NCBI GenBank assembly: GCA_040757625.1 | Contig: JBFLWU010000017.1 | Span: 13,937 to 77,936, forward strand | DNA length: 64,000 bases | Direction of reading: 5' to 3' | Source: Thermodesulfobacteriota bacterium | GTDB taxonomy: Bacteria; Desulfobacterota; Desulfobacteria; Desulfobacterales; JARGFK01 | Shown: one piece after another, positions 1 through 64,000 of the stretch | How the letters are laid out: the number at the start of each line of letters is the position of its first letter | Position numbering within the stretch: the stretch's first letter is position 1 | Program-made: the position numbers and the translations under genes | The notes under the pieces: generated by a model | Told to the model about the DNA's origin: nothing | Databases searched by the model: none | Seen by the model: only the letters and a program-made list of their open reading frames with translations

Positions 1-719
1 GAACCGATTTTCTGGAGCATCTGCATCACCCGGACGTTGGCCCCGCCGTGCAGTTCGCCGGAAAGCGAACCGACGGCAGCGGATACGGCCGCGTACATAT
101 GTGCGCGAGTCGACGCCACCTCCCGGGCTGCAAAGGTTGAGGCATTGAAGGTATGCTCGGCATGCAGCACCAGACCCACATCAAAAAAACGGGCGGTATC
201 CTCGTCCGGAACCTTGCCGCTGAGCATGTAAAGGAAATTGGCGGCGTGGCTCAGCTCGGGCATGGGCGCCAGGGGCTCCTTGCCGTTGCGGATTCGGTCC
301 CAGGCGGCAACCAGGGTCGGGAGTCTGGCGATCAGGCGGGTGGCGATCCGTAGGGCGGCCGGCCGGGAGCGGTCGGCCAGATCCGGATCGTGGTGCGCCA
401 GCAGGGAGACCCCCGCCTGAAGGATGTCCATGGAAAGGGCGTCTCGGGGTCTGGTTTTCAGGGCGGCGATCAGTTCAGGCGGAACCGGCCGCTCGGCAAC
501 AAGCGCAAGGGAGAATTTGCCGAGTTCGTCTTTATTCGGCAGTTTTTCATATAACAGCAGATGGGCGATCTCCTCAAATGTGGCGCTGACCGCCAGATCC
601 TTTACCAGGTAACCGCGATAAATCAGTTTTCCGGTGTTGCCGTCAACGTCACTGATTCTGGATGTGGCAACGGTAAAGCCTCGCAGTCCGGTGTTTAAAA
701 TGGGACGACATTCTTCCAT
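1..719 (-). CDS. gltA: Citrate synthase (or 2-methylcitrate synthase), N-terminal part; runs off the window start
   Basis: Absent from the ORF track because it has no stop in the window. ATG at 719 after GAGGTG. Reads MEECRPILNTGLRGFTVATSRISDVDGNTGKLIYRGY...LHAEHTFNASTFAAR...LSGELHGGAN, all citrate synthase motifs. Confidence 0.9.
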   Translation of the reverse strand, partial: MEECRPILNTGLRGFTVATSRISDVDGNTGKLIYRGYLVKDLAVSATFEEIAHLLLYEKLPNKDELGKFSLALVAERPVPPELIAALKTRPRDALSMDILQAGVSLLAHHDPDLADRSRPAALRIATRLIARLPTLVAAWDRIRNGKEPLAPMPELSHAANFLYMLSGKVPDEDTARFFDVGLVLHAEHTFNASTFAAREVASTRAHMYAAVSAAVGSLSGELHGGANVRVMQMLQKIG

Positions 720-1122
720 AAGTCACCTCAACTGTTAATAGATTGTGATAAATCGGAAAATTTCCGCCGTCTTGAAGTTAAATCACCTTCTTCGGGGTTT
801 ATCGGATAGAAAATCGATGTTTTTCCAGTCCATTGGTTGCTATTCATTCCTATTACTAAAAATGAAATCAGTCCAGTAAAAAGTCAAGATCGAAATTAAA
901 ATATTTACGGGACGGCGTACGCTGCGGACGGCAGCTGCAGGGAACGGTGTGAATTATTTTCCGGAACTGCCCAGCGGTTGATAAAATGGCTGAAAAGTGA
1001 TAATAGCAGAACCAGTTCCAGCTCGGAAATCCCACCGGGGGGCCTTCCGGGTTTCTTCAAATTTCTATTCGATAGCTGGCGTACACCTAAAAAGCTTGTT
1101 GCTTGGGTTTCTGCGGCACGCG

Positions 1123-1234
1123 GAGACCCTTGAAAGATGTTCAATTTCGTTCAAGTTAAAGGAAGGCGCGCCGCCATGGCGGGATTGCTCCCGGCGCCGA
1201 AATTGAGCGAAAGGGAAAATTTTGCAACGGCCTC
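1123..1234 (-). mobile_element. MITE-like element family A, copy 1
   Basis: Ends GAGACCCTTGAAA / TTTGCAACGGCCTC. The reverse complement aligns with 5780-5921 (CCCTTTCGCTCAATTTCGGCG...CGCCTTCCTT-AACTTGAACGAAATTGAAC). The centre is replaced by the palindrome CCGCCATGGCGG. Confidence 0.75.
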
Positions 1235-1269
1235 ACATCGTGCGGGTCATGCCAAGGCAAAGGTTTCGG

Positions 1270-2613
1270 ATGATAGCAGTCAGGATTAAAAATGGATATG
1301 ATCTGAACATTGCCGGCCGGCCGCTTCCGGAAACGGCGACCGCGCCCCCCCCTGGCCGGCTGGCGGCGCTTCCGGAAAGGATACCCTTTGTAAAACCGAA
1401 GCTGGCGGTCGGGGTCGGCGACAGCGTCAGGCAGGGATCGGTCCTGTACGTGGACAAACGCAATCCCGCTATCAAGTTCCTGTCTCCCGGCAGCGGCAGA
1501 ATCGACAGGATCAATCTGGGGCCCCGCCGGGTCGTCAGGGAGATTGTCGTCGCGCTGGACGGCGATGACGCCTATGAAACCTTTGACGCCGTTTCTGAAA
1601 CCGCCCTTGACGCCATGGAGCGGGAAGCGCTTGTCCGGCGGCTTTTAGACGGCGGGCTCTGGCCGCTGATCCGGGCCCTGCCGTTTCGGGACATCGCCGG
1701 GCCCAGGGACAACCCGCCGGCCATCCTTGTGAATATCGGCAACTCCCAGCCCTTTCATCCGGAGCCGGAGATTTATCTGAAGGACAAGGTCGACCTTTTT
1801 AAATTCGGCTTAAAGGCACTCCGGCGCCTGACGGACGGCAATGTGCACGTATCGATAAACGGCGCCCATCCGATGCTGCCCGGGGAGCTTGACGGCCTGA
1901 TCACCCACCGGGTTTCCGGCAGACATCCGGCCAACGATCCCGGCGTGCTCCTTTATCATATCCGCAAGTCTGGGGCCGAAAACCGATCGTGGTTCATCGA
2001 CGGCCAGGACCTGCTGCTCATCGCCGCACTGCTGAAAACCGGCCGGTATCCCACAGAGCGGACCGTTGTGGTGGCCGGAAGCCGCGCTGCGGAAAAAAAA
2101 CACTGGCGGACGCGGCTGGGGGCGCCCCTGGCCGATTTGATCGGGGGGGGCATACAGAAAGACGACACCCGTCTGATAGCCGGCGGGGTGCTGACCGGGT
2201 ACAGCGCTGAGCCGGAAACCTTCCTGGGATTTTATGAAACCGCCCTGGCGCTGGTGCCCAAAGGGCACGAGCGCGAGTTTCTGGCATTTGTGCGCCCCGG
2301 GATAAAGAGGCCCAGTTATTCCAGAACATTTTTATCGGCTTTAAGCGGCGCTGAACTGGAGATGAACTGTAACCTGCATGGGGGCCTTAGGGCCTGCATC
2401 GGCTGCGGACATTGCATGGCGGTCTGCCCGGTGGAGATCCTGCCGCAGCTTGCCTACAAGAGTATTCTGGCCGGCGAAGTGGAGGAGTCTCTGGCGCACG
2501 GCCTGCTGGATTGTGCCGAGTGTGGGCTGTGTTCATATGTCTGCCCCTCGAAAATAGAGCTTTTTAGTACGTTAAGGACCGCCAAGGCGGCCTATTATAA
2601 GGAAATCTCCTGA
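1270..2613 (+). CDS. nqrA: Na+-translocating NADH:quinone oxidoreductase subunit A, with a C-terminal 2x[4Fe-4S] domain
   Basis: MIAVRIKNGYDLNIAG N-terminus, SPGSG, GLWPLIR, HPA. First gene of the nqr operon. The track's TTG start at 1222 lies inside the MITE, so ATG 1270 is preferred. Confidence 0.88.
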   Translation: MIAVRIKNGYDLNIAGRPLPETATAPPPGRLAALPERIPFVKPKLAVGVGDSVRQGSVLYVDKRNPAIKFLSPGSGRIDRINLGPRRVVREIVVALDGDDAYETFDAVSETALDAMEREALVRRLLDGGLWPLIRALPFRDIAGPRDNPPAILVNIGNSQPFHPEPEIYLKDKVDLFKFGLKALRRLTDGNVHVSINGAHPMLPGELDGLITHRVSGRHPANDPGVLLYHIRKSGAENRSWFIDGQDLLLIAALLKTGRYPTERTVVVAGSRAAEKKHWRTRLGAPLADLIGGGIQKDDTRLIAGGVLTGYSAEPETFLGFYETALALVPKGHEREFLAFVRPGIKRPSYSRTFLSALSGAELEMNCNLHGGLRACIGCGHCMAVCPVEILPQLAYKSILAGEVEESLAHGLLDCAECGLCSYVCPSKIELFSTLRTAKAAYYKEIS

Positions 2614-2619
2614 CAAGGG

Positions 2620-3810
2620 ATGGCGGGAATGCAGGTGATTAAAAAATTTTTTGACTCGCAGCGCCCCCGCTTCAGCGATGGCGGCCGGTTTGAAAAGTTC
2701 CATCCTTTCTTTGAGGCGATGGAGACGATTTTTTTCGCCTCTGCCGATACCACCGCCCAGGGGCCCCATGTGCGCGACAGCCTCGACGTCAAGCGTTATA
2801 TGACCATCGTGATCGCAGTCCTGATTCCGCCGCTTGTCTTCGGCATTTACAACGCCGGCTATCAGTCCCGACTGGCGTCGGGGTTTTCCCTGAATTTTGT
2901 CCCCGTATTTGCCAAAGGTCTCTGGATTGTCATGCCGCTGGTGCTGGTATCCTATGCGGTGGGATTTTTCTGGGAGATTTTATTTGCCGTAAAAAGAAAG
3001 CACGCCATCAGTGAAGGTCTGTTTGTCACCGCCATGCTGTTTCCCCTGACCCTGCCGCCGACCACGCCGCTGTGGCAGGCCGCTCTGGGGATTTCCTTCG
3101 GGATCGTGATCGGCAAGGAAATATTCGGCGGCACCGGCCGTAATTTTCTCAACCCGGCCCTGACCGGCAGGGCATTTCTGTTTTTTGCGTATCCGGGCAG
3201 CATGACCGGCGACGCCGTCTGGACGGTGGTCAGCGGCGCCAAGACCGCTGTGGTGGACACCTTCAGCGGGGCGACGCCCCTGGCGCTGGCCGCCCTGACG
3301 GAAAGCGGGAGCGTGGAAGCGGCCCTGTCAAAAGCCGGCTATTCGTTTGCGCGGCTTTTCTGGGGGCTTTACCCCGACAGCATCGGCGCGTCATCGGCCC
3401 TGCTGTGCCTGGTGGGGGCCGTTATCCTGATGGTCCTTGGGATCGCCAACTATCGCATCATTTTCGGCGACGTGCTCGGCGTGCTCTGTACCGGTTTTTT
3501 GCTGAACCTAGCGGCGTCCGGGCATTCAAGTCCCTATCTGTACCTGAATCCGTTCTATCATCTGGTGATGGGCGGCGCTGCCTTCGGTATCGCCTTTATG
3601 ACCACCGATCCGGTTTCAGCCCCGGACATGAACGGCGCCAAATGGATCTACGGGTTTCTAATAGGGGCCTTGACCGTTCTGATCCGGGTCTTCAACCCCG
3701 CCTTTCCCGAGGGGGTCATGCTGGCGATTCTTTTTATGAACCTGTTCGCGCCCCTGATGGACAGCATCACGGTGCGGCTGAAATTAAAAAAACGGGTGCC
3801 GAATGTCTGA
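2620..3810 (+). CDS. nqrB: Na+-NQR subunit B
   Basis: PHVRD, KEIFGGTGRNFLNPAL, FMN site SGATPL, FMTTDPVS, PEGVMLAIL. Confidence 0.93.
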   Translation: MAGMQVIKKFFDSQRPRFSDGGRFEKFHPFFEAMETIFFASADTTAQGPHVRDSLDVKRYMTIVIAVLIPPLVFGIYNAGYQSRLASGFSLNFVPVFAKGLWIVMPLVLVSYAVGFFWEILFAVKRKHAISEGLFVTAMLFPLTLPPTTPLWQAALGISFGIVIGKEIFGGTGRNFLNPALTGRAFLFFAYPGSMTGDAVWTVVSGAKTAVVDTFSGATPLALAALTESGSVEAALSKAGYSFARLFWGLYPDSIGASSALLCLVGAVILMVLGIANYRIIFGDVLGVLCTGFLLNLAASGHSSPYLYLNPFYHLVMGGAAFGIAFMTTDPVSAPDMNGAKWIYGFLIGALTVLIRVFNPAFPEGVMLAILFMNLFAPLMDSITVRLKLKKRVPNV

Positions 3811-4522
3811 CAAGGTCAAGACCCTGGTTTTTGCCGCAGCCCTGTGCCTGGCCTGCAGCCTCCTGCTGACGGCGGCCTCCAGCGGCCTGAGGACGTTTCA
3901 TCAGGCCAATATCCTGATGGACAAACAGAAGAATATTTTAAAATCGGTGGGGCTTGTCCAGGACGGGGAAAGCCACACAGCCGCTGAAATTACCAGCCGC
4001 TTTGATAAGAACATCAAGGCCCTGTGGGTCAATCCTTCCGGTCAGATCGTTGCAGCCGAAAAGCGGGGAGAATCGGACCTGCCGGTTTACCTGTACCTGC
4101 AGGGGGAGGCCATCGCGGCCTATATCCTCCCCATCAATACCCGCGGACTGTGGGGAAGAATTCATGGGTACCTGGCCATCCAGAGCGACGGTGAAACCAT
4201 TTCCGGCTTTACGGTTTACAGCCATTCGGAAACACCGGGGCTGGGCGGCGAGATCGAAAAGCGCTGGTTTCAGAAAAATTTTGTGGGAAAGAAAATCGTT
4301 GACCGCGCCGGCAGTTTCGTCTCCATTGCTGTTGCCAAGGGCGTGGTGGCCGAAAAAGTTCCCGCGGAAAAACAGGTCAATTACGTTGACGGGATCAGCG
4401 GGGCAACCCTGACCGGAAAATTTCTATCGTCCGGACTCAAGGAGATCCTGCTTGAATATGAACCGGTCTCGATCAACTTCAGAAAGAACATGATCAGTAA
4501 AACCCTCAAGGTGTCGGGATGA
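3803..4522 (+). CDS. nqrC: Na+-NQR subunit C
   Basis: N-terminal TM helix, [18 protein letters not shown] site DGISGATLT. Confidence 0.92.
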
Positions 4523-5136
4523 AGATCACACACAGCAAGTCCTATAAAATCCTGACGGAGCCGCTGCTGGCCAACAACCCGATTTCGAACCAGATACTGG
4601 GAATCTGTTCGTCTCTGGCGGTAACGGTGCAGCTTAAAACAGCCATTGTCATGAGCCTGGCGCTGACATTTACGGTGGCGTTTTCCAATCTGTCGATTTC
4701 GCTTCTGCGAAGCCTTATTCCCAAAAATATCCGGATTATCGCCGAAGTTGCCATTATCGCCACCCTGGTGATTCTGATCGATCAGCTCCTGCGGGCCTTT
4801 GTCTACGACGTCAGCAAGCAGCTGTCGGTGTTTGTCGGCCTGATTATCACCAACTGTATCGTCATGGGACGGGCGGAAACCTACGCCATGGTCAACCCGC
4901 CGGGGTATTCCTTCCTGGACGGCATCGGCAACGGCCTGGGCTACAGTTCGGTCTTGATCGGGGTCGCTTTTGTGCGGGAACTTCTGGGGGCCGGCAAATT
5001 GCTGGGGATCCAGGTGCTCCCCCATTCGGTTTACGAACTCGGGTACAGGAACAACGGCCTGATGCTGCTGGCGCCCGGCGCCTTTATCGCCATCGGGCTC
5101 TTTTCCTGGCTGCAGAACACATTGAAAAAGAAATAG
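4519..5136 (+). CDS. nqrD: Na+-NQR subunit D
   Basis: [35 protein letters not shown]. Confidence 0.93.
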
Positions 5137-5148
5137 AGGGGCCGGTTC

Positions 5149-5757
5149 ATGGGAAACCTGATCAGCATCGCCTTGAATTCCGTCTTTGTGGGGAACATCC
5201 TGCTGGCCTATTTTCTGGGGATGTGCTCTTTCCTGGCGGTTTCCAAAAACATGCGCACGGCGGTGGGGCTCGGCTTCGCCGTGGTTTTCGTGATGGCCAT
5301 CACCACCCCGGCCAACTGGCTGGTGTACCGGGTCCTGCTGGCCCCCGGCGCCCTGGCGTGGGCCGGATTGCCCGGCCTGGATTTGAGCTTTTTGAAATTC
5401 ATACTGTTTATCGCGGTCATCGCCGCCATCGTCCAGGGGGTGGAGATGATCATCGACCGCTATTCTCCGGCGCTGTACACGGCCCTGGGCGTGTTTCTGC
5501 CCCTGATAACGGTCAACTGCGCCATTCTGGGGGCGGCGCTCTTTATGGTCGAGCGCGATTACACCTTCATGGAATCGGTGGTTTATGGAATCGGTTCCGG
5601 CACCGGCTGGATGCTGGCGATTGTTTCGATGGCGGCCATACGCCAGAAGCTGCGCTATGCCGATGTCCCCGAGGGTCTGCAGGGGTTCGGTATCAACATG
5701 ATCGTTACCGGCCTGATGGCCATGGCGTTTATGCTTTTTTCCGGCATTACCCTGTAA
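5149..5757 (+). CDS. nqrE: Na+-NQR subunit E
   Basis: [27 protein letters not shown]. Confidence 0.93.
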
Positions 5758-5779
5758 CGGGGCGTTGCCGGGATTACCC

Positions 5780-5921
5780 AAGACCTTTGAAAAACGGCCC
5801 CTTTCGCCCAATTTCGGCGTCAGGCACAAATTTTAATCCTCGAAATACTCAATGTATTCCTGTGGTTAAAATTTTCGCCTTCCTTGAACTTGAACGAAAT
5901 TGAACTTTTTTCAAAGGTCTC
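5780..5921 (+). mobile_element. MITE-like element family A, copy 2 (most complete), between nqrE and nqrF
   Basis: Terminal inverted repeats AGACCTTTGAAAAA / TTTTTCAAAGGTCT. Internal inverted repeats AAATTTTAA...TTAAAATTT and AATAC..GTATT. Confidence 0.8.
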
Positions 5922-5945
5922 TACCCATAACAGCGGGAGCTTGGA

Positions 5946-7166
5946 TTGATTTATCTTGTCAGTACGATCGTTTTTTGCACGGTGGTGCTTGCCCTGGTGG
6001 GGGTTCTCCTGCTGCTCGAATCCAAGGTGGTCGTCAAAGGGGAGCGCACCATCGTCATTAATGACGATGAGGAAAAAAAGATCCGGGTGCCCGGCAACAT
6101 CACCCTGCTGTCGGCCCTCTTGCGAAATAACATTCTGCTGCCTTCGGCCTGCGGCGGCAAAGGCTCCTGCGGCACCTGCAAGTGCCGGGTTGAGGAAGGC
6201 GGCCGGGACGTTCTGCCCACCGAGCTGACCCACCTCAGTAGAAAGGAACGGCTGGCAAACATCCGAATCGCCTGTCAGGTCAAGGTCAAAGAGGACATGA
6301 AAATCCGGGTGCCCGATGAAATCTTCAGCATCAGAAAATATCAGGCCACCGTGGTTTCAAATAAAAACGTCGCTACTTTTATCAAGGAACTGGTCCTCAA
6401 GCTCGAAGCCGGTGAAAAGCTGAATTTTGAGCCCGGCGCCTACATTCAGATCGATATACCGGAGTACGAACTGTCCTACGAGCAGTTCGACGTGGCCGAG
6501 CAATACCGGGCGGTATGGAAGAAATTCAATTTGTGGGAACTCCACGCCGTCTCCAGCGAGCCGGTCAACCGGGCCTATTCACTGGCAAATCCCCCTGCGG
6601 AAAAGGACATTTTAAAGTTTACCATCCGGATCGCAACCCCGCCGCCCGGAGCCGGGGATATCCCCCCCGGGATCGGTTCTTCCTATATATTCAACCTCAA
6701 ACCGGGTGACGCGGTGATGCTGAGCGGGCCCTATGGCGAGTTTTTCGTAAAGAAGACCCAAAGAGAGATGTGCTTTATCGGCGGGGGGGCCGGCATGGCC
6801 CCGCTGCGCAGCCAGATCCTGCACCAGTTGCTGGCCCTGCAGACCGAGCGGAAAATGACGTTCTGGTACGGCGCCCGGTCCAGGCAGGAAATGTTTTACG
6901 ATGATGAATTCAGGGGCCTGGCGGAAAAATTCAAGAATTTTTCCTATCATGTGGCCTTGTCGGATCCGCAGCCCGGGGACAAGTGGGAAGGGCTGACCGG
7001 CTTTATCCACCGGTCTCTATATGACAACTATCTCAAGGACCATGAGGATCCCACCGAAATAGAATACTACCTGTGCGGTCCGCCGCCGATGCTCAAAGCC
7101 GTTAAAGACACGCTCTTCAATCTGGGGGTGGAGCCTGAGATGATCGCCTACGATGATTTTGGCTGA
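5946..7166 (+). CDS. nqrF: Na+-NQR subunit F
   Basis: TTG start. [2Fe-2S] motif SACGGKGSCGTC, RAYSLAN, GGGAGMAP, CGPPPM, C-terminal DDFG. Confidence 0.95.
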   Translation: MIYLVSTIVFCTVVLALVGVLLLLESKVVVKGERTIVINDDEEKKIRVPGNITLLSALLRNNILLPSACGGKGSCGTCKCRVEEGGRDVLPTELTHLSRKERLANIRIACQVKVKEDMKIRVPDEIFSIRKYQATVVSNKNVATFIKELVLKLEAGEKLNFEPGAYIQIDIPEYELSYEQFDVAEQYRAVWKKFNLWELHAVSSEPVNRAYSLANPPAEKDILKFTIRIATPPPGAGDIPPGIGSSYIFNLKPGDAVMLSGPYGEFFVKKTQREMCFIGGGAGMAPLRSQILHQLLALQTERKMTFWYGARSRQEMFYDDEFRGLAEKFKNFSYHVALSDPQPGDKWEGLTGFIHRSLYDNYLKDHEDPTEIEYYLCGPPPMLKAVKDTLFNLGVEPEMIAYDDFG

Positions 7167-7171
7167 TTCCG

Positions 7172-7504
7172 CTATAAAAACATTTTCTCGGCCGGTCTTC
7201 TCTCGGGAACGTATTCGTGCGGGATTTTCCCGGCGTTCCATTCCTTTGAAACATACAGGCTGCAATAGCAGGAGCCGTATTCCTTGACATCCGGAGTGCG
7301 GTATTCACAGGGGCAGATGATATCCCGGTCCTTGGCGCGGTCGCCGGACGCCAGCCGGCAGGGGCAGGCCATGTGACCGTAGCGCTCCTTGTTGACCAGC
7401 AGCCCCTCCAGCAGTTCATAGACCTTCTCCATGTCGTTGTTGAAAAAGTACCCTTTGGGCTCCTGGACCTTTTTCAGCATTTCATATAATTGTTGGGTAT
7501 CCAT
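7172..7504 (-). CDS. Ferredoxin-thioredoxin (glutaredoxin) reductase catalytic subunit
   Basis: CPC...CPC...CYC motifs (YGHMACPCR, IICPC, GSCYCSLY). Confidence 0.88.
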   Translation of the reverse strand: MDTQQLYEMLKKVQEPKGYFFNNDMEKVYELLEGLLVNKERYGHMACPCRLASGDRAKDRDIICPCEYRTPDVKEYGSCYCSLYVSKEWNAGKIPHEYVPERRPAEKMFL

Positions 7505-7758
7505 CAGAGTCCCAGCGCCTCCCTGATTTCAGCTTCCTTGTATCCCACGATGACTTTGTCGCCGATAATGATGGTGGGGAACGAACAGCGGGGGTTGAAG
7601 CTTTTGACATCCTGCAGGATGGCGGCCCGTTCTTCGCCCTGCAGCTGGTCAACATCGACAAACTCGTATTTGATTTCGCAGTCGCCTAAAAATTTCTTGG
7701 CCGCCTTGCAGTGGCCGCAGGTGCTCAGGGAATAGACCTTTACTGATTTTTCAGTCAT
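7504..7758 (-). CDS. Glutaredoxin (NrdH-like)
   Basis: YSLSTCGHC, SFPTIIIGD..IVGY. The stop overlaps the next start. Confidence 0.9.
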   Translation of the reverse strand: MTEKSVKVYSLSTCGHCKAAKKFLGDCEIKYEFVDVDQLQGEERAAILQDVKSFNPRCSFPTIIIGDKVIVGYKEAEIREALGL

Positions 7759-7814
7759 AACCGGTTCCTTTCATGACGGACGATACGTTCAGAGCATTCT
7801 TGAAAATATGGAGA

Positions 7815-7843
7815 AATATAATACATGCCAGCGCCATATTCAA
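7815..7843 (-). promoter_or_regulatory. Sigma-70 promoter for the glutaredoxin-FTR pair
   Basis: TTGAAT-17 nt-TATATT on the minus strand. Confidence 0.5.
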
Positions 7844-7867
7844 TTATTAGTTCAAACGTTTCCCCGG

Positions 7868-7884
7868 GGCCCGACCCTCAGGCC
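7868..7884 (-). promoter_or_regulatory. SECIS-like hairpin of arsS
   Basis: GGCCUGA-GGG-UCGGGCC starting 15 nt after the in-frame UGA at 7901-7899. Confidence 0.7.
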
Positions 7885-8903
7885 GCAATGGCGCCCGCTC
7901 AGGTAAAACCGGAACCTGCGGTGCAGGTATAACAATGATACCCCACCGCAACGCTCCTGCCGGCTGAAACCGGCAGGATCACATGGGAAACATGTACGGG
8001 CTGGTTTTCCAGCGGAAGGCCGGCAGCCTGATTAAAATCGCAATCATACAGGTGGCCGTCCCATGCAACCGAGAGCATGCTCCGGCACATGAGACCGTTT
8101 ACCGTACAGGGGTTAAAGGCCGCTGCCAGCTTGTCGATATACGCAGCGAAATTGCCGGAGTCGATCAGCCAGCTGCGGAAACGCCCCAGGGGCGCATTGG
8201 CAAAACTGAACAGGCTGTTGAAGACAATGCCGTATTTTTGAGCGAGTACATCATGAAAGCGTTTTTCAAGACCGGCCTGGGAAGGGGGCAAAAATGCGCC
8301 GGCCGGATTTGATACCAGGTTGAGTTCAAGTCCCGATTGCGGCTGTCCGTAACCCAGGCGGTTGAGCCTTTTAAGCGTATCGATGGCTACCTGAAAGGTT
8401 TCCCGGCCGCGGACGCTTTCAGACTGGGCTTCGTTCAGGGAGGGGAACGAGGCCGTAATGATCACGCGATCGCGCTTTAAAAGTTCCATCAGGGCCGGCC
8501 CCTTAAGGGCAAGGGCCGTCAGGTTCGAACGGAAGATCAGGCGGGGGGCACAGGGCGCAAGACGTCCGACGAATTCATCGATTTGCGGATGCATTTCGGG
8601 AGCGCCGCCGGTGATGTCGATGGTTTTAAAATTGCCCTTGCGGGCCAGTTCGGTCACCTGATCCATCGTCCGGGGGGACATGATTTCCCGGCGGCCGGCG
8701 CCGGCTTCCAGATGGCAATGCCGGCAGGCCTGGTTGCACAAGAGCCCCACATTGATCTGAAGCGTCGAGACGGTGTCTTTGACCAGCTTGAGTTGATGCT
8801 TTAAAAGCGTCTGGTAAAAAGCCGGCGTCCGCAGCCGCTCCTCCCAGACAAGCGACGGCGCCCGTTCCGGTATTTTCGCAAGCTTATGAAGGTTTTCTGC
8901 CAT
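7878..8903 (-). CDS. arsS: Radical SAM (seleno)protein of the ArsS / Cys-rich family; TGA at 7899-7901 read as Sec
   Basis: CNQACRHC, DITGGAPE, LMCRSMLSV, YDCDFN, HCYTCTAGSGFT-U-AGAIAA*. The tail matches the family CTAGxGSSCGGAL. ATG 8903 sits just after the upstream gene. Confidence 0.85.
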
Positions 8904-8913
8904 GGCGGGTGGA

Positions 8914-9246
8914 TTACAATGAAACTTTCTCGGTAATATTTCGCATTTGAATCCCATGAACCAGCGATGCGCCCCCGCGGATGGCAACCGCCACATGCAC
9001 CGCTTCGGTCATTTCCGCAGCATTCGAACCCTTTTCCAGACAGGCCCGGGTGTAGGCATCGATGCAATAGGGGCATTGAACCGCGTGGGCGACGGCAAGC
9101 GCGATCAGGGCCTTTTCTCTTTCAGTCAGTTCGCCGTCAGAAAAAACGGCCTGGTAATAGTCAAAAAATTTTTTTGCCAGCTCGGGAGCGGCATTGCCGA
9201 TTTGATCAAACTTCGGCAGATCTTCAGGCGTGTAGTAGGTTTCCAT
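8914..9246 (-). CDS. AhpD/carboxymuconolactone decarboxylase-family peroxidase-like protein (usual ArsS partner)
   Basis: LTEREKALIALAVAHAVQCPYCIDAY, directly upstream of arsS. Confidence 0.88.
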   Translation of the reverse strand: METYYTPEDLPKFDQIGNAAPELAKKFFDYYQAVFSDGELTEREKALIALAVAHAVQCPYCIDAYTRACLEKGSNAAEMTEAVHVAVAIRGGASLVHGIQMRNITEKVSL

Positions 9247-9857
9247 CCGACCCTCTATCGTTTATTTGTTTTCGCCAGGACGTAGTGTTGCGTCCCGGAA
9301 CTAACATATACAAGCCGTGGTCATATTTTGGATTCGGCCGGCTTGCACCTTAGCGTGCTCCGGTGTCCGGATTCGAATCGGCGCGGCATAAAAATGTTGA
9401 GTGATTATTTTCAATTAACCGATTCGAATCCTGGACGCCCGCCAAGATCTTGCCAACTGAAACGCATGCCGGCCTTCTCCACAACACGACCGCTTCCCTT
9501 GATGACCGGTAAAAAGAAATGGAAGCTATTTCAAGGACACAATAATGGGATATCTTTCATAAATGAGCGATATCCTTTTAAACACATTTTCATGTTGTTT
9601 GCCCTGCGGGAGAGCCGCTGCCGTCCCGTCTTCTGCGTTGCCAGGGGCGCGCGCCAAGCGATTACAGCTTGACCCCGGCCTCGCTCGGCCGAAGCCCGCT
9701 CGTGGCGCCTGAATCTGGAACACGCGTGACTTTTCGCCCAATCAGGGTTGAAGCGAACGCTGATATCAGGCGGAGGAGACATGCCGTTGTCAATGTAACA
9801 AAGCGGCACAAGTTTGTAAAGAAACGGAATCTTTTATCAAAAGATTCGGCAAGCAAC

Positions 9858-9909
9858 TTGACAAAAGAACCCGGCAACCTTAATATTATCAGGAATGATT
9901 ATCATTAAT
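9858..9909 (+). promoter_or_regulatory. Sigma-70 promoter followed by a Fur-family-like operator
   Basis: TTGACA(9858)-17 nt-TAATAT(9881). Palindrome AATGAT-T-ATCATT at 9894-9906, at the predicted start site. Confidence 0.6.
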
Positions 9910-10094
9910 AACTTAGGGCTGACGTTCTGACAAGTATAATTTTTCGAGTTCGGCAATATCGCCGGTTACGGTTATATGATGGCGCCGACGGATAAATTAT
10001 TAAACATATCCTATGATTTTACCCGCGCTTGGAACAACCTGTTTTCAATGTGAACCCGGAGAGGGTGAAACCGCTTGTGCCGGATTTGTTTTGG

Positions 10095-10124
10095 TTGACA
10101 CATGGTGGCATGAATTGTTACCTT
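10095..10124 (+). promoter_or_regulatory. Second candidate sigma-70 promoter for cooS
   Basis: TTGACA-18 nt-TACCTT with an extended TG. Confidence 0.4.
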
Positions 10125-10234
10125 ATTGAGCATCACGATATCTCACCATTCCGATGGGTACCTGACCTGTCCCGGTAATTTTTTACGATCAATTAACCTA
10201 TAGTCGCGTAAACCTTTCCACAAAGGGAGGACAA

Positions 10235-12214
10235 ATGGAAAAAAAGACAACCATCTCCGAAAAAAAGGATAAGGAGATTGATCCCAAGGAGCTGACGACA
10301 TGCGAGTCCACGGCCCAGATGATAATCAAAGCCCGCATCGACGGGGCGTCGCTGCAATTTGACCGGGCAGCCGATATGAAGGCCTGCCCCATCGGAAAGG
10401 ATTCGGCCTGCTGCAAGCATTGCGCCATGGGCCCCTGCCGATTGAATTCCAAAGATCCTTACGGCAAGGTCGGGGTCTGCGGCGCCACCATCGATACGAT
10501 AATGGCCCGAAATTTCGCCCGGATGGTGGCGGCGGGGACCGCCTGCCACAACGATCACGGCATGGCCATGCTGGAACTTTTCCGGGACGTGGTCAACGGC
10601 GATATCGATGAGTACGCCATCAAAGATCCTATCAAACTTGAAGAAGTCGCCGCTTCGGTAGGCATTGAAACCGAAGGCCGTGATATCCTGGATATCGCCA
10701 AGGACCTGTACCATGAACTGGAAAAAACCTACACGCAGGTAGAGGGCGAGATCCCCTTTGCCAAACGGGTCCCCCCGAAAACGCTGCAAACCTGGCGCAA
10801 GCACGGCATTGTTCCCCGCGGGGCCATGCGCGAGATCATGGAAATGATGAACCGCACCCATATGGGGGTCGACCAGGATTACCGGAACATTACCAAGCAG
10901 GCGAGCCGGACCGCACTGGTGGATGGATGGGGCGGGTCCATGGTTGCAACTGAAATCGGCGATATTCTGTTCGGGACCCCTTCGCCGGTCAGCATTGAAG
11001 TCAACATGGGGGTTCTCAAGGAGGACCAGGTCAACATTATCGTTCACGGGCATGAACCCAATCTGTTTGAATCCATGATTGCCTCGGTGAATGAACCGAG
11101 CCTGATTGCGGCCGCCAAACAGGCGGGCGCCAGGGGGATCAACCTGGTGGGGATGTGCTGTTCCGGGCTTGAAATGCTCTCGCGGCACGGCGTACCCCAT
11201 GCCGGCAACTTTTCGTCCACTGAAGCGGTCCTGGTCACCGGTGCGGTTGATGCCATGGCGGTGGACATTCAGTGCATTCAGCAGGGGTTGGTCAAAGTGG
11301 CCGAATGTTACGGCACGCAGCTCTTTACAACCAATCCGCGCTGTAAAATCGAAGGCGCCACCCATATCGAATTTCATGAACGCGATCCCAAGGCCTGCAC
11401 CGACGAGGTCGTCATCAAGGCCATTTCACGATTCAAGAATCGAAAACTCCCGGTGGTCATTCCGAAAAAAGTCAACCGCGGGGTCCACGGATTTTCGCAT
11501 GAATACATCAACTACATGCTGGGGGGCAGCTTCCGGGCTTCCTACGCCCCGCTGAACGACAACATCATCAACGGCCGGATCAGAGGGGTTGCCGGGGTGG
11601 TGGGCTGCACCAATCCAAGGGTCAAGCAGGACTGGGTGCATGTGGAACTGGTCAAGGAACTGATTAAAAACGACGTGCTGGTCGTACAGACCGGCTGTTC
11701 CCAGATTGCGCTGGCAAAGGCCGGCATGACAACCCCGGAGGCCGCGGTACTGGCCGGTCCCGGGCTGCGCGAGGTCTGCGAAACCGTCGGGATGCCGCCG
11801 ATTCTGGGGCTGGGGGCCTGTGTCGACAACACCCGTATCCTGATTGCCTGTTCGGAAATGGTGCGCCAGGGCGGCCTGGGGGACAGCATCGCCGACCTGC
11901 CGGTTGCCGGGGCTGCGCCGGAATACATGAGTGAAAAAGCCATCGCCATCGGGCAATACTTTGTGGCGTCCGGCGTGTTTACGGTTTTCGGCGTCACCTT
12001 CCCCATCATTGAGGGGACCAAGTTCCATAAACACCTGTTTGAAGACCTTGAAAAGATGGGCTTCGGCAAATGGGGATTTTCACCTGATCCCCACGAGATG
12101 GCCCGGATGATGATCGCGCATATCGATAAAAAGCGAAAAGCCCTCGGCATCGACAAGGCCAGGGAACGCGTCCTTGTGGATATGGCCACCCGCCGGGAAA
12201 TGGAAGCCGCCTAA
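10235..12214 (+). CDS. cooS: Anaerobic Ni-containing carbon monoxide dehydrogenase catalytic subunit
   Basis: CPIGKDSACCKHCAMGPC, HGHEP, GMCC, DIQC, VVGC, TGC, GACVD, SEKA. Confidence 0.96.
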   Translation: MEKKTTISEKKDKEIDPKELTTCESTAQMIIKARIDGASLQFDRAADMKACPIGKDSACCKHCAMGPCRLNSKDPYGKVGVCGATIDTIMARNFARMVAAGTACHNDHGMAMLELFRDVVNGDIDEYAIKDPIKLEEVAASVGIETEGRDILDIAKDLYHELEKTYTQVEGEIPFAKRVPPKTLQTWRKHGIVPRGAMREIMEMMNRTHMGVDQDYRNITKQASRTALVDGWGGSMVATEIGDILFGTPSPVSIEVNMGVLKEDQVNIIVHGHEPNLFESMIASVNEPSLIAAAKQAGARGINLVGMCCSGLEMLSRHGVPHAGNFSSTEAVLVTGAVDAMAVDIQCIQQGLVKVAECYGTQLFTTNPRCKIEGATHIEFHERDPKACTDEVVIKAISRFKNRKLPVVIPKKVNRGVHGFSHEYINYMLGGSFRASYAPLNDNIINGRIRGVAGVVGCTNPRVKQDWVHVELVKELIKNDVLVVQTGCSQIALAKAGMTTPEAAVLAGPGLREVCETVGMPPILGLGACVDNTRILIACSEMVRQGGLGDSIADLPVAGAAPEYMSEKAIAIGQYFVASGVFTVFGVTFPIIEGTKFHKHLFEDLEKMGFGKWGFSPDPHEMARMMIAHIDKKRKALGIDKARERVLVDMATRREMEAA

Positions 12215-12249
12215 TCGGTCTTTCCGCACTGACAACCCAAATCGTATAA

Positions 12250-12280
12250 TACAAAGGGGCTCGGTATGGGCCCCTTTGTA
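12250..12280. terminator. Hairpin between convergent cooS and sfsA
   Basis: TACAAAGGGGCTC-GGTAT-GGGCCCCTTTGTA. Confidence 0.65.
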
Positions 12281-12281
12281 T

Positions 12282-13013
12282 TCATAATTGACAGGGTATC
12301 TTCTTGTTCAAAACGATCCGCTTCAGGTCGATTTTGACATCGTACACCAGAACTTCCACCCCGTTGTCGACCGCCTTTCGCAGCTCCCGGCCGTAGTCCG
12401 GATCGATCCGATCCGCCGGCTTGAAGAGGGCCGCGTCCATTCGCTGAATCAGAAAAAACATGACACTGCGGGCGCCGGCAGCCTTTAGTCTCTGCAGCTC
12501 CCTTAGATGCTTTTGTCCTCTGGCGGTGACCGCGTCGGGGAAACTCGCGACGCCGTCTTCAACGAGGGTGCAGTTTTTAACCTCCACATAACAAGTCCGG
12601 CCGCTGCCGTTTTTGAGCAGGAAATCCAGGCGGGAGCCGTTTCCGATAAGAACCTCGCGCAAGACCTCCGGGTATTCGGCAAGGGGATCGATTCTGCCGG
12701 CCTGAAGGGACTCAAAGACCAGTCGGTTGGGGACCAGCGTGTTCACCCCCACCAGGGATGCGGGCATGTCGATCAGTTCCCAGGTGTGAGTTAACCTGCG
12801 CCTGGGGTTGTCGTGACAGGACAGATAGACGGGCCGGCCCGGTTCGCAGCAGGCCAGCATGCTGCCGGAATTGGGACAGTGCGCCGTAACCTTTGACCCG
12901 TCTTTCATGCGCACGTCGATCAGAAAGCGCTGATAGCGGCGGATCAGGGTGGCCGGAACCAGCTCGGGCCAGAAAATTTTCCCGGCAGAGGCTGTTTGAG
13001 ATACGGTGTTCAT
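12282..13013 (-). CDS. sfsA: DNA/RNA nuclease SfsA
   Basis: RYQRFL, AHCPNSGSM, EVKN, FPDAVTARGQKHL. Confidence 0.93.
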   Translation of the reverse strand: MNTVSQTASAGKIFWPELVPATLIRRYQRFLIDVRMKDGSKVTAHCPNSGSMLACCEPGRPVYLSCHDNPRRRLTHTWELIDMPASLVGVNTLVPNRLVFESLQAGRIDPLAEYPEVLREVLIGNGSRLDFLLKNGSGRTCYVEVKNCTLVEDGVASFPDAVTARGQKHLRELQRLKAAGARSVMFFLIQRMDAALFKPADRIDPDYGRELRKAVDNGVEVLVYDVKIDLKRIVLNKKIPCQL

Positions 13014-13326
13014 CTTAAAAGGCTGTGAGGTTAGGGGTTAAAAACATAACAGTATCGATGTCTGAAGGCCAGGATCGTTTATCATAAAACAGGCTGAAGC
13101 AGAAATTATTTTTCAGGACTTTTTCGAGACGGCGGGAAAGCCTGCCCGGTTTAAAGACAATCCCCTTTAATGGGAGTGTATTTTTGGATCTTCCGGACTT
13201 CTGCTTTAATCTTGACAAACGTTTGAAACTGAATATGCTATAAGATTATTCATAGAAGGGTAAAATTTTTCATTAAAAAAACCATGGGTTATTACAAGAC
13301 AGGTTTTTCGGAATGGAGGTTGTGGA

Positions 13327-14907
13327 ATGAAAGTTCTGGTCAGTGACAATCTGGGTGAAGCGGGGATTGAAATTTTAAGGCAGGAACCGGGAATCGAGGT
13401 CGACGTTAAAACAGGGCTGCCCCCTGCGGAATTGAAGAAAATCATCGGCGGCTATGATGCCTTGGCCATTCGAAGCGCGACAAAGGTAACCGAGGACCTG
13501 TTGTCGGCCGCAAGCCGATTAAAAGTTGTCGGACGGGCGGGGATCGGTCTTGACAATGTGGATATCCCTGCCGCCACCAAACGCGGGATCGTGGTGATGA
13601 ACACCCCCGGCGGCAATGTGATCACCACCGCGGAACATACCATCGCCATGATGCTGGCACTGACGCGCAACATCCCCCAGGCGACCGCATCGCTGCGGCA
13701 GGGGCTTTGGAACAAGAAATATCTTCAGGGGCGGGAAATCTTTGATAAGACCCTGGGGGTGATCGGGTTCGGGAAGATCGGGTCGATTGTGGCGGACCGG
13801 GCCAGGGGTCTAAAAATGAGAGTGATCGTTTGTGATCCGTTTGTCACTCCCGAACTGATCGAAAAGGCCGGGTATGAATCTGTATCGCTGGAAGAATTGT
13901 ACCGGCGATCGGACTATATTACGGTCCATGTACCCAAGCTGAAGGATACCGCAGGGCTGATCAACAAAAAAGCGATCGATCAGATGAAAAACGGGGTTAT
14001 GATCATCAACTGCGCCCGGGGGGGCATCATTGATGAATGTGATCTATATGAAGCCGTCAAATCGGGAAAAGTCGCCGGGGCCGCTCTGGATGTGTTTGAA
14101 AAGGAGCCGCCCGGTAACTGCCTCCTGTTTGAACTGGACGCTGTAATCGGCACACCGCACCTGGGGGCCGAGACGCGGGAAGCCCAGGTCAATGTGGCTG
14201 TGGCCGTAGCCAACCAGATTGTTGATTTTCTAAAGAACGGCACCATCATCAATGCCGTTAACGTACCGTCGGTCACGGGCGAAATGATGACAAAACTGGG
14301 GCCCTTTTTATCGCTGGGGGATCAGATCGGATCGCTGCAGTCCCAGCTTATCAACGGACCGATCAAAGAAGCTGCTATCGAATATGCCGGCGATTTTCAC
14401 GGCCTTGACCTGTCTCCGGTGACAACGGCTGTTTTAAGGGGGCTCTTGGCCCGGATGGTCAAGGACGACGTGAATTTTGTGAATGCAAAGATCATCGCCA
14501 AGGAGCGGGGCATTAAGGTTACGGAAACAACCAGCACCAAGTCCGAAGACTACGTTAACCTGATTACCGTCAAGGTGATTACCACCGAAATGACCAGTAC
14601 GGTGTCCGGGACGATATTCGGCAAAAGCGATTCGCGGGTCGTTCGGATCAACACGTTCCGGCTGGAAATGGTGCCGAAGGGACATCTTGCCTTGATCCAC
14701 AATATCGATCGGCCGGGATCGATCGGAGAAATCGGCACCACCCTCGGCAAGCACAAGATCAACATCGGACGCATGCAGGTGGGTCAGGAAGAAGAAGGGG
14801 ACCGCAATATTATTTTTCTTTGCACGGACACGCCGATCCCGGAGGCTGTCATTGCTGAACTGCGGACATTGCCGACAGTTAAAACCGTTACCCCTCTTGA
14901 GTTTTAG
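13327..14907 (+). CDS. serA: D-3-phosphoglycerate dehydrogenase
   Basis: GRAGIGLDNVD, GFGKIG, INCARGG, TPHLGA, plus ASB and ACT domains. Confidence 0.95.
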   Translation: MKVLVSDNLGEAGIEILRQEPGIEVDVKTGLPPAELKKIIGGYDALAIRSATKVTEDLLSAASRLKVVGRAGIGLDNVDIPAATKRGIVVMNTPGGNVITTAEHTIAMMLALTRNIPQATASLRQGLWNKKYLQGREIFDKTLGVIGFGKIGSIVADRARGLKMRVIVCDPFVTPELIEKAGYESVSLEELYRRSDYITVHVPKLKDTAGLINKKAIDQMKNGVMIINCARGGIIDECDLYEAVKSGKVAGAALDVFEKEPPGNCLLFELDAVIGTPHLGAETREAQVNVAVAVANQIVDFLKNGTIINAVNVPSVTGEMMTKLGPFLSLGDQIGSLQSQLINGPIKEAAIEYAGDFHGLDLSPVTTAVLRGLLARMVKDDVNFVNAKIIAKERGIKVTETTSTKSEDYVNLITVKVITTEMTSTVSGTIFGKSDSRVVRINTFRLEMVPKGHLALIHNIDRPGSIGEIGTTLGKHKINIGRMQVGQEEEGDRNIIFLCTDTPIPEAVIAELRTLPTVKTVTPLEF

Positions 14908-14974
14908 AATGGAGTGCTTATTTGTTATAAGATAAGCTGCTGACGAGGAATGACCATCAGCCAGGAGAACAGCC

Positions 14975-15451
14975 ATGTCAGAAGAAAAAAAAGAATTTGT
15001 CGTTAAAGACCGCAGGTTTTTTTCCGAAGAAGGCAAGGATAAAGAAAAACTGAAGACCGAAAAGCCGCCGGAAGCGGGGAAAACCAAAGCGCAGCCCGCC
15101 GGAAAAGGGCCGGAGCAGGACAACAAACAGGCCGCCCAAAAGGCACAGGCGGAAGCCTCCGCCGGAGCATCCGTTTCCGAGAAGGCTTCCGAAGAAGAAA
15201 CCCAGCTGCCTGAAATAAATTTTGTGACCTTTGTGCTGTCCTTGAACGCTTCCGCCCTGGTCAATCTGGGACTGGTTGAGGACCCGGCTTCCAACACGAA
15301 GGTTAAAAATTTACCATTGGCAAAACAGACGATTGACATTCTGGGCATGCTGCAGGATAAAACCCGGGGAAACTTAAGCGCCGACGAGGAAAACCTGATA
15401 AAGCACGTTCTTTACGAACTGCGGATGATTTACGTCAGGGAAAAAAAGTAA
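14975..15451 (+). CDS. DUF1844 domain protein
   Basis: VKDRR N-terminus, LPEINF, LAKQTIDILGML..KT.GNL. Confidence 0.85.
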   Translation: MSEEKKEFVVKDRRFFSEEGKDKEKLKTEKPPEAGKTKAQPAGKGPEQDNKQAAQKAQAEASAGASVSEKASEEETQLPEINFVTFVLSLNASALVNLGLVEDPASNTKVKNLPLAKQTIDILGMLQDKTRGNLSADEENLIKHVLYELRMIYVREKK

Positions 15452-15512
15452 GACTTGTTCGGCAGTTTGATTTCGCTGAAACGGCCAGACCGGCCGGTGC
15501 AAAGGAGCTTCA

Positions 15513-16970
15513 ATGAAATTTAAGACAACTCAGCCGCATCCCGCCGCATATGTTATATTGATCCTGTTTGCAGGCCTTGCCTTCTGTCTGCAGGCGGCCT
15601 CGCGCGCGTCCGCTGCACCGCCCCCCAAGCCGGCAGGGGCCTTTTTAACCCCGGCCAGTTTCAGCGATGTCGCCGAAACGGTGAGCCCGGCGGTCGTCAA
15701 TATTCGAACGGTTAAAACCATCAAAGGCGGCGGGAGGGTATTTCGCCATTTCATGCCGGGACCTTTTGAAAAGGAAGACCCTTTCCAGGATTTTTTCAAC
15801 AAGTTCTTCGGCGAGGAACAGCAGCGGGATTACAAGCAGCGCAGCCTGGGGTCCGGGTTTATCATCGATAAAGAAGGATTTATTGTAACCAATAATCACG
15901 TGGTGGAAAACGCCGATAAAATCAAGGTCAAACTGAAAAACGGCGACGAATATGACGCCGAGATCGTTGGGCGGGACGCCAACACCGATATCGCCCTCAT
16001 TAAGATCAAGGCAAAAAACAGCCTGCCGGTATTAAAAATAGGCGATTCCGATGCCATCAAGGTGGGCCAGTGGGTCGTTGCCATCGGGAGTCCGTTTGGA
16101 TTTGAACAGACCGTCACGGCGGGAATCGTCAGCGCCAAGGGCCGCGTCATCGGCTCCGGCCCTTATGATGACTTTATCCAGACCGATGCTTCAATCAATC
16201 CGGGCAACAGCGGCGGCCCGCTCATTAACCTGGCCGGCGAGGCGGTGGGCATCAATACCGCCATTATTGCCAGCGGGCAGGGAATCGGATTTGCCATCCC
16301 CATCAACATGGCCAAAGGGATTATCGAGCAGTTGAAGACCAGCGGCGAAGTCACTCGGGGCTGGCTGGGGGTGGCCATACAGCCCATCAGCAAGGAGCTT
16401 GCCGATTACTACGGCATTAAGGACGGTAAGGGCGTGCTGGTAACAGAGGTCTTCAGCGGCGATCCCGCCGACAAGGCCGGAATCAAGCCCAGAGATATCA
16501 TCCTCGAGGTCAACAACAAAAAAATGGAAGAAAGCAGGGACCTTACCCGGATTATTGCCAATACCGCCGTGGGCGAAACCGTGACGATTAAAATCCTGCG
16601 GGATGGACAGGAAAAGCTGTTCCGGGTCGAGGTTGCCAAAAGGGAAGAGGCCAAGCTGGCTTCCCGGCAACCGGAGCAAAAACATGAGGACGCCCTGGGC
16701 ATCCGGGTAACGGACCTGACCGCCGAAGTCGCCCGGCGCTTTAATTTGAAGGAACCCGAAGGCGTTATCGTTGTCGGTGTCGAAGCCGAAAGCAAGGGGG
16801 ATGAGGCCGGTGTGCAGGTGGGAGATATCATCAAGGAGGTGAACCACCAGGCGGTTCAAACCTCGGCGGATTATGGCCGGGCGGTTGCCGGTGTTCGACC
16901 CGGAGAAACCATTCAATTGTTTATCCGGCGCATGAACACCGGATTTATTGTCGTCAAGCTGGTAAAATGA
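15513..16970 (+). CDS. Do/DegQ-family periplasmic serine endoprotease
   Basis: Signal peptide, TNNHV, DASINPGNSGGPL, two PDZ domains. Confidence 0.94.
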   Translation: MKFKTTQPHPAAYVILILFAGLAFCLQAASRASAAPPPKPAGAFLTPASFSDVAETVSPAVVNIRTVKTIKGGGRVFRHFMPGPFEKEDPFQDFFNKFFGEEQQRDYKQRSLGSGFIIDKEGFIVTNNHVVENADKIKVKLKNGDEYDAEIVGRDANTDIALIKIKAKNSLPVLKIGDSDAIKVGQWVVAIGSPFGFEQTVTAGIVSAKGRVIGSGPYDDFIQTDASINPGNSGGPLINLAGEAVGINTAIIASGQGIGFAIPINMAKGIIEQLKTSGEVTRGWLGVAIQPISKELADYYGIKDGKGVLVTEVFSGDPADKAGIKPRDIILEVNNKKMEESRDLTRIIANTAVGETVTIKILRDGQEKLFRVEVAKREEAKLASRQPEQKHEDALGIRVTDLTAEVARRFNLKEPEGVIVVGVEAESKGDEAGVQVGDIIKEVNHQAVQTSADYGRAVAGVRPGETIQLFIRRMNTGFIVVKLVK

Positions 16971-17806
16971 AATTATTTTCACCGGCAAAGATCAACCTGT
17001 TTTTACATATTCTCGGCAAACGCCCGGACGGTTATCACAACCTGGTGACGCTGATGTGCTGCGTGGGGTTGTATGATATCGTTCGGCTTGATTTCAGCGT
17101 CAGGGACGTTTCCGTTGCCTGTAACCATCCATTGGTGCCGCTGGACCATACCAACCTGGCCTGCCGGGCGGCAAAACGGTTTTTCGACCATATCAACCGA
17201 AAAGAGGGCGTCGGAATCAGCATTGAAAAGCAGATTCCCGTCGGTGCGGGGCTGGGAGGCGGCAGCAGCAACGCCGCAACGGTCCTGCTGGGATTGAACC
17301 GTTTTTACGGGCTCCCGCTTTCACGGGAACAGTTGATAGCGCTGGGGGTGTCCATCGGTGCCGATGTGCCTTTTTTTATCGATCAGAAACCGGCGATTGC
17401 ATCCGGGGTGGGTGAAATACTGGAACCCTGCAGCGGAATTGAACCGTATACGGTCCTGTTGGTTTTTCCGGGATTCAGCATATCCACCGCCGAAATGTTT
17501 AAAAATTTTAATTTCAGATTGACAAAGGACATAGAAAAAATTAAAATTCCGTTTTTTAGAAATAGGAATTTTGATATCAAGCGGGATCTGCATAATGATT
17601 TTGAAAAGATCGCTGAGGAAAAGCACCCGGAACTCGCTTCGATCAAAAATGTTCTTTTAAAACACGGTGCGATGGGCGCGCTGATGACAGGCAGCGGATC
17701 CGCTGTATTTGGTCTTTACCGTGACCGGGAGAGTGCCGAAAAGGCGTATTCCACCCTTTGCCGGCACGAAGGCCGGCAGCTTTTTGTTGCCGATGTTATT
17801 TTGTAA
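16967..17806 (+). CDS. ispE: 4-diphosphocytidyl-2-C-methyl-D-erythritol kinase
   Basis: PAKINLFL, IPVGAGLGGGSSNAA, GADVPFF, MTGSGS. Confidence 0.95.
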   Translation: MKLFSPAKINLFLHILGKRPDGYHNLVTLMCCVGLYDIVRLDFSVRDVSVACNHPLVPLDHTNLACRAAKRFFDHINRKEGVGISIEKQIPVGAGLGGGSSNAATVLLGLNRFYGLPLSREQLIALGVSIGADVPFFIDQKPAIASGVGEILEPCSGIEPYTVLLVFPGFSISTAEMFKNFNFRLTKDIEKIKIPFFRNRNFDIKRDLHNDFEKIAEEKHPELASIKNVLLKHGAMGALMTGSGSAVFGLYRDRESAEKAYSTLCRHEGRQLFVADVIL

Positions 17807-17827
17807 CACGTGAGCCGATTTTATTAC

Positions 17828-17902
17828 TGGGGCGTCGTCAAGCGGAAAGACACAGGATTTTGGTTCCTGCATTCGGAGGTTCGAATCCTCCCGCCCCAGC
17901 CA
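17828..17902 (+). tRNA. tRNA-Gln (anticodon TTG)
   Basis: Acceptor stem TGGGGCG/CGCCCCA, anticodon arm CAGGA-TTTTGGT-TCCTG, GGTTCGAATCC, encoded CCA, usual ispE-prs position. Confidence 0.96.
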
Positions 17903-17924
17903 TGATGTCTGCAACCTGTGAATG

Positions 17925-18043
17925 GAGACCTTTGCAAAAGTCCCCCTTTCGCTCGATTTCGGCATCCGGCTCAAATCTAATCCATCCATGGCGGGATCGC
18001 CTTCTTTGAACGTGAACGAAAATGAGCATTTTTTAAGGGTTTC
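17925..18043 (+). mobile_element. MITE-like element family A, copy 3 (degenerate)
   Basis: GAGACCTTTGCAAAAG...CCCTTTCGCTCGATTTCGGCATC...CGCCTTCTTTGAACGTGAACGAAA...AAGGGTTTC aligns with 5780-5921. Confidence 0.72.
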
Positions 18044-18060
18044 AAACGGTGGTGACTTGA

Positions 18061-18999
18061 ATGGAAGAATTTATAATTTTTACGGGAAATTCCAATCCGG
18101 CTTTTTCACAGAAAATTTGTGAATATCTCAATATTGAACTCGGCGGCGCAAAGGTTAAAAGATTCAGCGACGGCGAAGTGCAGATAGAAATTGATGAAAA
18201 TGTCCGATCCAAGGATGTTTTTGTTATTCAGGCGACCTGTGCGCCGGTCAACGATAATCTGGTGGAGCTGCTGTTGATGATCGACGCTTTTAAGCGTTCT
18301 TCCTCAAGCCGGATAACCGCTGTGATTCCTTACTACGGCTATTCCCGCCAGGACAAAAAGGTCGCCCCGCGGGTACCCATCAGCGCCAAGCTGGTTGCGG
18401 ACTTGCTGACGGTCGCAGGCGCCGACCGGATTATCACCATGGATTTGCACGCCGGCCAGATTCAAGGATTTTTTAATATTCCGGTGGACAACCTGTTTGC
18501 GGCGCCGGTTCTTATCAATTACATGAAGAACAGCTTTAATCAGGACCTGGTGATTGTTTCACCGGATGCCGGGGGGGTTGAAAGGGCGCGGGCATTTGCC
18601 AAACGGCTGAATGCGGGCCTGGCTATTATCGACAAGCGCAGGGACGCTCCCAATAAAGCCAAAGCCATGGCGGTTATCGGGGATGTGACCGGAAAAACCA
18701 CCGTTATTCTCGACGACATGGTGGATACCGCCGGGACCCTGACGGAGGCCGCCAGTGCGCTTATGAGCAAAGGAGCGGCAGAAGTTCACGCCTGCTGTGC
18801 GCACCCTATCCTGTCCGGGCCGGCTGTTGACAGGATTGCGGCGTCGGAATTGAAAAGTCTTGTGGTTACGGACACGATTCCGTTAAGGGCTGCGGCCGCC
18901 GACTGCGGCAAAATAAAGGTACTATCGGTTACGGAATTGTTTGGAGAGGCGATTATCCGGTGCCATCGAGGGGATTCGGTAACGTCTCTCTTTGTTTAA
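18061..18999 (+). CDS. prs: Ribose-phosphate pyrophosphokinase
   Basis: [41 protein letters not shown]. Confidence 0.97.
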
Positions 19000-19028
19000 A
19001 ATTTTATCCTTTCAGGGAGGTTTATACT

Positions 19029-19691
19029 TTGGAAATAATTGATTTAAAGACAAATATCAGAACGGGCCGGGGAAACGGGGCTGCCAGGGTCTTGCGACGC
19101 AGCGGCCATATCCCAGCGGTCTTATATGGGCCGGGAAAAGAACCCGTTATGCTGTCCGTGAGTAACGGCGATCTGGAGCAGGTGTTGAAAAAAAGCACCG
19201 CCGGCGAGGTGTTAGTGAACCTGACGATCCAGAATGGTGAAGCCACCAATCGTACCGCCATGATTCGGGAAATGCAGACCCATCCGGTTTCACGGAAATT
19301 TCTACATGTCGATTTTTATGAAATCGCCCTGGACCGCAAACTCCGCGTCGGTGTGCCTATCGTAACAAAAGGAAGGGCAAAAGGGGTCGAGGTGGGCGGC
19401 GTCCTGCAGATTGTCAGGCGTGAAATCGAGGTGCTCTGCCTGCCGCTCGAGATTCCGGATTCAATCGAACTGGATATTAGCGACCTTGATATCGGTGATG
19501 CCATCCATGTTCAGGACATTCCTTTAACAGAGGGGCTAGAACTGCCTGACGATACCAATTTTACGATATTGACCGTCGTCAGCCCGAAGAGAGAAGAAGT
19601 GCCGGCTGCCGAAGCTGAAGAAGGCGTTGAAGAAGAAGGCGAAGGCGCCGAGAAAAAAGCATCTGAATCGGAAGACGAAGGTAAGGAATAG
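19029..19691 (+). CDS. rplY: 50S ribosomal protein L25/Ctc
   Basis: TTG start at 19029 after AGGGAGG. IPAVLYG, HVDFY, acidic tail. Confidence 0.93.
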   Translation: MEIIDLKTNIRTGRGNGAARVLRRSGHIPAVLYGPGKEPVMLSVSNGDLEQVLKKSTAGEVLVNLTIQNGEATNRTAMIREMQTHPVSRKFLHVDFYEIALDRKLRVGVPIVTKGRAKGVEVGGVLQIVRREIEVLCLPLEIPDSIELDISDLDIGDAIHVQDIPLTEGLELPDDTNFTILTVVSPKREEVPAAEAEEGVEEEGEGAEKKASESEDEGKE

Positions 19692-19736
19692 TCGACTTTC
19701 CCTGTCGGACACGATATTGCCCAACAGGATCTGAAC

Positions 19737-20324
19737 ATGTCATCGCAAAAAATCCGCCTGCTCATAGGGCTGGGGAACCCGGGCGACGCCTATAGAGAAA
19801 CCCGCCATAACGCCGGCTTTCTGGTATTGGATAAGGTTGCCGAAACGTTTTCCATCGTCATGGGTAGAAAAAAGTTTGATGTCGTCATGGGGCGCGGATT
19901 GATTGGAAGCCACGAGGTGATTCTGGCAAAGCCCCAAGCCTACATGAACCGCAGCGGCCCGCCTGTTTTAATGCTTGCCGACTATTTTAAAATATCCTCT
20001 GAGGAAATGCTGATTGTTCATGACGATATTGACCTGGCCTTTGGACGAATCAAAATAAAAGAACATGGGGGACATGGCGGGCACAACGGTTTAAGGTCCC
20101 TGATCGAGGCTTTTGGTTCTGGAAATTTTGTCCGGCTGCGGGTAGGCATCGGGCGTTCCGAGGCTTTCACCGTTACGGATCACGTCCTGGGAAGGTTTAG
20201 TGCCGATGAAAACGCGGTGCTTGACCAGGTCATCGGCAAGGCCGGCGATGCCGTTGTCACAATCCTGAACAAAGGCATCCGGGAAGGGATGAACACGTTC
20301 AATCAACGCAAGGTTATTACCTGA
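19737..20324 (+). CDS. pth: Peptidyl-tRNA hydrolase
   Basis: GLGNPG, TRHNAGF, YMNRSG, HDDID, GGHNGL, RLRVGI. Confidence 0.96.
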   Translation: MSSQKIRLLIGLGNPGDAYRETRHNAGFLVLDKVAETFSIVMGRKKFDVVMGRGLIGSHEVILAKPQAYMNRSGPPVLMLADYFKISSEEMLIVHDDIDLAFGRIKIKEHGGHGGHNGLRSLIEAFGSGNFVRLRVGIGRSEAFTVTDHVLGRFSADENAVLDQVIGKAGDAVVTILNKGIREGMNTFNQRKVIT

Positions 20325-20430
20325 GCACTTTGAGAATGGATGAATTCTTCCATCACGGTCAATCTTCGGGTATTGCATGACCGGGTTGCAGCTCCGGGGG
20401 ACAAATTACAGGCAGCGCGATGGCTGCCGT

Positions 20431-20470
20431 CAAGGGGAGGGACGCTTCAGTGTCCTTCCCCTTTTTTATT
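20431..20470 (+). terminator. Intrinsic terminator after pth
   Basis: AAGGGGAGGGAC-GCTTCAGT-GTCCTTCCCCTT followed by TTTTATT. Confidence 0.75.
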
Positions 20471-20474
20471 TTAA

Positions 20475-20503
20475 TTGATTATAGATTGTAAAAATGATAT
20501 AAA
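20475..20503 (+). promoter_or_regulatory. Sigma-70 promoter of carD
   Basis: TTGATT-17 nt-TATAAA with an extended TG. Confidence 0.5.
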
Positions 20504-20567
20504 ACCAAAATTGTGAATTTAAATTTGTCAGCGTACGATCAGGGTAATAATCGATAAAGGTAGACAG

Positions 20568-21113
20568 ATGATTGGAAAAATAACACAAAAGAAAATTTTA
20601 AATTCGAAGCATAAAGCCAGAGAATTTCAAGCCGGCGATCTTGCCGTTTACCCTGCTCATGGCGTCGGTCGCATTGAAGCGATTGAAAGCAGGGTGGTCA
20701 ACGGGGAAAAACACAATTTCTATATCATGAAGGTTCTTGAAAACAGCATGGTGATTATGATTCCCATCAACAATGTGGAATCGGTCGGCCTCAGAGACGT
20801 TATCGACAAGAAAGAGGTCCCCAAGGTGTATGAAGTGATGAAAAAGAGGGAAGACATCGCGGGAGAAAACCAGACCTGGAACCGCAGGTATAGAGAGTAC
20901 ATGGATAAAATCAAAACCGGCTCTCCTTATGAGGTGGCGGAAGTGTTCAGGGACCTCTACCTGCTGAAGCTGACAAAGGACCTTTCTTTCGGCGAACGCA
21001 AACTTTACGACACCGCCCAGGGCCTGCTGGTCAGGGAACTGTCCACCGCCAAAAATACAGACGAGAAAACCATTATTTCCGAGATCAACTCATTATTTGC
21101 CGCCGACAAATAA
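20568..21113 (+). CDS. carD: CarD-family transcriptional regulator
   Basis: VYPAHGVG, VGLR, WNRRYR, LSFGE. Confidence 0.93.
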   Translation: MIGKITQKKILNSKHKAREFQAGDLAVYPAHGVGRIEAIESRVVNGEKHNFYIMKVLENSMVIMIPINNVESVGLRDVIDKKEVPKVYEVMKKREDIAGENQTWNRRYREYMDKIKTGSPYEVAEVFRDLYLLKLTKDLSFGERKLYDTAQGLLVRELSTAKNTDEKTIISEINSLFAADK

Positions 21114-21123
21114 CTTTTCAAAA

Positions 21124-22092
21124 ATGACAACCGACCGGGATGCTTTTGCCTTTGTCGTTGAAGGAATCGATTCCGGCAAGCGCCTGGACGTTCTGGTCGC
21201 CTCACGCCTTTCCCATCTCTCCCGCTCGTTTTTAGCTAATCTGATAAACCAAGGCTGGATAACGGTTCAGGGGAAAATAAAGAAACCGGGTTACCGGGTC
21301 AAAAGCGGTGACCGGGTCGAAGGCCGCATCCCTCCGCCGGAGCCGCTGACATATAGGGCCGAACCCATACCGATTGAAATTCTGTTTGAAGATGAGCAGA
21401 TCGTTGTCATCAACAAGCAGCCGGGTCTTGTGGTCCACCCGGCGCCGGGCCATTACAGCGGCACCCTGGTCAACGCCCTGCTGCATCATTGTCCCTCCCT
21501 GGACGGCATCGGCGGAAAAATCCGGCCGGGTATCGTTCATCGGCTCGATAAAGACACCTCCGGTGTACTGGTGGTAGCCAAGAACGATGCCGCCCATCAG
21601 CACCTGACCCGGCAGTTCAAGTCCCGGAAAGTCAAAAAGCGTTATCTTGCTCTGGTTCACGGCCAGGTTGCACAAGACAGCGGAACGGTGGCGCTTTCCA
21701 TCGGCCGGCATCCGGTCGATCGCAAAAAGATGTCCACCCGGAGCCGCAAGGCGCGGGGAGCTGAAACCCGCTGGGAAGCCAGGGAGCGCTTTGAAGGCGC
21801 CACCCTGCTGGAGCTGGACCTGAAAACCGGACGAACCCATCAGATTCGGGTGCATTGCGCCGCCATCGGGCATCCGGTCGTGGGCGACGCCGTTTACGGC
21901 GGCCGCCGGCGTCTGGAGTTGCCGGGAAAAGAGGCTTTGCCGCAGATAAAGATCACCCGACAAATGCTGCATGCCCAATGCCTTGAGCTCGCCCATCCGG
22001 CAGACGAACGGCCGATATCGTTTGAGGCGCCCCTGCCGGCCGACATGTCCGGGTTGCTAGAATATCTTCGAAACATGACTACGCTGCATTAA
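21124..22092 (+). CDS. rluD: RluA/RluD-family 23S rRNA pseudouridine synthase
   Basis: S4 domain, NKQPGLVVHP, HRLDKDTSG, TGRTHQIRVH. ATG 21124 follows the carD stop. Confidence 0.9.
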   Translation: MTTDRDAFAFVVEGIDSGKRLDVLVASRLSHLSRSFLANLINQGWITVQGKIKKPGYRVKSGDRVEGRIPPPEPLTYRAEPIPIEILFEDEQIVVINKQPGLVVHPAPGHYSGTLVNALLHHCPSLDGIGGKIRPGIVHRLDKDTSGVLVVAKNDAAHQHLTRQFKSRKVKKRYLALVHGQVAQDSGTVALSIGRHPVDRKKMSTRSRKARGAETRWEARERFEGATLLELDLKTGRTHQIRVHCAAIGHPVVGDAVYGGRRRLELPGKEALPQIKITRQMLHAQCLELAHPADERPISFEAPLPADMSGLLEYLRNMTTLH

Positions 22093-22162
22093 TTTTGAAG
22101 GCTTACCGGATGGTTCAGATTATAACCCCGTGGGCTAACCGGTTATATTTTGTTCGAAAGAA

Positions 22163-22206
22163 AAGAGCCGGAACCGGAAGCAATTTAGCAACCGGTTCCG
22201 GCTCTT
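22163..22206. terminator. Terminator hairpin between convergent rluD and rnfB
   Basis: AAGAGCCGGAACCGG...CCGGTTCCGGCTCTT. Confidence 0.7.
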
Positions 22207-22241
22207 CATATGATTAGGCTGTTCAGGCAAAGGATTTGACG

Positions 22242-24311
22242 TCAGGCCGCGGCTTTGTCCCTGTTGTAACACAGTCGGCAGCAGGACAGGCAGCGGTCGG
22301 CTTCTCCAAGAGCAGCGTCTTCGCTCAATACCAGGTCGGCCTCCGCAAAGGACTTGATGCGTTCAGATACCGGCAGCTCAGGCATTTTGGCCCGGGGTGA
22401 CGATATGATCCCCGGAACGGTCTTGAAAAGCGATTCCGGAATGTGTTTCTTGCGCAGCGATTTGAGGACGGCCGCGACTTCCTCGCCGGACAGGAACCGG
22501 TGAATCGAGCGGGCCGCCCGACGGCCGCCGCCGATGGCTTCCACCACCAGGGAGGCGCCGGTGGCGGCGTCGCCGCCGGTAAAGATATTGGGGATGTTGG
22601 CCTGCAGCGTTTCCGGATCGGCGTCGATGGTGTTCCAGCGGGTGATTTTAAGTTCTTCAAGGCCCTTGTCGGTTTTAACAAAACCCACATCCGGACCCTG
22701 GCCGATGGCGGTAATCAGCATGTCGACCTCAAGCAGGGTTTCGGAACCTTCGATGGGCACGGGTCGGCGCCGGCCGCTGCTATCCGGTTCGCCCAGCTCC
22801 ATTTTAAGGTATTCCAGATGCGTCACGTTTTTCTGGTCGTCCCCGACGACGCGCACCGGGGCCGCCAGAAAATGGAACTTAACGCCCTCGTGTTCGGCGG
22901 CGACGATTTCGACTTCGTTGGCAGGCATTTCCGTGCGGGTGCGGCGATAGACGATGGTGACTTCCTCGGCGCCCAGGCGCACCAGCGTGCGTACGCAGTC
23001 GATGGCGGTGTTGCCGCCGCCGATGACGGCGCACTTGCGGCCGATGGGAACTTTTTCGCCCAGGCCGATTCTGGCCAGAAAGTCGATGCCGGTATAGCAG
23101 CCGCCGAGGTCTTCGCCTTCCACCTTCAAGGCATAGTCCTGCCAGGCGCCGATTCCCAGGAAAACAGCGTCGTAGCCTTCATCCAAGAGGGATTTCAGGG
23201 TAAAATCGCGTCCCAGCTTCACATCGGTTTTGGCCTGTACGCCTAGATCCAAAATGCCTTCGATTTCCCAGTCCAGCACCTTTTTGGGCAGCCGGTATTC
23301 AGGGATGCCATAGCGGATCATGCCGCCGAGTTTCGGCATGGCTTCAAAGATGGTAACGCCGTGTCCGACCCGGCGCAGAAAATAGGCGCAGCTCAACCCG
23401 GCGGGGCCGCCGCCGATGACCGCAACTTTTTTGCCGGTATCCGGCGCGCAGCTGATGGAATAGCGCCGGCCGGAATTCATTTCAAAATCGGCGGCAAAGC
23501 GCTTGAGCTGGTTGATGGACACCGGTTCGTCCTCGATTCCCCGGCGACAGTAGCTCTCACAGGGGTGCGGGCAGACCCGGCCGCAGGCCAACAGGAGCGG
23601 GTTGCGCTTGCGGATGGTATCCACGGCACCCTTGTAATCGCCGGCCTTGATCCGGGCGATATATTCCGGGATGTCGATTTCTGCCGGGCAGGTCTGCTGG
23701 CAGGGCGCCAGGGCCTGGTCTTCCTGGTTGAGCTGCAGCAGGCGCTCGGACATGGTTTTAACATCCAGGATGTTTTTCGGGCAAACCTTTTCACAGGCGC
23801 CGCAGCCGACGCATTTTTCTTCGTTCACCACCGGATAGCCGTCCGGGCCCATGGAGATCGCGTTGAAAATACAGGATTTGACGCAGTCGCCCAATCCCAG
23901 GCACCCGACGCGGCACTCGCGCTTGCCGCCGTAAACTGCGGCAAGGGCCCGGCAGCTGTTGACGCCCATATAATAAAATTTATCATCGGCCCGCTTGCCG
24001 CCGTCGCAACTGTTCAGGGATTTAAGGGGTTCGACCGATCCGGGGTCCAGCCCCATAACCCGGGCGACATTGGCGGCCGATTCCATCCCCCCCACCATGC
24101 AGACGCTGGGCTTGGCCTTGCCCCCCACCACCGCGGCCGCGGCCGCGCTGCAGCCGGCATAGCCGCAGCCGCCGCAGTTGGCGCCGGCCAGAAAGTTTTC
24201 AACTTCAGCGATGCGGGGATCTTCATAAACATAGAATACTTTAGAAGCGACGCCTAAGAGCGAGCCGCAGGCCGCTCCCAGGATCAGCATGAAAAGAATG
24301 GCTTCGGTCAC
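22242..24311 (-). CDS. rnfB: RnfB fused to a GltD/NfnB-like FAD/NAD(P) oxidoreductase
   Basis: TM helix, GANCGGCGYAGC, CLGLGDC, CVGCGACEKVCP, then PCQQTCP, CGRVCPHPCESYC, GGGPAG, YGIPEYRLP, GGGNTAID, VYRR. Confidence 0.9.
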   Translation of the reverse strand: MTEAILFMLILGAACGSLLGVASKVFYVYEDPRIAEVENFLAGANCGGCGYAGCSAAAAAVVGGKAKPSVCMVGGMESAANVARVMGLDPGSVEPLKSLNSCDGGKRADDKFYYMGVNSCRALAAVYGGKRECRVGCLGLGDCVKSCIFNAISMGPDGYPVVNEEKCVGCGACEKVCPKNILDVKTMSERLLQLNQEDQALAPCQQTCPAEIDIPEYIARIKAGDYKGAVDTIRKRNPLLLACGRVCPHPCESYCRRGIEDEPVSINQLKRFAADFEMNSGRRYSISCAPDTGKKVAVIGGGPAGLSCAYFLRRVGHGVTIFEAMPKLGGMIRYGIPEYRLPKKVLDWEIEGILDLGVQAKTDVKLGRDFTLKSLLDEGYDAVFLGIGAWQDYALKVEGEDLGGCYTGIDFLARIGLGEKVPIGRKCAVIGGGNTAIDCVRTLVRLGAEEVTIVYRRTRTEMPANEVEIVAAEHEGVKFHFLAAPVRVVGDDQKNVTHLEYLKMELGEPDSSGRRRPVPIEGSETLLEVDMLITAIGQGPDVGFVKTDKGLEELKITRWNTIDADPETLQANIPNIFTGGDAATGASLVVEAIGGGRRAARSIHRFLSGEEVAAVLKSLRKKHIPESLFKTVPGIISSPRAKMPELPVSERIKSFAEADLVLSEDAALGEADRCLSCCRLCYNRDKAAA

Positions 24312-24359
24312 AATTTCCTCCCTGAACAGACGACAACCGGTCGCTTTGAAAAACTATTA

Positions 24360-24935
24360 TTAGACCATCCCCTTGAAGGCGAAAAACGCAAGGGAGCACA
24401 TCCCGGCCGTAACAAGACCAATGGAAGTGTCCTGCAGGGGTTTCGGCACCCGGGACAGCAGGATGCGCTCGCGGATGCCCGCAAACAGGATCAGCGCCAG
24501 CCCGAACCCTGAAGAATATCCGAAAGAGGACACCAGGCACTCAATGAAGCTGTAGTCTTCGTTGACGTTGATCAGACATACGCCAAGAACCGCACAGTTG
24601 GTGGTGATCAGCGGCAGGAAGATGCCCAGCCCGGCATACAGCGCCGGTATGCTCTTTTTCAGGAACATCTCGACAAACTGCACAAGGGCTGCAATGATAA
24701 GGATAAACGACATCGTCCGTAAATACTCCAGCCCGAATTTTTTCAGGATAAACATCTCGGTAAGCCATGTGGCGGCGCCTGCGAGCACCAGCACAAATAC
24801 AACCGCCATGGCCATGCCCACCGCCGTCTCCATTTTCTTTGATGTTCCCAGAAAAGGACAGTTGCCCAGATATTGCATCAACAGAATATTGTTGGTCAGG
24901 ATGCAGCTGATCGCCAGTAACAGGTAATTGCTCAT
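24360..24935 (-). CDS. rnfA: Rnf subunit A
   Basis: YLGNCPFLG, LGIFLPLITTNCAVLG. Confidence 0.92.
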   Translation of the reverse strand: MSNYLLLAISCILTNNILLMQYLGNCPFLGTSKKMETAVGMAMAVVFVLVLAGAATWLTEMFILKKFGLEYLRTMSFILIIAALVQFVEMFLKKSIPALYAGLGIFLPLITTNCAVLGVCLINVNEDYSFIECLVSSFGYSSGFGLALILFAGIRERILLSRVPKPLQDTSIGLVTAGMCSLAFFAFKGMV

Positions 24936-24944
24936 AAGATGCTC

Positions 24945-25538
24945 CTATTTTTTTCCAATGAAATTCATGACGCAGAGCAGGAGACCGAGGCAAACGAAGG
25001 CGCCCGGCGCTTCGATCATGAAATTAAAGGGCTGGAATGAAGGCCCGAAAACCGAATGCCCGTAAAACGTTCCGCTTCCAAAAACCTCCCGGATGGAGGC
25101 AAGAACCGTCAACGACATGGCATAGCCGATTCCCAAACCCAGTCCGTCGGCAAAAGAAGGAATAATCCCGTTTTTATAGGCAAAGGCTTCAGCCCTGCCA
25201 AGCGGAATACAGTTGACGACAATGAGGGGTATGAATATTCCCAGTTTTAAAAACAGGGGATAGGTATAGGCCTGCATGAGAAGCTCAACAACCGTAACAA
25301 ATGTTGCAACAACGATAATAAAGCACGCGATCCTTACTTTGGAAGGGATGACCTTGCGCAGCATCGCGACAAGGATATTCGAGCCGACCAGAACAAAAAT
25401 AACGGCAATACCCATACCGATGGCATTTTCAACCGTTTTTGTGACTGCAAGGGTCGGACAAAGACCCAGCACCAGTCGAAACGGCGGTATTTCTTTCCAC
25501 AACCCTTTGGTGAATTCCTGAACAATCGTCTTTGCCAT
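24945..25538 (-). CDS. rnfE: Rnf subunit E
   Basis: LGLCPTLAVT, FIPLIVVNC, GRAEAFA. Confidence 0.92.
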   Translation of the reverse strand: MAKTIVQEFTKGLWKEIPPFRLVLGLCPTLAVTKTVENAIGMGIAVIFVLVGSNILVAMLRKVIPSKVRIACFIIVVATFVTVVELLMQAYTYPLFLKLGIFIPLIVVNCIPLGRAEAFAYKNGIIPSFADGLGLGIGYAMSLTVLASIREVFGSGTFYGHSVFGPSFQPFNFMIEAPGAFVCLGLLLCVMNFIGKK

Positions 25539-25562
25539 TTTGATCTCCCTGTTGATACGGCC

Positions 25563-26156
25563 TTATTTGGCGACACTTTTCAACTTTTCAGTAAGCTGGG
25601 GCTTCAACCGTTTATATGCTTCCCCGGCATCCGTCAGCGCTGCGGAAACGCCGCGGGACGTTTGGGTGGCGCCGCTGACCGCGTCCACCTGTCCGCCGTC
25701 GGCTTTGACCTTATAAGGGTCCCCCAAAGGAAGACCTTTGAACTGGGCCGCAAAAGCCGGATCTGTTTTTGCACGGGAACCGACGCCGGGGGTTTCACTG
25801 TGGGTGGTGATGCCGATGCCGACGATTTTGTCGTCCTTGGTGTTGACGCCGACCATGACGCCCAGATCGCCGCCAAACCCCTTGCCGAAACTTTCAAAGG
25901 CGACGGTATTGGCTTCGCCGTTAAAAATACCGACAAAAAAACTTTTTTCAACGCCGGCGTCTTTCAGTTTAAACCGGTTGGCGATGGGGTCGTTGGACGC
26001 GCCCTGAAGGATCGCATTGATGGCCGGGCCCTTGACGAATTTGAGCTGCTGGTTGTCGATTTTCTCCTGGGTCCCGTTCCTGAGCGCTGCAAGCAGCCCG
26101 CCGGAAAAGGAGCATAAGACCGTCAAGACGATAATCATTTTTAGCATTTCACGCAT
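25563..26156 (-). CDS. rnfG: Rnf subunit G
   Basis: TM anchor, HSETPGVG, FMN site DAVSGAT. Confidence 0.92.
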   Translation of the reverse strand: MREMLKMIIVLTVLCSFSGGLLAALRNGTQEKIDNQQLKFVKGPAINAILQGASNDPIANRFKLKDAGVEKSFFVGIFNGEANTVAFESFGKGFGGDLGVMVGVNTKDDKIVGIGITTHSETPGVGSRAKTDPAFAAQFKGLPLGDPYKVKADGGQVDAVSGATQTSRGVSAALTDAGEAYKRLKPQLTEKLKSVAK

Positions 26157-27117
26157 GGCTGTTGACCTTTCCTAAAGCTTTAGGCCGAATCTTGTCCAGA
26201 AGCGGATTGGCAAGATTCATGAGAAGAATTGCAAAAACCACCCCATCGGCATGGCCGCCGATATTCCGGATGAGCATGATCAAGACTCCCGCGCCCGCTC
26301 CGTATATGAGCATGGGAATGAAATTGACAGGAGACGACGAGTCTTCCGTGGCAAGGAAAAAAGCCCCCAAAATCGTATTGCCGGTTAAAAGATGAAATAC
26401 AGGGCCGGCGAAGCGGCCGGAATTGGTCAGGTGGAAAACAAGCGCGGTGATGAAGATCGCTGCAAGAAACGAAAAGGATATCTCCCAGCGGATGAAACCT
26501 CTCAGGATCAAGTAGAGCCCGCCCAGGATGAGCCCCAGTCCGAAAGTCGCCCCGAGTCCGCCGGACTGGCGGCCCAGCAAGAGGTCTCCCGCACTGAAAG
26601 AGGCGGCCGCGGCCGAGCCGATTCTTTTTACGGCGGCCAGGGGATAAGCCATGTTAAAATCAAAATTAAAATTGAGCAGGGCCTGGTCGAAATTCATAAA
26701 ACCCTTCCAGGAGAGCGTCAGGATGGCGATTGCCACCAGGGCCGGGTTAAACGGGTTGGCGCCGATGCCGCCATAGATATGCTTGCCGACGACGATGGCC
26801 ACAAAGGTGCCGGTGATCACCAGCCACCAGGGGGAAGACGCCGGCAGCAGCATGGCAAACAGCATGCCGATCAGCGCCGCATTGCCGTCCGTGATGGTGA
26901 CGGGGCGTTTCGTTGCGCGGTTCATCAGCAGTTCCCAGAAGATCGCAGAGGAAACGGACAGCGACACCACCGCCAGGGCCGGCATGCCATACTGAATGAT
27001 GCCGAACAGTACGGCCGGCAGGGTCGCCAACAAAATGTTGTAATAGCGTATGGACACCTTGCTTTCATCGTGCCAGAAAGGCGCATGTGAAACGATGAAT
27101 TTCTTCTGGTTAAACAT
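26149..27117 (-). CDS. rnfD: Rnf subunit D (FMN-Thr motif degenerate)
   Basis: GGIGANPFNPAL, GAFFLATE, DGVVFAILLMN. Confidence 0.9.
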   Translation of the reverse strand: MFNQKKFIVSHAPFWHDESKVSIRYYNILLATLPAVLFGIIQYGMPALAVVSLSVSSAIFWELLMNRATKRPVTITDGNAALIGMLFAMLLPASSPWWLVITGTFVAIVVGKHIYGGIGANPFNPALVAIAILTLSWKGFMNFDQALLNFNFDFNMAYPLAAVKRIGSAAAASFSAGDLLLGRQSGGLGATFGLGLILGGLYLILRGFIRWEISFSFLAAIFITALVFHLTNSGRFAGPVFHLLTGNTILGAFFLATEDSSSPVNFIPMLIYGAGAGVLIMLIRNIGGHADGVVFAILLMNLANPLLDKIRPKALGKVNSHA

Positions 27118-28393
27118 TCGTTACCTCCGCGGTTTCGATTCGACCGAGCTCAAATTTTGCCAGCCGGATATATTGAAAGATCGGCATTCGGGAAACACAG
27201 ACATAACTGCACAATCCGCATTCAAAGCAGGAATAAAGGTCGTACAAATCGGCGGCTTCCTGGTATTGTCCGGCCTCCAGAAAGCGGACCAGCATGTTGA
27301 CCGGGATCCTGGCCGGGCAGATTCGGATGCATTCTCCACAATTGATGCAGGGATAATCGGAAACAAAGGGGATGCCCGCTTTATCCTGGATCATGAGAGC
27401 GTCGGTATCCGGCCGGACCGGGGTATCCAGGGTAAAGATCGATACCCCCATCATGGGGCCGCCCAGAATGACGCGGTCCATTTCATTAACGGTTTCTCCG
27501 ACCGTCTTTACAATCTCTTTAATCGGGGTGCCGATTCTGGCGGATACCAGAACTTTGCCCCCGTCTTTTTTAATGACCGTCAAGAGTTTCTGAAAGGGAA
27601 TTTTGCCTGTTTCGTAAGCACGTCCGATGGATGCCACGGCCTCGGCATTTATCATCGCAACTCCCAGATCTTCCGCGGCTTTTCCGGCCGGGATCACCTT
27701 TCCCAGGACGTCTTTGAGGATCATATGCGGCAGCGCCGAAGGATAGGTCGGTGCAATGAATTTTACCTCCGCCCCAATGGAACCATACCCGCCCATAATG
27801 TTTACCGGAACGACCATAATAACGGCTTCAATACCGGTAATTTTTTTCAATACCGCAATCCCATGGGCTATGGCGTCGATCCGGGACTGGACCACACATT
27901 GATGCGTGGCCACCAGCAAATCCCTGTCGGCGCCGTTAATAACGATGGTGTGGATCGGTTTGTCGGGATCGCCGAAAAGCTTCAAGGGCGGGCAGCCGGG
28001 AACGCCGGCCAGAAAACCGGCGGCGGAATCCAGGGTCGGTTCCTGGGCTGCGGCGGCAAACTGGTCGTCCGGATCTTCAGCTTTGGAGGTATTGATCGTA
28101 ATGGCTGTGCCCACCTGGCCCGCTTCTCCCCGGAAGGGCGCCACGCCGGAGATGGTTCCGGTTGCCGGTGAAATGGCGTATGCGTCGCCGCCTGCGACAA
28201 GGGTCAATTTCTGTCCGGTTTTAACCGCATCGCCGATTTTGGGTAAAATCGCATTTTTCCCATCGGCAGCGCCATCCAGGATCAGCGTCACTTGGGGCGG
28301 CAGGGGAATATTGATCGGTTCGGGAAGTCTGCCCTCTAAGGGAATGTATTGGATCCGGGGTGTCGTCAAACCGCCAAATAATTTTTTCAGCAT
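27110..28393 (-). CDS. rnfC: Rnf subunit C (divergent)
   Basis: SPATGTI, RIGTP, GGPMMG, CINCGECIRICP, CFECGLCSYVC. Confidence 0.87.
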   Translation of the reverse strand: MLKKLFGGLTTPRIQYIPLEGRLPEPINIPLPPQVTLILDGAADGKNAILPKIGDAVKTGQKLTLVAGGDAYAISPATGTISGVAPFRGEAGQVGTAITINTSKAEDPDDQFAAAAQEPTLDSAAGFLAGVPGCPPLKLFGDPDKPIHTIVINGADRDLLVATHQCVVQSRIDAIAHGIAVLKKITGIEAVIMVVPVNIMGGYGSIGAEVKFIAPTYPSALPHMILKDVLGKVIPAGKAAEDLGVAMINAEAVASIGRAYETGKIPFQKLLTVIKKDGGKVLVSARIGTPIKEIVKTVGETVNEMDRVILGGPMMGVSIFTLDTPVRPDTDALMIQDKAGIPFVSDYPCINCGECIRICPARIPVNMLVRFLEAGQYQEAADLYDLYSCFECGLCSYVCVSRMPIFQYIRLAKFELGRIETAEVTNV

Positions 28394-28459
28394 GGTCTCA
28401 ACCTTCTACTTTATCGGTGATAATTTTAAGTGAGCTTCATAACCAATGAGGCAATTCGT

Positions 28460-28840
28460 CTAAGGAACATGACAGGATGCGCATTCCTGAGGGCCGGCTT
28501 CAATCTGCGTGTGGCACTCAATGCACTGCTTGTGAAACGCATCCGACCGTTTGGGCACGCTGGCATCATCGCTTTCCGGTTCGTGGCACTGGAGACATGA
28601 GGGCGCCTCTGTTTCGCCTTCTTCCAGGGTATGGTGACAATCGCGGCAGGAAAGGCCGTAGCCGGAAGCGTCTGTATGGGTCTTGTGGTCAAACAGAACC
28701 GTGCCGGCAATGCCCTGAAACATGATCCTGACCGGGCGCTCCGGCGTTTTTGCGGGAAACGCGGCATAACTGATCACACCCACAATGAACAAAACGATAG
28801 CCAATCCATAAGCTGTCTGCAGCTCTTTTTTTGAAACCAT
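28460..28840 (-). CDS. Tetraheme cytochrome c3-family protein with N-terminal anchor/signal
   Basis: Four CxxCH motifs (CRDCH, CLQCH, CIECH, CASCH), VLFDHKTH, AFHKQC. Confidence 0.9.
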   Translation of the reverse strand: MVSKKELQTAYGLAIVLFIVGVISYAAFPAKTPERPVRIMFQGIAGTVLFDHKTHTDASGYGLSCRDCHHTLEEGETEAPSCLQCHEPESDDASVPKRSDAFHKQCIECHTQIEAGPQECASCHVP

Positions 28841-28954
28841 CTAAACAAGTCCTTTCACAGTTTTTGTTATTGACCAAGCCGTGGGCGCAAAACAAAAATC
28901 AAAGAAGTCGGTTAACACAATGCCAATAGGCTTTCAAGCATTTTTTAAATCGTC

Positions 28955-29914
28955 TTAAAAGGCAAATCGCAGGGAAAGCCGGATGGATGATGACTGGGGA
29001 TCGCCGGAAAGGTCGATTTTCGTGTTTTTTTTCAAATTTTCAATAAATCCTTCTGTTTTTGTGCGATTGAACTTGTGGGCGCTGCCGACGGCGCCATAGA
29101 TGTTGCCGGCGTAGAATCCCACTTCAACAAAGGTGAGAAGCGCACCCAGGGCTTTGTTGTCGTTGTCGAAGGCTTCATATCCCGCCCAGATTAAAGCGCC
29201 GTTGAGTAAAAACGCGATCAGGGCATCCTGATAGCGTTCGCAGTAAAGGAAACCGCCGCCCGGGACAATCGAGAGGGCGCCTGCCAGAACGGGGCTTTTT
29301 GCGGCGATGCCGGCTCTCTGCGACAGTTCCGCCGAGAGGCGTTCCAGTCTGAATTTTTCCCGGTTGGCAGAACTTATTTTTTCAAAGTATATCCGGGCAT
29401 TATCCCATGAGGCCGTTTCGATGTAAATCCAGCCGAGACGGTAGAAGGCTTCATCCCTGACATCGACAGCCTTGGACAGGGTAATCAGATTATGCAGGGT
29501 GATCACGGCAGCCCCGAACTGGTTGAGATGAATCTGGCTTTCACTGACCATCAAATAGGATTTGACGGCCCATGGGGTGTCTGTAAATTTTTCAATCACC
29601 TCATTAAAGGAAGCGGCGGCATCCGCATACCGCCGGTCCAAATAGAAAGACATGCCACACTGATACATGGCCTGGGCAAGGCGGCCGTCATCGGGAAAAA
29701 AATAGATAAAGCGCTTGTATTCGTCTACGGCCCTGGAATATTCGCCCGTTGAGAAATAACGCTCGGCAAAACGGTACTGGGCATCGGCGTCAATCTGAAC
29801 GACCGCTCCGGCAGCATGGGATAAGACGGGGGTCCAGAGCAGAAATGCGCAGAGCAGCCCACGGCTGGTCAGCCGGAAGGGATAACTGAACAAAGCGGCG
29901 ATTCGTCGAAGCAT
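28955..29914 (-). CDS. Exported TPR (BamD-like) protein with C-terminal hydrophobic segments
   Basis: Signal peptide, TPR-like repeats (AVDEYKRFIYFFP), KSPVLAGALSIVPGGG motif. The start could be 29935. Confidence 0.7.
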   Translation of the reverse strand: MLRRIAALFSYPFRLTSRGLLCAFLLWTPVLSHAAGAVVQIDADAQYRFAERYFSTGEYSRAVDEYKRFIYFFPDDGRLAQAMYQCGMSFYLDRRYADAAASFNEVIEKFTDTPWAVKSYLMVSESQIHLNQFGAAVITLHNLITLSKAVDVRDEAFYRLGWIYIETASWDNARIYFEKISSANREKFRLERLSAELSQRAGIAAKSPVLAGALSIVPGGGFLYCERYQDALIAFLLNGALIWAGYEAFDNDNKALGALLTFVEVGFYAGNIYGAVGSAHKFNRTKTEGFIENLKKNTKIDLSGDPQSSSIRLSLRFAF

Positions 29915-29918
29915 CTTG

Positions 29919-30314
29919 TTACCACCAGAAATCATTGTTGTCGACGGGGTCGTAGCTGCGTTTGCGGCCGTCTATCATAACCGTGTCCGACAACCGAAGC
30001 TCATCCCGGCCGCAGCGCATCAGGCGGTCGCTGGTCATGATCCAACCCTTTAAAAAACCATGTTTTTGAATTGCCTGGGCGCTGTATTGCGAGCAGGTGG
30101 GGAACATGGGGCAGCGGTCTCCGTCGGCCCGGGAGATGATATCGGTTATAAAGCGGAGGGGATTAAGGACCGGATTTGATTCGTTCGCACGGACCGTCCG
30201 GGGGACGTCTCCGACAGGCGGGGGAAGGGCATCCTGGGCCCCGGCAAATCCCGTTTGACAGAGGACGATTACAAAGAAAAGGATAACGGAAATAACGGGT
30301 TGGATGCTTTTCAT
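29919..30314 (-). CDS. yidD: YidD-family (membrane protein insertion efficiency factor) protein with signal peptide
   Basis: RCPMFPTCSQYSAQAIQKHG..KG....DRLMRC, YDPV. Confidence 0.8.
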   Translation of the reverse strand: MKSIQPVISVILFFVIVLCQTGFAGAQDALPPPVGDVPRTVRANESNPVLNPLRFITDIISRADGDRCPMFPTCSQYSAQAIQKHGFLKGWIMTSDRLMRCGRDELRLSDTVMIDGRKRSYDPVDNNDFWW

Positions 30315-30408
30315 TGAAGCCTCATCGGATCACCGCCTGATTTGGAGACGCCTTGGATTCATAACACATAAATGATGATTCGGCAAAAGACAAATGATTT
30401 AAGGCGGC

Positions 30409-30505
30409 GGGGAGTTTCATTTCGCGTTGTCACTTCAGCGTTTGTCGGGCGTCCGCCCGGGGGCTTTCCCGGGGCGGACTGCCGACAACATTTAAAAACT
30501 TCCCG
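30409..30505 (-). repeat. Palindromic intergenic repeat family C
   Basis: The reverse complement GGGAAGTTTTTAAATGTTG...TCCGCCCCGGGAAAGCCCCCGGGCGGAC...TGAAGTGAC...AACTCCCC aligns with 47874-47988. Confidence 0.72.
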
Positions 30506-30514
30506 TCCCCCGGA

Positions 30515-31183
30515 TTATTTCGCTATCATGCCCCGCATCATGTCCCCGGCGTTTTCGGCGTGGTCGGCGACGGAACCGATGATCTCGGCCAGTCGGATGA
30601 TGTGCAGTATGGTCACGGGATCCGACAGGCATTCAAAGGTTTTCTGCTTCAAGGTATGTTCCAGTTTGTCGGCTTCATGTTCTTTTTTGCGAAGTCCGTG
30701 AATGATCTCCTTTACCACCACCCGCTGCTCGTTCGAATAATTTTTAAAGTACTGCCGCGCTGCGACAACCATCTTTTCCAGATCTTCGATGGGGGCGATA
30801 ACGGAATCGACCAGCAAAAAAACATCCTTTTCAAGAACTTCCGGAATACCGGGTTCCGGCCTGTACGAGAGCCAGTCCAGAGCATCTTCCACCGAGTCCA
30901 GAACACTGTCCTGTTCGCGCAGATACATGAACAGCTGAAATTTATCCACCGGCATCAGCGTGCCGATGGGGATATGCCCCCGGATGCGCCGCTTGATGGC
31001 GTCGGCTTCCCTTTCCAGCGTCACCACTTCCTGCCTGAATTCTTCAAATGTCCGGCACTGGCGGGAAACATAGCATTCGATGGCCTGCTGAAATACCCAG
31101 GCGCATTCCTTGACTTTGCCGGCATGCTCCAGAAGGCCGCTGAAAGGCGACGTGATGAACATCGACAATATTGGCAGGCGCAT
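30515..31183 (-). CDS. DUF47/TIGR00153 phosphate transport regulator
   Basis: LEREADAIKR, EHEAD, ADHAENAGD; directly downstream of the PiT gene. Confidence 0.9.
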   Translation of the reverse strand: MRLPILSMFITSPFSGLLEHAGKVKECAWVFQQAIECYVSRQCRTFEEFRQEVVTLEREADAIKRRIRGHIPIGTLMPVDKFQLFMYLREQDSVLDSVEDALDWLSYRPEPGIPEVLEKDVFLLVDSVIAPIEDLEKMVVAARQYFKNYSNEQRVVVKEIIHGLRKKEHEADKLEHTLKQKTFECLSDPVTILHIIRLAEIIGSVADHAENAGDMMRGMIAK

Positions 31184-31194
31184 ATTCCCCCCTC

Positions 31195-32424
31195 TTAAAA
31201 AAAGAGCTGAATTATTTTAAAAAAAATCATACTGGTAGCGGCTGAGGCAGGCACGGTCAGCACCCAGTATAGTATAATTTTGAAAACAATGCCAAAATTA
31301 ACCGCCTCGACCCCCCGGGCCAGTCCGACTCCCAGAACGCCCCCCACCGCAGCGTGGCTGGTTGAAACCGGCATTCCCAGTTTTGAGGCCACCAGGACCG
31401 TGGTGGCTGTGGCAAAGTTGACGGAAAAGCCGCGGGTATTGCTGAGGGTTGTAATTTTTTCGCCCATGGTTTCCATGACCCGGTGTCCCGCCATGGCGAT
31501 GCCGGCGGCGATTCCGATGCCGCCAAAAAGCAGTAGGAAGGTGGGAACCGGCACTTGGGAACCGACAGAGCCGGTATGAACCAGGAAATAGATGACCGCC
31601 AGCGGGCCGACGGCGTTGGCCACGTCATTTGCCCCTTGGGCCAGGGCGACATAACAGGCTGTCACGATCTGGATGCGCTTGAAAATTTCTTCAACCCCGT
31701 TGGAAGCGTCTTTGTTTTCAATACAGCGCGTGATGATCCATTTGCCGCCAAATCCGAGAATGATGGACAGAAGGGCGGCAAGCATTACGGCGGAGGAATC
31801 GCCGATCGACAGGCGCTGGCCCAGCGGCGTCTTGAATAAAAACGATAAAATAACGATAAAAAAGGTTACGCCGACATAAATCGGCGAAAGCCGCAGCGCC
31901 CGGACAAAAGCGTCTTTTTTTGACAGGATCAGGCGGACGATAATTTTAAAGGTTGCATAGGCGATGATGATGCTGAATACGGGAGAAATGATCCAGCTCA
32001 TAACCACGGCAGTGAGTTTCGACCAATTGACGACCGAAACTCCGCCGGCCATGATGCCGAAGCCGATCATGGCGCCGACGATCGAATGGGTTGTCGAGAC
32101 CGGCAGGGATTTCCATGTGGCGAAACTGACCCACAGGGCCGCGGCCAGCAAAGCTGAAAGCGTACCGATCAGCGCCAGCTGCGGATCGGCAAGTACGTCC
32201 GTTGAAACAATGCTTTTTCGGATGGTGTTGGTGACATGGGTTCCGATGAAGGTGGCCCCGACAACATTCAAAACAGCGGCAATAACGATCGCCTGCCGGA
32301 TCGTGACGGCCTTGGCTGCAACCGCCGAGGCCATGGAATTGGCAACATCATTGGCACCGATGTTCCAGGCCATGTAAAAACCGAATATATACCCTGAAAT
32401 CAGGGCGGTGTATTCTTGCGGCAT
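31195..32424 (-). CDS. Inorganic phosphate transporter (PiT family)
   Basis: Two GANDVAN motifs, PVSTTH and PVSTSH. Confidence 0.93.
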   Translation of the reverse strand: MPQEYTALISGYIFGFYMAWNIGANDVANSMASAVAAKAVTIRQAIVIAAVLNVVGATFIGTHVTNTIRKSIVSTDVLADPQLALIGTLSALLAAALWVSFATWKSLPVSTTHSIVGAMIGFGIMAGGVSVVNWSKLTAVVMSWIISPVFSIIIAYATFKIIVRLILSKKDAFVRALRLSPIYVGVTFFIVILSFLFKTPLGQRLSIGDSSAVMLAALLSIILGFGGKWIITRCIENKDASNGVEEIFKRIQIVTACYVALAQGANDVANAVGPLAVIYFLVHTGSVGSQVPVPTFLLLFGGIGIAAGIAMAGHRVMETMGEKITTLSNTRGFSVNFATATTVLVASKLGMPVSTSHAAVGGVLGVGLARGVEAVNFGIVFKIILYWVLTVPASAATSMIFFKIIQLFF

Positions 32425-32511
32425 GGGTGTCGATCGCTGTCTTTTGTAGGAGTGTTAATGGCGGCCTGTCATTCACCGATCAGCCGGCCGGAGAAAGAAC
32501 CCCGACTCCGG

Positions 32512-32844
32512 CTAAAACACCATGGGGACATACCCATTCTTGATGAGATCTGAAATTATTGTCCCTACATACGCCACCTGATAGCCCAATTCCTTAAGCC
32601 GGTCACTGGTGCCGGCCGTGTCGGACAGGCGCTTGCAGGCGACGGGTGTTTCATAAGCGAGCAATTGCGATGCAAAATCGGCGACCTCCGGGTCCCTGCA
32701 GATCAGGTCTTCAAATGGGCCGAAAAAGATCACCTTTACCTCGTCGAGCCATTTGTTTTTCTGGGAGTTGACGGCAAACATCATGCCGGTAATCGCTTTT
32801 TCCTTTTCGCCGGTGGATAGAATGACGACGACCTTCGCTGCCAT
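32512..32844 (-). CDS. DsrE-family protein
   Basis: ATG 32844 after GAAGGAGG. VKVIFFGP, PVACK, GYVPMVF. Confidence 0.75.
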   Translation of the reverse strand: MAAKVVVILSTGEKEKAITGMMFAVNSQKNKWLDEVKVIFFGPFEDLICRDPEVADFASQLLAYETPVACKRLSDTAGTSDRLKELGYQVAYVGTIISDLIKNGYVPMVF

Positions 32845-33122
32845 AACCGCCTCCTTCACTTGTCAAATTATGGATGGACGTCCAAAAAGATTGATCAGGT
32901 TCAATTGAACAGGCACTGATTGGCTCAACGAGCTTGAATAGCGAGACAAAACCGTCAGACGCCGGTTTAAAAATCCGCTGATACGATCGGCCCCCAAAAG
33001 ACAATTGAAACGCGGGGTCAGCTCGCCGGCTTGTAGGGCCTCGACTTAATTGAGTTGTTTCCAGGACGCCGCACCTAATCTTTTTGAAAACCATCCGATT
33101 AAAAAAATGGCGCCGCTGATTT

Positions 33123-34049
33123 CTACAAAAAGTCCTTTATGAGACGGGCCATGTCCGTCGTGTTTTCAGCCGCAACCCAGTTGACTTCGCCGTCGGCCTT
33201 AAACCAGGTCAGCTGGCGTTTGGCGTACCGGCGGGTGTCGCGCTTAAAGGTGCTGAGGGTTTCCGGCCAGGACCGGCGGCCCTGAATAAAATCAACCATG
33301 TGGCGGTAGCCGATGGACTGCATGGATTTCAGGCCGGGAGCGTACCCCCGGGCAAGCAGGCTTTTTACCTCCTGCAGCAGGCCGGCTGCGATCATATGAT
33401 CCACCCGTGCATTGATTCTTTCATATAGCGCGATGCGGTCCCTGTCCAGTCCGATTTTTAAAACCGAATAAGGTCTTTCGCTGAATCCGTGTCCGGATTG
33501 AAACCGTGAGATCGATTGCCCGGTCAGCTCATGGATTTCCAGCGCCCGCAAAATCCGATAGGTGTCATTGGGATGAATCCTGCGGGCGCTTTCCGGGTCA
33601 CAGGCCGCCAGGCGCCGGTGTAATTCTGCCGCGCCATTAACGGCGGCATCTTTTTTCAGACGTCGGCGCAGGGCGGGATCGACCGGATCGGCCTGGAAGA
33701 GCCCTTTTAAAAGGGCCTTGATGTACAGGCCGGTTCCGCCCGTCACAAAGGGGACGATGCCCTCCGTATGAAGTTTGCCGATCCGGTCTCTGGCCATATC
33801 GGCATAACGGGCGGCATTGAAAGGCTCGTCGGGTGTCGCCACGTCGATCAGGTAATGGCGGACCTGCTGCTGTTCCGATGGGGTGGGTTTGGCGGTGCCG
33901 ATATCCATGAAACGATAAATCTGCATGGAATCGGCGCTGATAATTTGACCGTTAAACCGGACAGCCAACTCAATGGCGGCAGTTGTTTTCCCGCTGCCGG
34001 TAGGGCCGCAGATGACGATCACTTTCGGTTTGGATTTGTCCGGATTCAT
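33123..34049 (-). CDS. miaA: tRNA dimethylallyltransferase
   Basis: GPTGSGKT, ADSMQIY, DIGTAKP, GGTGLY, YAKRQLTW. Confidence 0.97.
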   Translation of the reverse strand: MNPDKSKPKVIVICGPTGSGKTTAAIELAVRFNGQIISADSMQIYRFMDIGTAKPTPSEQQQVRHYLIDVATPDEPFNAARYADMARDRIGKLHTEGIVPFVTGGTGLYIKALLKGLFQADPVDPALRRRLKKDAAVNGAAELHRRLAACDPESARRIHPNDTYRILRALEIHELTGQSISRFQSGHGFSERPYSVLKIGLDRDRIALYERINARVDHMIAAGLLQEVKSLLARGYAPGLKSMQSIGYRHMVDFIQGRRSWPETLSTFKRDTRRYAKRQLTWFKADGEVNWVAAENTTDMARLIKDFL

Positions 34050-34364
34050 TCAGTTCCGTTTTCATCAAAAAATATTCAGGCGCAACATCATAAAGAAACC
34101 ATATATAACCGTATAAAATCAATATTAAATATGATATTTTCACGGAGCTGCCTGGTAAAAACCGGGGGCCAGGAAATCGTAAAGCCGAACAGGCTCTTAT
34201 CCGTTATTGTTAAATAACAGGCAGAAATTCACTTTAGCGGCCGCATCGGATTGTCCACAAACAGTATACAGGGCTGTCATCAAGTTGGGCAGAAAATGAG
34301 GCCCGATAATAGCTGGAATTTCGGCAGGCCGTCATATTGTGAAAGAATTGTTTGTGTTTTCAGT

Positions 34365-34505
34365 CTATTGTTTGCATCGTCCCCGTCTTTTCCGCCGGCA
34401 CCCGTTTTTAATACTACCAGGCATGTTTTTTGCGAGTATCTTAATAAAGCCATACCGCCTGATTAAGATTGTGAACAAAGCGGTTAAGGGCTCCATGAGG
34501 GGCAT
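34365..34505 (-). CDS. Possible 46-aa small protein
   Basis: Near-perfect SD AAAGGAGGT 6 nt before the ATG; no recognisable family. Confidence 0.3.
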   Translation of the reverse strand: MPLMEPLTALFTILIRRYGFIKILAKNMPGSIKNGCRRKRRGRCKQ

Positions 34506-34693
34506 GTTGATACCTCCTTTGATAGGGCAGGGGAACGGTACTGGCAAGCCGGGCCCCTGCTCAACACCGCACAAAAACCGGAAAGCCGAGAAGCAAAAAG
34601 CAGGAAAGGGGGAGGTGCAAACGCCGGTTCAATGGCAACCGTGTTCGAGACCCCCCTCGCCTCCCCCTTTTTACATCAAGTTCAGCTTATTAT

Positions 34694-34951
34694 CCCGGAT
34701 ATTTCACGTTATGCATTCGTTCATTTGCAAGGCACTCCGGGGTGCAGCTGTACTTTGCGTACCGCAAACCCCGGATAACGCAGCAAATGGGCGAATGCAT
34801 TTCGCCCACCGGGTGAAAATTTTTCAGGCATTTGCCTGATGCAATTGAGATAACAAAGCGTACCGCTTGTTTCTGCCTTAAGTCTGAATCTAACCGTGTA
34901 TTATCAAGATCTTTTTAAAACTTGCTGAAAAATTTTCATGAAATATCCGGG
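34694..34951. mobile_element. MITE/REPIN-like element family B
   Basis: Perfect 13-bp terminal inverted repeats CCCGGATATTTCA / TGAAATATCCGGG. Internal inverted repeats ATGCATTCGTTCATTTGC / GCAAATGGGCGAATGCAT, TCCGGGG / CCCCGGA and TGAAAATTTTTCAG / CTGAAAAATTTTCA. Confidence 0.75.
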
Positions 34952-35214
34952 TTGTCCGCCTGAGGCGGATTAATCCTCAGCATCCATTATCTATTCAAAT
35001 TGTTAAGGGCAGGGCGGGGGAGCGCCCCCCTTTGCATCTATAAATGAGAGGCCGGACAGGACAACAGCTGAAAAAGCCTCCGACCCCTGACATTAATAAG
35101 CGAATCATATGTGAATGCGTCTCTTTTCCGGGTTCAGGTCTCCGGCTTTAATGAGCAGCCGTTGTTTTCTCGACAGATCCGAGGCAAACGGCCGTCGATT
35201 TCAGCTAAAAAAGG

Positions 35215-35244
35215 TTGACATTTGCACAGATTTTTAACTATGAC
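35215..35244 (+). promoter_or_regulatory. Candidate sigma-70 promoter of the hdr-flx operon
   Basis: TTGACA-18 nt-TATGAC. Confidence 0.4.
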
Positions 35245-35300
35245 GATACCTTAAATCTTACAAAAAGATACATGGAAAGTTAGCATAAAGGAATTTTCTT

Positions 35301-37088
35301 ATGTTTTTTAACGTGGCGCTGATTGTTTCGCTTGTCGTCTTTGGAATCGGCCTGATCTACAAGGTTTCCACCTGGTTTCGCCGCAAGATCGGCAGGGGGG
35401 CGGACCGCTATTCGGCAACCATGCGGTTTGCGGCGGCGATCAAAGGGATCGCGGGGGTTTTTTTCAGCCGGAACATCTTCACGCTGATCAGGGTTTTTAT
35501 CGTCGACGTGCTTTTGCAGATGCGCATCTTCAAAGAGGATTTTCTGCGCTGGCTGATGCACATGCTCATATTTGCCGGGTTTATGCTGCTGCTCCTGATG
35601 CATGCCCTGGACAAGCTGATTACGGCTAAGATTTTCAGCGATTATTATGCCACGCTGAACCCCTTTATGTTCCTGCGCGACCTTTTCGGACTGATGGTGG
35701 TGGCGGGGGTCGCCATTGCCGTCTACCGCCGGTTTATTTTAAAGGTGCCCCGGCTCAAAACCAGCGGCATGGATCTCTACGCCATCCTGATTGTTGCCGT
35801 TATCATGGTGTCCGGGATTCTGCTGGAGGGCGTCAAACTCACTTCCCCGACCGTTTTTCGCAATATGGTGGAGCAGTACGGCAGCCTGGACGACGAGGAG
35901 CAGGTAAAGGCCCTGGAAAGTCTTTGGGTAAAAGACTTCGGCCTGGTTTCCGCGGAAGTCGGGGGCCCGTTTGAAGAAGACATCCTGGAGAAGGGGCGCG
36001 AAATCCACGAGGAGAGTTGCGCCGCCTGTCATTCTCCAACGAAATGGGCATTCGGCGGGTACGCATCGGCAAAGGCCCTGCGGCCGATCGCCCTGGGACT
36101 GGACGACGCCGGGGCGGCCGACATGCTCTGGTATATACATATTCTGGCCTGTTTTCTGGGGCTGGCCTATCTGCCTTTCAGCAAGATGTTTCATGTCTTT
36201 GCCAGCCCCCTCAGCCTGATGGCCGCCGCGGTCATGAACAAGGAGACCTCCCATCCGGCCAATATCGCCACCCGCCAGGCCATGGAACTGGATGCCTGCA
36301 TGCATTGCTGCACCTGCAGCCTGCGCTGTTCGGTAGCACCCGCTTGCGACAGGTTCAATAATTCCAACATTCTTCCTTCTGAAAAGCTGGCTTTTCTTAA
36401 AACCTACGCCGACGGCAAGGCCCTCGGTGAAAAGGGGATGTCCGCCATTCAAGAGGGGATTTATCTGTGTACCAACTGCGACCGCTGCACCGTGGTGTGT
36501 CCGGCGGGCATCAATTTGCGCGAGCTGTGGTTCAACGTGCGCGAGGAACTCATCCACAAAGGGGTTCCGACGGCGATGATGCTCACGCCGTTTTCCTTTT
36601 ACCGCGGGCTGAACCGGCAGTCCCTGGAGGCTGAAACTTACGGAAAGCCGCTGGATGCCGCCGCCGGGGCGATTTCGGCAAAATTTAAGATGATCGATGC
36701 CCCCGACCAGGTCGTCGTCTTAAACGCCGCTGATAAGGGATTAAAGGGGCAGGCCGATGCGTCGTCACAGGCCAACACCTATGCCTACTGCTTTGCCTGT
36801 GAAAACTGCAGCACGGTTTGCCCGGTCGTAGAAAACTATGAAAACCCCCAGGCGGTTTTAAAACTTCTGCCGCACCAGATCATGCGGTCGCTGGGCCTGG
36901 GTCTGAAGGATCTGGCAATGGGGTCGGCCATGCTGTGGAATTGCCTGACCTGCTACCAGTGCCAGGAGCACTGCCCCCAAGGGGTCAAGGTGACCGACGT
37001 GCTGTATGAGCTCAAGAATTTAGCGGTTAAAGAGGCCCGACAGACAAACGGGTCCCGGCCGCCCATGGAAGATCAAAGCAAAGAATGA
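35301..37088 (+). CDS. NarI/HdrE-like membrane cytochrome b domain with a CxxCH loop, fused to two HdrC-like [4Fe-4S] dicluster domains
   Basis: About five TM helices with His pairs (LMHMLIFAGFMLLLLMH; YIH...PFSKMFH), CAACH, and four Cx2Cx2Cx3C motifs; directly upstream of hdrB. Confidence 0.85.
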   Translation: MFFNVALIVSLVVFGIGLIYKVSTWFRRKIGRGADRYSATMRFAAAIKGIAGVFFSRNIFTLIRVFIVDVLLQMRIFKEDFLRWLMHMLIFAGFMLLLLMHALDKLITAKIFSDYYATLNPFMFLRDLFGLMVVAGVAIAVYRRFILKVPRLKTSGMDLYAILIVAVIMVSGILLEGVKLTSPTVFRNMVEQYGSLDDEEQVKALESLWVKDFGLVSAEVGGPFEEDILEKGREIHEESCAACHSPTKWAFGGYASAKALRPIALGLDDAGAADMLWYIHILACFLGLAYLPFSKMFHVFASPLSLMAAAVMNKETSHPANIATRQAMELDACMHCCTCSLRCSVAPACDRFNNSNILPSEKLAFLKTYADGKALGEKGMSAIQEGIYLCTNCDRCTVVCPAGINLRELWFNVREELIHKGVPTAMMLTPFSFYRGLNRQSLEAETYGKPLDAAAGAISAKFKMIDAPDQVVVLNAADKGLKGQADASSQANTYAYCFACENCSTVCPVVENYENPQAVLKLLPHQIMRSLGLGLKDLAMGSAMLWNCLTCYQCQEHCPQGVKVTDVLYELKNLAVKEARQTNGSRPPMEDQSKE

Positions 37089-37128
37089 AGGCCTTCATTT
37101 ATAAAAGCTTAACTGATGGGAATCGAAT

Positions 37129-37998
37129 ATGAAATTTGCGCTGTTTCTGGGCTGTAATATCCCGGCCCGAGTCAAACCATATGAATCATCGGCCAGGGCG
37201 GTTCTGGACAGGTTGGCGATTGAAGTGGCGGATGAACGTGAGTTTAAATGCTGCGGCTATCCCGTCCGCAATGTCGATTTTAAAATGTACCTGATCTTCT
37301 CGGCCCGAAATCTGGCCCTGGCCGAGCGGCAGGGGCTGGACATGCTGACGCTTTGCAAGTGCTGCTACGGCAGTCTGAAGAAGGCCGCGCATGTGCTCAA
37401 AACGGATGCGGCCCTCCGGGATGAAGTTAATGCAATCCTGGCACCGGAAGGACTGGCCTTTAACGGGAAGACCGCCGTCAAGCATTTTTTGTCGGTCCTC
37501 TATCACGATGTCGGGCTGCCGTCCCTGAAGGAAAAAATCGCGCGGACATTCAAGGATTTAAAAATTGCGACCCATTACGGCTGTCATGCCTTGCGGCCCA
37601 GCGACATCATGCAGTTCGACAATCCGGTGGCGCCGATTATTTTTGATGAACTGGTGACCGCCACCGGGAGCAAAAGCATTGAATGGACGACCAAGCTGGA
37701 ATGCTGCGGGGCGCCGCTTCTGGGCGTCAATGACGATCTTTCCATGGATCTGGCCGCTCGGAAACTGGCCGACGCCAAGCAGGCCGGGGCGCAATACCTG
37801 TGCGTCGCCTGCCCCTATTGCCAGATGCAGTTCGGTACGGTCCAGGAGATGATCGTATCGGCCCGGGGTGCCGGTTATCGGCTCCCCACGATCCTGTACC
37901 CGCAGCTTCTGGGGCTTGCCCTGGGAATTGACCGTCGGGTGCTGGGGATTGAAACGCAACACACGGATATCAGTGGTATCGAAGCCTTTTTAGTATAG
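37129..37998 (+). CDS. hdrB: Heterodisulfide reductase subunit B
   Basis: FLGC, CCG, CKCC, HYGCH, ECCGAP, ACPYC (two CCG domains). Confidence 0.93.
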
Positions 37999-38006
37999 GA
38001 GCTGCA

Positions 38007-41000
38007 ATGTCTCAGAAAAAGATTGGTTCGGTTATGGTTGTCGGTGGCGGCATCGCCGGGATGCAGGCCGCGCTGGATGCGGCCGATTCCGGTTATTATG
38101 TCTATCTGGTTGAGCAGACCGCCTCCATCGGCGGCGTGATGTCTCAGCTGGACAAGACGTTCCCCACCAATGACTGCGCCATGTGAATTATTTCACCCAA
38201 GCTGGTCGAGGTCGGCCGGCACATTAATATCGAGCTGCTGACGCTTTCAGAGGTCACTGGCATATCCGGAGAGGCCGGGAATTTTGAGGTGACCATTATC
38301 CGGCATCCCCGCTATGTGGATGTAGAAAAGTGCATCGCCTGCGGTCTGTGCGCGGAAAAATGCCCCAAAAAGGTTACCAGCGAGTATGACAGCGGTCTCG
38401 TCAAACGCAAGGCCATATATGTCAAGTATGCCCAGGCGGTCCCCCTTAAATACGCCATTGACGCCAAGGAGTGTATTTACCTGACAAAGGGCAAGTGCAA
38501 GGCCTGTCAGAAATTCTGCCCCACCGGGGCGGTGAATTTCGAGGACCAGCCCAGCGAGAAAATCCTGAACGTGGGATCGGTGATTATCACCAGCGGCTGC
38601 GAGGTGTATGATCCCCATACCCATGACGTCTACGGTTACGGCAAATCCCCCAACATCGTCACCAGCCTTGAATTCGAGCGGATCCTTTCGGCGTCAGGGC
38701 CTTACGGCGGCCACCTGGTGCGGCCGTCCGACGAAAAGGAGCCCAAAAAAATCGCCTGGCTCCAGTGCGTCGGATCCCGCGATGTGCACATCGGCGCCAG
38801 GGGTTACTGCTCGTCGGTGTGCTGCACCTATGCCATCAAGGAGGCGATGCTGGCCAAAGAGCACAGCAAGGAGGGGCTGGATGCCGCTATTTTTTACATG
38901 GATATCCGCACCCACGGCAAAGATTTTGAAAGATATTACAACCGCAGCCGGACCGCCGGCGTTCGCTTTGTCAAATCGAAAATAACGAATATCGTTCCCC
39001 AGGCCGACAGCGGCCTGCAGCTCATCCGCTACATCGACGAGTCCGGTCGGCGGGTGGAGGAAGCTTTTGACATGGTGGTCTTGTCCGTCGGACTGGGGGT
39101 GAGCCAGTCGGCGGTGGCGCTGGCCAACCGGATGAAAGTCGCCCTGGATTCCTATCAGTACGTCGCCACCAGCAGCTTTGCGCCGGTGCAGACGTCGGCT
39201 CCCGGTATTTTTGTCTGCGGCGCCGTGGAGGCCCCCAAAGACATTCCCTCTTCGGTGATTGAATCCAGCGCCGCCGCAGGGATTGCCGGCAGCAGCCTGA
39301 TCGAATCGCGCTGGAGCCTGACCAAGAAAAAGGAAATTCCCCCGCAGACGGATACCCGCGGGGAATCGCCCCGTGTCGGGGTCTTTGTCTGCAACTGCGG
39401 CACCAACATCGGCGGGGTGGTCAACGTGCCCGGGGTGGTTGAATATGTCCGAACGCTCCCCTATGTCGTCTACGCCGAGGATAACATGTTCAGCTGCTCC
39501 CAGGACACCCAGAACAATATGGCCAAGCTGATCAAGGAAAAAAACCTGAACCGCATTGTGGTGGCGGCCTGCACCCCCAAAACCCATGAGCCGCTTTTTC
39601 AGGAAACCGTGACCAATGCGGGGATCAACAAATACCTGTTTGAAATGGCCAACATCCGCAACCAGTGCTCCTGGGTCCACGGCGCCGTTCCGGCCGAGGC
39701 CACTGAAAAGGCCAAGGAACTGACGCGCATGGCCGTGGCCAAGGTCGCCCTGCTGGAGGCCTTAAGCGAACCGGTCTTGGAGATCAATCAGACCGCCCTG
39801 GTCATCGGCGGCGGTTTTGCGGGGATGACGGCCGCCCAGACCCTTTCGCAGCAGGGCTATCATACCATCATCGTCGAAAAGGGTGACCGGCTGGGGGGAC
39901 AGGCGCGGCATCTTTATGAAACCTGGCGGCGGGAAGATATTCAACTGAACCTGGAGACGCTCATTAAAGGGGTAACGGACGACGAAAGGATCGATGTCTA
40001 TCTGAATGCCGCGATCACCAAGGTGGACGGTTTTGTTGGAAATTTCAAGACCACCATCAAAACCGGCGACACGGAGCAGGAGCTGGCCCACGGGGTCACG
40101 ATCATCGCTTCGGGCGCCAGCGAACTGAAACCGGACCTGTATCTTTACGGAAAGAATCCGCGCGTTCTGACGGCCCTTGATCTGGATCGGAAATTTATTG
40201 AAAACGATCCGGGGCTGAAAGAAAAAAAGAGCGCCCTTTTCATCCAGTGCGTCGGTTCGCGCATCCCGGAGCGTCCCTATTGTTCCAAGGTCTGCTGCAC
40301 CCATTCCATCAACAGCGCCCTGCGGCTGAAGGAACTGAATCCGCAGATGGACGTATTTATTCTATACCGGGACCTGCGTTCCTACGGACTGCGCGAAGAT
40401 CTGTATCGCGAAGCCCGGGCCAGGGGCATCATTTTTATCCGCCACGATTTTGATAAGGGGCTGGACGTTGCCGCCGAAGGCGCGGATCTGGCGATCCGGT
40501 TTACGGATACGATCCTGCGGCGCCGGATGGAGATCCGTCCGGACCTGGTGGTCCTGGCGACGGCGATCACCCCGCCCAAGGAAAATCCGCTGGCCCAGCA
40601 GTATAAGGTGACCCTTAACGACGACGGCTTTTTTATGGAGGCGCACGTCAAGCTCCGACCGGTGGACTGCGCCACGGACGGGGTTTTCATCTGCGGGCTG
40701 GCCCATGCTCCCAAACCGCTGGACGAGTCGATTGCCCAGGCCCAGGCGGCGGCCACCCGGGCGGTTACCCTGCTGGCCAAGAAAACCATCCAGATGAGCG
40801 GCACGGTGGCGCATACGAATCCGATGAACTGCAGCAGTTGCGGGGTCTGCGTGGCGCTGTGCCCGTATTCGGCCCCGTCCTTTACCCAGAAGGGTCCCTT
40901 TTCCGGAAAGGCCGAGATCAATCCGGTTTTATGCAAAGGCTGCGGCCTGTGCGTGGCGTCCTGCCGATCCGGGGCCATACAGTTGAGGGGGTTTGACAAC

Positions 41001-41045
41001 GACCAGATCTTCGCGCAGATTTTTTCTTTGCGCGAGGCGGTTTAA
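38007..41045 (+). CDS. hdrA: Heterodisulfide reductase subunit A, selenoprotein, two FAD modules (1012 aa); TGA at 38184-38186 read as Sec
   Basis: ATG 38007 after AGGAG: [18 protein letters not shown]...[17 protein letters not shown], continuing in frame into the track ORF 38289-41045. The HdrA consensus here is PTNDCxxC. Confidence 0.92.
38201..38220 (+). promoter_or_regulatory. SECIS-like hairpin of hdrA
   Basis: GCUGGUCG-AGGU-CGGCCGGC starting 15 nt after the UGA. Confidence 0.72.
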
Positions 41046-41097
41046 TGTTTTAAGAATACCTGTTCGGTGTTCATTACAATAAAAGGAGAAAAGTGGC

Positions 41098-41529
41098 ATG
41101 ACCGATTGGGAACCCAAAATCATCAGTTTCCTGTGTAACTGGTGCAGCTACGGCGCCGCCGATCTGGCCGGTGTCGGCCGGATGTCCTATCCGTCCAACG
41201 TCCGGGTGATCCGCATTCCCTGTACCGGCCGCATGAGCCCCAAATTTTTTCTGGCGGCGCTGCGCGAAGGCGCCGACGGCGTCTGGGTGTCCGGGTGACA
41301 TCCCGGTGACTGCCATTACCTGGAAGGTAATTATTACGCGCGTCGCAAGTTCGCACTTTTTGAAAACCTGGCGGAATACATGGGGCTTGAGCCGGGCCGT
41401 ATTCATTACTCCTGGATTTCTTCGGCCGAGTCGACCAAGTTCGTCGACGTGGTCAAAACGGTCACGGAGGCGGTCAGGGCGCTGGGCCCCAACAAACAAT
41501 TTGTGAAGAAAATGGCTAAGGTGGCGTAA
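41098..41529 (+). CDS. flxD: FlxD/MvhD-like [2Fe-2S] subunit, selenoprotein; TGA at 41296-41298 read as Sec
   Basis: [35 protein letters not shown] (consensus GCHPGDCHY), continuing in frame to TAA at 41529. Confidence 0.92.
41315..41331 (+). promoter_or_regulatory. SECIS-like hairpin of flxD
   Basis: AUUACCU-GGA-AGGUAAU starting 17 nt after the UGA. Confidence 0.72.
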
Positions 41530-41531
41530 AC

Positions 41532-42479
41532 ATGCTGGAATATATTGATAGCATCCGGAAAATAGCCGAAAAGATATTAAAGGAAGGCACCGTCGAAATG
41601 GTCATCGGGTTTCGCAGGGGAACCGTGCCGCTGATGAACGAACCATGCGTTGTCAAAAAACCCGAGGATGTGAAACATCTGGTATGGGACAGCAGCTGCG
41701 GCGTTAACCTGGCGAATTATCTGCCCGACCGCAAGGAAAAGATCGGCATTGTGGCCAAAGGCTGCGATTCCCGCAACATTGTTACCCATATCATTGAAAA
41801 CAAGATCAAAAGGGAGCAGCTCTATATCATCGGGATTCCCTGCAAGGGGATGATCGATCGGCGCAAAATTACCGGGATGCTGGAAGTTGAAATAGAAAGT
41901 GCCGTCGAGACGGCAGAGGGGATCACGGTCAAGGGCGGCGGGGTTGAAAAAACCTTTCGAAAAGCGGATGTGCTGCAGGACAACTGCGCCATCTGCATTC
42001 ATCGCAACCCGGTCCTGTCCGACGAACCGGCGGCAGGGCCGGTGGTGGAACAGCAGGGCGTGGACCGGTACGAAGACGTCCGCCGGATCGAAGGGATGGC
42101 TACAGAAGAAAAATTTCGGTTTTTTGACGACCTGCTGGCCGAGTGCATTCGCTGTTATGCCTGCCGCAACGCCTGCCCCCTGTGTTACTGCCCCACCTGC
42201 TTTGTGGATGAATCCCGGCCCCAGTGGGTCGGCAAGGGGCAGGATCCTTCGGATATCAGGACATTCCATTTTTTAAGAGCGTATCATTGCGCCGGCCGCT
42301 GTACGGATTGCGGCGCCTGTGAACGGGCCTGCCCGATGGGGATCAAGGTCCGGCTCCTGACCAAAAAACTGGAAAAAGACGCTTTGGAACTTTTCAACTG
42401 GGAGGCGGGCTTGTCCCTGGAGGTCAGGCCGCCGCTGGATACCTATAAACCCGAAGATCCGGACGAATTTATCAAGTAG
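41532..42479 (+). CDS. flxC: FlxC (FrhB/FdhB-like Fe-S subunit)
   Basis: AKGCDSR, CIRCYACRNACPLCYCPTC, HCAGRCTDCGACERACP. Confidence 0.85.
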   Translation: MLEYIDSIRKIAEKILKEGTVEMVIGFRRGTVPLMNEPCVVKKPEDVKHLVWDSSCGVNLANYLPDRKEKIGIVAKGCDSRNIVTHIIENKIKREQLYIIGIPCKGMIDRRKITGMLEVEIESAVETAEGITVKGGGVEKTFRKADVLQDNCAICIHRNPVLSDEPAAGPVVEQQGVDRYEDVRRIEGMATEEKFRFFDDLLAECIRCYACRNACPLCYCPTCFVDESRPQWVGKGQDPSDIRTFHFLRAYHCAGRCTDCGACERACPMGIKVRLLTKKLEKDALELFNWEAGLSLEVRPPLDTYKPEDPDEFIK

Positions 42480-42513
42480 GATCAGGACCGCTTCTACACA
42501 AAGGGCGCAACAC

Positions 42514-43554
42514 ATGAAGGTTGTAAAAATAAACAAGCAAAAGTGGACCGAGGGAATCGAAGCATTGAAAAATATGTATCGCCTTTACGGTCCGGTTAAG
42601 GAAGACCGGTTTCACAACTTTACCCTGCTCGAAAAAGGCGTTTCTCCGGATTTTAATTTTCAGAATACCCGGCTGTCACCCAAAGGGGTCATTTACCCCC
42701 AGACAGAGGTCATGTTTCATTACACCCTGGATGAAAGCAGGGAAGATCATCATGTCATGAAGGAGGCCGCGGGGGAGGCCGCTCCCAGGGCGATTGTCGG
42801 CATCCGTCCCTGTGATGCCGCCGCGTTTCTGCTGGTTAAAAGAAATTTCGACACGCCCGAATACCAGGATCCCTACTGGGTGAGGGCTTATGAGGGCACT
42901 ACCCTGGTAGGGCTGGCCTGCCAGCAGCCCTGTCAGACCTGTTTCTGCACCACCGCCGGATGCGGACCGTTTCACGAGGAAGGGCTGGATGTGCTTCTGG
43001 TGCAGGAAACGGACGCTTTTCTGGCAAAGGCGCTTACTGCAAAAGGCGAAAACCTGTTGAAAGCGGCGGGCTGGGGCGAAGCCGGCGACGGCGGTACGAT
43101 TGAAAAGATGAAACAGGATGCCGAGACCCGCATCCGCACCGCCGTTCATACCGACCGGCTTGCGGAGAAAACCATTCCGGACCTTTTTGACGCCCCTTTC
43201 TGGGACGACGTCGCCTTTAGCTGCATCAACTGCGGGACCTGTACCTATGTCTGCCCCACCTGCTGGTGTTTTGACATTCAGGATGAGGTCAGCGGCAAGG
43301 CGGGCCTGCGCCTGCGCAACTGGGACAGCTGCATGTATCCGCTGTTCACCTTTCACGGATCCGGCCATAATCCGCGAAATGCTAAAACCAAACGGGTCCG
43401 GCAGCGATTCATGCATAAGCTTAAATATTACGTGGATAAATACCATAACGGTATTCAATGTGTGGGGTGCGGACGATGTATTCGCCTGTGCCCGGTCAAT
43501 ATCGATATCCGGCGCGTCTGTGAACTGATGAACACTTACGCAGCCAGCCGTTAA
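42514..43554 (+). CDS. flxB: FlxB (AsrA-like Fe-S subunit)
   Basis: GIRPCD, CINCGTCTYVCPTCWCF, WDSC, CVGCGRCIRLCP. Confidence 0.87.
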   Translation: MKVVKINKQKWTEGIEALKNMYRLYGPVKEDRFHNFTLLEKGVSPDFNFQNTRLSPKGVIYPQTEVMFHYTLDESREDHHVMKEAAGEAAPRAIVGIRPCDAAAFLLVKRNFDTPEYQDPYWVRAYEGTTLVGLACQQPCQTCFCTTAGCGPFHEEGLDVLLVQETDAFLAKALTAKGENLLKAAGWGEAGDGGTIEKMKQDAETRIRTAVHTDRLAEKTIPDLFDAPFWDDVAFSCINCGTCTYVCPTCWCFDIQDEVSGKAGLRLRNWDSCMYPLFTFHGSGHNPRNAKTKRVRQRFMHKLKYYVDKYHNGIQCVGCGRCIRLCPVNIDIRRVCELMNTYAASR

Positions 43555-43598
43555 CAGTTAGGGTTTCCCCGGGAAATATCCGGGTGAAGGGGGATGCG

Positions 43599-44444
43599 GT
43601 GCAGAATCCATATTTGCCATATCCGGTTCGCATTGATGAAATCGTCACTGAAACCGTTGACAAAAATCTTAAAACATTCCGTTTTGTGTTTTTAAACCCT
43701 GAAGATGAGCAGAAATTTTCCTACCGGGCCGGGCAGTTTGCCGAACTTTCCGTGGCAGGCAAGGGTGAAATCCCCATCGGGATTGCTTCCTCTCCCACCG
43801 AAAAAGGGTTTGTCATGTTCACCGTCAACAAAGTCGGCCTGGTCTCGTCTTATCTGCACACCATGAAGGCGGGGGACATCATGGGCATCCGGGGCCCACT
43901 GGGCAACTGGTATCCCTGGGATGTACTCAAAGGTAAAAATGTCGTCATTATCGGCGGCGGTTTTGCCTTCACCACCCTGCGGTCTTCCATCGTCTATATG
44001 CTGGATCCTGCCAACCGAAAGAATTTCAAGGACATTCATGTGATCTACGGGGCGCGGTCGCCCGGCATGCTGCTTTATCGCGACGAACTGTCGGCCTGGG
44101 AGCAGCGCGACGACATCAATATGCATATTACCGTGGATGCCACCGATGATCCCAACTGGAAATACAATGTGGGATTTGTCCCCACCATTACCGAACAAAA
44201 AGCCCCGCCCGGGGATGCCGATACCTATGCGATCGTGTGCGGACCGCCGATTATGATCAAATTTACCCAGCCGGTTCTGGACAAACTCAATTACGGGCAC
44301 GATCATATCATCATGTCCCTGGAGATGCGGATGAAATGCGGCATCGGCATCTGCGGCCGCTGCAATATCGGCAAGGAATTCGTGTGCAAGGACGGCCCGG
44401 TTTTTACCCTGGCCCAGCTGAACGGGATGCCCAGAGAATACTGA
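43599..44444 (+). CDS. flxA: FlxA (FAD/NAD-binding, [2Fe-2S])
   Basis: GTG start giving MQNPYLP. RGPLGN, IGGGFA, CGPPIM, MKCGIGICGRC, CKDGPVF. Confidence 0.9.
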   Translation: MQNPYLPYPVRIDEIVTETVDKNLKTFRFVFLNPEDEQKFSYRAGQFAELSVAGKGEIPIGIASSPTEKGFVMFTVNKVGLVSSYLHTMKAGDIMGIRGPLGNWYPWDVLKGKNVVIIGGGFAFTTLRSSIVYMLDPANRKNFKDIHVIYGARSPGMLLYRDELSAWEQRDDINMHITVDATDDPNWKYNVGFVPTITEQKAPPGDADTYAIVCGPPIMIKFTQPVLDKLNYGHDHIIMSLEMRMKCGIGICGRCNIGKEFVCKDGPVFTLAQLNGMPREY

Positions 44445-44559
44445 TAAATTTCATATTGACATTGAAGATTCAATCATATAGATAAGCTAAGATAAAAATC
44501 CAATGCTTAATCAGGCGGCAAGCCGTTTCACAATTATTTCATAAAAGGAGGGTCGTTTA

Positions 44560-44877
44560 ATGCCAGAAGTTGATTTTGGTGGAAAAAAATTTGTTGTGGA
44601 TGAAGACGGATTTATTGACAATTTTGAAAACTGGTGCCCCGAATGGGTTCAGCATGTCAAAAAAGAAGAAGGAATCGACGAGTTGTCGGAAGAACACTGG
44701 AAAGTCATCAATGTTCTTCAGGATTATTACAGGAAGAACGGAATTGCACCGATGGTCCGGGTGCTTTCCAAGGTTACGGGTTATAAGTTGAAACATATTT
44801 ATGAACTTTTTCCGTCCGGACCCGGCAAGGGAGCCTGTAAGATGGCCGGTCTTCCCAAACCCACCGGCTGCGTGTAA
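44560..44877 (+). CDS. dsrC: DsrC sulfur relay protein (both C-terminal Cys present)
   Basis: VDEDGF, HW, LFPSGPGKGACKMAGLPKPTGCV; strong SD AAGGAGG. Confidence 0.95.
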   Translation: MPEVDFGGKKFVVDEDGFIDNFENWCPEWVQHVKKEEGIDELSEEHWKVINVLQDYYRKNGIAPMVRVLSKVTGYKLKHIYELFPSGPGKGACKMAGLPKPTGCV

Positions 44878-44917
44878 TTACAAGGTCGGTACAATCGGGT
44901 TATACCAATTCAGACCG

Positions 44918-44951
44918 GAAAGGCCCTGCGAGAATCGCAGGGCCTTTCTTA
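44918..44951 (+). terminator. Intrinsic terminator after dsrC
   Basis: GAAAGGCCCTGCGA-GAA-TCGCAGGGCCTTTC-TT. Confidence 0.75.
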
Positions 44952-44967
44952 TTCGGAGAGTCTTCAT

Positions 44968-45372
44968 ATGAAAACCACGCTGACGGTAAAAACCACGGCA
45001 AAAACGGAGTTGATCGACATGACTGCCGAGGTGCAGCATCTGGTTCGTGCGCAGGGATTTTCAGACGGTCTGTGCATGCTGTATGTGCCCCATACCACCG
45101 CAGCCGTTACAATTAATGAAAGCGCGGATCCCAGTGTCCGATCGGACATTCTGATGGTATTAAATAAAATTATTCCCTGGGAGGCGGGATACCGCCATCT
45201 GGAGGGGAATTCAGCGGCGCATGTCAAGGCCACCCTGGTGGGGGCTTCGGAAATGATCGCCATTGAAAACGGCGACCTGGTGCTGGGGACCTGGCAGGGA
45301 ATATTCTTTTGCGAATTCGACGGTCCGCGGACCCGCAAGGTGCATGTAAACCTATTTAAAAAGCTTATTTGA
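44968..45372 (+). CDS. yjbQ: YjbQ-family (UPF0047) protein
   Basis: PHTTAA, INE.ADP, HLEGNSAAH, LGTWQGI, EFDGPR. Confidence 0.92.
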   Translation: MKTTLTVKTTAKTELIDMTAEVQHLVRAQGFSDGLCMLYVPHTTAAVTINESADPSVRSDILMVLNKIIPWEAGYRHLEGNSAAHVKATLVGASEMIAIENGDLVLGTWQGIFFCEFDGPRTRKVHVNLFKKLI

Positions 45373-45737
45373 TTTTTTGCCGCAAAACGGTCCGACACAG
45401 GGTTGTATCCGGCCGTTTTGTGACTATATTCGTTGCAGTAATTGAAATTGCGTTTCGTTTCAACCAGCGGTTGGTTCCGTTTCAGTACTATCTAAACAAA
45501 AAAAGCAATCGAAGCGCCGGCGAGTTCTCCCCTGAAAAGGCATGAAAATTCCGAGTCAAGCGATCTGAGGCTCAATCCCGTTGTTGCGGGATTCAGGAAG
45601 TGTTTGATACCCTTTCCGGCGACAACCCTCCGGCCAGTCTGAGCCGCTTTTTTCTGCAGATAGGTCCGTTTCGTATCAATCGGTAAAACCAGCAAATTGA
45701 TAACGCTGCGTAGAGAAAGGTAAAAAAGGAGAAGACC

Positions 45738-46682
45738 ATGAAGCTGGTAATGTTTCAGAAAGCCGGAGACCCAAGGTTCGGTGCTCTGGTCGGAAATGAA
45801 GTTGTGGATTTGAAACTGGCCTGTGAGGCCATGCTGGCGAGCCGGGGAGAAAGCCGGGCGCGTCAGAAAGCGGCATTGCTGATCCCGCCGGAAACCATCC
45901 GGTTTCTGGAAGGGGGGGAAGAATCCAGGCAGGCCGCCCGGGACGCGCTGTCCTGGGTTGGGTCTCTGCAGGGCAAGGCGCTGCGGCTGAGAAATCTAAA
46001 GATCGTTTTGGGCCTGGAGGAGGTCAAACTGCTGGCGCCGATAGGCAAGCCGTCCAAAATCATTTGTGCGGCCCATAATTATCACGATTTTCTGCAGGAG
46101 CTCGGGATGAAGCCCCACAAGGAGCCGCGCCTGTTTGCCAAATTTGCAAATGCGGTGGCCGCTTATGACGATCCGATTCCCCGGCCGGCCATGACCCTTT
46201 GTCTGGGATATGAGGCGGAGCTTGCCTTTGTGGTGGGAAAGCGCTGCAAACATGTGCCCGAAGACAAGGCTTACGATTATATTGCCGGTTACATGGCGTT
46301 TAATGATGTGAGCGCCAGCGACCTGACCAAAAACGATGTGCAAAACCTCAGGGGAAAGAGTTTTGACGCCTTTGCCCCCATGGGGCCGTATCTGTTAACG
46401 GCCGACGAGTTGCCCGATCCGCATAACCTTTCCGTAAAACTGAAGGTGAACGGCAAGGTTCTGCAGGAATCCAACACGAAACAGCTCGTCTACAATGTGC
46501 CCCAGCTCATGGCCTTCTGCTCGCGGATATTTACGCTGGAGCCCGGCGATGTGGTGGCAACCGGCACCCCCGGCGGTCTGGCCAAGGACCGTAAACCGCC
46601 GACCTACATGAATCCCGGGGATATCATGGAAACGGAAATCGAAAAGCTGGGCGTCATGCGAAATCCGATTACGAAAGAATAA
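45738..46682 (+). CDS. Fumarylacetoacetate hydrolase family protein
   Basis: KIICAAHNY, YEAEL, NDVSA, GKSFD, TLEPGDV.ATGTP. Confidence 0.92.
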   Translation: MKLVMFQKAGDPRFGALVGNEVVDLKLACEAMLASRGESRARQKAALLIPPETIRFLEGGEESRQAARDALSWVGSLQGKALRLRNLKIVLGLEEVKLLAPIGKPSKIICAAHNYHDFLQELGMKPHKEPRLFAKFANAVAAYDDPIPRPAMTLCLGYEAELAFVVGKRCKHVPEDKAYDYIAGYMAFNDVSASDLTKNDVQNLRGKSFDAFAPMGPYLLTADELPDPHNLSVKLKVNGKVLQESNTKQLVYNVPQLMAFCSRIFTLEPGDVVATGTPGGLAKDRKPPTYMNPGDIMETEIEKLGVMRNPITKE

Positions 46683-46695
46683 TCCCCTTTCCTTT

Positions 46696-46731
46696 GAAAA
46701 AAGGAGGCATCCCAAGATGCCTCCTTTTTTT
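46696..46731 (+). terminator. Intrinsic terminator
   Basis: AAAAAAGGAGGCATC-CCAA-GATGCCTCCTTTTTT. Confidence 0.8.
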
Positions 46732-47103
46732 GTCCTTTCCGATCTATCATTATGAATGATTGTCGTTCCTATGATTTGTAGGGGTGCGCCACCGTGCCGC
46801 CCGAAGGTTACGGCCACATCATATCGCCATATCCTCGCGTGGCGGTTCAGGCAAATTTCAAAAACACCCTGTCATGCTTCTGTAACCTGCAGGTAAAATT
46901 TCGGCTCACTATTATAAGCTGTATGTTCTAAATCGGGATCATTTGCCCGGCTGTTTTTTGTTCGTTTCGGCCTGCTGAACGATTCCCGTTTCAGGCTCCC
47001 TTGTTTCCGGGCTTGAGTTGTTTAAGGATATGATTATGTTTACCCTAACTGACGCAATGATACTGATAATAAAACGTGTTGCTTAAATTTTTCTGAGGTT
47101 TTT

Positions 47104-47793
47104 ATGAAAAGAATATCTGTTGTTGCACTGTTTTTATATTTATTTGTAATGATTGTCGGATGCACGCAGGAGAGCCGTGCCAGGACCGAAGGGGAGGCGG
47201 CATCCGGCACGATCATCGGCGGTTACCGCGTCTTGTCCATCCCCGAGAACCGCCAGGACATCCGACTGACGGTGTACCGGGGGGACTATGTCCGGTTTGC
47301 CTATGACGGAACGGCGGCGCGGTCGGTCCTTTCAATACCGGAACTTGCGATCAGCGAAATCCTTTCGCGCGAATCGGCAAAAGCGCCTTTTTTTAAGATG
47401 CAACAAACCGGTACGTTCGCCTTTTCCCTGGGCAGCGCCGCCGGCAGCATCAGCGTTGTCGAGTATCGGCAGCCCAACTACGAGGCGGTCGCGGCGGCAC
47501 AGGCGGCCGAACTGATCCGTAATATTCACCCGTTTATCCTGGATGTCCGAACCCCGCAGGAATATCGAGAGGGGCATCTTGAGAACGCAACCCTGATTCC
47601 GGTCCAGGAGCTGCAGGGCCGCCTGGCAGAACTAGCGAAATTCAAAGATGAGAACATCCTGATATACTGCGCCACAGGCAACCGGAGCACGGTTGCCTCC
47701 AAAATATTGATCGACAACGGTTTCAAGCGCATTTTCAATATGCGCCATGGAATTCATGAATGGAACGGCAAAAAGTATCCGATCGTGCGCTGA
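47104..47793 (+). CDS. Rhodanese-domain lipoprotein
   Basis: Lipobox-like IVG-C, LDVRTPQEY..GHL, active loop YCATGNRS. Confidence 0.85.
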   Translation: MKRISVVALFLYLFVMIVGCTQESRARTEGEAASGTIIGGYRVLSIPENRQDIRLTVYRGDYVRFAYDGTAARSVLSIPELAISEILSRESAKAPFFKMQQTGTFAFSLGSAAGSISVVEYRQPNYEAVAAAQAAELIRNIHPFILDVRTPQEYREGHLENATLIPVQELQGRLAELAKFKDENILIYCATGNRSTVASKILIDNGFKRIFNMRHGIHEWNGKKYPIVR

Positions 47794-47873
47794 GCCGGCC
47801 GTCTCTAATACGCACAATGGCCGCTCAGCGGTTTCATCCAGTCCCGCCATGGCGGGCACCGGTGGACAGGGGC

Positions 47874-47988
47874 CGGGGAGTTTTTCAAATGTTGTTTGGT
47901 TCCGCCCGGGGACAGCCCCCGGGCGGACAGACAACGCGGGGTGAAGTGTCGACGGCTCCTCCCGCAGGTTTTCTGAACGAACCTCCCC
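47874..47988 (+). repeat. Palindromic intergenic repeat family C
   Basis: CGGGGAGTTTTTCAAATGTTG...TCCGCCCGGGG-ACAG-CCCCCGGGCGGA...TGAAGTG...CCTCCCC. Confidence 0.75.
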
Positions 47989-48043
47989 GCCGCCTCAACA
48001 GCAAGTCGGTCCGATTTCCTCCCGGCGATGCAAGCGATAAAGT

Positions 48044-49252
48044 TTATTCGTCCGGGGGTATTTTACCATCCGGTTTCAGCACGGGCGGGTTCACCTGCAC
48101 GGTTTCAGGATACTTCAAGCCGGAGCCGGTGTTCAGCAGGACGACTTTTTCATCGGGCCGGATCCAGCCGTCTTTGCGCAGACGCACGGCGGCGCTCAGG
48201 GTGGCCGCGCCTTCCGGGCATACGAACGCGCCTTCGCGGGATGCCAGCAGATATTCAGCCTTAAGGATCTCATCGTCCTCGACAGCCACCGCGCAGCCCC
48301 CGGTTTTATAAATGGCGTCAAGAACCAGAAAATCGCCCAAGGCCTTTGGGACCGTAATGCCGAAGGCCAGGGTATGGGCGCCTTTCCAGAATTCCGATTC
48401 GGTCTTTTTGTCCTGCCAGGCCCTTACGATGGGCGCACATCCGGTGCTTTGCACGGCAACCAGGCGGGGAAGCCTGCCTTCGATCCACCCCAGCTCTTTT
48501 AGCTCCAGCAGGGCCTTGTAAATGCCGATGATGCCGACCCCGCCGCCCGTGGGATACAGGATAACGTCCGGCAGCTTCCAGTCGAACTGCTCGGCGATCT
48601 CAAGCCCCATGGTTTTTTTGCCTTCGATGCGGTAGGGCTCCTTGAGGGTCGAGGCGTCGAACCAGCCGTATTCGGCAACGGCCTTGGCCACGATTTTGCC
48701 TGCGTCGCTGATCAGGCCGTCCACCAGGTAAAGGGAGGCGCCTGAAACGGCGCATTCCCCCCTGGGTATGGGCGGGGCATCCTTGGGCATGACGATCACC
48801 GCCTTGATTTTAGCCGGTGCGCAGTAAAGCGCCCAGGCCGCACCGGCGTTGCCGTTGGTGGGCATGGCCAGCACCCTGACTCCCAGCTCCCTGGCGCGGG
48901 AGACCCCGACGGCAGCCCCCCGGGCCTTGAAGGTGCCGGTGGGGATGATGCCTTCATCCTTCAGATACAGATTGGGCAGGTTAACTTCGGGGCCCAGATT
49001 TTTCAGCGGCAAGAGCGGCGTCATGCCTTCACCGAGGCTCACGATGTTTTCTTCCTTTGCGACGGGAAGCAGTTCCCGGTAGCGCCACAGGTCCGTTCTG
49101 CGGCCGGCCAAATCCTTTTTGGTAAAGTGCGTTGCGACCTTAGCCATATCATAGGCAACCAGCAGGGGGCTGCCGCACCGGCACAGCTGGATCGGTTTTT
49201 CGCTTTCATAGGTTTTCTGACACTTCGGGCACGCAAGGTGGGATACAAACAT
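48044..49252 (-). CDS. thrC: Threonine synthase-family PLP enzyme
   Basis: N-terminal CxxC...CxC, SLGEG.TP, PTGTFKARG, EGKKT, PTGGG, TGSGLKY. Confidence 0.85.
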   Translation of the reverse strand: MFVSHLACPKCQKTYESEKPIQLCRCGSPLLVAYDMAKVATHFTKKDLAGRRTDLWRYRELLPVAKEENIVSLGEGMTPLLPLKNLGPEVNLPNLYLKDEGIIPTGTFKARGAAVGVSRARELGVRVLAMPTNGNAGAAWALYCAPAKIKAVIVMPKDAPPIPRGECAVSGASLYLVDGLISDAGKIVAKAVAEYGWFDASTLKEPYRIEGKKTMGLEIAEQFDWKLPDVILYPTGGGVGIIGIYKALLELKELGWIEGRLPRLVAVQSTGCAPIVRAWQDKKTESEFWKGAHTLAFGITVPKALGDFLVLDAIYKTGGCAVAVEDDEILKAEYLLASREGAFVCPEGAATLSAAVRLRKDGWIRPDEKVVLLNTGSGLKYPETVQVNPPVLKPDGKIPPDE

Positions 49253-49264
49253 AATATGTCTTTC

Positions 49265-49669
49265 CTATTCCTTTTGCAGGATTAAAAGGGCGATGGCTTC
49301 AATCTCGATATTGGCATTTCTGGGAAGACAAGAGACCTCGACGCAGGAACGGGCCGGGGCGTCTTTAGGGAAGAATTCTGCGTAAGCCTCGTTGATTTTG
49401 GGGAAGTCGTCCATTTTTCTGATAAACAGGGTCGTCTTGACCACCTGATCCAGGGAACTTCCCGCGGCGACAAGGATGTTTTTCAGGTTGGCGACGGCCT
49501 GACGGGTTTCAGCCTGGATGTCGTGATCAACCAGTTTTCCGGTTTCCGGCGACAAAGCCAGCTGTCCGGAAACAAAAACAAAAGCGCCTGCCCGGACGGC
49601 CTGAGAATACGGCCCGATGGCGCCGGGGGCTTTTTCGGTCTTGACGATGGTTTTGGTTGCAGAGGGCAT
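49265..49669 (-). CDS. ridA: RidA-family enamine/imine deaminase
   Basis: APGAIGPYSQA, SGQ, PARSC, IEIEAIA. Confidence 0.92.
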   Translation of the reverse strand: MPSATKTIVKTEKAPGAIGPYSQAVRAGAFVFVSGQLALSPETGKLVDHDIQAETRQAVANLKNILVAAGSSLDQVVKTTLFIRKMDDFPKINEAYAEFFPKDAPARSCVEVSCLPRNANIEIEAIALLILQKE

Positions 49670-49930
49670 AGGGATTCTCCTTTGATAATGTGGCTATCGG
49701 TCAATTCATAGTTTTATTGGCCGCCATAATAATCCGCTTCTATGCGTTCAGACTGTCACACGCTTCGAATCGGATCGCCAATGGCAACCTTTTTGGCAAA
49801 CATGAGCTGTAAAACCCGCCGAATTAATGAATATAAAAGAAAACATATCCTTTCAACAAAAAAAACTGAACGAGGCAACCGGCAGCACGCAAGCTGATGC
49901 AAACACCGTTGCCATAATGATGCGAAATAG

Positions 49931-49964
49931 AAAGGCCGCCTGCTTTTTCAGCAGACGGCCTTTT
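49931..49964 (-). terminator. Terminator after PFOR
   Basis: AAAGGCCG-CTGCT...AGCAG-CGGCCTTT. Confidence 0.65.
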
Positions 49965-49991
49965 ATCACTCATACCAGAACGGATCCGGTA

Positions 49992-53558
<3,567 letters not shown>

Positions 53559-53793
53559 CTAGAATCATTATTTTCGGAATAGCATATTTAATAACCGTTG
53601 TCACATAACGGTGACAAAAAATCTTAATCCAGTCAAAGGTCTTACCATTATACCATTTTGAATTTGGTGTAAAGGATAAATTTGCCCAAATTGATATTGA
53701 GGTTTTATTGGCCTTATTGTAAAAGAAAGGGCGTAACCAGTTGCGGCTTTTTTACCTTTTAATAATAAATTAAGATGGTTAAAGGTGATAAAA

Positions 53794-54798
53794 ATGACTG
53801 CTTGGGAAATAAATCCGGGAAAACTGCTTGAAATATCCGGGAGCTACTGGCGGACGAGCGTTCTGCATGCGGCCGTAAAGCTCGACGTGTTTACGGCGAT
53901 CGGAAGCGAATCGTCCGACGCCGACGCTCTGGCCGGAAAACTGTCGGCAGATTCACGGGCGCTGGCCATGCTGCTCAATGCCCTGACCGCCATGGGGCTT
54001 CTGGTGAAAAAGGGGGCGTCCTATGCCAATACCCCGGTCAGCGCGGCCTTTCTATCCAAGCATTCTTCCCGTTATATCGGTTTTATCATCATGCATCATT
54101 ATCATCTGGCGGAGTCCTGGCTGCGGCTCGACCAGGCGGTTCTGGCCGGACGGCCGGTCAGGACGCGGGCTGCCGCCGGCGATGCGGATCGGCGGGAGGC
54201 CTTTTTGATGGGGATGTTCAACATGGCCATGAGCGTGGCCCCGCGCATTGTCAAGGCCGTCGACCTTTCCGGCCGGCGGCGCCTGCTGGACCTGGGGGGC
54301 GGCCCCGGGACCTATGCCGTTCATTTTTGCCGGGCCACCCCGGAAATGCGGGCCACGGTCTATGATCTTGCCGCCACGCGGCCGTTTGCCGAAAAGACCA
54401 TTGCCCAGTTCAACCTGGCGGACCGGATTGATTTCATGGACGGCGATTACGTGACGGAAGAACGCATCAAAGGGTCCTTCGATGCGGCCTGGCTGTCGCA
54501 CATCCTGCACGGGGAGGGGCCGCAAACCTGCCGGGAGATCATCCGTAAAACCGTAAGCGCCCTGGAGCCCGGCGGCATGCTGGTCGTGCACGAGTTCGTT
54601 TTAAACAACGAAAAGGACGGGCCGCTTTTCCCCACGCTGTTTTCCCTGAACATGCTCCTGGGAACCGAGGGCGGACAGGCCTATTCGGAAAAAGAGATCA
54701 TGGACATGCTGGCCGGGGCCGGGCTCAAGGACATCAAGCGCATCCCCTTTGACTCGCCCAACGATTCCGGTTTGATTTCAGGGACGGTACCCCGATAG
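53794..54798 (+). CDS. SAM-dependent O-methyltransferase with dimerisation domain
   Basis: LHAAVKLDVF, LLDLGGGPG, SHILH, LEPGG. Confidence 0.9.
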   Translation: MTAWEINPGKLLEISGSYWRTSVLHAAVKLDVFTAIGSESSDADALAGKLSADSRALAMLLNALTAMGLLVKKGASYANTPVSAAFLSKHSSRYIGFIIMHHYHLAESWLRLDQAVLAGRPVRTRAAAGDADRREAFLMGMFNMAMSVAPRIVKAVDLSGRRRLLDLGGGPGTYAVHFCRATPEMRATVYDLAATRPFAEKTIAQFNLADRIDFMDGDYVTEERIKGSFDAAWLSHILHGEGPQTCREIIRKTVSALEPGGMLVVHEFVLNNEKDGPLFPTLFSLNMLLGTEGGQAYSEKEIMDMLAGAGLKDIKRIPFDSPNDSGLISGTVPR

Positions 54799-54865
54799 AC
54801 AGGACCCTGGATCAACACGATGCCGAGGTCGGAATTAAACGAAATGGGGCGGTTAATCCAGGGAT

Positions 54866-54951
54866 CGGGGAGTTTTTCAAATGTTGTCTATTGCACCCGG
54901 GGACAGCCAAGTGACAACGGCTCACCCCCTAAGCGTTCTTGATGAAACCTC
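54866..54951 (+). repeat. Palindromic repeat family C, internally deleted copy
   Basis: CGGGGAGTTTTTCAAATGTTGT...CCCGGGGACAGCC-AAGTGACAACGGCTC...GAAACCTC. Confidence 0.7.
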
Positions 54952-54954
54952 ATT

Positions 54955-55980
54955 TTAATCATTTCCGCTCTCCTGGCCCGCACCCAGAATGTCGACGTCC
55001 ACCGCCGAAGCATCGTCGGATTCAATAATGGGCGTGCAGGGCGCGCGGTTAAGCCTTAAAGACAGCACGTCAAAGCGGTTGTACTGGCCGGCCACATCAT
55101 GCCGGAGCTTGGGGCCGATGATGGCCTGGATGTCGCAGTCGGCATAGACGATCTCTTCCCGGTCGGGCGAGGCTGCCGCGACCATGAGCTTCCCGCCGGG
55201 GGCATAGATGCCGGTGAAACCCGATTGCGGGCTCGTCAGGATCCGTCGCTTCTCTCCGGTGTCGGCCAGCTTGTCGACGACGGTGCCGTCGATCATTGAT
55301 GAAACCACGATGTGAAAGACCTTTCCCTCAAAGGCATGGGCGGCGCCGCGCAGCCGGATGTCGGCGCCGATGTCGTAGCCGCCGTAATCCGCGCTTGGCA
55401 TGGACGGGTAGTTGGAGACGTGGATTTCCTCTCCCTGGGCGATCAGGGCGAAACGGGCCAGCGGGTTTGCGTTTTCCCCGCAGATGAGGGTTCCCAGTTT
55501 TCCGATGGACGTATCCAGGACCCGCAGGGTGCTGCCGTCCCCGAACCCCCAGACCAGCTTTTCCGCGTAGGTGGGCATGAGCTTTCTGTGTTTCAGGAGG
55601 ATGTTCCCTTCAGGGCCGATGACAAGATTGGTATTGTAAAGGGTTCCCAGGGTATTGTCGGGCCGTTCGTTGATGCCGATCACCACATGGATGCCCGTCT
55701 CTTTAGCGGCCTTGCATAATTGATCGGTGACAGGGCCGGGCACCCTGACCGCATGTTTGAGCATCTCCACAAAAAAAGGAGTGGTCCTGAAAACATTTTC
55801 CAGCCGGTTCCAGTAGGGATAGCCTGAAATAAACACCTCCGGAAAGGCTATCAGGTCGGCGCCATTTCGGGATGCTTCAGCGATCAGGGAAAGCGCCTTG
55901 TCGAGTGTCCTCTCACGATCCAGAAAGACCGGGGCGGCCTGGACCGCGGCCGCCTTGAATTTCGGGAATGTTTCACCCAT
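54955..55980 (-). CDS. Nitrilase (carbon-nitrogen hydrolase family)
   Basis: ATG 55980 after GAGGA. Catalytic triad motifs FPE, HRKLMPT.AE, LICGEN. Confidence 0.9.
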   Translation of the reverse strand: MGETFPKFKAAAVQAAPVFLDRERTLDKALSLIAEASRNGADLIAFPEVFISGYPYWNRLENVFRTTPFFVEMLKHAVRVPGPVTDQLCKAAKETGIHVVIGINERPDNTLGTLYNTNLVIGPEGNILLKHRKLMPTYAEKLVWGFGDGSTLRVLDTSIGKLGTLICGENANPLARFALIAQGEEIHVSNYPSMPSADYGGYDIGADIRLRGAAHAFEGKVFHIVVSSMIDGTVVDKLADTGEKRRILTSPQSGFTGIYAPGGKLMVAAASPDREEIVYADCDIQAIIGPKLRHDVAGQYNRFDVLSLRLNRAPCTPIIESDDASAVDVDILGAGQESGND

Positions 55981-56343
55981 GAGCGTTTCCTCCTGTTGAT
56001 GAAATGTCGCTGGGTTGAAGCGGTTAATGAATGATTCCAGCCGTCCCGGTTTGATCAAGAGGCAGGCTGTCCGATTTTGCAATGTTATCTTTTGAAGATT
56101 GTCAAATCAAGCAAATCGTGGTTAAATGACACGATAAGTCATCCTAAAAAATTATGCTCTATGAATGAGAGACTGAGGAGTTTTATGCCAAATGTCTATG
56201 GAGTGAACCGACGTCACTTCACCGTTTGCCGGCGATCCGGCCCGGGACAGTCCCCGCCTCCTGGCGTAATTATATTTTTTTGAGATAACTTCTTTTATGA
56301 CCAACCTGTTGAAAACCAATATTTTTACTTGACAGCAAAGGCT

Positions 56344-56775
56344 ATGACGGATTCTTACCAAATTTTCCCGGTGGGGTTTGTGAGGAAAAAAGGCTCCAAA
56401 ACGCAGATTGAAATTTTGCCGAAGTTTCGTGCGGCGCTTTTCGGACTGGATGGATTCTCGCACATTCATGTGCTTTACTGGTTTCATGAAAACGATACCC
56501 CGCGGCAGCGCAGCATCCTGCAGGTGCATCCCCGCAATGACAAACGCAACCCCCTGGCCGGGGTGTTCGCCACGCATTCACCGGTCAGGCCCAATCTGGT
56601 CGCGCTGACCATCTGCCGGATCACGGCAATCCGGGAAAATATAATTGAAATCGACGGCATCGACGCCAATGACGGCACCCCGGTAATCGACATTAAATCG
56701 TACAACCGAAAAAATGAGGCGGAACCTCCTTTTCATGTCCCTGAATGGGCGCGTGCCGGGAAGGAATCATGCTGA
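56344..56775 (+). CDS. tsaA: tRNA m6t6A37 methyltransferase TrmO/TsaA family
   Basis: FSH..VLYWFH, GVFATHSP.RPN, DGTPVIDIK.Y. Confidence 0.88.
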   Translation: MTDSYQIFPVGFVRKKGSKTQIEILPKFRAALFGLDGFSHIHVLYWFHENDTPRQRSILQVHPRNDKRNPLAGVFATHSPVRPNLVALTICRITAIRENIIEIDGIDANDGTPVIDIKSYNRKNEAEPPFHVPEWARAGKESC

Positions 56776-58964
56776 CGGACCTGACCGGCCAGATAGAAAG
56801 AATCACCTTCAGCAATGAAGAGAACGGGTTCACCATCGCCAAGGTCAAGGTGAGCGGGCAGGCCGACCTGGTAACGGTTGTGGGCGCGCTGATGGCGCCG
56901 GTTCCCGGCGAGGTCCTTGAAATGAAAGGCGAGTGGACGCAGCACCCCCGCTTCGGCGAACAGTTCAAAGTCGCTACTTACAAGAGCGTGGTGCCGGCTA
57001 CTGTTTTCGGTATCCGGAAATACCTGGGTTCGGGCTTGATCAAGGGATTGGGGCCGGTCATGGCCGAACGCATCGTCAAGCGCTTCGGCAACAAAACGCT
57101 GGACGTCATCGAGAAGAATATCGGGCGGCTGGCCGAGGTGGAGGGTATCGGCAAAAAACGGATTGCCATGATCAAGGCCGCCTGGGATGAGCAGCGGGAA
57201 ATTCGCGACGTGATGCTCTTTTTACAATCCCATGGGGTCAGCACCGGCTATGCCACCAAGATATTCCGCCAATACAAGGAACGTTCCATTACCGTGGTGC
57301 GGGAAAATCCGTATCGTCTGGCCGGCGATATTTTCGGGATCGGCTTTCTCATCGCGGATCGCATCGCCGAGAAGCTCGGATTCAGCAAGGACTCAAGACT
57401 GCGGGCCGAGGCCGGCGTCTTGTATGTCCTGGACCAGGTGGCGGAAGAAGGGCATGTGTATTATCCCCATGAGCTGCTGGTGGAAAAAAGCCGTGAAATT
57501 CTCCAGGTCGAAGCAGAGGTGGCGGCCGGGGCCATATCCGGCCTGGCGGCCGACCGCAGGGTGGTGGTTGAGGACCTGGAACAAAATATGGCGGAGCTTA
57601 GCGGCCATCACCGGGCGGTCTACCTGTCCAGGTATTATGTCAGCGAAACCGCCGTCGCCGGCCGCATCAAAGAGCTGCTGTCGGCGCCCAGGACGATTCG
57701 CAGGATCGATTCCGCCAGGGCCGTTTCCTGGGTGCAGGGAGAGCTTCGCATGTCCCTGGCCCGGAACCAGGTGACGGCTGTGCGCAGCGCCCTTGACAAC
57801 AAGATGATGGTGATCACCGGCGGGCCCGGCACGGGCAAAACCACCATAACCCGGGCGATCATTAAAATTTTCGACCGGTTGCATCTGCAGATCGCACTGG
57901 CGGCCCCCACCGGCCGGGCGGCCAAGCGCCTGGGTGAAGCCACCGGCCGGGAGGCCAAAACCATTCACCGCCTGCTGGAATTCAGCTTCCAGAAGGGGGG
58001 ATTTCAGCGCGGAGCTGAAAAGCCGCTGGATTGCGACCTGCTGATCGTGGATGAAGCCTCCATGATCGACACCATCCTGATGCATCATCTGTTACAGGCG
58101 GTTCCGGACGATGCCACCGTTGTTTTGGTGGGGGATGTCAATCAGCTGCCCTCGGTGGGGGCCGGAAATGTGCTCAACGACATCATTGCATCCGGTTGCG
58201 TACCGGTTGTGGAATTAAACGAAATTTTCCGCCAGGCCCGGACCAGCCGGATCATTGTTTCCGCACACCAGATCAACAGTGGAATCGTACCGCCGACAGA
58301 GCCGCCCGACAATCAGCTGAAGAGCGATTTTTATTTCATCCAGCAGGAAGATCCGGAAAAAGTTTTGGATATCATACTGACGCTGGTAAGGGAAAGGATC
58401 CCCGGCAACGACCGCTTTCGGGAATTCATCAGGAATCCGATCGATGATATCCAGGTCTTGACGCCCATGCACAAGGGGGTGGTGGGGGCCGGAAACCTGA
58501 ATGCCCGCCTGCAGGAAGCATTGAACCCGGGAACCGAAGGGGTGGTGCGCGGCGACAGAACCTATCGCATCGGCGACAAGGTGATGCAGGTCCGCAACAA
58601 TTATGATAAGGAAGTCTTTAACGGGGATATTGGCAGAATTGCCGGGATTTATCCGGATGTTCAGGAAATCATCGTCATGTTTGATGGCCGGGAAGTGGTC
58701 TATGAATATGCCGACCTGGATGAAATCGTGTTGGCTTATGCCGTGTCGGTACACAAATCACAGGGGTCTGAATATCCGGCCGTGGTATTGCCGGTCTTGA
58801 CTCAGCATTACATTCTGCTGCAGCGCAACCTGATCTATACGGCGGTTACCAGGGGGCGCAACCTGGTGGTGATGGTGGGGACCGTCAAGGCGCTGGCCAT
58901 GGCGGTGCGCAACGACAAGACCCAGAAACGCTTTACCCGTCTGCGATACCGCTTGTGCGCATAG
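56769..58964 (+). CDS. recD2: ATP-dependent RecD2-like DNA helicase
   Basis: ATG 56769 after AAGGA. HhH region, GGPGTGKT, DEASM, GDVNQL, HKSQGSE, TAVTRG. Confidence 0.94.
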   Translation: MLTDLTGQIERITFSNEENGFTIAKVKVSGQADLVTVVGALMAPVPGEVLEMKGEWTQHPRFGEQFKVATYKSVVPATVFGIRKYLGSGLIKGLGPVMAERIVKRFGNKTLDVIEKNIGRLAEVEGIGKKRIAMIKAAWDEQREIRDVMLFLQSHGVSTGYATKIFRQYKERSITVVRENPYRLAGDIFGIGFLIADRIAEKLGFSKDSRLRAEAGVLYVLDQVAEEGHVYYPHELLVEKSREILQVEAEVAAGAISGLAADRRVVVEDLEQNMAELSGHHRAVYLSRYYVSETAVAGRIKELLSAPRTIRRIDSARAVSWVQGELRMSLARNQVTAVRSALDNKMMVITGGPGTGKTTITRAIIKIFDRLHLQIALAAPTGRAAKRLGEATGREAKTIHRLLEFSFQKGGFQRGAEKPLDCDLLIVDEASMIDTILMHHLLQAVPDDATVVLVGDVNQLPSVGAGNVLNDIIASGCVPVVELNEIFRQARTSRIIVSAHQINSGIVPPTEPPDNQLKSDFYFIQQEDPEKVLDIILTLVRERIPGNDRFREFIRNPIDDIQVLTPMHKGVVGAGNLNARLQEALNPGTEGVVRGDRTYRIGDKVMQVRNNYDKEVFNGDIGRIAGIYPDVQEIIVMFDGREVVYEYADLDEIVLAYAVSVHKSQGSEYPAVVLPVLTQHYILLQRNLIYTAVTRGRNLVVMVGTVKALAMAVRNDKTQKRFTRLRYRLCA

Positions 58965-58980
58965 TGAATGAAATGAGAGG

Positions 58981-59300
58981 CCGGGGAATTGCCTATGGTG
59001 TGGGCCGTTGCTCCTTCACCGTTTGCCGGCGGTCGATCCGTCCGGGGACAGCCCCACGCCCCCCGCGGGGTCGCAACCAAAGATTAATGAGCCCTGTACA
59101 CGCCCCCTGACCGCTGCGCTAAACTGCGACAGGCAGAGACGATCACCGTCGCCGTGGAAAGCAGTCTTTTGGGGCTGGGTCAATGGAACCTGAGCGGGAT
59201 CGCTGCCGCACGGTGATGCTTCGACAAGATGGTTGCGGTTCGCGCGGGGGGCGTGGGGCTGTCCCCGGACGGACGGGGCGACATTTGAAAAGCCCCCCGG
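58981..59300 (-). repeat. Family C repeat with a nested insertion in its central hairpin
   Basis: Long arms TCCGTCCGGGGACAGCCCCACGCCCCC / GGGGGCGTGGGGCTGTCCCCGGACGGA. Insert bounded by CGCAACCA / TGGTTGCG. Ends in ACATTTGAAAAGCCCCCCGG. Confidence 0.7.
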
Positions 59301-59337
59301 CTCCTGAATGAAATGATAAGGAAAGAAACGTTCCGTT

Positions 59338-61254
59338 ATGAAACACCTGTTTACACCCTTTCGGATCAGACATCTGAATTTGAAAAACCGGATCGTAATG
59401 CCCGGGCTGGCATCGTTCCTGTTTGAGGCGGACGGTTCGGTCACGGACCGGACGGTGGAGCATTACCGCCGCCGGGCGGCCGGCGGGCCGGCCATGGTCA
59501 TCACCGAAGCCTGCGCGGTTTCTCCGGAAGGAATGGTTTCCCCCCACCAGGCCAGAATTTACGATGACCGCTTCATCGAAGGGTTTGCAAAACTCAGCGC
59601 AGCCATCCGGTCGGAAGGAGCGGTGCCGGCGCTTCAGATTCACCACAGCGGACGGCAGACATCGGCCCGGGTGATCGGCCGTGACCCCCTGGCCCCTTCG
59701 GAACTTCCCTGCCCGTCCATTCAGGGCCCGGTGACCCCGCTCACGCGTGACGGGATTCAGAAACTGGTCCAACAATTCGGGGCCGCCGCCCAAAGGGCGC
59801 GACAGGCCGGTTTCCAGCTTGTTGAAATCCACGGGGCCCATGGATATCTGATCAACCAGTTCCTTTCCGGATTTTCAAACATCCGCACTGACGACTATGG
59901 CGGGGATACCGGCAGGCGGGCCCGGTTTGCCCGGGAGATTGTTCAGGAAGTTCGGCGGCGGGTCGGCGACGAATTTCCCCTTTCCTTTAAAATCAGCGCT
60001 CAGGAATTCGTTTCCGGCGGCCTGACGGTGACAGAAAGCGTCGCAATACTGAAAATCCTGGTGGAAGCCGGCATCGATGTCGTGCAGGTTTCAGCCGGAA
60101 ACGACGCCACCCCCGAGTGGATCTGCCAGCCCATGTTTATGAATAAAGCGTGCCTGGCGGATTCGGCGGCAAGAATTAAACAGGCGCTGAAAATTCCGGT
60201 GATGACGGTGGGCCGGATCAGCGATCCGCTGCTGGCCGACAAACTGATTGAGCAGAACACAGCCGACCTTGTCTGCATGGGGCGGGGGCTGCTGGCGGAC
60301 CCGGAGATGCCCAAAAAGGCCCGGGAAGGCCGCCTGGATGAAATCCGGCCATGCATCGCCTGCAACACCTGTATGGAGTCTATTTTTCGCAAAGGCCGGG
60401 TGGAGTGCCTGGTCAATCCTTTTCTGGGAAGGGAAAAGAACCTGAATTTCAGGCCGGCTGCAACCCCCAGGAAAATTATGGTCATCGGCGGCGGGCCCGG
60501 CGGATTGAACGCCGCCTGGATGGCGGCCAAAAGAGGCCACGAGGTACACCTGTTTGAAAAGAAGGTGGTTGTCGGCGGAAAGTTGATTATCGGAAGCGTC
60601 CCCGGATTCAAAAAGGAAATCGCCAGCCTGATTCCATTCCTTGAAAAACAGGCCCTCGCGGCCGGGGTGAGCTTTCATTTAAACTGCGAGGTCACGCCGG
60701 CCGTCATACGCACGGCCACTCCCGACGCGGTGATTCTGGCCACCGGCGCAGCGCCGCAGCTTCCGCCGGTGGAGGGCGCAGACGGGCAACACGTCGTTTT
60801 TGCGGATGATATCCTCAACGGCCGGCAGCCCGACCGGGTCAGCACGGTTGTTGTCGGCGGCGGTGCGAGCGGTTGCGAAACAGCCCTGCATCTGGCCGGA
60901 CTCGGCTGCAGGGTCGCCATCGTGGAGATGCTTTCAACAATGGCGTCCAATCTTGAAACCATTACCCGCAAAATGATCCTGAAAAAGCTTGAAGAACAAC
61001 AGGTTGCCATGTTGACGGATTCCAAAGTGCTGCGGATTCAAGAACATGGCATACAGATACGGGGAAAAGACGGCATCGATGTTTTTATTGAAGCCGAGCG
61101 GGTGGTAATAGCGGCGGGCAATCAACCCGATAACAGGCTGTACCATGAAATTGCTCTCGCAGGCTATGAACTCCATCAGGTCGGCGACTGCATTGAACCC
61201 CGAAGCATCAAACAGGCGATTTATGAGGGAACCGTTGTGGGGGGTACCGTTTAA
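59338..61254 (+). CDS. NADH:flavin oxidoreductase (OYE + 4Fe-4S + FAD; 2,4-dienoyl-CoA/enoate reductase-like)
   Basis: LKNRIVM, EIHGAHGYL, N.RTD.YGG, CIACNTC...CLVNP, GGGPGG. Confidence 0.92.
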   Translation: MKHLFTPFRIRHLNLKNRIVMPGLASFLFEADGSVTDRTVEHYRRRAAGGPAMVITEACAVSPEGMVSPHQARIYDDRFIEGFAKLSAAIRSEGAVPALQIHHSGRQTSARVIGRDPLAPSELPCPSIQGPVTPLTRDGIQKLVQQFGAAAQRARQAGFQLVEIHGAHGYLINQFLSGFSNIRTDDYGGDTGRRARFAREIVQEVRRRVGDEFPLSFKISAQEFVSGGLTVTESVAILKILVEAGIDVVQVSAGNDATPEWICQPMFMNKACLADSAARIKQALKIPVMTVGRISDPLLADKLIEQNTADLVCMGRGLLADPEMPKKAREGRLDEIRPCIACNTCMESIFRKGRVECLVNPFLGREKNLNFRPAATPRKIMVIGGGPGGLNAAWMAAKRGHEVHLFEKKVVVGGKLIIGSVPGFKKEIASLIPFLEKQALAAGVSFHLNCEVTPAVIRTATPDAVILATGAAPQLPPVEGADGQHVVFADDILNGRQPDRVSTVVVGGGASGCETALHLAGLGCRVAIVEMLSTMASNLETITRKMILKKLEEQQVAMLTDSKVLRIQEHGIQIRGKDGIDVFIEAERVVIAAGNQPDNRLYHEIALAGYELHQVGDCIEPRSIKQAIYEGTVVGGTV

Positions 61255-61381
61255 CCGGCAAGCATATAGCCGTCATTGGTATTGCGCTTTTCCCTTGAAA
61301 CACACCTCAAGCGAATGGAAAGCAAATAAAAAACAGCCGATAGGTGGCTGTTCTGGACAAACTCCAATATGATATGTAATT

Positions 61382-61570
61382 TCAGGATGTTACCGGCACA
61401 CTGATCCACTCATTGACCCGCACCCAGTTTTTTCTGCGCTCTCTCCGGTTCTTTCTGCGATCCAAACCGCTACGGCGCTCGACCCCCCCCTGAATGAAGT
61501 AGTCGATGCTGTAAACCTGTCGCCGATCAACTTCTGCGCGACGGTCAACGCCGGAACGTTTAAATAGCAT
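61382..61570 (-). CDS. Small Arg-rich [DE]RR-repeat protein (62 aa)
   Basis: AGGA SD. RSGVDRR..VDRR...ERRSGLDRR...ERR; sigma-54 promoter upstream. Confidence 0.65.
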   Translation of the reverse strand: MLFKRSGVDRRAEVDRRQVYSIDYFIQGGVERRSGLDRRKNRRERRKNWVRVNEWISVPVTS

Positions 61571-61707
61571 GGCACCAAATTCCTGTTTTGTCGGTTTAAT
61601 CATATGTGAATTTTGGATCGCTTGGTAGTTATACAATTTAAGACTCTTTTTTCATCGGTCGATTGATTTTTCTCAACTGCCAGCGCTCATGTTCGCTTTT
61701 ATTGTAA

Positions 61708-61724
61708 AGCAATTAATGTGCCAA
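61708..61724 (-). promoter_or_regulatory. Sigma-54 (-24/-12) promoter
   Basis: TTGGCAC-ATTAA-TTGCT, an exact match to TGGCAC-N5-TTGC. Confidence 0.75.
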
Positions 61725-62124
61725 TTTGCATGACAGTAAAGAAGTCATTAATAATTGATGAAAGCCTATTTAAGTTTTTTAAGCAGGTTATGATATTTTT
61801 TAATTTTTTAAAAAAAATGCGCTTCGTTTTAAAATGGAGGTTTGGTGAATGTTGATATGTCAATTGTTGATGGTAAACTACAATGTTTGAGGGGGAACCC
61901 TTCACGATATGTAGGCCAGATGGTTTTGAGGAGTATTTAATTTAACCATTTGATTATATTTAACAATTAAATTTTTGAACTTGGTTGGTGGGCCTGAAAA
62001 GTTATCGCCAGCCGGAGTGGATTCAGGGCTTGCAGAGAGCCCCTCGGCAGTGAGGTCGCGGCAGAACGGGTAACCGCGATACAAGTAAACAATGTAATTG
62101 TCCGGGTAATCCCCGCAAAACGGA

Positions 62125-62168
62125 TCACTTTCCGTGAACCTGACGAAATTGAATTTATTCAAAGGTTT
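62125..62168 (+). mobile_element. MITE family A, right-end remnant
   Basis: TCACTTTCCGTGAACCTGACGAAATTGAATTTATTCAAAGGTTT resembles the right end of 5780-5921. Confidence 0.55.
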
Positions 62169-62178
62169 TTTGCCGGGA

Positions 62179-62661
62179 TTACTGCTTGTAACCGAATTTT
62201 CTGAGCAGACTCTTTCGATAGCTGATGTCGCTTTCGGACTCGATCCCTTTTGAGCTGAAACCGTCGACAACTCCAAGAATTCCCCGCCCCAGTTCAGTTT
62301 CAGCAATAATGACCTCGACGGGGTTTGCCGTAGCACAGAAAATGCGGCAGACCTCCGGCACATTTTTGACTGCATTCAGAACATTTATCGGAAAGATATC
62401 TTTCATGAAAAGGATAAAACTGTGGCCGGCGGACAAGGCGGCGGCATTTTTTTGGGCCAGTTCAATCAGCGCATCATCCGTTCCGGTATGGCGTATCAGG
62501 CACTTGTCGGAAGCTTCACAAAACGCTAGGCCGAATTTGGGGGATGGGACCGCAGTGACCATGGCCTCATAGATGTCTTCAACGGTTTTAATAAAATGGG
62601 ATTGGCCTAAAATAAAATTCAAAGAATCGGGGTTTTTTATTTTGATAGTCTTTAATTCCAT
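62179..62661 (-). CDS. Adenosine-specific kinase family (DUF355)
   Basis: GQSHFIKTVED, FCEAS, GHSF, CATANP, GVVDG, RKFGYK. Confidence 0.92.
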   Translation of the reverse strand: MELKTIKIKNPDSLNFILGQSHFIKTVEDIYEAMVTAVPSPKFGLAFCEASDKCLIRHTGTDDALIELAQKNAAALSAGHSFILFMKDIFPINVLNAVKNVPEVCRIFCATANPVEVIIAETELGRGILGVVDGFSSKGIESESDISYRKSLLRKFGYKQ

Positions 62662-62696
62662 ATATCCCTCCCGGATGGTTTGTCATGGTTCTGAAA

Positions 62697-62725
62697 AGAA
62701 TAAAAAAAATGTACAGGCCTGTCAA
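62697..62725 (-). promoter_or_regulatory. Sigma-70 promoter
   Basis: TTGACA-17 nt-TATTCT on the minus strand. Confidence 0.6.
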
Positions 62726-62903
62726 TTATAAAGCTGTGTGACAGGATCCTTGCGTTAGGTGCGACCCTCTTTTATTATATGGCAATGCGGGCCGGAATGA
62801 TTATTTTCAGACACATACCCTTTCAGGGGACAACTCGCCGGTTCGGGCGGGCGGCTTTGCTTTATAGAGAGATCCGAAGACCTAATTTTACAGGGAGGTT
62901 GTC

Positions 62904-63881
62904 ATGACAAAGGCGATTATAATGGAAAGAAATGGCGGGCCCGAAGTGCTGCAGTGGCGGGATTACGACCCGGGAAAGCCGGGACCCAAGGAGGCGCTCG
63001 TTCGCCATGAGGCAGTAGGCCTGAATTTCATCGATGTATACCACCGTACCGGTCTTTATCCGCTTGCGGCCCTTCCGGTCGTCCCGGGCATGGAAGGCGC
63101 CGGGGTTGTCGAAGCGATTGGTGAAGGCGTAACGGAGGTCGGCGTGGGGGACCGGGTCGCCTATGCCGCTGTTCCGCCGGGGGCGTATGCCCAGGTGCGG
63201 CGGATTCCGGCGCACCGGCTCGTCAGGCTGCCGGAAAATATTTCATTCCGCCTGGGCGCTGCCATGATGCTGCAGGGGATGACCGCCCGCTATCTGCTGC
63301 GGGGGTGCTATCCCGTTGCCGCCGGAAACCGTATTCTGATTCATGCCGCTGCCGGAGGCGTCGGCTCGGTTGTCTGCCAATGGGCCAAACATATCGGGGC
63401 TACGGTCATCGGAACGGTCGGGTCCCGGGAGAAGGCAGGTATCGCCAAGGCTAACGGCTGTGATCATCCCATTAATTATAATGAAGAAGATTTTGTCGAA
63501 AAGGTCAGAGAAATCACAGCCGGAGAAGGGGTTGACGTGGTGTATGATTCCGTCGGGCGGTCAACCTTTATGAAATCGCTCGACTGTTTGCGGCCCAAAG
63601 GAACCATGGTTTCCTTTGGCCAGTCTTCGGGGGCGGTCGCGCCCATTGATATCGGCATTCTGGGGCTTAAAGGTTCGCTCTTCCTGACCCGGCCGAGCCT
63701 GATGACCTATACCGAAAAGCGCGAGGATTTGCTGGAACATGCCCGGGACCTGTTTGACGTTGTTGAGAGCGGGGCCGTCAAGATTGCCGTAAACAGGAGT
63801 TACCCCTTAAGTGAGGCCGCTCAGGCGCATCGGGACCTTGAAGGGCGCAAAACAACCGGATCAACTATTCTGATTCCCTGA
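62904..63881 (+). CDS. qor: NADPH:quinone oxidoreductase (zeta-crystallin-like)
   Basis: GLNFID, HAAAGGVG, YDSVG, FGQSSG, TRPSL, TTGS. Confidence 0.93.
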   Translation: MTKAIIMERNGGPEVLQWRDYDPGKPGPKEALVRHEAVGLNFIDVYHRTGLYPLAALPVVPGMEGAGVVEAIGEGVTEVGVGDRVAYAAVPPGAYAQVRRIPAHRLVRLPENISFRLGAAMMLQGMTARYLLRGCYPVAAGNRILIHAAAGGVGSVVCQWAKHIGATVIGTVGSREKAGIAKANGCDHPINYNEEDFVEKVREITAGEGVDVVYDSVGRSTFMKSLDCLRPKGTMVSFGQSSGAVAPIDIGILGLKGSLFLTRPSLMTYTEKREDLLEHARDLFDVVESGAVKIAVNRSYPLSEAAQAHRDLEGRKTTGSTILIP

Positions 63882-63942
63882 AAGGATGAGGGGGCGGGAG
63901 CCTTACGGCGCATAGTTTGACGGGCATTCAATTGTCCGTAAA

Positions 63943-64000
63943 GCGGGGGGCTTTAAATATTGTCCGGTCCCTGCGCGGACCGCCGACAAACGGTGAAATG
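63943..64000 (+). repeat. Family C repeat, partial at the window end
   Basis: CGGGGGGCTTTAAATATTG...GGTCC...GGACC-GCCGACAAACGGTGAA. Confidence 0.5.

Follow-up and report, generated by a model that had tools for sequence, protein, structure and literature searches.

A cytochrome-linked Rnf operon with an RnfB–NfnL/GltD fusion and remodelled RnfC and RnfD subunits

An rnf operon in which RnfC and RnfD lack their flavin and NADH motifs, RnfB is fused to a flavin module, and a cytochrome c gene stands in first place raises the question of whether it still encodes a working complex and, if so, which partners exchange electrons through it. We examined such an operon in a 64,000-nucleotide stretch of DNA from a Thermodesulfobacteriota bacterium (the window). 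The best explanation overall, to which we give a probability of about 0.5, is a member of the Rnf2 type with an electron path NAD(P)H–RnfB–RnfAE–RnfG–cytochrome c.

Results

The operon consists of seven reading frames on the minus strand, in the order cytochrome c, rnfC, rnfD, rnfG, rnfE, rnfA and rnfB fusion. All frames are intact and overlapping or closely packed. Subunit families were assigned by Pfam and NCBIfam, and the features are as follows.

28460..28840, minus strand: tetraheme class III (c3-type) cytochrome c, 126 aa, first operon gene (PF02085 and four CxxCH)
27110..28393, minus strand: RnfC variant, 427 aa, RnfC fold and two [4Fe-4S], without the FMN/NADH loops (alignment to 9eri_C, 7zc6_C and 8ahx_C)
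27986..28009, minus strand: RnfC residues 129-136, AGVPGCPP, in place of the G-G-A-x-F-P-T flavin loop (alignment)
27920..27937, minus strand: RnfC residues 153-158, NGADRD, in place of NGAECEP (alignment)
26149..27117, minus strand: RnfD variant, 322 aa (PF03116, TIGR01946)
26644..26646, minus strand: RnfD Tyr158, at the site of the FMN-bearing Thr in A. woodii RnfD, T156 (alignment)
26638..26655, minus strand: NMAYPL of RnfD (sequence)
25563..26156, minus strand: RnfG, 197 aa, periplasmic, FMN-binding domain (NF045876, PF04205)
25665..25676, minus strand: SGAT of RnfG, intact flavinylation motif (sequence)
24945..25538, minus strand: RnfE, 197 aa (NF009070, TIGR01948)
24360..24935, minus strand: RnfA, 191 aa (TIGR01943)
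22242..24311, minus strand: complete rnfB fusion, 689 aa
23727..24311, minus strand: RnfB part, residues 1-195, with TM helix, PF04060 Fe-S cluster and 2x[4Fe-4S] ferredoxin-like domain (Pfam, 7zc6_B/9eri_B alignment)
22242..23726, minus strand: fused NfnB/GltD (NfnL)-type module, residues 196-689, with Fer4_20 2x[4Fe-4S] and FAD and NAD(P)H Rossmann folds (Pfam, NCBIfam, solved homologues)
22941..22949, minus strand: YRR of the fused RnfB, residues 455-457 (sequence)
22269..22292, minus strand: CLSCCRLC, C-terminal in the fused RnfB (sequence)

The window also holds an nqrABCDEF operon (1222-7166).

The original prediction held that RnfC has lost its flavin/NADH motifs and kept its Fe-S motifs, and alignment to solved RnfCs bears this out. 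AGVPGCPP stands where solved RnfCs have G-G-A-x-F-P-T, NGADRD replaces NGAECEP, and the protein scores 185.5 bits with TIGR01945, under the cut-off of 245.95. All eight Fe-S cysteines (C349, C352, C355, C359, C389, C392, C395 and C399) are present; they are invariant in 39/39 variant and 32/32 canonical RnfCs and are retained in variants down to ~25% identity. An AF2 model (pLDDT 88.5) matches RnfC chains in Foldseek at TM 0.77-0.81 and full-length NqrA chains at 0.64-0.67. The alignments thus support the absence of the canonical NAD(H)/FMN site from RnfC, as a conserved state and not a degenerate one. Tol2-type RnfC is described as being without NADH and soluble-ligand-binding domains in the account of PMC5109826, a D. 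multivorans paper that also states that RnfC requires a partner other than NAD(H) and places the NAD+-binding sites on RnfB.

RnfD is a clear family member (PF03116, 307 bits; TIGR01946, 242 bits against a cut-off of 207). Its NMAYPL was predicted to replace (S/T)xATPL, with SGATPL kept in NqrB of the same window; consistent with this, HMMER alignment to solved RnfDs places Y158 opposite the Thr of 'TATPL' (A. woodii, C. tetanomorphum), and NqrB has FSGATPLA at residue 216. The covalent FMN site of A. woodii RnfD is T156, according to the structural account in PMC11889175. A search of the window RnfD for D..[ST][GSA]A[TS] found no match, and thus no other ApbE-type site there. Across 80 related loci the flavin site is T in 32, S in 2, Y in 21, A in 20, P in 2, F in 1 and D in 1, with 1 unreadable. 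In the variant clade, 30 RnfD positions that are each conserved in at least 85% of canonical proteins are replaced. The riboflavin ligands (A. woodii N123 and D249) are mostly retained in non-Thr RnfDs (N in 37/45, E or D in 43/45). These comparisons support the loss of the ApbE-type flavinylation site from RnfD, again as a conserved rather than degenerate state.

The remaining subunits keep their cofactor ligands. RnfG (NF045876, RnfG_DVU2794, 256 bits against a cut-off of 205; PF04205 also matches) retains its flavinylation motif as predicted, with DAVSGAT at residues 158-164, and the flavinylation Thr is kept in all 75 readable loci. RnfE exceeds the NF009070 and TIGR01948 cut-offs and RnfA that of TIGR01943 (243 bits against 229). 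Their four [2Fe-2S] cysteines are kept in the window, and among variant loci RnfE C27 is kept in 36/37, RnfE C110 in 37/37, and RnfA C26 and C114 in 35/35.

The fused RnfB combines a regular RnfB with a second redox unit. Residues 7-199 align to 7zc6_B (E 3.5e-46) and 9eri_B (E 3.2e-42), while residues ~196-689 match PF14691 and PF07992, and the protein reaches 523.8 bits with NF009410 (cut-off 516). Solved NfnL-type modules match the fused part at E 1e-99 to 1e-133, the closest being 9n5u_A (3.5e-133), 9bov_A (1.8e-130) and 8oh5_C (4.5e-117); NfnL/NfnB chains 5jca_L and 4ylf_B follow at ~1e-100. With FAD GxGxxG, NAD(P) GxGxxA and YRR all retained, the claim of a GltD/NfnB-type FAD domain with a YRR motif stands, and the evidence supports a complete NfnL/GltD-type NAD(P)H–FAD unit. 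YRR fits with NADPH-using relatives and is not proof of specificity, PMC5109826 giving NAD+ in its description. Fe-S cysteines are conserved in 24/24 fused proteins, except C243 (22/24), and so are C674, C677 and C681 of the C-terminal CxxC(C)xxC (24/24). The NAD(P) and FAD motifs are degenerate in 3 of the 24 full-length fused RnfBs (L006, L007 and L014), which rules out NAD(P)H as a partner common to all lineages.

A tetraheme c3 at the operon head was likewise confirmed: the cytochrome has four CxxCH motifs (residues 65, 82, 106 and 120) and scores 54.7 bits with PF02085 against a cut-off of 22.9. Its score with the TmcA equivalog, 63.5 bits, is under the cut-off of 114, and a profile of 26 homologues matches HmcA-type cytochromes and c3 chain 3cao_A (4e-18). 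The N-terminal membrane anchor is conserved, with anchor/hinge residues G21, P33, P36 and R38 invariant in 26/26 homologues, which fits a fixed subunit. A multiheme cytochrome lies beside 25/25 fused operons with a readable upstream region; Desulfovibrio and Pseudodesulfovibrio include fused forms accompanied by decaheme cytochromes.

The original prediction called for a check of whether motif loss co-occurs with the fusion. In the 80 loci, counted without the window, we scored four traits: a residue other than Thr at the RnfD flavin site, the variant form of RnfC, a multiheme cytochrome carrying 4, 5, 8 or 10 hemes, and a fusion on RnfB. All four occurred together in 25 loci and none in 32, and a canonical RnfC combined with the fusion or a cytochrome was found in 0 of the 80. 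The motif states of the window locus are not chance, as they recur in 25/80 related loci in which all four traits are readable. In the RnfD tree, a branch with 98% SH-aLRT splits 43 variant cytochrome-linked rows from 36 others; throughout the 43-row clade other residues stand in for both RnfC loops and for the RnfD Thr, all of which are kept in 32/32 fully readable canonical loci. Motif loss does not depend on the fusion, since loci L043 and L055 have a motif-less RnfC with a 265-aa unfused RnfB and no cytochrome. Among the clusters found with the L055 RnfC, 37/120 are without the GG[A/S]xFP loop; the ECEP-type motif is missing as well from 35 of these and retained in the other 2.

The arrangement itself is not new. 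A large RnfB, a reduced RnfC and a cluster cytochrome have been published for marine sulfate reducers as the Tol2-type Rnf of Desulfobacula toluolica, or Rnf2, as described in PMC5109826 (citing Woehlbrand et al. 2013) and PMC11887813. By these descriptions, the window locus shares with it an RnfB of ~700 aa with a nucleotide-binding domain, an RnfC without NADH-dehydrogenase-type and soluble-ligand-binding parts, and a small cytochrome c in the cluster, in the order cyt-rnfCDGEAB. Four Desulfobacula loci (L023, L024, L027 and L028) fall in the window's clade (99% SH-aLRT) and have fused RnfBs of 694-696 aa; unlike the Desulfobacula group, with Ala at the RnfD flavin site, the window has Tyr. 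The window operon is thus very probably a complete, functional member of the Rnf2 type of Desulfobacterota. Among the loci found in species-representative genomes, the closest RnfD is 71% identical to that of the window, which makes the operon a new sequence member. The Rnf2 passages considered from PMC5109826 and PMC11887813 make no mention of the clade-wide loss of the RnfD Thr (to Y, A, F or D), the remodelling of ~30 canonical RnfD positions, the decaheme fused forms of Desulfovibrio/Pseudodesulfovibrio or the second, motif-less family without fusion or cytochrome. Proteomics of six Desulfobacteraceae strains in PMC11887813 found Rnf2 to be abundant and expressed constitutively, and the paper counts it in the family core genome.

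Discussion

The sequences show directly which genes are present, the states of their motifs, how far these are conserved and how the clades divide; which cofactors are bound, the path and direction of the electrons, the preferred nucleotide and the coupling to ions are inferred. We tentatively propose, at somewhat less than even odds, that the complex translocates ions as an NAD(P)H:cytochrome c oxidoreductase able to work in either direction. Hydride would be exchanged between NAD(P)H and the FAD of the NfnL/GltD-like module on RnfB, and single electrons would flow through both [4Fe-4S] clusters of that module, the ferredoxin-like clusters of RnfB and then its membrane-proximal cluster. From there they would reach the [2Fe-2S] between RnfA and RnfE, then the FMN bound covalently to RnfG in the periplasm, and finally the membrane-anchored tetraheme c3, through which the complex would connect with the redox carriers of periplasm and membrane in the sulfate reducer. 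In this model the canonical U-path would lose its second half (RnfD FMN, riboflavin, RnfC Fe-S, RnfC FMN, NAD+), interrupted both at the RnfD flavin on the periplasmic side and at the flavin/NADH site of RnfC, and RnfD and RnfC would persist as a scaffold whose riboflavin and Fe-S sites may have a side function. Judged by midpoint potentials, the driving force from NAD(P)H to a c3-type heme is small, and forward pumping by NAD(P)H alone is therefore doubtful.

Every cofactor ligand along the RnfB–RnfAE–RnfG–cytochrome path is retained, in keeping with the original prediction of electron flow between c3, RnfG, RnfAE and the RnfB flavin domain. In the A. woodii mechanism of PMC11889175, ion pumping is ascribed to reduction of the RnfA/E [2Fe-2S] by an RnfB cluster and its re-oxidation via RnfG; this ion-driving segment is the one retained in the window locus. 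The further claim, that the path through D and C is broken, stands for the RnfC NAD(H)/FMN site and the RnfD flavinylation site but overreaches as a whole: with the RnfC cysteines and most of the riboflavin ligands kept, the D/C arm may still carry electrons.

That arm is central to one alternative, in which the complex remains a ferredoxin:NAD(P)+ oxidoreductase over the whole U-loop with its ends exchanged. Ferredoxin or another low-potential protein would dock at the two RnfC [4Fe-4S] clusters, and electrons would pass via riboflavin and a non-covalent or alternative RnfD cofactor to RnfG, RnfAE and RnfB and exit as NAD(P)H from the FAD module of the fusion, leaving the cytochrome as a side branch only. 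The invariant RnfC cysteines (39/39), the intact RnfC fold and the mostly kept riboflavin ligands are all consistent with this, as is a pathway drawing in PMC11887813 in which Rnf2 is connected with the pools of Fd, NADH and NADP. Genetic results reported in PMC4215793 for D. alaskensis G20, whose Rnf type may differ, weigh against the preferred path and point the same way: conditions that required Rnf did not require the decaheme cytochrome of its operon, and the dhcA mutant had no phenotype under most conditions. We nevertheless regard exchanged ends as unlikely, because all 45 non-Thr loci have lost the RnfD flavin site on the periplasmic side, the window RnfD offers no substitute ApbE-type motif, 30 canonical RnfD positions are replaced, and the multiheme cytochrome in 25/25 readable fused operons would be left unexplained.

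A bifurcating or confurcating Rnf, in which the RnfB FAD splits the NADPH pair between a cytochrome branch and a ferredoxin branch, is less probable still. In NfnSL-type enzymes (5jca_L, 4ylf_B) bifurcation takes place at this same module, and the second branch could use the conserved C-terminal cysteine motif, the RnfC clusters or both, RnfC and RnfB being in contact in the A. woodii structure as described in PMC11889175. However, in the closest solved relatives, NfnABC and Stn, the FAD is a terminal, non-bifurcating NADPH entry (PMC11829005); in Csac NfnABC it lies at the chain end and accepts electrons from NADPH (PMC11829005). The operon is without an NfnA/S-like [2Fe-2S]-FAD partner, the same A. 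woodii account considers direct RnfB–RnfC electron transfer unlikely, and the RnfB tail was modelled with low confidence, so that nothing puts it close to the FAD. The suggestion of possible bifurcation thus found no support.

It is very improbable that the locus encodes an ordinary ferredoxin:NAD+ Rnf with RnfC and RnfD flavins bound via unrecognised motifs. Six conserved subunits and a database annotation as plain Rnf agree with it, but the RnfC loops and RnfD Thr are replaced throughout the 43-row clade and kept in 32 canonical loci, RnfC is under the TIGR01945 cut-off, and its NADH/soluble-ligand-binding domains are reported missing in the account of PMC5109826. A decaying operon heading for loss, which the missing motifs taken alone might suggest, is effectively refuted by the seven intact and tightly spaced frames, the invariant B–AE–G cofactor ligands, the >120 clusters (at least 69% identity) that exist for RnfD and likewise for fused RnfB, and the abundance of the proteins in cultured relatives, as described in PMC11887813 and PMC5109826.

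The preferred reading, an Rnf2 connecting NAD(P)H to cytochrome c, can be set beside four known systems. With canonical Rnf (A. woodii 9ERI, C. tetanomorphum 7ZC6, A. vinelandii 8AHX) the window locus shares six homologous subunits, the [2Fe-2S] ligands of RnfA/E, the motif for covalent FMN in RnfG, an RnfC fold holding two [4Fe-4S], and the RnfB anchor and proximal clusters. In contrast to canonical Rnf, it lacks the RnfC FMN/NADH loop and the RnfD Thr for covalent FMN and has an NfnL/GltD-type FAD–NAD(P)H module on RnfB and a cytochrome c gene.

As in Na+-NQR, for which an evolutionary scenario is given in PMC4014512, a nucleotide/FAD module at the RnfB/NqrF position would feed the membrane [2Fe-2S] and a periplasmic FMN subunit, and the flavin/NADH site has been lost from the RnfC/NqrA homologue. 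The window's module, however, is of NfnL/GltD type and not NqrF type, NqrB keeps its covalent FMN (SGAT) whereas the window RnfD has lost the site, and the presumed acceptor is a periplasmic cytochrome instead of quinone.

The Rnf/MmcA system of Methanosarcina acetivorans, compared by description since the 80 loci include no Methanosarcina locus, also has a multiheme cytochrome c gene heading rnfCDGEAB. As reported in the description of PMC4023990, that Rnf works without NAD(P), and its RnfG is the proposed electron donor to the cytochrome. Unlike the window locus, it has a ferredoxin donor and an RnfB not described as fused, and a preprint (10.1101/2022.07.20.500911) reports known cofactor sites conserved in its RnfB, D, G and C.

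The fused module resembles NfnL/NfnB, GltD and the NfnL-like domain of NfnABC/Stn in its two Fer4_20 [4Fe-4S], FAD and NAD(P)H folds and YRR, and its C-terminal extension is also alignable to 9bov_A, 8oh5_C and 9n5u_A. NfnB by itself catalyses NADPH-linked ferredoxin:NADP+ exchange, as stated in PMC12221290. Unlike NfnABC/Stn, the window system has neither an NfnA/S partner nor an Fdh-like domain; and unlike the NfnL/GltD systems, its module sits behind a membrane-anchored RnfB.

An intact operon without two of the canonical flavin sites

Seven head-to-tail genes occupy 28840-22242 on the minus strand, separated by gaps of at most 66 bases or, twice, overlapping by 8 bases. Pfam and NCBIfam matches place the C, D, G, E, A and B subunits of Rnf all in this one cluster, whose products are:

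Minus strand, class III cytochrome c, 126 aa
Minus strand, RnfC, 427 aa
Minus strand, RnfD, 322 aa
Minus strand, RnfG, 197 aa
Minus strand, RnfE, 197 aa
Minus strand, RnfA, 191 aa
Minus strand, RnfB, 689 aa

A promoter and terminator scan of 22000-29200 found no terminators above shuffled expectation and no clear operon boundary signal. The operon looks functional; decay was rejected on the basis of its intact frames, wide conservation and retained cofactor ligands. RnfG matches the NCBIfam family RnfG_DVU2794 at 256 bits (cut-off 205), which groups the complex with sulfate-reducer Rnf. In agreement with this assignment, the window also carries a complete nqrABCDEF operon, cooS, hdr-like genes, dsrC and pyruvate:ferredoxin oxidoreductase. 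Further clusters in the window are:

35301-44877, plus strand: hdrC/B-like and hdrA-like genes, a ferredoxin-domain gene, genes for sulfhydrogenase/AsrAB-like beta and gamma subunits, and dsrC; a candidate for a further module of electron transfer in the cytoplasm of this sulfate reducer
7172-8996, minus strand, just 3' of nqrF: an FtrB-family double-selenoprotein homologue, a glutaredoxin-like gene and an ArsS-type radical SAM (seleno)protein

The original prediction held that RnfD lacks its flavin-bearing Thr while NqrB of the same window keeps it, and both parts hold. In alignments to solved RnfD chains, Tyr158 falls on the Thr of TATPL; by counting along the RnfD alignment this Thr is T156 of A. 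woodii, which PMC11889175 gives as the covalent FMN site. A motif search of the window RnfD found no other ApbE-type motif, whereas the window NqrB reads FSGATPLA. The best-scoring NqrB chain for the window RnfD, 9ud3_B, itself reads SGAY at the flavin site. NqrB-T236Y is an engineered FMN-less mutant. Among the 120 best RnfD relatives (69-100% identity), Tyr precedes PL in 108 and His in 1, and 11 escaped the search pattern. A 122-row alignment combines the window protein with 121 of the 150 top-ranking RnfD cluster representatives, after a length filter of 280-420 aa; it has T at this site in 87 rows and S in 8, with non-Thr states concentrated in the closest representatives. Besides the flavin Thr, the canonical residue is replaced at 30 further RnfD positions in variant loci, meaning those in which RnfC lacks its flavin/NADH loops and RnfD its FMN-bearing Thr; the two riboflavin ligands of RnfD are mostly retained.

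RnfC has likewise lost its flavin/NADH motifs, as had been claimed. In HMMER alignments to solved A. woodii, C. tetanomorphum and A. vinelandii chains, AGVPGCPP aligns with G-G-A-x-F-P-T and NGADRD with NGAECEP; judging by NuoF-type folds, the GxGGAxFPT and NGAECEP loops are presumably the flavin/NADH sites. The TIGR01945 score is 185.5 bits, under the curated cut-off of 245.95, the PF01512 match is weak (39.9 bits) and begins at profile position 19, and a Pfam search gave no match to PF10531 (SLBB). The protein thus resembles the RnfC of Tol2-type Rnf (Rnf2, the type described in Desulfobacula toluolica Tol2) in apparently having no functional NADH-dehydrogenase-type and SLBB domains. Both [4Fe-4S] clusters are supported by 8 Cys that are invariant across 71 RnfCs (39/39 in the variant), and the RnfC fold is kept in the AF2 model (pLDDT 88.5; TM 0.77-0.81 to RnfC versus 0.64-0.67 to full-length NqrA chains).

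A fused RnfB and a retained RnfG, RnfA and RnfE

RnfB is the predicted fusion. Its residues 1-195 align to solved RnfBs (E 1e-42 to 1e-46) and residues ~181-681 to NfnL-type modules (E 1e-99 to 1e-133), and the FAD GxGxxG, NAD(P) GxGxxA and YRR motifs are all found. With 689 aa and PF14691, PF07992 and PF00070 domains, it corresponds to the ~700-aa RnfB of the Tol2 type, and its 120 best relatives are 674-724 aa long throughout. Across 24 fused RnfBs, the Fe-S cysteines are kept in 24/24 (C243 in 22/24), as is the C-terminal CxxC(C)xxC motif (C674, C677 and C681, 24/24), and YRR is found in 21/24. An AF2 model of the whole fusion has a mean pLDDT of 63.4, below 50 in the Fe-S regions and the C-terminal tail; only the FAD/NAD core is good, and the model is too poor to place the tail. 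Among related rnf loci from species-representative genomes (numbered with L), other arrangements around RnfB were seen:

L006:10617-12680, L007:13090-15174, L014:12871-14928 (one subclade): fused RnfB with its Fe-S cysteines kept and with degenerate FAD (GGD) and NAD(P) motifs (YRR; in L007 also GxGxxA)
L047:12991-14391, L049:12790-14391, L068:4875-6311 (Syntrophaceae-like genomes): a separate GltD-like gene (467-534 aa) within ~1 kb after canonical rnfABCDGE, which may be the unfused counterpart of the RnfB head, that is, of its nucleotide/FAD module
L036:13650-14558: rnfA followed not by rnfB but by a rhomboid gene and a PF04060 (RnfB-type Fe-S)-DUF3786 protein

RnfG keeps its motif as predicted (DAVSGAT at 158-164), including the putative covalent-FMN Thr of the ApbE motif, and this Thr is kept in 75/75 readable loci. 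The [2Fe-2S] cysteines are C26 and C114 in RnfA and C27 and C110 in RnfE; in variant loci they are retained in 35/35, 35/35, 36/37 and 37/37 cases, respectively. The membrane [2Fe-2S] ligands of A. woodii are RnfA C25 and C113 and RnfE C25 and C108, according to PMC11889175. Additional cysteines mark the variant clade, in RnfA (C120 in 30/35 versus 0/28 canonical; C11 in 22/35 versus 0/28) and in RnfE (C72 in 33/37 versus 1/31; C189 in 29/37 versus 0/31). Fused operons of Desulfovibrionaceae also show an insertion:

L042:12233-12754, with an equivalent gap in L045 (12221-13101): an additional ORF of ~174 aa between rnfE and rnfA, which gave no match to a Pfam domain

A tetraheme cytochrome at the head of the operon

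The cytochrome is tetraheme, as stated in the original prediction, with four CxxCH motifs. Its 126 aa and its position directly upstream of rnfC agree with the small cytochrome of Tol2-type Rnf, and the spacing of the motifs (four within ~100 residues) together with a c3 family profile identifies it as class III (c3). It scores 63.5 bits against the TmcA equivalog NF045722, under the cut-off of 114, and is nearest to complex-associated c3 domains. The protein is predicted to be membrane-anchored, and the anchor residues are invariant. A complex prediction with the soluble cytochrome domain, the soluble RnfG domain and four hemes scored 0.00, a value that speaks neither for nor against binding. 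Decaheme cytochromes accompany the fused form in L042 (a Pseudodesulfovibrio), L045 (Desulfovibrio caledoniensis) and L046.

Co-occurrence of the traits among related loci

A single scan of species-representative genomes, with a three-sequence RnfD alignment as query, yielded 80 loci with RnfD identities from 71% down to 35%.

Table. Four traits in the 80 related rnf loci (window not counted). Columns: loci; RnfD flavin site; RnfC; upstream multiheme cytochrome; RnfB.
25/80; non-Thr; variant; present (4, 5, 8 or 10 hemes); fused
32/80; Thr or Ser; canonical; none; unfused
2/80 (L043, L055); non-Thr; variant; none; unfused, 265 aa
2/80 (L026, L036); non-Thr; variant; present; no adjacent RnfB
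19/80; too short for reading all four traits

In none of the 80 loci does a canonical RnfC occur together with the fusion or the cytochrome. A quick maximum-likelihood tree of RnfD (79 rows; L038 and L041, with truncated RnfD, were left out) separates 43 cytochrome-linked rows from 34 canonical rows plus L043 and L055 by a branch with 98% SH-aLRT. The window lies within a 39-row clade (99% SH-aLRT) with Desulfobacula, Desulfonema and Desulfotignum loci, the Tol2 strain itself not being among the loci. This grouping of the cytochrome-linked rows argues that the four traits share their inheritance, from a single event or a few. Real as it is, the co-occurrence does not amount to many independent trials.

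Whether motif loss goes with the fusion was a check put forward with the original prediction. The association across genomes stands, with all four traits in 25/80 loci; a mechanistic tie is weakened by a family that is motif-less and yet unfused and cytochrome-less. Its members and their surroundings are:

L043:4875-9828, L055:4966-9917: rnfCDGEAB with motif-less RnfC and RnfD, a 265-aa unfused RnfB and no cytochrome; usp and rseC genes follow both operons, and apbE lies upstream in L055

RnfC of the L055 type forms a second family, with 37 of the 120 listed clusters (Desulfonatronovibrio, Desulfonatronum). The GG[A/S]xFP flavin loop is missing in 37/37 of these clusters and both RnfC motifs in 35/37, and the other matches listed for the L055 query are canonical proteins.

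A possible electron path

Ion pumping in A. woodii is assigned in PMC11889175 to reduction of the RnfA/E [2Fe-2S] cluster by the proximal RnfB cluster, followed by hand-over to the RnfG FMN. The RnfB-RnfAE-RnfG segment appears intact in the window operon, and beyond RnfG the canonical loop would be interrupted at two points, FMN-RnfD and the RnfC flavin. The modules closest to the RnfB head serve NADPH entry, with FAD terminating an Fe-S chain (PMC11829005), and NfnB by itself exchanges electrons between ferredoxin and NADP+ (PMC12221290). The suggestion of bifurcation in the original prediction finds no support, given those NADPH-entry modules and an operon that holds no gene for an NfnA/NfnS partner ([2Fe-2S], FAD, NAD site).

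The simplest reading is a reversible, ion-coupled path that would run NAD(P)H-RnfB-RnfAE-RnfG-cytochrome c. The electron route proposed originally, between periplasmic c3, RnfG, RnfAE and the RnfB flavin domain to NADP(H), stands as a reasonable hypothesis at which published descriptions, in their available parts, only hint. Doubt on the NAD(P)H-to-cytochrome path arises from the invariant RnfC clusters together with the retained riboflavin ligands, and from the degenerate head in three lineages. The driving force from NAD(P)H to c3 is small, by midpoint potentials, and this adds to the doubt. So does the cytochrome gene of D. alaskensis G20, which was dispensable (PMC4215793). Should the Rnf of G20 be of the variant type, its published phenotypes would bear on this family, and the 'Fd:NADH' label would deserve a second look.

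A wider reading is tentative, and we put it at roughly 35%: Rnf2 may work on its own as an NAD(P)H:cytochrome c oxidoreductase that translocates ions, having arisen by an Na+-NQR-like module swap, and may form the missing cytoplasm-periplasm link to the c-type pool. In such a swap the RnfB side would have taken over the nucleotide/FAD head, and RnfC and RnfD would have lost their flavins. In sulfate reducers that oxidise completely and are poor in hydrogenases, Rnf2 would then feed the pool of c-type cytochromes and, via the pool, Qrc, Tmc and DsrMKJOP. If this is true, the clade-wide replacement of the RnfD Thr (Tyr in the window) would be a natural counterpart of engineered FMN-less NqrB, and a link between NAD(P)H and periplasmic cytochromes would name a donor for membrane complexes in species whose periplasmic hydrogenases are few or absent. 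Rnf2 is also a natural test of whether the RnfB-RnfAE-RnfG segment alone is sufficient for ion pumping, and of how evolution exchanges input and output modules in Rnf/NQR.

Comparison with known systems

The window operon shares with canonical Rnf the six subunits, the RnfA/E [2Fe-2S] Cys, the RnfG Thr and the two RnfC [4Fe-4S] clusters; in contrast to canonical Rnf, it has neither the RnfD Thr nor the RnfC FMN/NADH loops. In a 2025 RNF/NQR review the cofactors of the membrane subunits are described as 'strictly conserved'; the review never mentions sulfate reducers, and Desulfovibrio, sulfate and cytochrome c do not occur in it (PMC12174285). The NfnB/NfnL module of the NfnAB transhydrogenase (two [4Fe-4S], FAD, NADPH site) also appears to be present in the window RnfB.

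The NAD(P)H-to-cytochrome reading has a parallel in the evolution of Na+-NQR, where a new nucleotide module is proposed to have taken the place of RnfB, with RnfC decaying to NqrA (PMC4014512). The window has an NqrA of its own:

1222-2613, plus strand: NqrA of the nqrABCDEF operon (NF003761, 456 bits), whose C-terminus bears a pair of complete RnfC-like CxxCxxCxxxCP motifs (C392-C402 and C431-C441)

NqrA is described in a 2025 review as having no redox cofactor at all, and the window protein looks like an RnfC-NqrA intermediate, in the same genome as a variant RnfC.

The closest likeness is to Tol2-type Rnf, as described in two papers. PMC5109826 describes in D. toluolica Tol2 a different Rnf type, with an RnfB of ~700 aa bearing NAD+-binding sites; Rnf2 accompanies A. 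woodii-type Rnf1 in D. multivorans and D. autotrophicum, the rnf2 cluster encodes a 15-kDa cytochrome, and the different mode of action suggested for it 'awaits experimental verification'. PMC11887813 places Rnf2, constitutively made, in the core genome of Desulfobacteraceae, which are credited with much of marine-sediment carbon oxidation. Given these descriptions, neither the reduced RnfC, the fused RnfB and the cytochrome nor the notion of a non-classical mechanism is new. The RnfD change is absent from the same descriptions, as far as their available text goes, and Woehlbrand et al. 2013 or the supplement of PMC11887813 may already report it or the proposed model. The large RnfB, reduced RnfC, cluster cytochrome and clade grouping of the Tol2 type are all matched by the window operon, which taken alone is an unremarkable, intact example of an operon type already on record. 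We conclude, judging from sequence, that it is a new sequence member of this already described type.

Follow-up and report, generated by a model that had tools for sequence, protein, structure and literature searches.

We analysed a window of 64,000 nucleotides from the genome of a Thermodesulfobacteriota bacterium, and we describe here the gene cluster that runs from a fusion protein in the hdrC position, which we call X, to dsrC. All positions refer to the window as a whole. The cluster and its features are as follows:

35301..37088, plus strand: X, fusion protein in the hdrC position, 595 aa (ORF, motifs, Pfam/NCBIfam, AF2 model, structural matches)
35301..36236, plus strand: membrane domain of X, aa 1-312 (hydropathy, DSSP of the model, NarI/EtfD structural matches)
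35844..36113, plus strand: TM4-TM5 loop of X, aa 182-271, acidic, four predicted helices (charge count, alignment, loop model)
36018..36032, plus strand: CAACH, aa 240-244, candidate haem c attachment motif (motif scan, conservation)
36252..36575, plus strand: first 2x[4Fe-4S] domain of X, aa ~318-425, EMO/HdrD/SdhB-GlpC type (Cys motifs, SdhB/GlpC-type sequence matches)
36699..37049, plus strand: HdrC domain of X, 2x[4Fe-4S], aa ~467-583 (HdrC chains with E 6e-20, fold match)
37129..37998, plus strand: hdrB, 289 aa (Pfam CCG twice, E 3.6e-23)
38007..41045, plus strand: hdrA, 1012 aa, in-frame TGA (putative Sec) at 38184-38186 (translation, NCBIfam HdrA2/HdrA)
41098..41529, plus strand: flxD, MvhD/VhuD type, 143 aa, in-frame TGA (putative Sec) at 41296-41298 (Pfam FlpD E 7.4e-51, NCBIfam VhuD)
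41532..42479, plus strand: flxC, Fe-S protein, 315 aa (Fer4 families, position, synteny)
42514..43554, plus strand: flxB, AsrA/HydB-like Fe-S protein, 346 aa (Fer4_22 E 1.2e-33, NCBIfam ShyB/HydB/AsrA)
43584..44444, plus strand: flxA, NAD(P)H-binding flavoprotein with [2Fe-2S] site, 286 aa (Pfam NAD_binding_1, FAD_binding_6 and DHODB_Fe-S_bind)
44560..44877, plus strand: dsrC, 105 aa, both C-terminal Cys (Pfam DsrC E 2e-36)
44968..45372, plus strand: UPF0047 gene, conserved neighbour downstream of dsrC (Pfam E 1.8e-43)

All genes from X to dsrC lie on the plus strand, with intergenic gaps of 2-115 nt. As expected for FlxABCD-HdrABC, FlxA, FlxB, FlxC and an MvhD-type FlxD are encoded in one cluster with hdrA and hdrB (Pfam/NCBIfam). 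There is no separate hdrC among the ORFs of the operon, and the HdrC domain sits within X. The preliminary description was thus correct in placing X at the position of HdrC and in listing hdrB, Sec-hdrA, Sec-flxD, flxCBA and dsrC downstream, which ORFs, Pfam and NCBIfam all recover. No etf genes were found among the operon genes or their neighbours in a survey of ORFs and Pfam families; the neighbours of X are hdrA and flx. The dsrC product ends in C-X10-C-V and is the single DsrC-family match in the assembly (93%-complete genome). A UPF0047 gene is found 3' of dsrC in seven loci (L002, L003, L006, L040, L047, L051 and L074).

The reading frames of hdrA and flxD are open only with readthrough of their TGA codons, and decoding of both as selenocysteine is plausible. 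The same genome encodes a SelB above the profile score cut-off, and the TGA of hdrA is aligned to a Cys of the solved HdrA (5odc_A). Hairpins downstream of the two TGAs were no better than those in shuffled sequence. HdrA itself consists of a truncated HdrA FAD domain in tandem with a complete HdrA, and three stretches of the protein align to 5odc_A.

The N-terminal part of X has a cytochrome b-type layout with five TM helices and two His each on TM2 and TM5. The AF2 model of X (pLDDT 88.8, pTM 0.83) contains five long helices (DSSP: 2-27, 81-102, 122-147, 156-181 and 272-293/295-311), and the His residues are spaced by 14 (H87/H101) and 18 residues (H280/H298); motifs and model hence agree with the five-helix NarI-like domain and the two His pairs that had been claimed. 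Pfam Nitrate_red_gam matches X with E 9.1e-6, and NarI structures match its model with Z 11.0-11.6 over 170-178 residues. A further match is EtfD (PDB 9ojn), which aligns to model residues 1-436 (Foldseek E 1.8e-6; Z 23.1, rmsd 3.7 over 332 residues) and belongs to EMO/EtfD/HdrF, the ETF:(methyl)menaquinone oxidoreductases of Kosian et al. 2026 (bioRxiv 10.64898/2026.08.18.745454), Courbon et al. 2026 (PMC13083937) and Strittmatter et al. 2009 (PMC2702500). The four conserved His of X would fit two haems b. By analogy with NarI and SaEMO, we propose that H87/H298 bind the proximal and H101/H280 the distal haem b. Loops rich in K/R follow TM1 (11) and TM3 (3), and the TM4-TM5 loop is acidic with 8 K+R versus 17 D+E. 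These charges fit an N-out/C-in orientation, the same topology as in SaEMO. Placed between the final two helices, the CxxCH loop would be on the opposite side from the Fe-S domains, so that its periplasmic location, which had been deduced from NarI topology, is also predicted from helix position and charge bias.

The loop that contains CAACH had been given as roughly 100 aa long; it is present, but it spans about 90 aa (residues 182-271). CxxCH occurs in 61/61 full-length representatives of 50%-identity clusters, which are 29-56% identical to X, and its two middle residues are variable. The His residues are kept in the same representatives (H87 in 59/61, H101 in 60/61, H280 and H298 in 61/61), so that the conservation named as a check in the preliminary description is found in 59-61 of 61. 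None of the 54 sequences of alignment A1 deviates at M189 or at any of the 16 Fe-S Cys; in a second alignment (A2), 39 of the 40 loop sequences have Met at position 189 and one (L061) has His. Met and His are both axial ligands of haem, and M189 is a candidate axial ligand of haem c. The motifs of X are far beyond chance. X probably carries an extra, outward-facing haem c. Two Cytochrom_C_asm genes in the genome score over the cut-off, that is, CcsA-type cytochrome c assembly. When the loop was modelled alone (pLDDT 83.7), no convincing solved fold was found for it (best Z 3.5), though the top three rows were CcoP haem-c domains.

Behind the membrane domain, four CxxCxxCxxxC motifs begin at residues 333, 390, 497 and 548. 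Of the two HdrC-like dicluster domains that had been proposed, both are present, but only the second is HdrC-like, and the first is of the EtfD/EMO type according to the match with 9ojn. The second dicluster domain is a true HdrC, matching HdrC chains with Z 13.3-14.3 and rmsd 2.1-2.5 over 102-107 residues, where it aligns only to residues ~6-112 of chains that are 183-189 aa long.

The adjacent HdrB has two CCG motifs for two non-cubane clusters, and C9, C41, C42, C76, C78, C152, C192, C193, C228, C231 and H153 are invariant in 38 sequences. H153, next to C152, may correspond to the HdrB His that is proposed as proton donor in Yin et al. 2026 (10.64898/2026.08.25.746951). The model of the X-HdrB complex reached an ipSAE of 0.88, compared to 0.00 for the best control; in the benchmark, the ipSAE mark was reached by 58/80 solved complexes and by 2/110 mismatched pairs. 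Model runs had at least 97% of contacts in common, with a partner pLDDT of at least 89. HdrB is predicted to lie against both Fe-S domains of X and the linker between them (interface residues 342-352, 391-407, 425-451 and 489-576 of X). The model supports binding of HdrB to X, with the caveat that its pass may only reflect likeness because similar complexes (HdrBC, EtfD) have been solved.

When comparing related loci, we find that hdrB follows X in 65/67 and hdrA follows in 48/57, irrespective of the input module. The core is followed by flxD in only 14 of the 37 loci with enough sequence, and by dsrC in 7/26. Flx and DsrC thus follow in only roughly one in three related loci, and their link to X is not general. 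Judged by gene order, X-HdrB-HdrA is a conserved core and Flx one of several exchangeable input modules. Other loci have different input modules instead of Flx. The loop profile matches 171 of 401 genomes of the order Desulfobacterales. CxxCH is present in 63/74 genome loci; in the other 11, which form one nested clade, nine residues replace the loop and the rest of X is kept, so that haem c appears to be dispensable for the core. This clade includes MAGs labelled Desulforapulum autotrophicum and Desulfobacula, plus a record of Desulfobacterium sp. N47. The genome under study also encodes dsrAB and DsrK, and it has a conventional hdrA-hdrC-hdrB cluster on contig C8. With DsrK and this conventional cluster also present, X is an addition and not the only route.

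Taken together, we consider it fairly probable that the operon encodes a membrane-anchored, NADH-dependent FlxABCD-HdrABC bifurcating complex in which X replaces the soluble HdrC, and in which the hub connects NADH, ferredoxin and DsrC with menaquinone, with periplasmic cytochromes or with both. We infer cofactors, quinone use and electron direction for this complex as follows. X would consist of a NarI/HdrE/DsrM/EMO-type domain, an inserted periplasmic acidic CxxCH domain and two cytoplasmic 2x[4Fe-4S] domains. The wire would start at haem c, at a quinone site close to the distal haem or at both, and run via haem bD, haem bP and the four cubanes to the two non-cubane clusters of HdrB, with a branch from the wire to the flavin of HdrA. 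FlxABCD would pass electrons from NADH to HdrA, where bifurcation would take place; one electron would go to ferredoxin, and the other would reach DsrC at HdrB through the HdrC branch. Via the membrane domain, this high-potential branch would become accessible to the menaquinone pool, to periplasmic cytochromes c or to both. X with HdrB could therefore also transfer electrons from menaquinol or cytochromes inward to DsrC, in the manner of DsrMK(J) or Tmc. Menaquinone would be equally possible as an alternative high-potential acceptor.

An unlikely alternative is that X and HdrB form a transmembrane module of their own, comparable to DsrMK, TmcBC or HdrDE, which works as a menaquinol- or cytochrome c-dependent DsrC reductase, while HdrA-Flx is separate, soluble and merely co-transcribed. 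The cofactors of X and HdrB are laid out as in DsrM with DsrK or in EMO (NarI-type, cubane and CCG domains), and HdrB also touches the first, EMO-type dicluster domain in the model. Furthermore, the loop is also carried by single-chain HdrF/EMO-type proteins (P0162, P0181 and P0214) that have two CCG motifs and no HdrC domain. However, such a module would have no need of the full HdrC ferredoxin core that X retains in addition to its EMO-type domain, and hdrA comes after hdrB in most loci, whichever input module is present. At a second, paralogous locus of this genome, X2 and HdrB2 are likewise combined with an HdrA::MvhD fusion.

We likewise doubt a reading in which the complex resembles FixABCX/EtfABCX and works as a quinone-linked bifurcating or confurcating enzyme, where menaquinone and not DsrC would be the high-potential partner and the HdrB clusters only an electron relay. 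Consistent with this reading, the non-cubane clusters of EMO are relays rather than catalytic sites in the EMO literature cited above, dsrC is adjacent in a minority of related loci, and the loop-less clade still has the di-His membrane domain, in keeping with a quinone function common to all members. TM3 of X is a continuous helix in the AF2 model, a feature that Yin et al. 2026 (10.64898/2026.08.25.746951, excerpts) name for the quinol-oxidising NarI and DsrM-1. Nevertheless, HdrB retains both complete cluster motifs and the His adjoining C152, whereas EMO and EtfD have a degenerate distal cluster, and the sole dsrC of the genome lies within this operon. Finally, it is very improbable that the membrane domain is a mere anchor holding an ordinary Flx-Hdr at the membrane, with CxxCH as a metal or disulfide site instead of a haem site: the loop lacks a significant structural match and was lost in one clade, but its C, C and H never vary whereas the two residues between them are free, the invariant Met is swapped only for His, the loop lies on the side of haem c attachment in a genome with assembly genes, and the NarI pattern of His residues is conserved at all four positions.

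If the membrane-anchored bifurcating complex is correct, we tentatively suggest that this is the first flavin-based bifurcating enzyme of the HdrABC type that is wired through the membrane, where a NarI-type cytochrome b with an in-cis haem c domain couples the high-potential branch to menaquinone or to the pool of periplasmic cytochromes c, and that X-HdrB-HdrA is a general, widespread module of Desulfobacterales. A NarI-type cytochrome b with an inserted haem c domain would be a new kind of cytochrome b/c fusion. One complex would then couple NADH/ferredoxin bifurcation, DsrC reduction and a proton-motive redox loop, and its core would take interchangeable inputs (Flx, formate dehydrogenase, FrhB-like and NuoF-like).

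Several known systems resemble parts of this arrangement. QmoC of QmoABC is similarly a fusion of HdrC-like Fe-S and HdrE/NarI-like membrane parts that is partnered with HdrA-like flavoproteins, and NCBIfam qmoC matches the HdrC domain of X with E 3.1e-23, far below the family cut-off. QmoC has the reverse domain order (Fe-S N-terminal, membrane C-terminal) and one dicluster domain; it is not known to have a CxxCH loop or an HdrB partner, and its partner is APS reductase. DsrMK(JOP) combines a NarI-type dihaem protein with a cubane and CCG protein that reduces DsrC, and in it electrons pass from the periplasmic haem c protein DsrJ to the NarI-type DsrM, DsrK and DsrC (Yin et al. 2026, 10.64898/2026.08.25.746951, excerpts). 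As described there, DsrJ is a separate trihaem subunit, whereas in X a single candidate haem c is inserted within the cytochrome b; there is one non-cubane cluster in DsrK, compared to the motifs for two in the HdrB of our operon. DsrMKJOP has no HdrA or Flx, and the present genome has its own DsrK.

Residues 1-436 of X are matched best by the structure of EMO/EtfD, which likewise has a five-helix NarI-type domain followed by a two-cubane domain, N-out topology, and proximal and distal His on TM2 and TM5. In EMO the CCG domain is part of the same chain, whereas X lacks it and the CCG protein is the separate hdrB product. EMO receives its electrons from ETF and has neither an HdrC domain nor an HdrA partner or a large TM4-5 loop, and SaEMO has three His compared to four in X, which also adds the CxxCH loop.

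The FlxABCD-HdrABC of Desulfovibrio vulgaris shares with our operon the clustering of FlxA-D, HdrA and HdrB, DsrC as the proposed acceptor and the HdrC ferredoxin core. That system was reportedly described in strain Hildenborough by Ramos and colleagues in 2015. The known gene order is flxABCD-hdrABC, and the order here is its mirror image. In the literature examined, Flx-Hdr is called soluble or cytoplasmic in two papers (one of them PMC5539420), and we found no description there of such a membrane-anchored Flx-Hdr variant. In comparison to FlxABCD-HdrABC, HdrA is here a tandem of 1012 aa, and HdrC is not a free soluble subunit but the C-terminal domain of a 595-aa membrane protein, X, which adds a NarI-type domain, a CxxCH loop and an extra dicluster domain.

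The protein encoded in the hdrC position (hereafter X) opens a run of eight genes from 35301 to 44877, all on the + strand and arranged head-to-tail with intergenic gaps of 2-115 nt. The preliminary description had placed hdrB, Sec-hdrA, Sec-flxD, flxCBA and dsrC after X, and this order was borne out by the ORFs and by Pfam/NCBIfam matches. No separate hdrC was found within the operon (35301-44877). The genes are as follows.

35301-37088, + strand: X, ORF
37129-37998, + strand: hdrB, with two CCG motifs (Pfam/NCBIfam)
38007-41045, + strand: hdrA (Pfam/NCBIfam HdrA), with one in-frame TGA at 38184-38186
41098-41529, + strand: flxD of the MvhD/VhuD type (Pfam/NCBIfam), with one in-frame TGA at 41296-41298
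41532-42479, + strand: flxC, Fe-S protein (Pfam/NCBIfam)
42514-43554, + strand: flxB, Fe-S protein (Pfam/NCBIfam)
43584-44444, + strand: flxA, NAD(P)H flavoprotein (Pfam/NCBIfam)
44560-44877, + strand: dsrC, with both C-terminal Cys kept (Pfam/NCBIfam)

The reading frames of hdrA and flxD are open only with TGA readthrough, one TGA each. It is reasonable to read both codons as Sec, because a selB in the genome scores above the cut-off and the hdrA TGA has a Cys as its counterpart in the alignment with solved HdrA. SECIS-like hairpins downstream of the TGAs were not better than those of shuffled sequences. HdrA is a tandem protein of 1012 aa. Its first copy (residues 11-371), into which the putative Sec codon falls, corresponds to residues 146-501 of solved HdrA, the part with FAD and the inserted ferredoxin; in the second copy, residues 455-608 resemble the N-terminal part (2-155) and residues 827-1009 the C-terminal part (466-648).

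Several observations concern the flanks of the operon. A UPF0047 gene (44968-45372) follows dsrC in the window and in seven related loci. Upstream, a gene-poor stretch of 1.2 kb (34050-35300) with lower GC (0.485 for 34001-36000) lies between X and a divergent miaA, a gene also found upstream of X in the related loci L002, L005, L009, L034, L040 and L074. An Rfam search over the window returned one tRNA and nothing else, leaving 34050-35300 without a match. The promoter and terminator scan performed no better than on shuffles, and the sequence TTGACA-N18-TATGAC at 35215-35244, spotted by eye, is absent from the promoter list of that scan.

X is 595 aa long. H87 and H101 lie within its second long hydrophobic helix and H280 and H298 within the last, CAACH (240-244) lies within a stretch of ~90 residues between helices four and five, and the motif CxxCxxCxxxC occurs four times, starting at 333, 390, 497 and 548. 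An AlphaFold2 model based on a 54-sequence alignment (pLDDT 88.8, pTM 0.83) contains a four-helix insert and five long membrane helices, of which TM3 runs unbroken. Of the solved structures, EtfD from Mycobacterium smegmatis (9ojn) matches best (Foldseek E 1.8e-6), and it aligns with model residues 1-436 over 332 residues (VIA-align Z 23.1, rmsd 3.7). NarI chains reach Z 11.0-11.6, and residues 467-581 match HdrC chains (Z 13.3-14.3; sequence E 6e-20). From the EtfD and HdrC matches we conclude that X is a membrane-plus-cubane module of the type seen in EMO/EtfD, the ETF:(methyl)menaquinone oxidoreductases, with an HdrC domain appended C-terminally. The preliminary description had proposed two HdrC-like domains; this holds for the second, which matches HdrC chains, while the first belongs to the EMO/EtfD-type module. 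We rejected an identity of X as QmoC, as the match is confined to the HdrC part and scores far under the cut-off.

The TM4-TM5 loop is predicted to lie across the last helix from the Fe-S domains, which have to be cytoplasmic, however many helices come earlier. The charge bias agrees with an N-out/C-in orientation. The loop after TM1 contains 11 K+R and the loop after TM3 contains 3; the TM4-TM5 loop contains 17 D+E versus 8 K+R. The same topology as predicted for X, N-out and C-in, is reported for the solved structure of the Syntrophus EMO (Kosian et al. 2026, bioRxiv 10.64898/2026.08.18.745454).

The CxxCH and the histidines that had been read as haem ligands proved to be conserved in homologs. 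Among the 150 matches listed plus X, we dropped fragments and kept 61 full-length (530-730 aa) representatives of 50%-identity clusters; those checked share 29-56% identity with X. CxxCH occurs in 61/61, with freely varying middle residues, and the histidines are kept in 59 (H87), 60 (H101), 61 (H280) and 61 (H298) representatives. M189, W209 and 16 cluster Cys are also invariant in the 54-sequence alignment. Met and His both serve as haem axial ligands. Position 189 is Met in 39 of 40 loop sequences from genomes and His in the remaining one (L061). Modelled alone, the loop (aa 182-271) forms a four-helix unit (pLDDT 83.7). A search of this loop-only model against 48,161 solved chains gave no match with Z of at least 5; the top three hits are CcoP haem-c domains, with a best Z of only 3.5. 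Two genes for cytochrome c assembly score above the cut-off in the genome. Three related proteins (P0162, P0181 and P0214) are single chains of 711-716 aa that combine an X-like membrane domain and CxxCH loop with a single dicluster domain and a pair of CCG motifs; they are of the HdrF/EMO type, also with a putative haem c.

When X (1-580) was modelled together with HdrB and three haems, the complex reached an ipSAE of 0.88 (best of three controls, 0.00), passing a mark that is reached by 58/80 solved complexes and 2/110 mismatched pairs; since HdrBC and EtfD structures have already been solved, this pass may only mirror likeness to them. At least 97% of the contacts were common between runs, with a partner pLDDT of at least 89. 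On X, HdrB is predicted to touch both the first dicluster and the HdrC domain as well as the linker. HdrB retains H153 and both complete cluster motifs, whereas just one non-cubane cluster is described for DsrK (Yin et al. 2026, bioRxiv 10.64898/2026.08.25.746951).

We confirmed 370 relatives in the genome collection and kept the closest 75 loci; as these are the closest matches, the counts lean to near kin. Among loci with enough sequence, hdrB is found downstream of X in 65/67, hdrA (at least 55% identical) in 48/57, flxD (at least 60% identical) in 14/37, the full flxDCBA in 8/26, and flxDCBA together with dsrC in 7/26. Other loci carry different genes after hdrA: a FrhB/FdhB-like protein (L070, L064), MvhD with a FlxC-like protein and a split formate dehydrogenase that probably contains Sec (L014), MvhD and FlxC-like parts as all that is visible (L017), a NuoF-like protein (L010), or sensors and regulators alone. 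These counts and alternative genes lead us to conclude that X-HdrB-HdrA is the conserved core, to which Flx is only one of the input modules joined. Long-form X-hdrB loci were also seen in records labelled Spirochaetota (a single-cell genome, L018) and Anaerolineales (a MAG, L039), a placement that could be due to gene transfer or mis-binning.

The host assembly (4.9 Mb, 93% complete) contains a second, paralogous locus of this type on another contig (C2, 172139-180217). Its products are a flavoprotein of the FAD_binding_2 family (583 aa), a fusion of HdrA with MvhD (783 aa), an X homologue with the CxxCH loop (585 aa, 55% identical to X), HdrB2 (294 aa) and a regulator of the Crp type. A conventional hdrA-hdrC-hdrB cluster, with an hdrC-like ORF of 193 aa and MvhD-like and FlxC-like genes, lies on contig C8 (about 48258-56422). 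The dsrC of the operon (44560-44877) is the one DsrC-family gene found in the assembly. A search for RNA evidence listed no RNA data set and three DNA data sets with small shares. dsrAB and a true dsrK are present on contig C5; a replacement of DsrMK by X was rejected, as the genome has DsrK.

The loop is present in 63/74 X genes and missing from 11/74. In the loop-less proteins of ~503 aa (L020-L022, L025-L031 and L070), the 93 residues are swapped for about nine (e.g. LTSYNHYQK). We inferred a tree of 83 rows from the window X, ten representatives and the 72 X genes that reach 480 aa or more, with two short X fragments excluded. In this quick-method, midpoint-rooted tree, all loop-less sequences group together in a single clade (SH-aLRT 100) that is nested within the loop-bearing ones and adjoins the clade of the window X. 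A single loss of the loop is the simplest reading. Three loop-less loci of the Syntrophobacteraceae type keep flxDCBA downstream. Into the loop-less clade fall the named records among the 75 loci (MAGs under the labels Desulforapulum autotrophicum and Desulfobacula, and a record of Desulfobacterium sp. N47), together with MAGs of Syntrophobacteraceae; this may be why the haem c motif has been overlooked so far. In a sample of 401 genomes from the order of the window, a loop profile (E of at most 1e-8) matched 171, corresponding to 113/279 high-quality genomes and 82/174 genera.

Database labels for the family are only '4Fe-4S dicluster protein' or 'HdrC/nitrate reductase gamma', and the ESM Atlas gave generic names alone. 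We found no description of a NarI, CxxCH and HdrC fusion with Hdr or Flx in the full texts searched; an earlier mention, for example in key reviews outside that set, is possible. Flx-Hdr is treated as conventional in accounts of the Desulfobacterales partners of methanotrophs (PMC5539420, PMC10553843) and is drawn as soluble or cytoplasmic in a model of sulfate-reducer energy metabolism (PMC5539420). HdrF was defined as a fusion of membrane, HdrC and HdrB parts, in passages that leave haem c unmentioned (Strittmatter et al. 2009, PMC2702500).

Our analysis establishes the architecture of X, its conservation, its predicted topology and its predicted contact with HdrB. We infer that X binds two haems b and one His/Met haem c. 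A wire for electrons would then start at the periplasmic face and run by way of four cubane clusters to HdrB and HdrA, and the complex would act as a hub whose high-potential branch ends at DsrC and may also connect with menaquinone and/or cytochromes of the periplasm. Should the complex be bound to the membrane and carry haems b and c across much of the Desulfobacterales, NADH, ferredoxin, DsrC and menaquinone would be joined in one enzyme, with periplasmic cytochromes possibly a further pool. Energy-conservation estimates for abundant marine carbon oxidisers would change, and the complex would provide a natural example of bifurcation coupled with a redox loop in the membrane.

Three systems are the closest working precedents for the X complex. 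In DsrMKJOP, electrons pass from a periplasmic haem c protein via the NarI-type DsrM to DsrK and DsrC (Yin et al. 2026). EMO, which shares its fold with X, links a cytoplasmic donor to menaquinone (Kosian et al. 2026). For Flx-Hdr, bifurcation of NADH electrons between ferredoxin and DsrC has been proposed (PMC5539420). To the EMO and DsrMKJOP structures of 2026, the X complex would add a third way of combining the same building blocks.
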